From a virus (lineage: Duplodnaviria > Caudoviricetes), in the IMG/VR virus record IMGVR_UViG_3300012953_000070, positions 1 to 40,097 of that record: 40,097 nucleotides of DNA, one strand, 5' to 3'. The notes under the pieces were generated by a model. That model was not told where the DNA came from. It did no database searches and worked only from the letters and a program-made list of their open reading frames with translations. Each line of letters opens with the position of its first letter. Position 1 is the first letter of the stretch. Positions 1-40,097 of the stretch are shown here, piece after piece. Position numbers and translations under genes: made by a program.

Positions 1-1413
1 CTTTTAGATAGAGAAAATCAACAATTGGCTCTTGTATTGCCTCGTGACCACGCAAAGTCAACCTTAGCAGCAACGGCTGTCTTACATCGGTTCTTATTTG
101 CGAATAAAGAAAGCCCAGAATTTATCGCTTGGGTTGGCGAGGCTCAAGACCAAGCAATTGATAACCTTAATTGGATTTCAAACCATATATATGAAAATCC
201 TGCAATTCATTACTATTTTGGTGACCTTCAAGGTGATAAGTGGACTAAAACCGAAATTGTATTGAAGAATAATTGTAGGATGATTGCTAAGGGCGCAGCA
301 CAAAGGCTTAGGGGTAAAAAACAATTATCTACTAGATACACTGGAATTATCCTTGATGACTTTGAATCTGAATTAAACACTAAAACTCCTGAAGCAAGAA
401 TGCATATTAAGAACTGGGTAACAGCGGCTGTTTATCCAGCGATTGATTTTGATAAAGGTGGATTTTTGTGGTGTAATGGAACTATTGTCCATTATGACTC
501 TTTTTTAAATGGACTTGTTAAAAATCATCAAGAAGCTACAAATAATGGAGAAGATTATTCTTGGGATTTGATTACATATAAAGCTATACTTGATGATGGT
601 ACTCCATTATGGCCTTCAAGATGGCCTTTAAAGAAATTAGATGAAAGAAAACAATTTTATATTGATTCTGGTACTCCATCTAAGTTTTATCAAGAATATA
701 TGAATCAAGCAAAGTCTCCTGAAGACCAAATATTTTCTGAAGAAGATATAACCGATAATTTATATAAAGGTAACTTAAAATTTAGCAATGAAGCAAATTC
801 ATGGTATATAACTTTAGATGACGGAAGAGTTGAATATGTTAATATTTACATTGGGGTTGACCCAGCATCGACACTTAGTGCGAAAAATGATTATAGTGTT
901 ATTATGGTTATTGGGGTTACTTCTAATTACGATTATTATATTATCGAATATTGGAGGCAGAGGGTGTTACCCATGGACTGTGCAGATGAGATATTTAAAA
1001 TCGCAGAACGATACAGCCCTATTAGGAGAATAAATATTGAAACAATTTCATATCAAGAAATGTTAAGAGATTACATTCATAAAAGAAGTAAAAAAGAAGG
1101 AAAGTTTCTTCCAGGTATAGAACAAGGTATTAAAGGTTATGGTAACCAAAAAAAGAAAGATAGATTATTTGAAGGGTTGCAACCAATGTTTAAAGCAGGG
1201 GCAGTACATTTGAAAAAGAATATGCATGAATTTATTGGCGAATTACTTGATTTTCCTAAAGGTTCACATGATGATACTATTGATGCTTTTTGGTTATCAA
1301 CTCAACATGCTAAAGGTAATTCAAAAGCTGGAAAAATTAAAAAAATTAAAAATGGAGAATCTTGGGAAAACCCAAAAAAGACTTACAATTGGATTACAGG
1401 AGCAAGGGGTTGA
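1..1413 (+). CDS. terL: Terminase large subunit (5' end lies outside the window)
   Basis: Frame 1 is open from base 1 (LLDRENQQLALVL...). Walker A-like PRDHAKST, Walker B IILDDFE, FYQEYMN, RNase H/RuvC-type nuclease motif YIGVDPA and C-terminal FPKGSHDDTIDA. Lies directly upstream of the portal gene. Confidence 0.95.
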   Translation, partial: LLDRENQQLALVLPRDHAKSTLAATAVLHRFLFANKESPEFIAWVGEAQDQAIDNLNWISNHIYENPAIHYYFGDLQGDKWTKTEIVLKNNCRMIAKGAAQRLRGKKQLSTRYTGIILDDFESELNTKTPEARMHIKNWVTAAVYPAIDFDKGGFLWCNGTIVHYDSFLNGLVKNHQEATNNGEDYSWDLITYKAILDDGTPLWPSRWPLKKLDERKQFYIDSGTPSKFYQEYMNQAKSPEDQIFSEEDITDNLYKGNLKFSNEANSWYITLDDGRVEYVNIYIGVDPASTLSAKNDYSVIMVIGVTSNYDYYIIEYWRQRVLPMDCADEIFKIAERYSPIRRINIETISYQEMLRDYIHKRSKKEGKFLPGIEQGIKGYGNQKKKDRLFEGLQPMFKAGAVHLKKNMHEFIGELLDFPKGSHDDTIDAFWLSTQHAKGNSKAGKIKKIKNGESWENPKKTYNWITGARG

Positions 1414-1439
1414 TTTGTATAATAAAAATACTCTATATT
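1410..1439 (+). promoter_or_regulatory. Candidate sigma70-like promoter upstream of the portal gene
   Basis: TTGATT (1410-1415), 18 nt, TATATT (1434-1439). Shares TTTGTA...TATATT with the gaps at 10684 and 24393. Confidence 0.35.
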
Positions 1440-1446
1440 ATTAGTT

Positions 1447-3465
1447 ATGATAGAAACCAATAAAGATGCACAATATATTAAAGAGCTTTGGAGACGCTGG
1501 TATAATGCTCGTAGTGAGTGGGATACACAAGCAAGAGAAGATATTGATTTTTATTTAGGTAATCATTTTACCCCTGATGAAGTAGATGCTTTAAATGAAA
1601 GAAATCAATCAAGTTTACCTTTAGATAGATTATATTCCGCTATAGAGCAATTTAAAGCAATTATAACATCCAAACCCCCTAAATTTTCTGCCGTTGGAAG
1701 AGAAGACTCTGATGTTAAAATGGCAAATGTGTGGAAAACAATTTTAGAATATATTTGGGATATATCTGATGGTGATGAAACTTTTAAACAAGTAGTTCAT
1801 GATTATGCTGTTACAGGCCTTGGATATTTTTATGCTTACATAGATAAAGAAGATGATTATGGAAGGGGTGAAGTTAAATTTACATACATAGACCCATTTA
1901 GAGTTGTAGTTGACCCTAACTCAAGAAATAAGTATTTTGATGATTCTTCTGGAATGATGTTATCGACTGTATTAACAAAGATGCAATTACTTGGATTATA
2001 TCCTGAATTAGCAGAAGAAGATGATGAAGGAAAAATGGTTATTGATTCTATTGAAGGTCTTGATAATGATGAAACATATCCATCAAATACAAATTCAAGA
2101 ACTGTTGGTTCTTTTACACCTGATGTTGTTAAAGATTTAGATTATAGCGAAGGTTCTGAAAAATATCAATTAATAGAGCATTTTTCAAAAGTTAATGTTC
2201 CGTATTATAGAATATTTAATGTTCAAACTCAAGAAGAAAAAATACTTGATATGAAAAATATGGAAATGTTAATTGAAGATAAAGCTACAGCTAAAGCAAT
2301 TGAGTCTGGATTAATTGATATAGTTGAAATTACTCAAAAAAGAATTAAATTAACATGTACTTTAGGTCAAATAGTTTTATATGAAAAAATATTAGAAACT
2401 GATATATTTCCTATTGTACCAATACCAAACATATGGACTAACACACCATATCCAATGAGTGATGTTAGAAAAAATAAAGATTTTCAAAGATTTTTGAATA
2501 AAACAATGTCATTAATAACCTCACATGCACAAGCTGCATCTGGTTTGAAACTTTTAATCCCCCAAGGTAGTATAGAAGATGTTGAAGAGCTTGAAAGAGA
2601 TTGGGCAAATCCTAATGCAACTATTGAATATGACCCGTCTTTTGGTGAACCGCACTTTCCTTCACCTCAACCTTTGGCGAGTTCAGTTATGCAATTACCC
2701 CAACTTATTGAAAAGTATATCGACCTTAATATGGGTATATTTGAAATGATGCAAGGAAATACTGATGTTGCTCCGAAAACATCTTCTGCTACTATGATGC
2801 TTGAAGACTTTGGTCAAAGAAGAAGTAAATCTAAATTAAGGGATATTGAAGGTAGTTTAAAAAGATTAGGAAAAGTTATTTATAATTTAGCTAAATCTCA
2901 TTATAACTTTCAAAAAACATTTAGAATTGTTCAACCTAATAATGATTTAACTGAATATACTGTTAATAAAAGATTATATGATGATAAGTCAAAAGAAATA
3001 ATGTCAATTGAAAATGAATTAGTTGTTGGTCAATTTGATATAAGAGTTATAGGTAATTCAACTATGCCTTCTAATAAATGGGGTGAATGGCAAATGTACA
3101 TGGAAGCATATCAAGCTGGTCTTATTGATAAAGTTGAAGCTCTTAAAAAGACTGAAATATTTGATAAAGAGGGTGTTTTACAAAGAACTGATATTATTGC
3201 TCAATTACAACAACAATTGCAAGGAGCACAAGAAACAATTAAAAGTCTTGAAGGAGATTTACAAACAGCTCATAGAGAGTCTGTATCTTCAAGAAAAAGA
3301 ACTGAAGTTGAAAAGTTTAAAAGTAGACTTCATGAACAAGAATCTGATTCCAAAGCAGCAACTAAAATGGCTGTAAACAGATTAGAAAACGCAGTTAAAC
3401 TTGAGGGTGAGAAACTACGAGTTCGTAGTCAAGCTCAAATAAAATCTCAAGAAATTGCAAAATAA
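1447..3465 (+). CDS. Portal protein, P22-like podoviral type
   Basis: 672 aa after TerL. N-terminal W...A.ED..FY.G pattern, IDPFRVVVDP, FPIVP, and a long C-terminal coiled coil (barrel). Confidence 0.9.
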   Translation: MIETNKDAQYIKELWRRWYNARSEWDTQAREDIDFYLGNHFTPDEVDALNERNQSSLPLDRLYSAIEQFKAIITSKPPKFSAVGREDSDVKMANVWKTILEYIWDISDGDETFKQVVHDYAVTGLGYFYAYIDKEDDYGRGEVKFTYIDPFRVVVDPNSRNKYFDDSSGMMLSTVLTKMQLLGLYPELAEEDDEGKMVIDSIEGLDNDETYPSNTNSRTVGSFTPDVVKDLDYSEGSEKYQLIEHFSKVNVPYYRIFNVQTQEEKILDMKNMEMLIEDKATAKAIESGLIDIVEITQKRIKLTCTLGQIVLYEKILETDIFPIVPIPNIWTNTPYPMSDVRKNKDFQRFLNKTMSLITSHAQAASGLKLLIPQGSIEDVEELERDWANPNATIEYDPSFGEPHFPSPQPLASSVMQLPQLIEKYIDLNMGIFEMMQGNTDVAPKTSSATMMLEDFGQRRSKSKLRDIEGSLKRLGKVIYNLAKSHYNFQKTFRIVQPNNDLTEYTVNKRLYDDKSKEIMSIENELVVGQFDIRVIGNSTMPSNKWGEWQMYMEAYQAGLIDKVEALKKTEIFDKEGVLQRTDIIAQLQQQLQGAQETIKSLEGDLQTAHRESVSSRKRTEVEKFKSRLHEQESDSKAATKMAVNRLENAVKLEGEKLRVRSQAQIKSQEIAK

Positions 3466-3476
3466 AGGAGAATAAA

Positions 3477-4208
3477 ATGGACAACACATTTGAAAATGAA
3501 AATCTTGATTCAACTCAAGGTCAAATCAATGATAATGTAGGGCAAGACGTAAATGAACAAAGTAATGAGAATTCTGAAACAAATTGGGAAGAGCAATCTA
3601 AATATCACCAATCTGAAAAGGATAAACTCTATACTGAAAATCAAAAGCTAAAGCAATATGAACAAATTGGACAAATGTTGGAATCACGACCTGATATAGT
3701 TCAAACTATTTCTGGAATGATGCAAGGTGGTCAATCAACTACTAATGAGAGAATTACTTTAGAAAAAGATGAGTTTGATTCGTGGGAAGCCTATAATGAC
3801 CCCTCGTCTAAGTCGTATAAATATCGACAACAAGAGATGCAGGATGCCGTAGATAACGCTGTTAAATCACAAATGGCTGGAGTTCAAAAAGAAGTTGGTA
3901 TGACTAAACTTCAAACTGAGCTTTCTAACAAAGGATTAAATCAAGAACAAATTTCTTCATTTATGGAATTTGCTAGTAAAAATCCAGCTGAATATGGTAT
4001 TGATGGTGCTATTAATATGTGGCAGGCTGTAACTCAAAACCAATCTAAAGAAACTAAAAGTAACCCTTTAGATGCTATTCGTCAAAATCAAAATTCGCCT
4101 CAACAGGCTGGAATCCTTAATGGACAACAACCTGTAAGGAAGGATGAGAGTCAGAATAGATGGGAAGGTGTTATGAAAGCTTCTAGGGTTGGAAATAAAA
4201 TACCGTAA
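3477..4208 (+). CDS. Probable capsid scaffolding protein
   Basis: Acidic, Q/N/E-rich and helical, between portal and MCP. AAGGAG SD upstream. Confidence 0.7.
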   Translation: MDNTFENENLDSTQGQINDNVGQDVNEQSNENSETNWEEQSKYHQSEKDKLYTENQKLKQYEQIGQMLESRPDIVQTISGMMQGGQSTTNERITLEKDEFDSWEAYNDPSSKSYKYRQQEMQDAVDNAVKSQMAGVQKEVGMTKLQTELSNKGLNQEQISSFMEFASKNPAEYGIDGAINMWQAVTQNQSKETKSNPLDAIRQNQNSPQQAGILNGQQPVRKDESQNRWEGVMKASRVGNKIP

Positions 4209-4241
4209 ACTAGAATATAACAATAAAAAGGAGATGTCATA

Positions 4242-5621
4242 ATGGCAAATCAATCTGGAACATTATATTCGTATAATGTCGACCAAACTGGAAACAGTGT
4301 ACCAGCAGCAGTTGGTGCTTCGGCTGACTTAAGACGAATACATAACTTTGGCGACAGAGTCGCTGAATTAGCACCAGAAGAATCTCCATTTTTTGTGTAT
4401 CTTAATAAGGTAGCAAAAGTACCAACTAATGACCCTGTATTTAGGTTTTTAGAAAATCGTTCAAAAATCGATTGGACAAGTCGTAATTTTTATGTTGATA
4501 CAACAACTCATGATGATGTTGCTGTAGGTTCAGCATACTCTATTAATGTTGATGATGGAGCAAGTTCTCCAGCTAAAATAGATTGGCTTGTTAAAGGTAT
4601 GGTTTTTGCAGTTGAAACAGATAAAACAGCAGCTTCACAAGTAATCTTTAGAATTGAGGGTATTACTCAAAATTCTGCAGATACTACTTTACAAGCTAGA
4701 TGTATATCTAAATCAAATTCAGCTAATGAAACTGATTATGACCATATCCAAGATAATGACGAGTGTCAAGTTATTGGTACATCTTTTGCTGAGGGTTCAG
4801 GTTCTCCTGATGTTTGGTCTAGTCAATTAGACGATGACTTTGGATATTGTCAAATATTTAAAACAGCAGCAGAAATGACAAACACAGCAATTGCTACAAA
4901 TTACAGAGGATACGCGAATGAATGGGATAGAATCTGGAATTTAAAACTAAGAGAACATAAGGTAGATATTGAAAGAGCTATGCTTTTCTCAATGAGAGCA
5001 AGAGATAATTCTTTACAATATTCAGAAGGTATAGTAGGTCATATACTTGCAAACTCAACAGCTGTTGCGTCTGGAAGTGCTGCTTATTCTTCTGGTAATG
5101 CTTATATGTTTTCACAAGCGTCATCTGCAATGACTTATGATACATTGTTAAGTGACTTTGAAGTTGTTTTTGACCCAGCTAGAGGTGGAAACAAATCTAA
5201 ACTTGCTTTGGCAAGTAGACCTGTTCTTACTTATTTAAGTAAAATTGGTGGATTTGCAAACGCTTCTTTTGGTAATCAAAGTAGTGAACCAACTTATCAA
5301 AGTTCTATGCAATATAACGTAGATTATAGAGATGGTGCATTTGGTCATAAAATCACACAAATAAACACAATCCACGGAGATTTATCTGTGGTGCAAGAAC
5401 CTATGTTTAGAGGTATTGCAAGTGGTTATATGTGTTTGGTTGACTTAGACCACGTTGCTTACAGACCTTTGGTCGGAAATGGTCTTAATCGTGATACTCA
5501 TATTATCACAAACGTACAACAAGCAGATGAGGATTTAAGAAAAGACATGATTCTTACAGAAGCAGGTCTTGAGATTACAATCCCTGAAACTCATGCGTTG
5601 TATTCGTTTACTGACCTATAA
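4242..5621 (+). CDS. Major capsid protein (DUF5309/SU10-like, HK97 fold)
   Basis: 459 aa. PEESPF, YCQIFKTAAEMTNTA, KLREHKVDIERAMLF, INTIHGDL and LTEAGLEI patterns typical of this MCP family. Position after scaffold, strong SD. Confidence 0.88.
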   Translation: MANQSGTLYSYNVDQTGNSVPAAVGASADLRRIHNFGDRVAELAPEESPFFVYLNKVAKVPTNDPVFRFLENRSKIDWTSRNFYVDTTTHDDVAVGSAYSINVDDGASSPAKIDWLVKGMVFAVETDKTAASQVIFRIEGITQNSADTTLQARCISKSNSANETDYDHIQDNDECQVIGTSFAEGSGSPDVWSSQLDDDFGYCQIFKTAAEMTNTAIATNYRGYANEWDRIWNLKLREHKVDIERAMLFSMRARDNSLQYSEGIVGHILANSTAVASGSAAYSSGNAYMFSQASSAMTYDTLLSDFEVVFDPARGGNKSKLALASRPVLTYLSKIGGFANASFGNQSSEPTYQSSMQYNVDYRDGAFGHKITQINTIHGDLSVVQEPMFRGIASGYMCLVDLDHVAYRPLVGNGLNRDTHIITNVQQADEDLRKDMILTEAGLEITIPETHALYSFTDL

Positions 5622-5632
5622 GGAGGTATGCA

Positions 5633-6088
5633 ATGAGAAGTGATGTATTAAATGATAATAGTCTTGTAAGTAATATTGACAATAAAGTTAAAGTCTTAAC
5701 AGCAAGTCATACTTTAACCGCTGAAGATAGTGGTTCTGTGATTTTGCTTGACGTAGCTGGAGGATTAACAGTAACTCTTCCTTCATGTGCATCAGGCTTA
5801 AACTTTAAATTCATTGTTAAGACAACTTTTACTACAGCTGGATTAATCAATACTGCAGCTACAGATGAATTGTACGTAGGTACATTGATGCTTGTAGACC
5901 CTGCAACAGCAACAGATATGAATGCATTTAGTGCAGATGTATCTAATGATGATACTATTGATTTAGGCTCTGCTGCACAAGGTTGGCTTCAAGGTGGATG
6001 GTTTAATATTGTAGGTACTTCTTCTACTACATGGCATGTAGATGGCCAGTTAGTTGGAGATGGTACTCTTGCAACACCGTTTGAATAA
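5633..6088 (+). CDS. Putative capsid decoration / minor structural protein
   Basis: Directly after MCP with AGGAGGT SD. TLTAEDSG...TVTLP...GLNFKFIV beta-sandwich pattern common in phage virion proteins. Confidence 0.6.
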   Translation: MRSDVLNDNSLVSNIDNKVKVLTASHTLTAEDSGSVILLDVAGGLTVTLPSCASGLNFKFIVKTTFTTAGLINTAATDELYVGTLMLVDPATATDMNAFSADVSNDDTIDLGSAAQGWLQGGWFNIVGTSSTTWHVDGQLVGDGTLATPFE

Positions 6089-6108
6089 AATAGTATATAA
6101 ATAGTTTA

Positions 6109-6154
6109 ATAGAACTATGGGAGTTGTCGTATAAAGGGCAGCTCCCAAATCTAT
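6109..6154 (+). promoter_or_regulatory. Stable RNA hairpin after the capsid genes (terminator, attenuator or stabiliser)
   Basis: GGGAGTTGTC (6119-6128) pairs with GGCAGCTCCC (6137-6146) using two G.U pairs. Outer ATAGA/TCTAT extension. No immediate U-tract. Confidence 0.6.
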
Positions 6155-6226
6155 AAAAAATTTTAATAATAATGGTACACTCACGGTCAAGTCAAGACCT
6201 TAAAGTACACTCGAAAGGAGAATAAA

Positions 6227-6565
6227 ATGGCAAGTAAAGGGTTTCATCAATATACAGTTGCCGAGGCACAAAATGCTATATTAGGACAAGTTGGTACAGC
6301 ATTTGTTGATGCAGGGCAAGGAACTGATACTTATACTCCACCTTCAAACTTAGTTGTTATAGCTATACAAGTTATAGATGATATAACATTTACAACTAAT
6401 ACGACATCGGAGTCTACAAACCATGCAAGTCCAGCAGCAGCTTCAAGTTTAGGTACAAATGGACATGATATGTCAACATTAACTATTCCAAGTGGTATGA
6501 CAATATATGGAAGATTTAATGCTGTAGATATATCTGCTGGTAAAGCAATACTATACTTAGGTTAG
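6227..6565 (+). CDS. Hypothetical virion structural protein
   Basis: 112 aa, AAGGAG SD, beta-rich, with TIPSGMTIYGRF C-terminal pattern. Confidence 0.6.
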   Translation: MASKGFHQYTVAEAQNAILGQVGTAFVDAGQGTDTYTPPSNLVVIAIQVIDDITFTTNTTSESTNHASPAAASSLGTNGHDMSTLTIPSGMTIYGRFNAVDISAGKAILYLG

Positions 6566-6569
6566 AGCT

Positions 6570-7334
6570 ATGCCAAGCTTAGGAATAGGTCAAACATTAA
6601 CTAAAAGCTCTTTAGTTACACCAGGAATTATAAGAGATAATCTTGTGTTAAAGCATAATTATACAGATAGTCAAGTCGTACTTGTAAGTGATGGTGCTGC
6701 TTATTTTGATGGTACTGATGATGAGATAGATTGCAAAGCCTCAACTAATTTTATAACAGGAAATAATGTTACAATGGCTTGTTGGTTTAAAGTGCTAGAT
6801 GGAGATGATACTACATTAATGCATAATCAAAAAGGTGATGGGAGTTCTAATTTAACTTTATCTGTTAATTATAAAGCTAGTGGCTCTGCAGATGGCTATT
6901 TAACAGGTATAGTATGGGGAGGAAGTGCTCATACATATTTAGAGTATGATGGAAATGTAGACACATCTAATAAATGGCATCACGCTGCAATTACTACTAC
7001 AGCTTCAGAACAAAAATTATATTTAGATGGAGTTCTTGTTGATACTAATTCTGAAACATTTTCAAATAGTGCTTCTTCAGATGAAATGTACCTTGGTGCA
7101 TTTAATGGTGGGACTAATTTTTTAAAAGGATACATGTGCAATGCAGGAGTATGGTCAGCAACATTAACTCAAGCACAAATCAAATCTATTATGTGGAAAA
7201 ACTATGCAGGTTTATCAAATAGTGAAAAAACAAATTTAGTATCATGGTGGAATTTAGATTCAAGTTATATTGTTGGTGATACAACTCATAAAACAGCTGA
7301 TTCACATGGTTCAAACAATGGGACACTAGCATAA
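6570..7334 (+). CDS. LamG/concanavalin A-like lectin domain virion protein
   Basis: YFDGTDDEI, TMACWFK, KWHHAAIT, KLYLDG, WSATLTQAQI and LVSWWNLD are LamG-like jellyroll hallmarks. Confidence 0.85.
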   Translation: MPSLGIGQTLTKSSLVTPGIIRDNLVLKHNYTDSQVVLVSDGAAYFDGTDDEIDCKASTNFITGNNVTMACWFKVLDGDDTTLMHNQKGDGSSNLTLSVNYKASGSADGYLTGIVWGGSAHTYLEYDGNVDTSNKWHHAAITTTASEQKLYLDGVLVDTNSETFSNSASSDEMYLGAFNGGTNFLKGYMCNAGVWSATLTQAQIKSIMWKNYAGLSNSEKTNLVSWWNLDSSYIVGDTTHKTADSHGSNNGTLA

Positions 7335-10300
7335 TGGCTGCTACTATACAAACAATTCAAAAACCAACAAGAGCTAGAGCATTAGATACCTCTAACAATA
7401 ATAATCATGGGCAAATATATTCAGGTAGAGCATTAGAGTTTGATGGAGTTAGTGATTATTTTCAGCATAATGGCGGAACTAATATATCAGGAGTTAATAG
7501 CTTTGCTGATGGAGAAGCGTGGACTTTTGCTACTTGGATATATTTTAGAGATACAAAATTTACTTTATTTGTTGGAGATGACAATAGTACTCATACCAAT
7601 ATAGGTTTACATAACAGTGATTATATTATGTTTAGAGCAGATAGTGGAAATTATTATAAATTCGATTCAACTCAAACTAATGCATTACCTGGGTCAGAAC
7701 CTTTGCAAGAAAATACTTGGTATCGTTTAGTTATAACTGCTAAAGATAATATTTTAACTTGTTATTTAAATGGAGTTCAACATGGTTCGACTATTACTAC
7801 ATCTACAAATAATACAAGTAATGGTACAGCTTTTCCAGGAAGTGCATCAGATTTTACTGGTTGGGGTATGCCATATGCTACTCCTAGAGCTCATGGTTTA
7901 GATGGAATGATGTCTGATGGACAGGTATGGGATTCTGCATGGACAGCAGATGATGCATCATTTGACTATCTTAATCCTGAACAATTAGCTTTAAATAGAG
8001 GTGGTACATTATTAACAAACTCTAATCTTAAGATATGGTATCCAATGAATGATGGACATAGAGGACAGCAATCATATATACTTGATGCTTCAAATACAGG
8101 GTTGGGTGATGAGATGGTTACTAATGGTGATTTTTCTTCAGGTGATTTAACAGGTTGGACAGAAGGTTCTACTAGTAATCCTGATTGGCAATTTGATACT
8201 GTTGAATATGACAATGGGAGAATGCATGTAGTTTCTAATGGAGTAAATGAAGGTGCAGGTTATCAAACTGTAAACAATTTAGTAAATACTCCTTTTGTTG
8301 AAGGGGTTACTTATAGACTTGCTTATGATATAACTGTAAATAGTGGTTCTATGGCTGTACTTGCTATGAATGGAGCTGTTTCAAATCAAGTAGGATATAA
8401 TGTAGTTCATACTTCATCTGAAAATGTTGTTGCTTATTTTACTGCCAATAGTAGTGCAGGAAGTACTCCAGACAAACATTGCATAGAAGTATATAGAAGT
8501 ATAACTACAGCTGGAGATATTTATATTGATAATGTATCTCTCAAACCTGTAAACGACAAAAATCATGCAACAACTGTATTTTATGGTGATGAGTTGATAA
8601 CTGCTCAAACAAATAGAGATTTTAGTGGGAGTGGAAATTGGGCTGCATTTGACCCAGATTCATCTTCAATTGCTACTGTTGTTAGTTTAGATAGTGCAAG
8701 AATGAAAATAGTTACTACGACTGAAGCTTCTGATGAAAGAGAGGGATGTGAACTTGATATGTCATACATGACAGCTCCAGTAGCAGGAAGAACTTATAGA
8801 ATTAGTGCAGATATGCAAGCAACATCAGCTGGATTTACTTTGACAGTAGGTATGGGAGGAGCAAGTACAACGCAAGCAATAACTACTAGCGATGCAACAT
8901 ACAATATGGATATTACTGTTGCTAATTCAGTTGGAACTTTAAGATTTTATACAACAGAAAATACAGCAAGAACATGGCATATGGATAATATATCAGTTAA
9001 AGAAGTAGGCACAGCAACAGGTTGGACAGACGCAGACCAACAACTTGATATACCACAAACAGCATTACAATCTTATAACCAATTGGCTTGGTTTGATGGA
9101 TATGCTACAGATACAGCTGCTGAATTAGATAGCACTTTTTATTTTGAAGTTGGACAAACTATAAATATGTGGGTATTTCCAAATTCTATTACTATATATG
9201 ATTCTATATTTGGAGCAAGAGAAACTGAAAATTATGTGAGGTATCAAAAAAATTCTGGTTCCTTTGTATCAACTAATGAACTTGTTCAATTTGAACCAGA
9301 GAATAATACCGCTTATAGTATCACTGCGACTATTTCAGGTATTTTAGAAGTAGGAAAATGGCAAATGTATACATTTATATGGAATACAGATAGAACTATA
9401 GATTTCTATGTTAATGGACTAAAAATAGGAGAATCTTCAGCTACTGCAGACACTACTGATGGTAAAAGATTAAAAGTAGGTCACTTTGGTGCTGGATATG
9501 GAACATCTTCTTTACCATTTGAAGGAGCAATGACTGAAATATCTTACTGGAATGCTGGATTTAATTTATCTGAAGTAACACAATTATATAATAATGGTAA
9601 AGCTTTAGATGCAACCTTGCATACTAAATATTCTGAAGGCGCAGCTAATTTAACAGGTTATTGGAGAAATAATGGTTTATCTGAATGGAAAGATTTAAAA
9701 GGCAGTAATGATGCAAATGTAGATTCAACAGAAACAATGTTAATCACAGCAGGAGTAGATGGTTTAAGAGATTCTCAAGGATTTATAATGAATCGTCAAA
9801 GAGCTACTAATAGTTTGAATTTATGCGTGTTAGGAAGTGTAGATACTGGTAATTATGTCTCTATCCCAGTAAAAGAATATGATATAGATGGAAGTCCTAC
9901 TAGTTTCTCTTTTTGGTTTAAATATGAAGGAGTTGGTAATGGTGCTGGTCAAAGCATTTTAGGGAGTTCTACAACAAGTTCTGCAAGTATGTTACAAGTT
10001 AATCCTACTAATAAAATTACAATAGAAGGAGATACTAATAATAAGTATGCACGAAATGATGATAGTTATACAGCTTTAACTTTAGGAGAATGGTACCATT
10101 TTGCAATAACTTGCGCAGGTGATGGTTCTGTTATATTATATAAAAATGGAGCAAGTTTAGGAACTACTGAATATGGAACTGGAAGTGATATTGATGTAAA
10201 TATGACAATAGACCAAATAGGATTATCTTCTACTGGTTCTTATGAAGTAGATAGCCAAATAGATGATTTAGCTATATATGAAGGTAAAGCTTTAACAGCA

Positions 10301-10348
10301 GCAGAAGTAAAAAGAAATTATAACGCAGGTAAAAGGAGTCACAAATAA
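7334..10348 (+). CDS. Multi-domain LamG/CBM-like adhesion or fibre protein
   Basis: Three LamG-like repeats (WTFATWI..WYRLVIT; INMWV..KWQMYTF; SFSFWFK..WYHFAIT) plus two CBM4/9-like modules (NGDFSSG...IDNVSLK; RDFSG...MDNISVKEV). TAATG-coupled to the previous gene. Confidence 0.85.
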   Translation: MAATIQTIQKPTRARALDTSNNNNHGQIYSGRALEFDGVSDYFQHNGGTNISGVNSFADGEAWTFATWIYFRDTKFTLFVGDDNSTHTNIGLHNSDYIMFRADSGNYYKFDSTQTNALPGSEPLQENTWYRLVITAKDNILTCYLNGVQHGSTITTSTNNTSNGTAFPGSASDFTGWGMPYATPRAHGLDGMMSDGQVWDSAWTADDASFDYLNPEQLALNRGGTLLTNSNLKIWYPMNDGHRGQQSYILDASNTGLGDEMVTNGDFSSGDLTGWTEGSTSNPDWQFDTVEYDNGRMHVVSNGVNEGAGYQTVNNLVNTPFVEGVTYRLAYDITVNSGSMAVLAMNGAVSNQVGYNVVHTSSENVVAYFTANSSAGSTPDKHCIEVYRSITTAGDIYIDNVSLKPVNDKNHATTVFYGDELITAQTNRDFSGSGNWAAFDPDSSSIATVVSLDSARMKIVTTTEASDEREGCELDMSYMTAPVAGRTYRISADMQATSAGFTLTVGMGGASTTQAITTSDATYNMDITVANSVGTLRFYTTENTARTWHMDNISVKEVGTATGWTDADQQLDIPQTALQSYNQLAWFDGYATDTAAELDSTFYFEVGQTINMWVFPNSITIYDSIFGARETENYVRYQKNSGSFVSTNELVQFEPENNTAYSITATISGILEVGKWQMYTFIWNTDRTIDFYVNGLKIGESSATADTTDGKRLKVGHFGAGYGTSSLPFEGAMTEISYWNAGFNLSEVTQLYNNGKALDATLHTKYSEGAANLTGYWRNNGLSEWKDLKGSNDANVDSTETMLITAGVDGLRDSQGFIMNRQRATNSLNLCVLGSVDTGNYVSIPVKEYDIDGSPTSFSFWFKYEGVGNGAGQSILGSSTTSSASMLQVNPTNKITIEGDTNNKYARNDDSYTALTLGEWYHFAITCAGDGSVILYKNGASLGTTEYGTGSDIDVNMTIDQIGLSSTGSYEVDSQIDDLAIYEGKALTAAEVKRNYNAGKRSHK

Positions 10349-10701
10349 TGGCACATTATGAAATGTATTTTTGTCTACCAAGCAGTGCATATGATAGTGC
10401 TGTTGGAAATAAAATAAAAGCACTATATCCTATAGTAGAATCAACAGATGAAGATGGAACAGTTACTTATGTATCTGCTCCTACTTGGAATGATATTATT
10501 ATGGCAGGTAAGGTAGGAGCTCCAAGGTATTCACATGATAAAGCATATTGTATTATCAAAGGTGAATGGTCTATGAAAGATGGAGTTCTATCAGAACTTA
10601 TAGCATTAGGAGCTAGCAAATCATATCCTAATTTTAGTGTATTAACTAAATCAGAAGCACAAACATTAGCATCAAGCAACACGTTTGTAAGTGAAGAGTA
10701 A
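10348..10701 (+). CDS. Hypothetical protein (possible fibre-associated chaperone)
   Basis: 117 aa, TAATG-coupled to the LamG gene. Confidence 0.6.
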   Translation: MAHYEMYFCLPSSAYDSAVGNKIKALYPIVESTDEDGTVTYVSAPTWNDIIMAGKVGAPRYSHDKAYCIIKGEWSMKDGVLSELIALGASKSYPNFSVLTKSEAQTLASSNTFVSEE

Positions 10702-10713
10702 TTATATTAAATT
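10685..10713 (+). promoter_or_regulatory. Candidate sigma70-like promoter
   Basis: TTGTAA (10685-10690), 17 nt, TAAATT (10708-10713), overlapping TATATT (10703-10708). Confidence 0.3.
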
Positions 10714-10724
10714 ACAGGAGAATT

Positions 10725-10943
10725 ATGAGAGGAATTAGAACATATTATTGTAAATCTTGCAAAAAATGTATTGATTTTAAACCAAATGATGAGCATATAT
10801 GCAAGTGTGGATATATTTTTGGTAAAGCAGTTAATATATCAGATGGTATTAATATGAGAAATAATAAATGGAGTAGTCAAACAAAGGTAGAATTTAATCA
10901 AACAACAATGGGACAAGATATAGCAAATAGGAATAAAAGATAA
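10725..10943 (+). CDS. Small zinc-ribbon protein
   Basis: YYCKSC...HICKCG putative Zn ligands, AGGAG SD. Confidence 0.65.
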   Translation: MRGIRTYYCKSCKKCIDFKPNDEHICKCGYIFGKAVNISDGINMRNNKWSSQTKVEFNQTTMGQDIANRNKR

Positions 10944-11296
10944 TGGCAAAAAGTATGACAGTTCAAAATATTATTGATGCAACAGATGAATCAGTAGGTT
11001 CAAAATCAGAATCATATATGCTTAGATTAATTAATGATGCTTTACTTGATATTGCTGAAAAGAAACAGCATTATGCAAAAGAAGTAACAACAGATTTAAA
11101 GAAAAAACAAAGATGGTATACATTATCTGATGATATGATTGATATAATAAAGGTCGAAATATTAGATACTAATAATAGATATGTAATGATACCAAAATTA
11201 GCTGACCCACATAGAATATTAAGAGCAGATTCAGATTCAAATTCAAGCGCAGAAACATTTACTGCTTCTAGCGGAGATGATGATTCTTTAACATAA
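10943..11296 (+). CDS. Head-tail adaptor-like protein, N-terminal part
   Basis: RLINDALLDIA...RWYTLSDDMIDIIKV matches the N-terminal helix and Y.LP.D segment of podoviral adaptor (tail tubular A-like) proteins. Confidence 0.6.
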   Translation: MAKSMTVQNIIDATDESVGSKSESYMLRLINDALLDIAEKKQHYAKEVTTDLKKKQRWYTLSDDMIDIIKVEILDTNNRYVMIPKLADPHRILRADSDSNSSAETFTASSGDDDSLT

Positions 11297-11305
11297 AGGT
11301 TTATT

Positions 11306-11935
11306 ATGGCAACAAATAAAAGAACATATCCAAATGATTATTTTGCATGGTATAACGATGATAATAGACTTGCAATATTAGCCGAAGATATAACATCATC
11401 AGCAGGGGAAAGAACTTCTGAAAAATATGATACATTTCAAGGGGATGGAAATTTAAGCGGCACTATTTCTTCTTTCGCTGATTATAATTCTACTGTTACT
11501 GGAACAACAAAAGCTACTTGTACTTCTCATGGACTTACAACAGGAGATAGAGTAACTATAACTTCATCTCCAGATGGAGACTTTAATGGTAGTTATTCAA
11601 TAACTAAAATTGACGATGATGAATTTTATTTTTCTAAAACATATGCAGCTGAAGCTAGCGGAACATTTACATCATTATTTGTTAATAACGGATTAAGAAT
11701 AACATATCATTCAAAATATGAAGAAGCAACAGCGACAACTAATAATCTTCAAAGTGATTTAGGATTAGATAGTACTTTACATAATGCTGTTTTATGCTAT
11801 GTAAAAGCAAGGCTATATGAAGATGATGAAGATTTAGAATATTCAGCTTATTATAGGCAAATGTACGAACAAAAAGTAAAAAAATATAGAAGTAGAAGGT
11901 CTGGGGTAAGAGTACTTTCAGTACCTAAATTATAA
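11306..11935 (+). CDS. Head-tail adaptor-like protein, C-terminal part, with inserted beta-barrel (FCCH-like) domain
   Basis: C-terminal LHNAVLCYVKARLYE...AYYRQMYE helices typical of adaptor C-termini. Internal HGLTTGDRVTI...NGSYSITKID module. Confidence 0.6.
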   Translation: MATNKRTYPNDYFAWYNDDNRLAILAEDITSSAGERTSEKYDTFQGDGNLSGTISSFADYNSTVTGTTKATCTSHGLTTGDRVTITSSPDGDFNGSYSITKIDDDEFYFSKTYAAEASGTFTSLFVNNGLRITYHSKYEEATATTNNLQSDLGLDSTLHNAVLCYVKARLYEDDEDLEYSAYYRQMYEQKVKKYRSRRSGVRVLSVPKL

Positions 11936-11953
11936 TAAATAAAAAGGCGATAT

Positions 11954-12094
11954 ATGAATCTACAGGAAAGACTTAAAAATCTTAAGGTTCAACAAGAACA
12001 AGCGAAAGAATTATTTATAAAATATCAAGGCGCAATAGAAGTTCTTGAATCTATGATTGAAGATAAAGAATCTTCAAATAAAAAAAAGAAGTAG
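11954..12094 (+). CDS. Small coiled-coil protein (46 aa, not in the ORF track)
   Basis: MNLQERLKNLKVQQEQAKELFIKYQGAIEVLESMIEDKESSNKKKK. AAGG upstream, fills the gap between neighbours. Confidence 0.7.
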   Translation: MNLQERLKNLKVQQEQAKELFIKYQGAIEVLESMIEDKESSNKKKK

Positions 12095-12119
12095 TTTTTT
12101 GAAATGAAAAGAGGTGATT

Positions 12120-12896
12120 ATGGCAAAATTGCAAGGCAATATTGTTGATAGAGCAATAGTAACTCCTGATAAGCATTTTCCTATACATGATAAGAAAGCA
12201 ATTAAAATAGTATGCAAAGCTATTGAAATTGTAAAACCTACAATGTATATAGATTTAGGAGATACTGGGGAATGGGAGCATTTTAGTAACCATTATTGGA
12301 AAGGTAGAAATGCTAAACCAATGGAAGATTTAATACCATTGTTAGATAAAGATGTAAAAGCGGTTAATAAAGGTATGGATATAATAGATAAGTCCTTAGA
12401 TAAGATTAAATGTAAAAAAAGACATTTTATCCAAGGTAATCACGAAGTATGGCTTGATAATTTTGTTGTTAAATATCCTTATTTAGACCAATACAAAACA
12501 TACAATGCTTTAAAATTAAAAGAAAGAGGATATGAATATCATCCTTATTTTAGAAAGAAGTTGCTTAAAATTGGTAAATTAAATTTTACACACGGGCATA
12601 GAACGGGTATGCATCATGCAAAGGCACATTTAATGATGTACGGAGAATCAGTTATGTATGGACATACACATGATTTGCAAAGACATACACATAGTTCATT
12701 AGGAGGTACAATCAGTGCTTGGAGTTTAGGGTGTTTAAAAGATATTGATATAGATGAAGATTGGTTAAAAGGTAACCTAACAAATTGGAATCATGCATTT
12801 GCAATAATAGATTTTTTTAAAAATGGAGATTACAAAGTAGAAGTAGTAGAAATTATAAATGGTAAAACCTCATTATGGGGTGAAGTATTAACATAG
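12120..12896 (+). CDS. Calcineurin-like metallophosphoesterase
   Basis: DxH (PDKH), LGD, GNHE, THG and GHTH motifs. GAGGTG SD favours the ATG at 12120. Confidence 0.9.
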   Translation: MAKLQGNIVDRAIVTPDKHFPIHDKKAIKIVCKAIEIVKPTMYIDLGDTGEWEHFSNHYWKGRNAKPMEDLIPLLDKDVKAVNKGMDIIDKSLDKIKCKKRHFIQGNHEVWLDNFVVKYPYLDQYKTYNALKLKERGYEYHPYFRKKLLKIGKLNFTHGHRTGMHHAKAHLMMYGESVMYGHTHDLQRHTHSSLGGTISAWSLGCLKDIDIDEDWLKGNLTNWNHAFAIIDFFKNGDYKVEVVEIINGKTSLWGEVLT

Positions 12897-12912
12897 AAAG
12901 CAAGGAGAATAA

Positions 12913-13386
12913 ATGGCAAGTACATTAACGTCAGGTACTATGACAGTCACTTTAGTTGAATCTTTAACATTAAATGGTAAAGACCAAGGCTCTGTAAATA
13001 AGCTATCTATATCTGGAATAAATTCTATATCTAAAACAATAGTAACCACTACAACTGATAAGCTTGAGTATTTAGCATTTGGAACTGGAGTTGGAAAAGG
13101 AACTTTCAATGAAGCAAATGTAAGGTATATGAGATTTACCAATAAAGATGATACTAATTTTATAGTTTTATTTTTTACTAATGAAAGTAGTGATGAGGTT
13201 GGTATTAAACTAGATGCAGGACAAAGCTATATATGGAATGCTGATATTAATGGAGGATTAGTAGATAATATGGATGCAAACTCAGGTGGAGCAGCTTCAT
13301 CTGGTCAATTAGCAGATATAACTAAAGTACAGATACAGGCAGATACAGCCTCGTGTGATGTGGAGATGTTTGTAGCAAGTACATAA
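12913..13386 (+). CDS. Hypothetical virion structural protein
   Basis: 157 aa, beta-rich, S/T/G-rich, AAGGAG SD. Confidence 0.6.
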   Translation: MASTLTSGTMTVTLVESLTLNGKDQGSVNKLSISGINSISKTIVTTTTDKLEYLAFGTGVGKGTFNEANVRYMRFTNKDDTNFIVLFFTNESSDEVGIKLDAGQSYIWNADINGGLVDNMDANSGGAASSGQLADITKVQIQADTASCDVEMFVAST

Positions 13387-13395
13387 TGGAGGAAT

Positions 13396-13761
13396 ATGGA
13401 AACAGATGCAATAGAAGGACTTATAGGCGAATATGGCTGGATGGCAGCTATTGCGTTTGTTTTTTTATTAGGTAGAAATACAATTGAATCTGCAATAGAA
13501 GCTATTAAAGTATTTGCAGGTGATGATTTAAACACAGATGATGTAATTATATTTGATGATAGACCTGCTAGAGTAGTTAGGGTAGGTTTTTGGAAAACAA
13601 TATTATTTGTATATGAAGTAGGATGTAATAACGGAAAACCCTATATAAAAGGTGGAAATAAAGTAGCAGTGCAAAACGATAAATTAAAAGACCATATGAT
13701 AGAAAAACCATTGCCAATGTTAGATTTAAAAAAATGGGATGATTGCATGGAAGATAAATGA
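13396..13761 (+). CDS. Small membrane protein with MscS-like beta-domain
   Basis: Hydrophobic helix WMAAIAFVFLLG followed by DDVIIFDDRPARVVRVGFWKT, resembling the MscS GD.I.i....G.V..Igl..T motif. GGAGG SD. Confidence 0.55.
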   Translation: METDAIEGLIGEYGWMAAIAFVFLLGRNTIESAIEAIKVFAGDDLNTDDVIIFDDRPARVVRVGFWKTILFVYEVGCNNGKPYIKGGNKVAVQNDKLKDHMIEKPLPMLDLKKWDDCMEDK

Positions 13762-13880
13762 TTATTTTTTCTTATTTAGTAGTAACATTTTTAATACTTT
13801 GCTTATGTCTTTTTATATATTTATATACATGGAATTTTTTTAATATAAATTTTGATGATGAAGAAAGTTGGTACGAATGA
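13758..13880 (+). CDS. Small single-TM protein (40 aa, not in the ORF track)
   Basis: MIIFSYLVVTFLILCLCLFIYLYTWNFFNINFDDEESWYE. ATGA overlaps at both ends. Confidence 0.55.
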   Translation: MIIFSYLVVTFLILCLCLFIYLYTWNFFNINFDDEESWYE

Positions 13881-14053
13881 AAGACACATTAAGAGTTTTA
13901 TCTACTTACCCAGAGATAGGTATGGGTACAAGTTTTTTTTCAACATTAATAGGCTTTTTAAAGCTTTTAAACCCTATTCTAACATTTATATCATTATCAA
14001 TAGGTATAATTGTTGGATTAATGACATTATATGCAAAAATAAAGGGAAAATAA
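13877..14053 (+). CDS. Putative holin-like membrane protein (58 aa)
   Basis: Two hydrophobic segments and a basic C-terminus (YAKIKGK). ATGA-coupled start. Confidence 0.6.
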   Translation: MKDTLRVLSTYPEIGMGTSFFSTLIGFLKLLNPILTFISLSIGIIVGLMTLYAKIKGK

Positions 14054-14238
14054 TGATACAAGGATTGGTTGCAAAAAAAATTATAGATTCTATTGTAAAA
14101 AAGGTAATGGACAATAGGGAGTTAAAGAAAATTAAAGATTTAGAAAAAAGAGTTAAAAAACTTGAAAAATTTAGTCATGAGCCAAAAGACTTTATTTGTA
14201 TGTCTTGCGGTTGTAGTGCTAAAGTAAAACGAAAATAA
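14053..14238 (+). CDS. Small basic coiled-coil protein with CxxCxC tail (61 aa)
   Basis: MIQGLVAKKIIDSIVKK...LEKRVKKLEK...CMSCGC. TAATG coupling at 14053 defines the start. The longer 13852 start is unlikely. Confidence 0.6.
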   Translation: MIQGLVAKKIIDSIVKKVMDNRELKKIKDLEKRVKKLEKFSHEPKDFICMSCGCSAKVKRK

Positions 14239-14253
14239 AATAAGGAGATAACA

Positions 14254-14403
14254 ATGTTATCATTAATTACATCGAATTGGGAATGGTTTTTATTGGCTTT
14301 ATATGTTTTAGAAAAAGCTATTAAATTATCACCTTCTAAAAAAGATGACTTGGTTTGGGATATGGTATTAAAACCAATAGTTGCGAAAATAAAAGGTAAG
14401 TAA
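14254..14403 (+). CDS. Small membrane protein, holin-like (49 aa, not in the ORF track)
   Basis: MLSLITSNWEWFLLALYVLEKAIKLSPSKKDDLVWDMVLKPIVAKIKGK. AAGGAG SD and TAATG coupling to the next gene. Confidence 0.7.
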   Translation: MLSLITSNWEWFLLALYVLEKAIKLSPSKKDDLVWDMVLKPIVAKIKGK

Positions 14404-17400
14404 TGAGTAAACAAGCGCTAAAAATATCTGATTTTTCAGGAGGATTGAATAGTTTTTCAGATTCTAAAGATATTCAAAACAATGAATTCCAAGCGCTTGA
14501 TAATGCCGAAGTTGATGAAAATGGCATAATAAGAGTTAGTGGAGGAGTAAGTAGAGATATAGTTTTAAATAATATTTCCACAGATAGTTTTAGATTATCT
14601 TCAATTTTTAATCCAGGAACTGGTTTATATTCTTTCTTTTCTGATTACTCCTCTATGCTAAGTACATATTCTTCGGATATATATGATTATGATTTAGATA
14701 CTCTTTCTTTTGATACTTCATGGACATTAACTGCTGGAGATGGTGTTGGATGGAAAGTATCTGACAATGTTTCTCCATTAAGCCAAACAATAGGAGTTCC
14801 AAGAAGTTATGTTAGTGGAATAGAATCTATAGCAGCGGTAGATGGGAATGATGGAACTCCATCATCTTTAGGTTCTATAAAAACTTCACCAATATTATTA
14901 AAAGCAAATAGTGAGTATACTTTAAAGTTTAAAGCAATGTGCGCAGGTTCTGATTCATGGTTTTATTCAGGATTAAGCATTCCTCCACATATTAAAATAC
15001 ATGATATTTCAGACCAATCAAATCATCTTACATATTTTAGCAATGATGGTAGTGGATATTTACAATCTACAAGCGATGTTACTGCTACTAATTTTTTAAC
15101 AAGCGAACAAGCCAATATGTTTACAACCTCTGTTGGTGGTTGGACTATTATTGGTGGCTCTTCAATAACAGCTCAAAATGTAGCTAATAATGTTACAGGT
15201 GGAACTAATGGAAGTGCAGAAATAAAAGAATATTCTGGCTCTAGCAATAGTATAAAATGTATTTATGTATTATCTGATGCTACTTATATTAAACCATCTT
15301 ACTTAAGCACAGCAGATATTAATTTTGGAGTAAAAAGTCCTGACATATCTGGAACAGACACAGTTAATGGATTTATTGCTGGAGCTTCTTATTACTTAGA
15401 TGTTATGTGTATAAATCCAACTACTAATGCTGGAGACCCTGTAGTTGAAATAAGATGGAAAGATGGAAGTGATTATAAGGTTATTTATAGTAAAGTTTTT
15501 CCACAAAGAACCGAATGGACTCATATTAATATGAATGATTATCATAATGTTGGAAATATTCTTGCACCAAGTAATGACATGTCTTTTAAATCTATAGAAT
15601 TTAGCCTACCATCAGACTTTGATACGGCTAACGATAAAATTCAAATAAGGGTTGGTTCAAATGGAAGTGGAACAAAAAGTTATTGGGCTGGATTTAATTT
15701 AAGAAGAGCTATGATTGAACTTGGAAATGATGTAAAAGTATTTGGACATAATTCAGAATTTTTATCTTACCCTATATCCTATAATATGACTACTAATTCT
15801 TTATTGTTTTCTTCAGGAACTCATTTTGACACTACTCTTCCAAGAGAATATACATACAAATTTACAACAAATAATGTGGCTTCTGAAATAATTGATGGAG
15901 ATAAGTATGTTAAACTTAGGTTTGAAATTGTTGCAGGAAAATGGGGTAGTAGGACTACATATTCTAATTTAGAATTTTATATATCTGACTTAGCTGTCAT
16001 TGGTATTGGAGGAACAAATCATACTTTAGCTTTATCCGAACACCACCCAACAGCAAATCAAACAGATTTAGCTTTAAGTTATTATTCCAAGAATGGATAT
16101 AATCAAACAGATAAAAGTTTATTTCCATTAAAATACTCAGGAATTGCTTTTGCAAACTTTAATTATGTAAATGGAAGATTGTTAATATCAGATGGTAATC
16201 ATCAAAATAACAATAAATCATACCAATATTATTATAATAAATATGCAGATAAATTCTTACTATCTAAAACATTAACATCTCCTCCTAGAATATTTAATGT
16301 AAGTGTCGGAACATACACTCCTTATGCTTCAAATGAAAGATATGATGTGTTGCAAAAATATATTGGAGCATCCTCAAATAATGATGCAAAAATTAATTTA
16401 TATGCTTCAGATACTTGTGAAAATAATTCTTGGGGTGTTATAGGTGGAAACGAAAATGGTCAAGCAAAATCAACAAATCAAGTAGATATGATGGGTGGAA
16501 ATTCATTTATGTTTAATACAACTGCAGATTTAGATAATGGTGGTGGCGGTGGTGCTAAAAAAAGAATTATAATTAATCAAGATGAAATTACAGGTAAAAC
16601 AGATGATATTGCAAATATATATGTAAAACTAAAAGTATATGCTTTAGTTGGGACAGCAAGAGAAAGGATTTATAGTAACAACTATTGGAATGGGTATATT
16701 GATGCTGCAACACCATGGTATCATAATGAAAAAGTAAAAATGGATATGTCTATTTCTCAATTTAGTGATTCAGATTATACTGTTGATACTGACACAGACC
16801 CTCATGATATAGCAAATAATGCTTCTCCACCTATTACAGCTGTAACAACAGAAGATTTGGATACTTTAGAAATGGGAATTGCTACAAACGAAGCTAATTC
16901 AATTAATGGATGGTATACAGAAATGGATATAAATACAAGTTTTCAAGATGGAATGGGAGGATTGGCTGGCCCTATTGGAAACGAAGCTCAAGATGGATAC
17001 CCAAGAAAATATATAAGTTGTATTGTTGAAAAAAATATACCTTTTGCTGACGCACAAGTAGATAAAGATAATAATATTATGATTGAAATAAATGTAGATG
17101 TTGATAATATGGCAGATTTAGACCATGTGAGCTTAGGAAACAAAAACTATGACCCTTCTGGAATGACTCCAGGAGAACCCACGGAAAACTATTTTGGGCA
17201 TTATACTGTAGAACCATATACGTTAGCAAGTGGTTTTAGTGCTTTACATATAGATATTTTAGAATGTGATATGGAGTTTCACTCAGGAACAACAATTAAT
17301 GGAGATAACGTATCTAAAGATGATGTTGGACTTTCTTTTAATTTTGCAGACGTTACATCTGAGCATACAGCTGAAGGATGGGAAGGAACATGGACTGCGG

Positions 17401-19313
17401 CAGTAACTACTGTTAATGTTCATAACGAAGAAAGTTTTTTAAGAAAAGTAGATTTTAATGAAATAGTATGTAGTAATAGTGTTCATGCTCCTGAAATAAG
17501 TCTTGTCCATAGTTCAAGTTTAGATATAAGTGAAATAAAATACTTTAAAGTATATATGAGTTATTCAGATAGTGATATATATTATCTTCAAATGACTTGC
17601 GATATTCAAAATAAAAAAGTATGGTCATCTACAAGTGGTAAAAAACTTCATGCAAATTTTGTATCTGACAATAATCATGCTACTTGGTTGTACCAAACTC
17701 CTAGTAAAGAAAATTTAAATCCAAATGAAGTTTATAGTTATGAATCTGAAACTCAAGTATCTCAAGAAGATGCAGAAAGTGAAGAAACAATGACTGCTCA
17801 ATATAACTGCTCTGTTGTAGCTAATAATCATTTATATGTAGGAAATATAAAACAAAATGGTTTAATAAGGTCTGATACTATGATTAAATCACCAGAAGGT
17901 AGACCAGGGATATTGCCAGCATCAAATGATATTACTTTAGTTTCAAATGATGGTGATGAAATAATTGATTTGCATTTCTTTAAAAACAAATTACTTCAAT
18001 TTAAAAAAAATAGAATATATGTTATTGGAACAGATGAAGGAGATTATTTAGATGAAATATTTGAAAATGTAGGTATTGAACATAAAAGTCAAGTTGTTTC
18101 TACGCAAGTAGGTATATTCTGGGTTAATGAAAGCGGTTGTTATGGATATAATGGGGAAGGATTAACTAATTTTACAGAAGGAAAAATTGCTAAAAAGAAA
18201 TGGAAAAATAGTATATCAAATTGGCTATTATATGAAAATTTAAAACCATCAATAGGGTATTTAAGGAAAGAAAATAAAATTATTATTTGGCCTTCTACAT
18301 ACAATAATTTTTTAACATCTAATATGTATCCAATTGATTATACTGATGGATTAAATAAAGCAGAACAAGATAATGCTAAAAGAATATCAACAAATGAATA
18401 TGGATATTTGTTTGATTTAGATGGTAAAAGATGGTCAATGATATATAAAGGTGTAGATGGACAGATATTAAATGAAAATTTAGAAACAGGTGTTAATTTT
18501 GAAACAACAAGAATGTATGGGATAGGAGAAGATTCTTACAATTCTCCTGTTACTAATTTTGCTTACGACATACATGATAATTTAATATGGGGTACTCCTA
18601 ACCAAGAAGGATTTAAAATATATAAATGGGAAGATGCTCCTTCAACTACATCAGGCATAGGAAATAATGAAAGAGATTTTAGAGTAATAACAAAAGATTT
18701 TGATTTTGATGCTCCATCTATTAAAAAGAAAATATTTAAAGTATATGTAACATTTAAATCATCTTTATTTGAAGCTGATTTTTCAAATAGAAAAGAATTA
18801 ACAAAACCATTTTATTCTGTTCCAAATGTTAAAGCTTATTATTCTATAAATGGTACTAATAATTGGGTAGAGTTTAGCACAACTAAAAGTAAAAATTATG
18901 ATTCTAATGGATTTTCTTTACCGAACACAGAAACAACATTGGCCGCTGGTTTTAGCAATTCTTTAACTAGTATATCTAAAGCTTCATTCGCAGATTCTTC
19001 TATTATAAAGGCTGGAAATATATTAAAAATAGGTGAAGAATATATGCTTATTACAGAGATTACTAGCTCTATAGTTAAACTTGAAAGAGGCTATAATAAT
19101 ACTCAAGCAGTAACTCATACAATAGGAGAAACTGTTGAAGTTTCAGCTGGTGGTGATTGGGTAGAGGCATCATTAAAACCTCAAGGCTCTATTAATAATA
19201 TTAATTCTATTGCATTTAAATTTGCAACAAACACAGATAGCAATAAACCAGTTCCAAGGGGATTTCTTATTAATGATATAACAGTATTATATAGAACTAA
19301 ACGAGTTATATAA
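14403..19313 (+). CDS. Tail nozzle / stabilisation (tail tubular B-like) protein with large insertions
   Basis: N-terminal DFSGGLN...DI..NE...LDN...NG and C-terminal TKDFDF.APSIKKKIFKVYVT...INDITVLYR patterns typical of podoviral nozzle proteins. 1636 aa. Confidence 0.72.
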   Translation: MSKQALKISDFSGGLNSFSDSKDIQNNEFQALDNAEVDENGIIRVSGGVSRDIVLNNISTDSFRLSSIFNPGTGLYSFFSDYSSMLSTYSSDIYDYDLDTLSFDTSWTLTAGDGVGWKVSDNVSPLSQTIGVPRSYVSGIESIAAVDGNDGTPSSLGSIKTSPILLKANSEYTLKFKAMCAGSDSWFYSGLSIPPHIKIHDISDQSNHLTYFSNDGSGYLQSTSDVTATNFLTSEQANMFTTSVGGWTIIGGSSITAQNVANNVTGGTNGSAEIKEYSGSSNSIKCIYVLSDATYIKPSYLSTADINFGVKSPDISGTDTVNGFIAGASYYLDVMCINPTTNAGDPVVEIRWKDGSDYKVIYSKVFPQRTEWTHINMNDYHNVGNILAPSNDMSFKSIEFSLPSDFDTANDKIQIRVGSNGSGTKSYWAGFNLRRAMIELGNDVKVFGHNSEFLSYPISYNMTTNSLLFSSGTHFDTTLPREYTYKFTTNNVASEIIDGDKYVKLRFEIVAGKWGSRTTYSNLEFYISDLAVIGIGGTNHTLALSEHHPTANQTDLALSYYSKNGYNQTDKSLFPLKYSGIAFANFNYVNGRLLISDGNHQNNNKSYQYYYNKYADKFLLSKTLTSPPRIFNVSVGTYTPYASNERYDVLQKYIGASSNNDAKINLYASDTCENNSWGVIGGNENGQAKSTNQVDMMGGNSFMFNTTADLDNGGGGGAKKRIIINQDEITGKTDDIANIYVKLKVYALVGTARERIYSNNYWNGYIDAATPWYHNEKVKMDMSISQFSDSDYTVDTDTDPHDIANNASPPITAVTTEDLDTLEMGIATNEANSINGWYTEMDINTSFQDGMGGLAGPIGNEAQDGYPRKYISCIVEKNIPFADAQVDKDNNIMIEINVDVDNMADLDHVSLGNKNYDPSGMTPGEPTENYFGHYTVEPYTLASGFSALHIDILECDMEFHSGTTINGDNVSKDDVGLSFNFADVTSEHTAEGWEGTWTAAVTTVNVHNEESFLRKVDFNEIVCSNSVHAPEISLVHSSSLDISEIKYFKVYMSYSDSDIYYLQMTCDIQNKKVWSSTSGKKLHANFVSDNNHATWLYQTPSKENLNPNEVYSYESETQVSQEDAESEETMTAQYNCSVVANNHLYVGNIKQNGLIRSDTMIKSPEGRPGILPASNDITLVSNDGDEIIDLHFFKNKLLQFKKNRIYVIGTDEGDYLDEIFENVGIEHKSQVVSTQVGIFWVNESGCYGYNGEGLTNFTEGKIAKKKWKNSISNWLLYENLKPSIGYLRKENKIIIWPSTYNNFLTSNMYPIDYTDGLNKAEQDNAKRISTNEYGYLFDLDGKRWSMIYKGVDGQILNENLETGVNFETTRMYGIGEDSYNSPVTNFAYDIHDNLIWGTPNQEGFKIYKWEDAPSTTSGIGNNERDFRVITKDFDFDAPSIKKKIFKVYVTFKSSLFEADFSNRKELTKPFYSVPNVKAYYSINGTNNWVEFSTTKSKNYDSNGFSLPNTETTLAAGFSNSLTSISKASFADSSIIKAGNILKIGEEYMLITEITSSIVKLERGYNNTQAVTHTIGETVEVSAGGDWVEASLKPQGSINNINSIAFKFATNTDSNKPVPRGFLINDITVLYRTKRVI

Positions 19314-22276
19314 TGTTATCAACAAAAAGTTTACTTAATAAACGATTATTAAAAAATCCTTTAAAAAAAGTATTCCCTTCTAAACAACAAGGAAATGATG
19401 GTGATTTACAATTAGCTCGAATAAGTGGTAAAGGTGAATTTTTATTAGGTAAAATAGATGGAAATTGGTTTTCAACTAAACTAACTTCAATTAAAGATAG
19501 TAGTGTTAATAAATCTAAAAAAATAAAAACAAGTAAACTTTATGGATTAGGAGGTTTAGCTTTAACATTAGTATCTGAATCCATTAGTACAAGCATTTAC
19601 GCAGGAAAAACAGCTACATCTAAGGCTAATAGTCAACCAATTTTAAAGATTGGAAATGGTAAAAATACAGGCATAGTATCATCTTTAGGCAATCAAGATT
19701 TATTATTAACAACTGGAAATTCTACTTCTTCATATTTAAATATAACAGATGGTTCAAATGGAAGTATAACTTCCGTATTAAATGGAAGCGGTAAGTTTGA
19801 TATTATTTTTAACTCATCTGATGCTGATGACCCAAGAGTAAGAATATTAAATGTTGGAAGTGGAGGCTCAAGTTTAGATTTGATAGTATCAACTTCTTCT
19901 TCAGATTCATACATATCTCATGGATATATAGCAGATGACCCAAGTAATAATAGATATTATGTATCTGGAATAGATAATTCAAATCCAAATAGTTATAATA
20001 TAAACTTTACATCTGGAAGTTCAGCAGGAGATTTAACTCCATCAAGTGGAACTAATTTAGTTAAAATTTCAAATGATGGAGATATGACTCTTCTTAAAGA
20101 TTTGTTTGTCACAGGAGATGCAACTGTTGATGGAGGAAGGCTTGATATTGATAAATCTTCTGGAGACCCTAAACTTGTATTCCAAATTGGAGGAACATCT
20201 AAATTTACTGTAGGTTTAGATGATTCTGATTCGGATAAATTTAAAATTAATTCAGGTTCTACAATGGCAGACCCAAGTGATTTAGAATTAGATTCAAGTG
20301 GTAATCTTAATATAGCTGGAACTTTTACTATAGGTACTATAAATACTGATACAGCAGGAGATAATTATTTAGTTGAAGTAAGTGGAGAAGTTAAAAAAAG
20401 AACTCCTGCAGAAGTATTATCTGATATAGGTGGTTCAAGCACTACAGGAACAGTAACATCAGTTGGCGCTACAGGCACAGTTAATGGATTAACATTAACA
20501 GGAACTGTAACTTCATCAGGTAATCTTACATTAGGTGGCACACTTGCTATTAATAATGGAGATTGGAGTGGTACAGATTTAGCAGTTGCAAATGGAGGAA
20601 CTGGAGCATCTAATAGCAATGCTTGGTTAAATAGTAGAATTACAACTAATGCAAATGGTAGTTTAAATTACGATGCTACAGGAGCTACAGCTGTTAATCA
20701 TAATAGTTTAACAGGTTATGATGCTGATGAGCATATAGATTGGACAAGTGCTAGTGCAGGAACTATAGACGCTTCTAATTATACAAACACAACTTACAGT
20801 GTAATGGCATCTGGTAATTCTTATGCAGCTGGATTAGTCGCAGCAGGAAGTGGAACTCATGGTAGCGAATTTCTTAGAAAAGATGGTACTTGGGTTGTTC
20901 CTACTAATACAACTTATTCTATAGGGGATGGAGGATTAACTACTAATGATTTTACTAATGATGACCATACAAAATTAAATGGTATTGCAGCAGGAGCTGA
21001 AGTAAATGTTCAAGCTGATTGGGATGAAGCAAGTAGTGGTAGTGATGCATTTATAGCTAATAAACCTACTATACCAGCAGCGGTTACTAATCATGTAACA
21101 AACAATGCTGATGATACTATGGCAGGAGCTTTAACTATTGATAAAAATTCTACAGCAACTACAAATAGCACAACAAGAGCATTATACTTAGATTATGACC
21201 ATACTGGAATTACTGCTTCAGGTCAATCAATTAATAATGTTGGCATGGATGTAAATGTTAATTGCAGTACTCCTACTCATGTTGGAAGCCATACTTCATA
21301 TGGAATAAAAGGAAGTGTAGCATCAAGCACAACAGGAACAGGTACTGCTTATGGTATGAGTATGGGTGTAACTGGTGCAGATACTAATATTGGAATTCTT
21401 ACAAATGTTACAGATGGAGGTATAGATTTTAAAGCAACAAGTACAGCTAATTTGTCTGACTATTTTACAATAGCAACAGGTACTAATGGAGCAACTACAT
21501 TAACAACTGTAGATGATGACGATGCTTTAGCTCATTTAACATTAGACCCTGATGGAGATTTACTTATATCAGGAGCAGATGTTATGATTGATGCAGGTAA
21601 AAAATTATACTTAGATGGAGATGGTCACACTTATTTTTTAGAAAATTCTGATGATGTTTTACATTTGTTTGTTGGTGGAACTCAAATATATAGTATTTCT
21701 GAATTAGGAGTAAATAGTTTTTTTGAAATGATGGCTGGTGGTGGAATGAGTATACCATTTCAAGCTCCATTGTATTTAGATGGTGGAGCAAACACTTATA
21801 TAAAATCAAACACAGCTGACCAAATATCTTTACATTGCGGAGCAGCTACTGTTTTTACAATAGCAGAAGACGGAGCTACTAATGGTGATTACGCAAGCTT
21901 TGGGACAACTGGAGCAGGTTTTACTCAATTTGAGCCTACTTATAATGCTACTGATACTTATGTATATTTTAATAGAAATGGCAATAAAGCTCACTTAACA
22001 TTTGGAGCAGCAAGTACAGCTATAACAGATATACATATGCACTTTCCTCCTGTTTCTGGTAATTTTCAATTACTTATAAAACAACATGGTAGTGGTGGTG
22101 GCTCTGTTTCTAATTGGAAAACATTTGATAAAGCTGGTAGTAATGAATCTACAGTTGTATGGCCTGCAGCTACTGCTCCTACATTAACAACAGGTGCTAA
22201 TAAAATAGATATAATATCTGTATACTGGGATGCAGATAATAATAAAGCTTATGGTGTAGCGAGTCTTAATTTCTAA
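19313..22276 (+). CDS. Tail fibre protein
   Basis: G/T/S-rich. GTVTSV, LAVANGGTGA, EFLRKDGTW and KLNGIAAGAEVNVQADW fibre motifs, C-terminal WP..TAPTLT...DIIS module. Confidence 0.8.
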   Translation: MLSTKSLLNKRLLKNPLKKVFPSKQQGNDGDLQLARISGKGEFLLGKIDGNWFSTKLTSIKDSSVNKSKKIKTSKLYGLGGLALTLVSESISTSIYAGKTATSKANSQPILKIGNGKNTGIVSSLGNQDLLLTTGNSTSSYLNITDGSNGSITSVLNGSGKFDIIFNSSDADDPRVRILNVGSGGSSLDLIVSTSSSDSYISHGYIADDPSNNRYYVSGIDNSNPNSYNINFTSGSSAGDLTPSSGTNLVKISNDGDMTLLKDLFVTGDATVDGGRLDIDKSSGDPKLVFQIGGTSKFTVGLDDSDSDKFKINSGSTMADPSDLELDSSGNLNIAGTFTIGTINTDTAGDNYLVEVSGEVKKRTPAEVLSDIGGSSTTGTVTSVGATGTVNGLTLTGTVTSSGNLTLGGTLAINNGDWSGTDLAVANGGTGASNSNAWLNSRITTNANGSLNYDATGATAVNHNSLTGYDADEHIDWTSASAGTIDASNYTNTTYSVMASGNSYAAGLVAAGSGTHGSEFLRKDGTWVVPTNTTYSIGDGGLTTNDFTNDDHTKLNGIAAGAEVNVQADWDEASSGSDAFIANKPTIPAAVTNHVTNNADDTMAGALTIDKNSTATTNSTTRALYLDYDHTGITASGQSINNVGMDVNVNCSTPTHVGSHTSYGIKGSVASSTTGTGTAYGMSMGVTGADTNIGILTNVTDGGIDFKATSTANLSDYFTIATGTNGATTLTTVDDDDALAHLTLDPDGDLLISGADVMIDAGKKLYLDGDGHTYFLENSDDVLHLFVGGTQIYSISELGVNSFFEMMAGGGMSIPFQAPLYLDGGANTYIKSNTADQISLHCGAATVFTIAEDGATNGDYASFGTTGAGFTQFEPTYNATDTYVYFNRNGNKAHLTFGAASTAITDIHMHFPPVSGNFQLLIKQHGSGGGSVSNWKTFDKAGSNESTVVWPAATAPTLTTGANKIDIISVYWDADNNKAYGVASLNF

Positions 22277-24390
22277 TGAACAAAGCAATTAACAGAACAA
22301 CAGTTCAAGTAGAAGATAATAAATATCGCATATACCCTAAAAATGCTCCATTATTTTACAAAGATTCTGCAGGTAATTTAGAGAATATAGATTTAAAATT
22401 TAATGATGCGACATCTTCTATTGGCGATATATCTTTAATGAACAAAGGCGTTGTTAGTGTAGGAAAACGAAAAGGCAATAATCCTACAAAAGTTGTAGGT
22501 ATTAGACCAGATAACACACAAAACGGAGATAAGCAATTAGAGTTTAGTTTAAATAGTGTTAAAATAAATGGGGAATCGCAAGAATTTAATGTAGAAACAG
22601 ATTTAGAAATAGTTTTAAGATTATCTAAAGTTTTGCAATTAGTAAAACTAAATAAACAATTTAGTCAATGTGAAATAGAGTTTACATTAGATTTAAAAGG
22701 AATGAGTATTTTAAATGAAAAACATACAAGTGAATCTAAAATACAAGAATATGGCTTTAATTTGACTAATATAGGCGATAATATTGGAAGCGATACGTTA
22801 GGTATGTATAATGGTTATAATAGCTTAAATAAGGATATTCCATATTTAGATTTTTATGTTGGAAAAATAACAGATGAATACATAACAACAGGCCAATATA
22901 CAAATGAAGAAGAATTTGGCGATAGTGATTTAAGTAAATACACTTTAGAGCAAATGTATTTAGGTGGTAGTAGTGTTTATTTTAAAGATTGCGTAATATT
23001 AGCTTGTAAGCCTTACAATATAGATAATTATGAAAATACAGTTGTTAATAATCTTTCTGATTTATATGGATTAGAAATATTAAACGATGGAGGTGCTGGT
23101 GTTTATTTTACAAAAGATAATAAAAAAGTGGGAGGATACTATTCAAATGATAATACGTTTTTTGCATTTTTTAATACTAAACCTATACCTGATGAGATTA
23201 AAACATTATTTAAAAGAAAAAACTTTGAAGACACCTCGTTTTTAGATATAACTGTAGCAGAGCTTGAATCAGGAATTAATAGCAGATTTAACAAAAATTT
23301 AAACATTAATGTAGATAATACTTATTTTAAACAAGACGTTAATGGAACTTTTAAAATTCAAGTTAGTGAAGAATGTTTTTTTATTCATAAGCCAATAGCA
23401 TTTAATGAAAGTTATTTGCCAATTCCTTATGAAACTGAACATACTTTAAAAGATAACGGAAATAATTCTTATACCTATACAAAGTATATAGCTGTAAATA
23501 ATTCTTTAGATATTAACAATGCTAAATATTTAGATACTGCTTTATATGTTTCTGAAGCAGAAGATAATGGTATTGTAGCAGTTGCAGCATTTAGTATGGC
23601 TAGTATGAATGGTAGAAATAATTCTGGAGGTGGTGCAGTAATAACAGATGCAGATTTTAATACTGACAGACCTGTGCCTCTTTTAAAGGTAGATGGTACA
23701 ACTATTTCAACAGGGGTAGATGCTATGCAAGTTATAGCAGGTAATAATAACAATACTACATCATCTACAAGCCAAGGAGGTGGAACAACTTTTACATTTA
23801 GACAAAGAGGTATTCAATCACATTATGTTTTTGATTCATCTGGAGTATCTTCAGCATCTGCATTATCTTGGAAACAATTAGGTGGATATACTCACGCTAT
23901 TAACACTTTGGAAACATATGGAGAACAATTTACAAGCATTAATATTATACTTTTAAAGTCAAATACTGAAGGTGGAAACAGTGGTACTAATTGGAATGAT
24001 TTTGAGGGATGGTACGCTTCTACTACTGACCCTTGGGATGAAGATGATGTTACAGAATACAGTAGTGCTTACAATGTTGCATCACCTTATACACATGGTC
24101 TAATGACTAATAATCCAAGTGGAAGTTCAACAACACATACTATAACAATGAACTCTGATGCTATTTCTAATATTAATTCTGATGATACTTTTAAATTTGC
24201 AATAATAGAATATGATAGATATTATTTGAATGATACTACTGCTCGTGATGGTTATGAGGGTGTTGATTATTTTATGGGAGCGCAAATAGATAACACAAAT
24301 GTTTCTTATAGACCATATTTAGATGTAACAACAGGAACAACACCTGCAACGCCAACAGATAACGCAACATTCTTTGGGACTAATTTCTAG
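22276..24390 (+). CDS. Hypothetical virion-associated protein (possible second receptor-binding protein)
   Basis: 704 aa, TAATG-coupled to the fibre gene, with a T/S/G-rich C-terminal third ending RPYLDVT. Confidence 0.55.
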   Translation: MNKAINRTTVQVEDNKYRIYPKNAPLFYKDSAGNLENIDLKFNDATSSIGDISLMNKGVVSVGKRKGNNPTKVVGIRPDNTQNGDKQLEFSLNSVKINGESQEFNVETDLEIVLRLSKVLQLVKLNKQFSQCEIEFTLDLKGMSILNEKHTSESKIQEYGFNLTNIGDNIGSDTLGMYNGYNSLNKDIPYLDFYVGKITDEYITTGQYTNEEEFGDSDLSKYTLEQMYLGGSSVYFKDCVILACKPYNIDNYENTVVNNLSDLYGLEILNDGGAGVYFTKDNKKVGGYYSNDNTFFAFFNTKPIPDEIKTLFKRKNFEDTSFLDITVAELESGINSRFNKNLNINVDNTYFKQDVNGTFKIQVSEECFFIHKPIAFNESYLPIPYETEHTLKDNGNNSYTYTKYIAVNNSLDINNAKYLDTALYVSEAEDNGIVAVAAFSMASMNGRNNSGGGAVITDADFNTDRPVPLLKVDGTTISTGVDAMQVIAGNNNNTTSSTSQGGGTTFTFRQRGIQSHYVFDSSGVSSASALSWKQLGGYTHAINTLETYGEQFTSINIILLKSNTEGGNSGTNWNDFEGWYASTTDPWDEDDVTEYSSAYNVASPYTHGLMTNNPSGSSTTHTITMNSDAISNINSDDTFKFAIIEYDRYYLNDTTARDGYEGVDYFMGAQIDNTNVSYRPYLDVTTGTTPATPTDNATFFGTNF

Positions 24391-24393
24391 GAT

Positions 24394-24422
24394 TTGTATA
24401 TGAAGGAAAAATGTAATATATT
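24394..24422 (+). promoter_or_regulatory. Candidate sigma70-like promoter for the ejection-protein genes
   Basis: TTGTAT (24394-24399), 17 nt, TATATT (24417-24422), followed by an AAGGAG SD. Confidence 0.45.
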
Positions 24423-24456
24423 TAAAAGTAAAATTTTAGCAAAAAAGGAGAACTAA

Positions 24457-25437
24457 ATGTCAGTTTTTAATCCATATCAAGATTCTCAACCTCAAGTGCA
24501 GCAATATGGAGATATGAAGGGAATTTTAAATAAAATCAAAGAAAGTATACAGACAGATAAAAGATTTAAAGGTCAACATATTAAAGCTATTAATGAAGAT
24601 ATTGAAGCAATACTTAATGATATGAGGAAAAAGAAAAAGAAAAAAGGTGTTATAGGCGGTCTTTTAAGTTTAGGCTCTATGTTTATACCTGGATTAGGAA
24701 CACTTGGAAAAAGTTTAATTTCTGGGCTTATTTCTGGTGTTACCTCTAAAGATACACTTAAAATGTTAAAAGATAAAAAAGGAAAAATTCAAGATTTAAT
24801 GAGTGGAACATTTATGGATAAAACATTAAGAGATGTTGAATCAGGAATTGAGTCTGATATGGAATCTTACGACCCTGTTAGAGCTGCAATTGAGTCAGCG
24901 GCACTTACTGCAATAATGTCTAGTGCTGGAGGAAAAGGAGAAAAAGCAGCAGAAGGAACAAAAGAAATTCCAGAAATAGATTTCGGAGAATCTTTAGAAA
25001 AATCTTATGGTGGTGGAGGTGGTGGTGTAGGATTTTCTGCGCCTAAAGATTCACTTAAACCAACTATGGTTACAGGCACAGACGGTTTTAGCTCTTTTGA
25101 TATGGCTATCCCTAAAAACTTACAATCACCTGACTTTATATCAAATTTATCAAAAAGTGAAATTCCAACTTCTAATGTAAGTGTCGCATCTAAAACACCA
25201 TTTTTTCAAAAAATAGGATTTACTGACCCTAATGCGCCAACAGCAGCAGATACATGGCAAAAAGCAATGTCTCCATTTAAACAAGATAATTGGAAACAAG
25301 GAATGAGTAAAGCTGGAGCAAATTGGACTCCATTTTTATCATCTTATGTAAGCGGCGCTATGCCATCGTTTGGTATGAATCCTGTAAGCGATAATCTTGC
25401 AATGCTAATGCAATTAATGAAGAAAGGAAATAAATAA
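24457..25437 (+). CDS. Putative internal virion (ejection) protein
   Basis: Poly-Lys followed by a Gly-rich hydrophobic helix (GVIGGLLSLGSMFIPGLG). Position after the tail genes. Confidence 0.55.
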   Translation: MSVFNPYQDSQPQVQQYGDMKGILNKIKESIQTDKRFKGQHIKAINEDIEAILNDMRKKKKKKGVIGGLLSLGSMFIPGLGTLGKSLISGLISGVTSKDTLKMLKDKKGKIQDLMSGTFMDKTLRDVESGIESDMESYDPVRAAIESAALTAIMSSAGGKGEKAAEGTKEIPEIDFGESLEKSYGGGGGGVGFSAPKDSLKPTMVTGTDGFSSFDMAIPKNLQSPDFISNLSKSEIPTSNVSVASKTPFFQKIGFTDPNAPTAADTWQKAMSPFKQDNWKQGMSKAGANWTPFLSSYVSGAMPSFGMNPVSDNLAMLMQLMKKGNK

Positions 25438-26015
25438 TGACATATCAAGAATTAATAGCTCAATTAGGGCAATCAAGCGGAAGTGGAAATTTGTATGATG
25501 AGTTAGATAGCTATGGAGGTACTTATCCTAATTTTTGGGAAAATAATGAAGATACACAAGGAGCTTATGCTGCCAATATGTTTAATTTATTAGGAGGTTC
25601 TTCAGAAAGCGATGGATATTCTCCTGGAGACCAAGAATTTGGAACTAATCCTGGCGGAATGCTTCCTCCAAGCGGAATAGATTCTTGGGCAGATATGTTT
25701 CAAATGTTAAATCCTGTTACAGGAAAACAATTACTAGGAGCTAAATATAATGCAATGAGACCACAAATAGCAAAAGGGATGAGTTCTTTACAAACAGAAT
25801 TATTAAATAACTTATCTAAAGTTAGGACAGGTGGATTTGAATCTTCTGGTTTTGCTGATAAACAAAGAGCACAAGCAAGGGATATTTATGGCAAAAAAGC
25901 TTCAGATATATTGGTATCTGAGGGAACAAAAAGACAAGATTATATGTCAGGTTTAATTGACCAAGTAATGGCAGATAGAGATTTAATGTCATCTTGGATT
26001 GATTACGAAGGATAA
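25437..26015 (+). CDS. Putative internal virion protein
   Basis: 192 aa, G/Q/S-rich, TAATG-coupled. Confidence 0.5.
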   Translation: MTYQELIAQLGQSSGSGNLYDELDSYGGTYPNFWENNEDTQGAYAANMFNLLGGSSESDGYSPGDQEFGTNPGGMLPPSGIDSWADMFQMLNPVTGKQLLGAKYNAMRPQIAKGMSSLQTELLNNLSKVRTGGFESSGFADKQRAQARDIYGKKASDILVSEGTKRQDYMSGLIDQVMADRDLMSSWIDYEG

Positions 26016-26034
26016 ATTTAAATAAGGAATTATT

Positions 26035-27849
26035 ATGGCAAATGATGCTGGTATAGGCGCAATTAGTAGTATATTACAATTAGTAAATGCTCAAAATCAA
26101 CAAACTCAAGCACAAGATACTAGGCTTCAATCAGCTGTATTTTCTGATTTTGAAAAAGATATAGATATAACTTTTGATAATTCAAGAATTGATACAGTTG
26201 TTTCAAGGATGGAAAACTATTACAATCAAAATTTTAATAATATGTCACCGACTATGATTGAAACATATGAGCATTTATTAGAAAAATCTAAATTTCAAAA
26301 AGAAGATAATAGTAAATTTAATGTTTTGTATTCTCAAATAGATGGTCAAACACAAAATATGATGAATCTTTTAAATTCTTACAATGAGGCTGATGAATCA
26401 TTAAAACCTAATATTGCAAAAAAAATGGAATCAAATATTGTTGAGTTTGTTAAATCAAAAAACTCTATATTTAGAAAATTTGGCTCAAGGTTAACAAAAC
26501 CTGAATATGCTCCTGAGCTTACACAATTATCTTCTCTTGATGATATATTTAGATTTGGTATAAAATCTGCAACAGATGATAATTATTTTTCACCTGAAGA
26601 ATACAATGTGTTTTCTAATGCTGTATTAGAAGGTGATATGAGCTTTGTTGATGATTACGTTACTAAGGAAACTAAATACAAACAAGGTGTAGCAAGTACA
26701 TTTTTAAATAGAGGTTTGAAAAAAATTGAAGATATAAATACACTTGCAAAACTTCCAAATCTTATTAAGCAAGCTGTTAATGTAAGTCAAAATCAAACAG
26801 ATACATGGGAAGATATTAAAAATCAAATTATTTATTCTTACGAATCAGGAGGAACAAAAACAGATGTAACTTGGAATGATTTACTTGCAAGCCCTAAAAT
26901 ACAATCTTTAGCTTTAAATGATGAAGAACAAATAGCAGCATTGTCTGAATCTCTTAATAAAGACAATTTTCAATATAATAAAATAACAGGTAATAATATA
27001 CAAGATTTTGCCACTATTGATTGGGATATGCCTAATGTAGCTAATGTTGAACCTCCTGTTGGTACAATTACAGGTATAAATCTTGGAAATCAAAATAACA
27101 CTATATTAGATGGCACAATAAATCAAAATGTTGTAGAAACTCCAACAATATCTCTTGGTGATAATGAAGATATATATGGAACAACTGAAGCAAGTGAAGA
27201 AGATTTAATGCCAAAAGCATCAAAAGAGGCAACAGAAGAAGATAAGATTAAATTTGAATATAATAATTATAGGAATAATATTGAACAACAAGGTGGAAAA
27301 GTTGATTTAAATTATGATGAATTTAAAGAAGTTTATTTAAAATCAGGTCAAGCTAAAGAAGAAGAAACACCAAAAATTAAAAAAACACCTGATGAATATG
27401 CTGGTTATGGCCTCGAAATGGGAGAAGAAGTTACAAAATCTCAAGAAAAAGCTTATATTAATAAGCATAATCTTCAATCGTCAGTGATTAAAAATTTAAT
27501 AAATGAAGATGGTTCAAGGCTTTCATTTGAGCAATTATCTAATATGAAACCAGGTGAAATAGAGTCTAATTTTAGAAAAGTAATAAATTCAAAGATGTAT
27601 CATACATTTAAAGGCACTGGAGCTACTAAAGGTTGGATGAATTCAACATTAAATACAATGATTTTAAATATATCTAATTATAAGAAAGGTAAAAACAAAG
27701 CTACTTCTACTGAAAGTCATATAATGAAAATTTACAATCGGCTTATGAATAATTTTATGCAAAATGTTCAAAGTTTAACAAGAGTAGGGAAAACAATTAA
27801 TACTAGAGGCGAATTTTTTTCTAATTCAAAAAAAGCAATTAAAAAATAA
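26035..27849 (+). CDS. Putative internal virion protein
   Basis: 604 aa, helical N-half, acidic low-complexity middle, basic C-terminus. Confidence 0.5.
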   Translation: MANDAGIGAISSILQLVNAQNQQTQAQDTRLQSAVFSDFEKDIDITFDNSRIDTVVSRMENYYNQNFNNMSPTMIETYEHLLEKSKFQKEDNSKFNVLYSQIDGQTQNMMNLLNSYNEADESLKPNIAKKMESNIVEFVKSKNSIFRKFGSRLTKPEYAPELTQLSSLDDIFRFGIKSATDDNYFSPEEYNVFSNAVLEGDMSFVDDYVTKETKYKQGVASTFLNRGLKKIEDINTLAKLPNLIKQAVNVSQNQTDTWEDIKNQIIYSYESGGTKTDVTWNDLLASPKIQSLALNDEEQIAALSESLNKDNFQYNKITGNNIQDFATIDWDMPNVANVEPPVGTITGINLGNQNNTILDGTINQNVVETPTISLGDNEDIYGTTEASEEDLMPKASKEATEEDKIKFEYNNYRNNIEQQGGKVDLNYDEFKEVYLKSGQAKEEETPKIKKTPDEYAGYGLEMGEEVTKSQEKAYINKHNLQSSVIKNLINEDGSRLSFEQLSNMKPGEIESNFRKVINSKMYHTFKGTGATKGWMNSTLNTMILNISNYKKGKNKATSTESHIMKIYNRLMNNFMQNVQSLTRVGKTINTRGEFFSNSKKAIKK

Positions 27850-30800
27850 ATGGCTACAATTCAAGATTACTTAGCTAAAAAAAGGCAAGAACAACCATAT
27901 TATCAACGCTATAGTGATGTTACGCTGTATAATATATTAAAAGGTTCTGATAAATCACTTCCAAATTGGCAAGCACTCGATAACATTGCAACCCAAGCAG
28001 AGCAATCAAAAAAATTCTACGAAAAAACGCATAAACCAAGTTTTGTAAATTCCCTATATGATTGGACAGATTATGGAATCGATGACATGGATTACAATTG
28101 GGTAAAAAGAGCCTATAATGAGTCTATTACAGGCTTATCTTATCAACTAGTAAATGGTAATCAAAGATTTGCTGTTGATGATAAATGGGAACCAGGAGTC
28201 CTTGAAGATATTGGTTCTGCTGTGCTTGGATTTATGATGCCTCTTGATTTAGCATCAATGTGGGTAGGCGGATGGGCAGGTAAAGCAGGATTAGCAGGAA
28301 TATCATCAACTAAATCAGTTCAAAACACAGCTGTTAAAAAGTTAATGGAAAAAGGATTTTCAAAAGAATTAGCTGAAGGCACAGTTAAAAATGCAGCAAA
28401 CGCAATATCAAGAGATAAAGTTAGTGGAGCTTTAGCAAAAGGTGGTCTTGCAGCAAAAGTTGCTGGAAAATCCAAAGTTGGTCAACTTGCTCACCCTATA
28501 TTAAGTGGAGGTGTTATACAAGGAGCAACACTTGCAACATTTGAGGGAGCAAGAGGTGGTCTTCAAGCCTCTATTAATGGTGAAGATATTTGGAGTGGAA
28601 TTGGACATGGAGTAGCTCATGGTGGTCTTATGGGTGGTTTAGCTGGAATGGTTGGAGCTTCTCTTAATATTGCTAATTCATCATTATATGCAAAATCATT
28701 AGAAAGAACTCTGACTACAAGTGAAAAAGTTGCAAAAGCTTCAACAGGAGCAGTTGGTCAAGTTGTTGCAGAGTCTACAGCATTTTCAGCTCCTGATGCG
28801 GTTAAAGTAATAACTGATGATACTTTTACATCCAAAGATTTTATTAGAAATTTTGCAGTTAATGCAGGTATGATGGGAATCCTTAAAGCTAAGAAAAAAG
28901 TATTAGAAAAATCTTTTAAAACAGTTAATGAATATGTAGAAGAATATAATGCCCAAGAAGGTGCTACATATGAAAAAATGCAAGGGGCTGGAAAAGAAGT
29001 TCTTAATAATATGAGAGAAGGAGCAAGTGAATCGAGTTCTCTTAAAAATATTAAAGCAATGGAAAAAGTTGGAGATAAATACCTCGCTGAAGCATTAAAA
29101 GGTAAAACGATTGAAATTAAAGATAAAGATGGTAATATTAAAGAAGTTGAATTTACTGTCGAAATGTACAGAGATTTAGTTAAGCGGCAAGATGGACTTT
29201 TAAAAGATATTCAATTACTTGAAAAAGGAGAGCTTGATATTGGTAAAATATCAGCTGATAAATATATTGATTATATAAGATTGTTGCATGAAGTTAAAAG
29301 TGGTTTAGAAAATAAAATTAAACGTCATAAAAACGATGTTGATTTAAAGAAAGGTAAAATTGACGAACTTACAAAACTTTTAGATGTATTTGAGCAAGAT
29401 ATTTTTGAGCCATTAAGAAATTTCAAAAGAGGTCAAAAACCAAAACCAATGCCATCATCAACAAAGAAGTTTTATGAAAATAAACTTATAGATGCTGTTT
29501 CTCAATTATCAAAAGCTAAAAACAAGATTCAAATTAAACAATTGATAGAAGGCAATGAATCTGCTATAACAATTGAAAAAGGGAAAATTACAAATATAGA
29601 TAAAGATGCAATCAATCATAGCATATTAAAAGAAAATATAGATGTATATGAAAAATCAAGACCAAAAGATAAAATTATTAGTGATGTTAAAGGAGATAGA
29701 AGAAATCTTGATGATACATCTATATCGGTAGAAGATAAATTAAATTATAGAATATCGGATAAAAAAGGAGAAACAGATACAAGAATATCATCTAAAGATA
29801 GAATAAGAGAATTAGAGCAGAAATTATCTGAATTTGGAAAAGATGAAATATCAACAGAGAAAGACGCAATAGCAAGAGAGCTTATGCTATTAAAAGAAGG
29901 TCAAGCTGCTCAATCTGAAAATCCTTTCACAGGAGAAAAAGGAAGGAAATACGAGCTTAATAAACCTATATTTGCATATTTTGCAGAAAAATTAAACACA
30001 GAATTAAAAGGATTAGGCAAGAATCCTCTCCAAGATATTCCTGCTAAAAAAAGATTTAAAGATATTGTAAAATTTTCAAAATGGCTCGCAGATAAACATA
30101 ATAAAAGTCTTTATGAATTAACAGACAAAGAAATTGCAAATTATTTTCAAAGTGGGGTTGGTAAAAAAAGCCATAAATCCTTTTTATCTAAACTAATAAA
30201 AGATTTAGATAACAAATTAGCAATTACTAAAAGAGGAGCTATTACATACAAAGAACCAGTTCAATTAGAGGCTTTAGTCCCATCTGTCGTTGGAACAGCT
30301 CAACCAAACCCAAGGAGAGGATTCAGAACTTCATTTCAAAAAGGAATAGAAAAAGTATGGAAAATTGGAGAAAATTTTGTCGAATACATTGTTCCTAAAA
30401 CTCAAAAAAAAGTTAAAAAATATATAACTCCAGAAGTAAGCAGAAAGCTAAATAAATTACATAAAAACACAGATGGAGAAGCTGGTCATAATCAATTTAT
30501 GTTTAGAGATGTTTTAAATCATGCAATAACATCAGAAAGATTAAGACCTATTGTACAGTGGGTTTTTGGAGCAAAAGAAATACCAAAAAAAGGATTTGGG
30601 GAACAAAGAGCATTTAGATATTCTTTCATGCAATGGGCTGTTGGAAAATATGGAATAGGAAGTGAAGCATCACAGGTACTTAAACTTGTTCTTAAAGATA
30701 AGCCACCAACAGAATCTGACCTTAGAGCCATATATGGAGAAAAACAATACACTTATGTATCTGATTCAAAAAGATGGGTTAAAGAATATCTTTCTGATAT

Positions 30801-33800
30801 TAAAAATGGTGGGTATACAAAAGATGGGAAATTTATTAAATTTAAAAGCGATAAAAATAAAGCTGGCTATACCCCACAAGAACTAAAAAAAGGCTTAGAT
30901 AAAATAGAAGGTAGAGGCGATGTTGTTAAAATACCTGTTGAATTTAATAAAAAAGGAAAACCTACAAAATATGAAAAGGTATCCAAAGAAACATTAGAAG
31001 CTATGTTTGGATATATGATTCAAACAGCTCCAAGAATAAATGAAATAGTACCAACTGAATCTTTATTAAGCAAAACTATAAAAGAAGCTGGTGGTAATCT
31101 TCAAAAAGCACTTAAAAATGCTGAAAAAATAATAAAAGCTCAAGAAACAACTGATATTGTTAAATGGGCAAATAATACCTACAAAGAATTATCAATTGAG
31201 TTTAGAAAAAGTTTAGGTAAAGTTGAAGGAGATTATGTTCTTGGAAGAATATCTGGACACTTAATTGAAATAGCTCAAGGAAAAGCAAGAGTTGATACTA
31301 TTCCTCATGAGGTATCTCACTATGTTGTTGATGCATTAAAATCATCAGGAGACAAAGCAAGCAAAGCATTAGTAAGAAAAGGAATAAAGTTATTTGGAGG
31401 AGAAGAAAATCTTGTTGATGCTCTTGGTAAATATACTTCAAAAAGAGTTTTAGATAAAACAACAACAGGAAAAATGAAATCTTGGGTAACAAATGTTGTT
31501 AATTACTTTAGACAAAAACTAGGAATATCAAATAGAAATGATGTAGATAGAGTTAAAAGTGAGATTGTATCTTTGCTTGGAGAGAAAGTATATAAAGGTA
31601 AAATACCAAGTAATTATATGCCTACAGCTCAATCAATTGCATATAAATATCAAGTAGGGAAAAAAGCAAAACCTGCATTAAAGAAAGCTCACGATGCTAC
31701 ACATGCAACAATAAGAGAATTAATGAATAAAGGTGTTTCTAAAAAGAATATATTAGATATTATAAAAGATGAAACTGGCATTGATGGTTTTCCTAATATA
31801 AAGAAAAACAATGCAAATACACTTACTGTAAGTCAATATGAAGCATTAAATACAAAATTAGCAGCTGTCATTTTTGGTAGAGGAGAAGGTAAACCTCCAA
31901 AACAATCAAAAAATGAATCAAAAATAGCTAATATTGAAATGCAATATAAAAACATAACACCTGAAACAAGAGAAAACTTTTTTAATAATATATATAATAC
32001 ATCATTTAAAAATGCATCAAAAAATCAAGTCAATGCTTACAGAGCGTATTTAATGCAAGGAGAAAAAGCTAATGTAATAAATACAAGTGCAAGTGAAATG
32101 GAAAATTCCTATAAAGGTGAATCACCAGGAATGAATTCTTGGGCAAGACCATTTATGACTGCTAGGGATGTTATTTTAAAATGGGGTGGAAAATGGGGTA
32201 AAAGATTATCTCAAGACCTTGATATTCATGATTATGTAAGAACTGTTTATTATGGTGAATTTACAAACTACATTAATAGTATTTCTAAGATTGTTGATAG
32301 AAAAACACGAAACAAATATATGCATCTTATGGATAAAGAGATGGCGAAAAATGCTATAAAACAATTAACTGAGCTAAGTAAAAAAGATAAAAAGTATGCT
32401 AAAGAACTTGAAGTTGTTAAAGATATTGCTAATAAATTTGATGTAAAAGTTTCTGAAGGTGGCTTTAAAGAAGCAAGAGATATATGGGAAAAGATGTCTA
32501 AGGGAGCTTGGAATTCTTTATCAGCAGAAATAGCTAAAAATACAAATGCAATGGAAATGCATCAAATAATGAAAGATTTAAATGCAACATATGTAAACAA
32601 CTATTTCACAAGAAGAGTTAGAGGTGAGGTTCTTCGTAATATTGATTCTAAACATAGCTCTATTCAAAAACTAGCAAATGAAATAAGAAAAAACTTATCT
32701 AAAGAAGACCTTAAAAAGATAAAAGAAAAATCAAAAAGTCATGATTCGGTAGAAGATTATATAGCAAATCAAATCTTTGATATGTACCAGTATGGGCCAG
32801 TAAAGGTCAATCCGTTCTTTCTTAAAAAAAGAGGAACATTATTACCAGAGTATATTGAAATTACAAAAAATGGTTCTAAGAAATTAGTTAAATCATATGA
32901 ATCAAGTGTTGATGCTACAATGAATCACTATGCTTTGGGCATGGCAAGGTTTCTTGCAACTGTAAGATTATTTCCAGAGTGGACAAATTTAGGTGGTAAA
33001 TTCTCTCTTGAAAGTGGAAAGAAAAGAGATATTATTGAGATGATGAAACAAGATAAAAATGTTGGTGGATATGCAATCAAGGCTCTTGAAAGACAGCTTG
33101 GATTAGACCAAACATCTGCGGATAGACTTAATGACCCTTATATAAGATTAGCTGGAAAAGTAACTAATGTAAACGCTGTGATGGGATTATCATCTCCAAC
33201 ATCTGGTATAAAAAACTTTTTAATACAAGTTCCAAGAAGTGCATATCTTTATGGAACAAGAAATACTGTAAGAGCATTAGCAAAAACAATGTCTATATAC
33301 AATGACCCTGTTAAATATGCAGAGTCAATAAAACAAGGAACTACTGGATATGGCTCAAAGCAAGTATTTGAGGAAGCAAGAGTTGGAAAACAAATAAGAT
33401 GGATATTTAAAAATGTTAACCTTATGGAAAAATCTGAAAATTTTAATAGAATAATGTTAGCAGAAGCAGGTAAGATGCATTTTAGTCAATTACTTGCAAA
33501 GGCTCGTGGTAATAAAATATCTTTCCATCCAAATGGAAGAAAAAATGAAATTAATAGATACTTAAAAGAGGTTTATAGATTAACTGAAAAAGATATTGAT
33601 TTTGCCGTTAATACAAAAGATGTATATGGAACTAAGAAATATGCAGATATTTTAAATTGGGTAGGATTTCAATCTCATAAACGTGGAGCTGGGGCAACAG
33701 GAACAGCTGACCTTCCTCTTTGGATGAGTAATAAATATGGACAACCACTTACACTATTTCAAAGAATTGCAATGTCAGTAACTATTGATACACACAAGAA

Positions 33801-34665
33801 TGTTGTTAAGCCTATGTATAAAAGTGGAAACTTTGCTCCTTTAATTAAAGCAACAATAGGTCATGGAGTAGCTGGTGCTGCATTATATACAATGTATGAA
33901 ACTCTATTTAACCAACAACCGCCAAAAGAAGAAAGTGGTTTTATTGATAAAGCTGTTTCATATATATGGAGAGGTGAAGCTCTTGGCATGTTTGGAGAAT
34001 TAATAAGTCCTTATGATAGAGGCTTATCAGCACCAATAATGGAACCAGTTGTTGTTAGAAATGGAAAACTTGCATGGGATAATGCAAGAAGAGCAATGAA
34101 AGGCACTAAATCTTGGAATGAAGCAGTTAAAGATTTTACCACAAAAGCAATAGTATTGGCAGGTCAAGGAGAAAGGGTATTTACAAAAATTAACCATCCT
34201 TATGTTTCTAAATATAAAAAACTTAAAACTCTTGAAAGAACTTGGAGAGATGAAAACAATTTATCAAAAGGAACTTCTACTGGAGAAGCAACAAAAAAAC
34301 AAATTTATTATTGGAACTTAAAGAAAGCTATATTGCTTGGAAAAACTGATGAAGAAATTGCATCAGCATATTATAATGCTTTTAATTACCTCGTTCATGA
34401 AAAAGAACATCAAGGAGAAACATCATTACTACAAAGAGTTAAAGATGCAAAATCAAGTTTAAACAGAGTTGCCTCTTTAATGAATCCAATTGGAGTATCT
34501 GATAAAAAGAATGCAAGAAATAGATTTTTAAAATCATTATCAAAAGAAAATTACAATATGGCTATTTGGCTTGAAAAAGAATATAAGAAAAGAATGTCAA
34601 AACTTAATTACGTACAAAGACAACTGAAGTATAAAGAAAAATACTCACTATACCCAAATTACTAA
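27850..34665 (+). CDS. Giant ejection / polyvalent protein with tyrosine-recombinase-like and HExxH zincin-like domains
   Basis: 2271 aa, last gene of the structural arm. Gly/Ala-rich hydrophobic N-terminal region, recombinase-like motifs at about aa 707-1068, HEVSH at aa 1153-1157, long helical C-terminal region. Confidence 0.75.
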   Translation: MATIQDYLAKKRQEQPYYQRYSDVTLYNILKGSDKSLPNWQALDNIATQAEQSKKFYEKTHKPSFVNSLYDWTDYGIDDMDYNWVKRAYNESITGLSYQLVNGNQRFAVDDKWEPGVLEDIGSAVLGFMMPLDLASMWVGGWAGKAGLAGISSTKSVQNTAVKKLMEKGFSKELAEGTVKNAANAISRDKVSGALAKGGLAAKVAGKSKVGQLAHPILSGGVIQGATLATFEGARGGLQASINGEDIWSGIGHGVAHGGLMGGLAGMVGASLNIANSSLYAKSLERTLTTSEKVAKASTGAVGQVVAESTAFSAPDAVKVITDDTFTSKDFIRNFAVNAGMMGILKAKKKVLEKSFKTVNEYVEEYNAQEGATYEKMQGAGKEVLNNMREGASESSSLKNIKAMEKVGDKYLAEALKGKTIEIKDKDGNIKEVEFTVEMYRDLVKRQDGLLKDIQLLEKGELDIGKISADKYIDYIRLLHEVKSGLENKIKRHKNDVDLKKGKIDELTKLLDVFEQDIFEPLRNFKRGQKPKPMPSSTKKFYENKLIDAVSQLSKAKNKIQIKQLIEGNESAITIEKGKITNIDKDAINHSILKENIDVYEKSRPKDKIISDVKGDRRNLDDTSISVEDKLNYRISDKKGETDTRISSKDRIRELEQKLSEFGKDEISTEKDAIARELMLLKEGQAAQSENPFTGEKGRKYELNKPIFAYFAEKLNTELKGLGKNPLQDIPAKKRFKDIVKFSKWLADKHNKSLYELTDKEIANYFQSGVGKKSHKSFLSKLIKDLDNKLAITKRGAITYKEPVQLEALVPSVVGTAQPNPRRGFRTSFQKGIEKVWKIGENFVEYIVPKTQKKVKKYITPEVSRKLNKLHKNTDGEAGHNQFMFRDVLNHAITSERLRPIVQWVFGAKEIPKKGFGEQRAFRYSFMQWAVGKYGIGSEASQVLKLVLKDKPPTESDLRAIYGEKQYTYVSDSKRWVKEYLSDIKNGGYTKDGKFIKFKSDKNKAGYTPQELKKGLDKIEGRGDVVKIPVEFNKKGKPTKYEKVSKETLEAMFGYMIQTAPRINEIVPTESLLSKTIKEAGGNLQKALKNAEKIIKAQETTDIVKWANNTYKELSIEFRKSLGKVEGDYVLGRISGHLIEIAQGKARVDTIPHEVSHYVVDALKSSGDKASKALVRKGIKLFGGEENLVDALGKYTSKRVLDKTTTGKMKSWVTNVVNYFRQKLGISNRNDVDRVKSEIVSLLGEKVYKGKIPSNYMPTAQSIAYKYQVGKKAKPALKKAHDATHATIRELMNKGVSKKNILDIIKDETGIDGFPNIKKNNANTLTVSQYEALNTKLAAVIFGRGEGKPPKQSKNESKIANIEMQYKNITPETRENFFNNIYNTSFKNASKNQVNAYRAYLMQGEKANVINTSASEMENSYKGESPGMNSWARPFMTARDVILKWGGKWGKRLSQDLDIHDYVRTVYYGEFTNYINSISKIVDRKTRNKYMHLMDKEMAKNAIKQLTELSKKDKKYAKELEVVKDIANKFDVKVSEGGFKEARDIWEKMSKGAWNSLSAEIAKNTNAMEMHQIMKDLNATYVNNYFTRRVRGEVLRNIDSKHSSIQKLANEIRKNLSKEDLKKIKEKSKSHDSVEDYIANQIFDMYQYGPVKVNPFFLKKRGTLLPEYIEITKNGSKKLVKSYESSVDATMNHYALGMARFLATVRLFPEWTNLGGKFSLESGKKRDIIEMMKQDKNVGGYAIKALERQLGLDQTSADRLNDPYIRLAGKVTNVNAVMGLSSPTSGIKNFLIQVPRSAYLYGTRNTVRALAKTMSIYNDPVKYAESIKQGTTGYGSKQVFEEARVGKQIRWIFKNVNLMEKSENFNRIMLAEAGKMHFSQLLAKARGNKISFHPNGRKNEINRYLKEVYRLTEKDIDFAVNTKDVYGTKKYADILNWVGFQSHKRGAGATGTADLPLWMSNKYGQPLTLFQRIAMSVTIDTHKNVVKPMYKSGNFAPLIKATIGHGVAGAALYTMYETLFNQQPPKEESGFIDKAVSYIWRGEALGMFGELISPYDRGLSAPIMEPVVVRNGKLAWDNARRAMKGTKSWNEAVKDFTTKAIVLAGQGERVFTKINHPYVSKYKKLKTLERTWRDENNLSKGTSTGEATKKQIYYWNLKKAILLGKTDEEIASAYYNAFNYLVHEKEHQGETSLLQRVKDAKSSLNRVASLMNPIGVSDKKNARNRFLKSLSKENYNMAIWLEKEYKKRMSKLNYVQRQLKYKEKYSLYPNY

Positions 34666-35108
34666 TCAAATAATTCTTTAATCGGTAGTAATACCATTTG
34701 ACTTGCATTATTATCACCACCCATTACCATCTTTAAATTACCATCTTTTTGGAGCTTTTTTATCTTATCCTTAAGTTCGCCTACCTTAAATATAAAACCA
34801 CCTTTAATTTCGTTGTTATAAGCTAATAAGTGTATCCAGACATTTGATTCAGTTGTAGATAGTCCCGATGGCTTCCCGCTACACCTTACTTCAATAGCTA
34901 TATTGCCTGTTGTTTTCCAAATATCTCTTTCTGTTTTTACTTCTATTTTACTGTTACCTTCAAGTACTTTTTCTACGAATTCTTCCCCCATTTTACCAAA
35001 CTCTAAATCGAGGTCAAATCCTTTGCAGTATCCTTCTGTTAGTGGCATCCAAGCACCCCCTTTCCATATCATGGCATCATCACCTGCAAACTCATATATG
35101 TCCATCAT
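34662..35108 (-). CDS. PD-(D/E)XK-like nuclease-fold phage protein
   Basis: GKMGEE...IEVKTE...TGNIAIE...SGL motifs. Start uncertain (35108, 35105 or 35048). Confidence 0.6.
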   Translation of the reverse strand: MMDIYEFAGDDAMIWKGGAWMPLTEGYCKGFDLDLEFGKMGEEFVEKVLEGNSKIEVKTERDIWKTTGNIAIEVRCSGKPSGLSTTESNVWIHLLAYNNEIKGGFIFKVGELKDKIKKLQKDGNLKMVMGGDNNASQMVLLPIKELFD

Positions 35109-35109
35109 C

Positions 35110-35199
35110 TTAATCAAAGAGAAGAAACATTAATAAAATTATAAGCTTGTCCATTATCCATAATACAATTAATAGTGTTAGTTTATTATCTTGATTCAT
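35110..35199 (-). CDS. Tiny hydrophobic protein (29 aa, not in the ORF track)
   Basis: MNQDNKLTLLIVLWIMDKLIILLMFLLFD fills the gap between the flanking genes. Confidence 0.45.
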   Translation of the reverse strand: MNQDNKLTLLIVLWIMDKLIILLMFLLFD

Positions 35200-35368
35200 C
35201 TTTCAGTTCAAATTCGCCTTTAAACCAACCATCTCTCCATGCTTTCATAGTCTGTTTATCCTTATTGTAGATAGACTTTGGTTTCTTTGGTTTTTTTAAT
35301 GGCTTTAAAGGGTCTTTTGATAGTCTTACAAAATTACATCTTTTTGATGTTATATATTTATTTTTCAT
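35186..35368 (-). CDS. Small basic hypothetical protein (60 aa)
   Basis: MKNKYITSKRC...KAWRDGWF. GAGG SD upstream of the ATG at 35368. Confidence 0.55.
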   Translation of the reverse strand: MKNKYITSKRCNFVRLSKDPLKPLKKPKKPKSIYNKDKQTMKAWRDGWFKGEFELKDESR

Positions 35369-35834
35369 TAAAATATTCCTCTTTTGCATATTTAGTTATT
35401 AGTATTGCATCTGATGTTTTAAGTGTTACTCTTTTAATATCAGGATATAGCTCCTGAGCCTTTTCTTTTAACCATCTTTTTCTTATAACACTTTTCAAAG
35501 CTTTTGGACAACCAATCCATCTAATCCATTCAGCTGGGATAACTGTATTCATTTTAACTTCATTTGACGCTGCTATACCAAGCCATTGACCATAATTAGT
35601 TCCATAAGAAAATGCTGCTCTGACGGCATTTGTTGGCCTTGCCCATACTCTTTCCATTAATAACCTTATATTATCTGGAGCAGTATTTCCCATTAAAACT
35701 TGAAATAAAATTGCCATATCTTCGCTTGATTGTGCGCATTTATGAGCTGTTATATTTCCTCTCTCATCAATACATGCAATTCCACCTCCAGCTCCAGGGT
35801 CTATTCCTATATATTTAAAACGGAATTTCTTCAT
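35358..35834 (-). CDS. ruvC: RuvC-like Holliday junction resolvase
   Basis: YIGIDPG, LMERV, FSYG..YG.W, IPAEW and DAILI are motifs of phage RuvC-like resolvases. Confidence 0.82.
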   Translation of the reverse strand: MKKFRFKYIGIDPGAGGGIACIDERGNITAHKCAQSSEDMAILFQVLMGNTAPDNIRLLMERVWARPTNAVRAAFSYGTNYGQWLGIAASNEVKMNTVIPAEWIRWIGCPKALKSVIRKRWLKEKAQELYPDIKRVTLKTSDAILITKYAKEEYFNEK

Positions 35835-37149
35835 TTAACATCTCCTCTATTGAATTGTATAGTTTACATTTATCTCCATCGTATCCTAAATCAGAGCGAC
35901 CAGAATCTCCATATCTAACTTTGGATGCAATTAAAGTAATTATGTTTTTTCCTTTGCCTGCTTCACCTTGTACCTTATAATCATAATAAGAAAAGAATAC
36001 ATTTTCAGCAACTTGTTCAATAGCACCACTTTCTGCTAAATCAGATAATTGTGGCTCTAATGCTTTTCCTCTTGTATTATTTCTTTCAATAAATCTATTT
36101 AATTGAGATGCAAGAACAACAACACAATTTATTTCCTTAGCTAACCATTTGTAATCATTTACAAGCTTTTCAATTTGAAGCCTTCTATCAACTTTATAAC
36201 CATCACAAGATACAAGTTGTATATAATCATCAAATATTATATCAGGCTTAAATCTCTTGGCTTCTGCTGATGATGCTGCAAAATCTTTTAGATTATCAAA
36301 CATCAAAAACTTATCCTTTGAATATTTCTTTCTTATTCTTTCTATTGTGCTATTAACAATGCTTAAGCTTTGGTCTGTAAATACATTCTTTCTTACCATT
36401 GAATATGATAATTGCTCTGATTCAAGGCATATTATTTTCTTCATTAATTCAGAGTTTGGCAACTCTCTACTAAAAAACATTGCCTTTTTACCATCCTCCA
36501 AAGCTTTTGATAACATATTAATCATCACAGTTGTTTTTCCATGACCTGGTCTACCGCCTATAATTGTTATCTCACCTCTTGTTAATCCACCTGAATATTT
36601 ATCTAAGTTATTATATCCAGTTGTTATTAGTTTACTTGTTTTATTTTCAATGCTTATAAGGGTTTCCGATATTACATCTTCTATATCTTGAACTTTGCTT
36701 GGTCTTATATTTAAAAGCTCTCCATACAAAGAGTGAGCCTCATTGATTGAATCATATACATCTTTTTCGTTGTTTTTTGCTTTTTCTTTAATATTCTCAG
36801 ATTGAACAATAACTTTTCTTAAAAGGTATTTTTCATATATTTGATTTGCATAAAACTCACAACCTCCTTTTGCAGGAGCGCTTGATGTACATCCTGTTAT
36901 GTAATAGGCGGTTAAGCCTTTCTTTACTTCTTTATCATTTAAAGCAGAACAAACTGTTAACATATCTATATGTTGATTTGACCTTTTCATTTCTGTTATT
37001 TTTTCCCAAAGAAGTTGTGCTTTTCTTTGATAGAAAACATCGTTATCAATTATATATTTACTAACAGAATCATACTCTAAAGGATTTGTTATGACTCCAC
37101 CAAGAATTGCATTCTCGGTTTCACTGTCATATGGTAGAGTTAACTCCAT
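35815..37149 (-). CDS. dnaB: Replicative DNA helicase, DnaB family
   Basis: N-terminal LP.D.E.E.AILG domain, Walker A GGRPGHGKTT, DYIQL, SQLNR, PQLSDL.ESGAIEQ, K.R.G arginine finger. Confidence 0.95.
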   Translation of the reverse strand: MELTLPYDSETENAILGGVITNPLEYDSVSKYIIDNDVFYQRKAQLLWEKITEMKRSNQHIDMLTVCSALNDKEVKKGLTAYYITGCTSSAPAKGGCEFYANQIYEKYLLRKVIVQSENIKEKAKNNEKDVYDSINEAHSLYGELLNIRPSKVQDIEDVISETLISIENKTSKLITTGYNNLDKYSGGLTRGEITIIGGRPGHGKTTVMINMLSKALEDGKKAMFFSRELPNSELMKKIICLESEQLSYSMVRKNVFTDQSLSIVNSTIERIRKKYSKDKFLMFDNLKDFAASSAEAKRFKPDIIFDDYIQLVSCDGYKVDRRLQIEKLVNDYKWLAKEINCVVVLASQLNRFIERNNTRGKALEPQLSDLAESGAIEQVAENVFFSYYDYKVQGEAGKGKNIITLIASKVRYGDSGRSDLGYDGDKCKLYNSIEEMLNEEIPF

Positions 37150-37163
37150 ATTATTTCTCCTTC

Positions 37164-37970
37164 TTAAAACAACGTGCTTTGCGCTGTTTTTCGCTTTATT
37201 ATTTCAACGTATTTAGGATTAAGCTCTATGCCAACCCATTCTCTTCCTAACTCCTGCGCTACATATGCTGTTGTACCACTTCCCATAAAAGGGTCAAGCA
37301 CAGTATCGCCTTCCTTACTTCCAGCTTTAATACATAATGCTGGTAATTCTTGTGGAAACACTGCAAAGTGTGCTTCTTTGCAAGATGCAGTATTCATAGA
37401 CCAAACACTTGTTCTTCTTACATCTTTAACTCTAATAGCATCAGCATTAAAGTAATATTGTTTTTTCTTTGTAAATAAAAATATATATTCGTGTGCTTTT
37501 GCACATCTATTATTAACGGCTTCTGGCATAGGATTTGGCTTGTGCCATATTATATCTTGCTTTAAATACCAACCTTGCTTTTGCATTTCAGTTGCAAACA
37601 TCCAAGGAACTCCTGCTAAATCGCCATCTTTTAAATATTTATGTTTTGGAGGAGCTTTTCTTTTTTGCCTATATTCAATTCCAGTATCAGAATTTGTTAT
37701 GCTATTTTTATCGTGATGACCACCTTTTGCTCCAAAAAATGTATCTCCAATATTTACCCAAACAGTACCATCATCCCTTAAGACATTTTTAATTTTATCA
37801 AATAATCTAATTAAATTTGAGACAAATATCTCAGGCGATGATTCTTGACCTAACTGCTCATCGTTATCATAATTTCTAAGTCCCCAATATGGAGGGCTCG
37901 TAACTACTGTTTGGATACTTTTTGGGAATACTTCATCTATCTTCTCGTAACAGTTCCCTAATAGTATCAT
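37164..37970 (-). CDS. DNA methyltransferase, beta-class N4-cytosine/N6-adenine
   Basis: Catalytic TSPPY near the N-terminus, HFAVFP, SAM-binding DPFMGSGTT and GIELN near the C-terminus. No cognate restriction enzyme evident. Confidence 0.93.
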   Translation of the reverse strand: MILLGNCYEKIDEVFPKSIQTVVTSPPYWGLRNYDNDEQLGQESSPEIFVSNLIRLFDKIKNVLRDDGTVWVNIGDTFFGAKGGHHDKNSITNSDTGIEYRQKRKAPPKHKYLKDGDLAGVPWMFATEMQKQGWYLKQDIIWHKPNPMPEAVNNRCAKAHEYIFLFTKKKQYYFNADAIRVKDVRRTSVWSMNTASCKEAHFAVFPQELPALCIKAGSKEGDTVLDPFMGSGTTAYVAQELGREWVGIELNPKYVEIIKRKTAQSTLF

Positions 37971-38163
37971 TCCACCTCTTTTCTTTTTCCTTAAGTTCTT
38001 CTACTCTTTTCTCAGTTCTTTTTATTAAATCCTCATTCACAAGAGTATTGTAAATAGTATATTGCCCAATCATTCCTCTGTATTCTTTAAGGTCTGATTC
38101 ATACCATTCGATGATTCTCTGTGTATCGGATTTTGCTTTTCTTCGGCCTGATGATTTTGCCAT
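37933..38163 (-). CDS. Hypothetical protein
   Basis: 76 aa ORF collinear with its neighbours, GGA-rich upstream region. Confidence 0.6.
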   Translation of the reverse strand: MAKSSGRRKAKSDTQRIIEWYESDLKEYRGMIGQYTIYNTLVNEDLIKRTEKRVEELKEKEKRWNDTIRELLREDR

Positions 38164-38537
38164 TCATCCATCCTTTCCATTTCTTGCTCAACTGCATCCA
38201 ACAACTCATCTTCTTTTACTTCATTTACTTTGTAGAGTGTTGTATTGTTTTGAACAGGCAAAGCTTGTATTGGCTCATTTTTAAAGAAGATACCCCATTG
38301 TTTTTTCTTTAGTATTTCACATACAAGTTCTGCTATTTTAGTTTTCATTGTTATCCACCTCCTGTTTATTGTTTTTTTTTGATGTATAGAGCTTTCATGT
38401 ATAATAGCCTCATACTCATCAAGAAATTTAACATCATCACTTGTTAGATACACTGCTGCTAACTCTGTCTTTAGAAAGCTTTTTAACTTTTTTATCGATA
38501 AACTTTCTAAACTTTTCTTTGTCTTTTTTGTATTCAT
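38070..38537 (-). CDS. Hypothetical protein (alternative in-frame start at 38348)
   Basis: 155 aa ORF. AGGAGGT SD precedes the internal ATG at 38348. Confidence 0.55.
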   Translation of the reverse strand: MNTKKTKKSLESLSIKKLKSFLKTELAAVYLTSDDVKFLDEYEAIIHESSIHQKKTINRRWITMKTKIAELVCEILKKKQWGIFFKNEPIQALPVQNNTTLYKVNEVKEDELLDAVEQEMERMDEWQNHQAEEKQNPIHRESSNGMNQTLKNTEE

Positions 38538-38655
38538 GATAGCTGTCTATTATAAATTCAAGATTTATCTGATGATTTCTTAGGCTTTGAACGTCCTTTA
38601 TTAGATTTGACACTACTTCCGTCATCTCCTTCATTGTTGGTTTTTTTCTTGCCAT
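38437..38655 (-). CDS. Hypothetical protein
   Basis: 72 aa, MARKKPT..., AAGGAG SD upstream. Confidence 0.65.
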   Translation of the reverse strand: MARKKPTMKEMTEVVSNLIKDVQSLRNHQINLEFIIDSYHEYKKDKEKFRKFIDKKVKKLSKDRVSSSVSNK

Positions 38656-38842
38656 CTTTCTCCTTTGTATTATCTTCTATTTCTGTTCCAACATCTTCAA
38701 CTAAATCCACATGTTTAGTTTTTGTTGATTTTTCAGAAATTTCATCTATTTTAGATACCATTCCTCTTACAGTATTTTCAAGCTTATGAACTCTTCCCAT
38801 GAGTTCATTTATTGAATTTTCATGGTCAATTGCTCTACCCAT
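38558..38842 (-). CDS. Hypothetical coiled-coil protein
   Basis: 94 aa, AAGGAG SD upstream. Confidence 0.65.
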   Translation of the reverse strand: MGRAIDHENSINELMGRVHKLENTVRGMVSKIDEISEKSTKTKHVDLVEDVGTEIEDNTKEKDGKKKTNNEGDDGSSVKSNKGRSKPKKSSDKS

Positions 38843-38870
38843 TTATATCTCCTTTATATTTGAATTTTAT

Positions 38871-38980
38871 CCTACCTGCCGCCGATGTTTTCATGGCATA
38901 GCCTTATTGTACATCTCACAATTTTTCGCATAGGTACAGAGGTATTTCTAAACTATTTGACATTACTAATAACCTCTGCA
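38871..38980 (-). ncRNA. Candidate structured RNA (hairpin followed by a three-way junction)
   Basis: Intergenic and GC-richer than its flanks, with four complementary stems identified by eye. No family recognised. Confidence 0.4.
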
Positions 38981-38999
38981 CCCACACTCTCCGACATAA

Positions 39000-39626
39000 T
39001 TAAAATGGTAAATCACCATCTTTTGATTTTATATCTTTGTTTTTTCCACTTGTCCATTTCTTACAGAATTTACAATCCCAAAAGAATGTTTCAACACCTT
39101 TTTTATTAATGAAAGGTCTACCTTTATCAACAAATGCAATAATAGGTTTTCCTAACATCATATCAGGAGTTAAATTAGGGAGAAGTTGAACTTCAACATC
39201 TTCCCCATTTATTGTCCTTGTTTCTGTTGGACATTCAACACCTATGGTTTCACAGAACTTTAAATATCCTGTGTTTCCAGATGAATGTGATTCAAAGTCA
39301 TCATCTTTTCCTGGCTCTAAGAACCTCCAAAGCTTACCTTTGAATTTACCACCAACATATACGCTTCCTTTTGTTTTAACAGGTTTACCATCTATGCCTT
39401 CATATTCAAAGTCAAGAATGCTATTGTCTTCTGCAATCTCTACAGTATATGTGTAAAGCCTTGCTTTATACTGACCACCTCTAACATCAAGAATCTTAGA
39501 ATCTACATCAACAATATGACAATAATACTCGCCCTTACCATATGGGGTAAAACTTTTCTTTTTACCCTTAGAATAAAAGCTCTGTTCTTTTGTTACCTCG
39601 TTAAACATATCATTTACGTCTGCCAT
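39000..39626 (-). CDS. Probable single-stranded DNA-binding protein
   Basis: FTP...GEYYCHIVDV start, acidic-aromatic tail DGDLPF, directly downstream of the annealase gene. Confidence 0.7.
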   Translation of the reverse strand: MADVNDMFNEVTKEQSFYSKGKKKSFTPYGKGEYYCHIVDVDSKILDVRGGQYKARLYTYTVEIAEDNSILDFEYEGIDGKPVKTKGSVYVGGKFKGKLWRFLEPGKDDDFESHSSGNTGYLKFCETIGVECPTETRTINGEDVEVQLLPNLTPDMMLGKPIIAFVDKGRPFINKKGVETFFWDCKFCKKWTSGKNKDIKSKDGDLPF

Positions 39627-40096
39627 TATTTGTCTCCTTTCTCTTTTATCATGTTTTGTACTTTTTCTATAACAGCTTCATAGTTATGTGCATTTAAATC
39701 CATACTTGCTGCCTTAACCTTTAAATCATCAACAAACTTCTTACCAAGAGGTTTTGCTAAATCATATAAGTCTTGTTCTTCTTTAGAAGATAAAGCATCA
39801 GGCTCTGGCAAATCTTCACCTGCAAAGATATATAATCCTAATCCATGCAGAGCTATTGCTTTTGCTAATGCTCTTTGCAAACTCGTATTAATTTGAAATG
39901 AATTTGGTTTTTCAATCGATTGATTTCGATTATCGAGTACAGGATGAATTTGTGATAGTGATACACCATCTACCTCAACCCATACATCAACAAAGTAACC
40001 ACACTCTGTTTTAAAGAATGGCGAACCATCCTCTGCTTTCGTTACTCCCCATCTTGCAGTTGGACAAGCTTTTTTCAGCTCTGCTACCGCATTAGC
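39626..40096 (-). CDS. sak: Sak-type (DUF1071, Rad52-like) ssDNA annealing protein, 5' end outside the window
   Basis: Frame is open to the window edge: ANAVAELKKACP...PVLDNRN...FQINTSLQRALAKAIALHGLGLYIFAGEDLP, the conserved DUF1071 signature. Confidence 0.88.
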   Translation of the reverse strand, partial: ANAVAELKKACPTARWGVTKAEDGSPFFKTECGYFVDVWVEVDGVSLSQIHPVLDNRNQSIEKPNSFQINTSLQRALAKAIALHGLGLYIFAGEDLPEPDALSSKEEQDLYDLAKPLGKKFVDDLKVKAASMDLNAHNYEAVIEKVQNMIKEKGDK

Positions 40097-40097
40097 C

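Follow-up and report, generated by a model that had tools for sequence, protein, structure and literature searches.

The catalytic core of tyrosine recombinases (YRs) consists of R, D/E, K, H, R, H/W, and Y (PMC10516654). In the canonical order, box I precedes Lys, box II, and Tyr. Large phage proteins with a metallopeptidase-like domain (MPTase) are treated in PMC5512222; according to its main text, the N4 virion RNA polymerase has an MPTase too, and "recombinase", "integrase", and "permut" have no occurrence in that main text. In our literature searches, no publication described a YR that is permuted or carried in the virion.

In this study, we analysed a 40,097-nucleotide stretch of phage DNA, hereafter the window. 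A YR module was located at aa 703-1066 of a 2271-aa open reading frame, which encodes the largest protein of these uncultured phages (Table 1). Residue conservation, fold matches, complementary spacing, and a box I that is either N- or C-terminal support the conclusion that its catalytic domain is circularly permuted, in agreement with what an earlier note on this DNA had proposed.

Table 1. Features of the giant gene and its upstream neighbours; positions refer to the window.
Feature	Position	Strand	Remarks
Three genes (326, 192, and 604 aa)	24457..27849	+	Upstream of the giant gene, after the tail genes
Giant ORF, 2271 aa	27850..34665	+	Ends the structural arm
Core-binding (SAM-like) YR domain, aa 703-806	29956..30267	+	VIA-align and profile match
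Patch II, G824-F-R826	30319..30327	+	Where the catalytic domain newly starts after permutation; not Arg I
K850, beta-hairpin lysine	30397..30399	+	Invariant; hairpin strands in the model
Patch III-like QFMF, aa 882-885	30493..30504	+	Aligned with "LF" of the normal-order sisters
Box II-like R920-x-x-R923	30607..30618	+	Arg replaces His II
D950	30697..30699	+	At the His/Trp III position
Y962	30733..30735	+	Predicted nucleophile
Relocated patch I-like helix, aa 1007-1019	30868..30906	+	Helix in both models
Relocated box I helix with R1062-x-x-E1065	30985..31047	+	
Zincin-like peptidase domain	31147..31539	+	HEVSH at aa 1153-1157; directly C-terminal of the slot; boundaries approximate

Conserved residues and fold of the module

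The YR motifs listed in the earlier note (K850, QFMF, R920/R923, D950, Y962, Y1007, and R1062) were all present, above chance, and KRFKDIVKFSKWL was found at aa 734-746. Conservation was determined in an alignment of 45 rows, comprising the window and 44 relatives and fragments, most of them 19-46% identical. The proposed key residues proved to be conserved: R923, Y962, R1062, and E1065 were invariant (45/45), as were K850 and G824 in all 43 rows with a residue at the site. The core residues R, D/E, K, R, and Y were present and invariant in 43-45 rows, although overall identity dropped to 19-30%. An Arg at position -3 of R923 was retained in 43/45 rows; a basic residue three positions before Arg II is TopIB-like. 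In the relocated patch I, Y1007 and G1015 were kept in 40/45 and 43/45 rows, respectively, and TGPRxNE was the form of box I in many relatives. The order Lys, Arg, Tyr, and then box I, reported previously, held in all rows covering these sites. Box I lay 74-129 residues C-terminal of Tyr, so that the canonical order was absent.

Both His positions had been described as substituted. This was true of the window, which has Arg920 at His II and Asp950 at His/Trp III, but not across the relatives, in which the latter position was His in 30/45 rows, Asp in 14/45, and Arg in 1/45, followed by Tyr after 9-14 residues. Thus, 5/7 core YR residues were identical in the window allele and 6/7 in the 30 His alleles. 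The change at both His positions in the window allele is a point against activity.

The core-binding domain matched XerD (1a0p) in VIA-align, a sequential aligner, with a Z of 9.3 and an rmsd of 2.8 over 91 aligned residues, and it matched the profile of its normal-order sisters at E 7e-6. The segment aa 822-1075 was predicted as a single domain (pTM 0.86, pLDDT 86.6). The top 13 VIA-align rows for this model were all YR or TopIB folds, and MrpR and SroF occurred among the fold matches. These matches covered model residues 1-180 only, and the best Z of the catalytic domain was 5.3 at an rmsd of 4.5, below the tool's caution line of 8. Model residue 2 aligned to XerA 140, Cre 178, XerH 218, and lambda Int 217, in each case Arg I + 5; that is, the stretch from patch II to Tyr matched Xer/Int/TopIB catalytic domains from five residues past their first catalytic Arg. 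Profile comparison connected the catalytic part with the sister alleles (E 4e-7), the normal-order sister profile with XerA (E 5.6e-9), and the sister profile with the permuted profile (E 1e-10).

No match reached E <= 0.001 in three Foldseek searches with both models; in one of them, the top entry was the integrase SAM domain 3nrw at E 0.93, and re-examination of Foldseek's own matches returned TopIB only (Z 3.1). The YR fold anticipated earlier was therefore recovered by VIA-align but not by Foldseek. Sequence searches of Pfam, PHROG, and PDB with the window's domain yielded nothing significant, and the expected agreement with integrase profiles failed to appear, there being no Pfam integrase match. 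In the ESM Atlas, one cluster contained 17% Phage_integrase, which is a lead only.

Order of the catalytic domain

All permuted alleles (47/47) had a C-terminal box I, whereas it was present in none of the normal-order (0/19) or empty (0/6) alleles. The distance from the core-binding domain to patch II was 53-82 residues in the permuted alleles, about 65 shorter than the 113-166 residues in the normal-order alleles, and the permuted alleles have a piece of about 65 residues C-terminal of Tyr. With a weight matrix of the relocated box I segment, the true box I ranked among the best 5 of approximately 390 windows in 14/27 normal-order sisters, whereas five control anchors ranked in the same way reached 0-4/27. 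When aa 1000-1075 were compared with the full normal-order profile, no in-register match was obtained (E 0.087 and 0.011, in the wrong place). An in-register alignment of the relocated piece was obtained only with 15 members picked post hoc, at E 0.0028, the best of 23 controls reaching 0.005. R1062 and E1065 very probably occupy the box I position. The patch I/box I piece is predicted to fold back and thereby complete one active site.

The earlier note had also suggested a degenerate tandem duplicate in which R826 is a relic Arg I. As a description of the present state this was unsupported: R826 was retained in 18/43 rows only, and aa 823 onward aligned to residues past box I, in the register of patch II. 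The pairing of G824-x-R826 with the sisters' box I by hhalign was outweighed by conservation and structural register. Duplication may have been the evolutionary route to the permuted order.

Alleles of the slot and neighbouring genes

Among 72 relatives of the giant protein, the slot contained the permuted module in 47, a normal-order YR in 19, and neither in 6, indicating that the module is not essential. The permuted cores formed one clade (FastTree 0.93) nested among the normal-order cores, and the permuted alleles were scattered across the tree of the giant protein's C-terminal part, a region for which 63 relatives were found. Close pairs differed solely in the slot (14-24% identity, the flanks being mostly 70-95% identical), and such slot-only swaps speak against the phage having a strict cognate site at another place. 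The permutation probably arose once, from a normal-order allele of the same slot, and recombination within the conserved flanks would account for the spread of the permuted allele. In one pair, dN/dS was 0.31-0.38 for the slot versus 0.12-0.18 for the flanks. The fast allele turnover is more in keeping with an effector directed at the host than with a housekeeping swivel.

That the normal-order allele is an assembly artefact was rejected because it recurs on a second contig at 75% identity and in many proteins. All 36 viral and metagenomic matches to the box I motif lay within long frames, behind other YR parts (36/36). Peptide-pattern scans of GTDB species genomes, which have limited sensitivity, detected no giant-protein relative, no box I motif, and no stand-alone or prophage copy.

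A Pfam search of the peptidase region adjoining the slot returned SprT-like (E 0.0098). Its HEVSH is flanked by a His upstream and an Asp downstream, in agreement with the phage-type MPTase motif in the main text of PMC5512222. The giant protein has the build of a polyvalent protein, with an MPTase (HExxH) hub and variable domains within one large protein, and the HExxH peptidase may free the neighbouring recombinase module. Slot exchange, the normal-order sister alleles, and the HExxH domain are additions to the earlier note.

Pfam and PHROG searches with the giant protein found nothing significant. Among 50,697 phage records, the only cultured relative was a single match at 6% coverage, and a search for forms of more than 4238 aa found none. 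The giant gene precedes opposite-strand replication genes, a position that was the same across the fetched related loci. Three genes of similar size to those upstream of the giant gene also occur in the related loci; the 326-, 192-, and 604-aa products had no PHROG match, and no family was found for them. The capsid and adaptor of the window match SU10 families, and Sak and a Cas4-like exonuclease are also encoded. Judging from gene position, the giant protein is probably a virion ejection protein, and it is likely to be of the ejection/polyvalent type; by gene order, the three upstream genes likely encode further ejection proteins. The giant protein, module included, would likely be packaged into the virion and injected.

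Proposed function and comparison with known systems

The pattern of conserved residues suggests that this family is catalytically active, which we consider probable, somewhat less so for the Asp950 allele of the window. The module would likely nick and reseal entering phage DNA with a loose sequence preference. Given the other inferences, the chances are roughly even that it acts on the DNA of the phage itself during entry, as a swivel or end-joining aid and not as a strict site-specific recombinase. The reading of a permuted, likely injected YR module that nicks and reseals entering phage DNA is tentative, falling a little short of an even chance. We place at even the view that this is a natural, active, circularly permuted YR, loaded into the virion within an ejection protein and acting on DNA before any phage gene expression, and that it is one allele of an exchangeable recombinase slot employed at entry by an entire family of uncultured phages. 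Target-site scans gave nothing above chance, the window being a partial genome, and lox-like palindromes were not in excess (1, 0, and 8 sites versus 0-8 in shuffles).

The injected, active permuted enzyme could instead be a conflict effector against host or competitor DNA that cleaves, traps, or recombines a specific host site, its alleles being swapped to change the target. We consider this unlikely. Closely related phages have exchanged many deeply divergent alleles, with losses in several lineages, the slot evolves faster than its flanks, and the intact core-binding domain suggests site recognition; moreover, the module adjoins an MPTase-type domain, which the main text of PMC5512222 describes as the hub of polyvalent effector proteins. 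However, dN/dS of the slot remains well under 1, and literature searches gave no precedent. It is improbable that the module is a site-specific recombinase that circularises a terminally redundant genome in the manner of P1 Cre or integrates into the host chromosome before expression. Its two-domain build is Xer/Cre-like, and it would be the sole YR of two complete relatives that have no other Phage_integrase match, but the GTDB pattern scans, of limited sensitivity, found no giant-protein or box I relative, lox-like palindromes do not exceed shuffles, Sak and the Cas4-like exonuclease could perform circularisation, and slot-only swaps would separate the enzyme from its site. The Pfam model misses even sister allele L009, so a divergent second integrase is possible in the complete relatives.

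It is improbable to much the same degree that the module is catalytically dead and uses its YR fold as a DNA clamp or repressor, similar to SPbeta MrpR, to hold or shield incoming DNA. The substitution of both His in the window allele and the MrpR and SroF fold matches agree with this idea, and MrpR uses its Lys and Tyr for DNA binding without activity (PMC10516654). In contrast to MrpR, which lost Arg I and has 3/7 core residues (PMC10516654), both Arg, Glu, Lys, and Tyr are invariant here, and the normal-order sisters keep both Arg (27/27) and, by pattern, a Tyr after a GH-like site (26/27). It is very improbable that the C-terminal R-x-x-E is an unrelated helix, through convergent replacement or in another role, in a truncated YR without true permutation. 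The weak profile similarity of aa 1000-1075 to the normal-order box I favours that explanation; the invariance of R-x-x-E with its frequent TGPRxNE form, the weight-matrix recovery of the sisters' box I, the strict complementarity of N- and C-terminal box I, and the single-domain model oppose it.

If true, this would be, within the reach of our searches, the first case in nature of a circularly permuted YR catalytic domain, and the persistence of normal-order parent alleles in the same gene slot allows the rearrangement to be compared side by side. A DNA breaking-rejoining enzyme would be a further item among those that phages may inject, and the fate of a linear phage genome during its first minutes, ahead of gene expression, becomes testable. 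Because the permuted order conceals the domain from Pfam and Foldseek, other such enzymes have probably been overlooked. The new termini of the YR fold are relevant to split and fused recombinase tools.

Compared with known systems, the module resembles XerC, XerD, XerA, and Cre, its best fold matches, in combining a core-binding and a catalytic domain with conserved R, E, K, R, and Y. It differs from them in having patch I and box I after Tyr, Arg in place of His II, and Asp or His at position III, and in being embedded in a 2271-aa structural-arm protein. Type IB topoisomerases, which appear in the fold search, and telomere resolvases share the catalytic fold but not the Xer-like core-binding domain or the permuted order. 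Like SPbeta MrpR (YopR) and phi3T SroF, it is part of a phage protein with a YR fold outside integration; unlike it, MrpR is an inactive stand-alone repressor with normal order and without Arg I. As a large virion-arm protein with an HExxH MPTase-like and a variable enzyme domain, the giant protein resembles the phage polyvalent proteins described in the main text of Iyer et al. 2017 (PMC5512222). As with the N4 virion RNA polymerase, T7 gp16, and the SU10 gp20-24 ejection proteins, its gene is the largest and closes a podovirus-like structural arm, whereas the giant protein has no sequence match to these proteins and contains a DNA breaking-rejoining fold.

Setting of the giant protein and residue conservation

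The 40,097-base virus record encodes a terminase, a P22-like portal, and SU10-like capsid and adaptor proteins on its + strand and replication genes on its − strand, as assigned with Pfam and PHROG. The structural arm also holds a metallophosphoesterase gene and two laminin-G/ConA-like proteins, the latter possibly head decoration. The 2271-aa ORF had no significant Pfam or PHROG match, and every tyrosine recombinase (YR) motif that the earlier note had quoted in it was found where that note placed it.

Coordinates of features in the window and in related loci
Sequence	Feature	Position	Strand	Remark
Window	Two laminin-G/ConA-like proteins	6570-10348		3' of capsid gene
Window	Metallophosphoesterase gene	12114-12896		phrog_221
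Window	Giant 2271-aa ORF	27850-34665	+	last + strand gene of the window
L004	Giant protein, permuted allele	5583-12617		compared with P0009
L009	Normal-order YR in slot	11618-12955
L011	Normal-order YR in slot	9895-11214
L046	Ocr-like anti-restriction match	7026-7424		phrog_2568, E 5e-9
L047	AT-rich palindrome	2810-2842		adjoins small terminase gene
L047	11-8-11 inverted repeat, GC-richer	6770-6799		in G003

With aa 690-1100 as the query, one search returned 6 matches and another 12, one of the 12 (P0013) being dropped as an unrelated repeat protein, and the C-terminal part of the giant protein retrieved 63 long relatives. These 63, three proteins from the aa 690-1100 query, five from related loci, and the window's own made up a set of 72 giant proteins. 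In an alignment of 45 carriers of the window-type domain, which included three fragments and some near-duplicates, R923, Y962, R1062, and E1065 were invariant (45/45), as were K850 and G824 in all 43 rows having a residue there; the four catalytic residues proposed earlier (K850, R923, Y962, R1062) thus never varied where present. Position -3 from R923 was Arg in 43 of 45 rows, and at the D950 position 30 of 45 rows carry His, which re-creates the usual G-H motif. According to the accessible text of PMC10516654, the core residues of YRs are R, D/E, K, H, R, H/W, and Y; the invariant columns are therefore this core, here ordered K, R, Y, R, E.

Predicted fold and break point

AlphaFold2 models of aa 690-1100 (pLDDT 83.4, pTM 0.70) and aa 822-1075 (pLDDT 86.6, pTM 0.86) were obtained, and the scores of the latter put the segment C-terminal to the Tyr in one predicted domain with the rest. 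For the predicted models, Foldseek returned nothing significant. With VIA-align, aa 703-806 reached Z 9.3 and rmsd 2.8 against the core-binding domain of XerD, named integrases or recombinases filling 17 of the top 22 rows, and the top 13 rows for the catalytic part were all YR or TopIB folds, with a best Z of only 5.3. Aa 822-823 paired with XerA 140, Cre 178, XerH 218, and lambda Int 217. In the accessible sources, the first catalytic Arg (Arg I) of Cre, XerH, and lambda Int is R173, R213, and R212, respectively; that of XerA is R135, as counted from the profile alignment assuming plain numbering. In each of the four proteins, the catalytic match therefore begins five residues after Arg I; it stops shortly past the Tyr, and the unmatched remainder of the catalytic domain is exactly patch I and box I. 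Together with the residue order, this supports the circular permutation proposed in the earlier note, and the match places the break point between box I and patch II. The alternative offered there, a degenerate tandem duplicate with R826 as relic Arg I, is not supported as the present state, since R826 is retained in only 18 of 43 rows and the match register puts G824-F-R826 at patch II, which is what this motif is.

The permuted module is real, and both its form and its setting are new for the tyrosine-recombinase superfamily. Neither a circularly permuted YR nor a YR inside a virion protein was found in the literature searched, which took in few subscription papers; by term, the accessible text of PMC8954989, PMC5512222, and PMC7824862 contained neither, and the supplements of PMC5512222 could list the domain under an LPD name.

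Alleles of the slot and their exchange

The exchangeable slot held the permuted module in 47 of the 72 giant proteins (including three truncated proteins holding only the module's end), a normal-order YR in 19, and no YR in 6. The normal-order profile matched XerA (E 5.6e-9), and Pfam Phage_integrase and Phage_int_SAM_1 matched 2/20 and 3/20 normal-order alleles. The permuted profile matched the normal-order alleles at E 1e-10, the core-binding and Lys-to-Tyr parts each matching separately. The distance from the core-binding anchor to patch II was 53-82 residues in permuted and 113-166 in normal-order alleles, and the C-terminal box I piece occurred in 47/47 permuted, 0/19 normal-order, and 0/6 empty alleles. 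Direct homology of this piece to the sisters' box I is the weak link: hhalign failed against the full normal-order set and gave E 0.0028, in register, against a subset picked afterwards, and a weight matrix ranked the sisters' true box I among the five best windows in 14 of 27 cases and no lower than 29th of ~390 windows in any of the 27.

Normal-order YRs of several very different types occupy the slot (L009, L011, and P0052-P0074), and any YR borne by a virion-arm protein is a finding in itself. P0068 is the first in the list of permuted alleles to show textbook motifs (patch II, DLRK, and LGH with Tyr at +9) and is the best candidate for biochemistry. Giants without a YR are shorter, at 1548-1896 aa (P0024, P0036, P0061, P0066, P0067, and P0070; L033, L034, and L043), and in P0061, P0067, and P0070 a different small beta-rich domain occupies the slot.

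In a YR-core tree (141 columns), the 45 permuted sequences formed one clade (0.93) nested among normal-order alleles, whereas permuted, normal-order, and empty alleles were interleaved in a tree of the C-terminal part. The pairs P0008/L009 and P0051/P0055 diverge at aa ~550-950, where their identity is mostly 14-24%; over the remainder of the protein it is mostly 70-95%. The simplest reading of these sequences would be a single origin of the permutation followed by repeated cassette exchange. The giant proteins of L004 and P0009 have nearly identical C-terminal parts and different permuted alleles, implying that swaps also occur among permuted alleles. For the slot, dN/dS between the window and the related locus L001 was 0.31-0.38, against 0.12-0.18 in its flanks.

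Proposed ejection and possible action on DNA

Immediately C-terminal to the slot lies an HExxH domain that agrees with the phage-type MPTase motif described for polyvalent proteins in the accessible text of PMC5512222. The motif is lost or decayed in all six P proteins without a YR, and this joint loss suggests that the peptidase and the slot cargo are linked. In P0002, P0003, and L002 the motif reads HEVVE, a likely inactive peptidase, and the YR residues are intact. In P0056, L016, and L072, additional inserts of ~80-250 aa separate the YR from the peptidase domain and form a possible second variable slot. The proposed ejection of the giant protein rests on its gene position, the MPTase link, and the parallel with SU10, in which the ejection proteins gp20-24 are carried in the virion (PMC9509320, accessible text).

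The box I motif was present in 11 viral loci and 25 metagenome loci, many of which overlap, and in no GTDB genome; at every locus it sat in a long reading frame, downstream of the other YR parts. Two complete relatives encode Sak and a Cas4-like exonuclease and showed no second Pfam integrase match; a complete relative (L046) also carries the anti-restriction match. No lox-like site stood out in a scan, and the counts of the palindrome and the inverted repeat in L047 were not above those of shuffles. Very different alleles substitute for one another while the remainder of the gene stays the same, which makes it unlikely that the phage carries a strict cognate site at another place, unless sites swap separately.

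YRs can relax DNA site-independently. Our preferred reading is that the putative YR would nick and reseal entering phage DNA with loose specificity; the main rival is a YR with a host-directed target. Entering DNA is preferred as the predicted substrate since an ejection protein would be located where the genome enters. That the two Arg residues, the Lys, the Glu, and the Tyr never vary speaks for phosphotyrosine chemistry; MrpR, a dead YR-fold repressor, retains just three of the seven core residues in the accessible sources.
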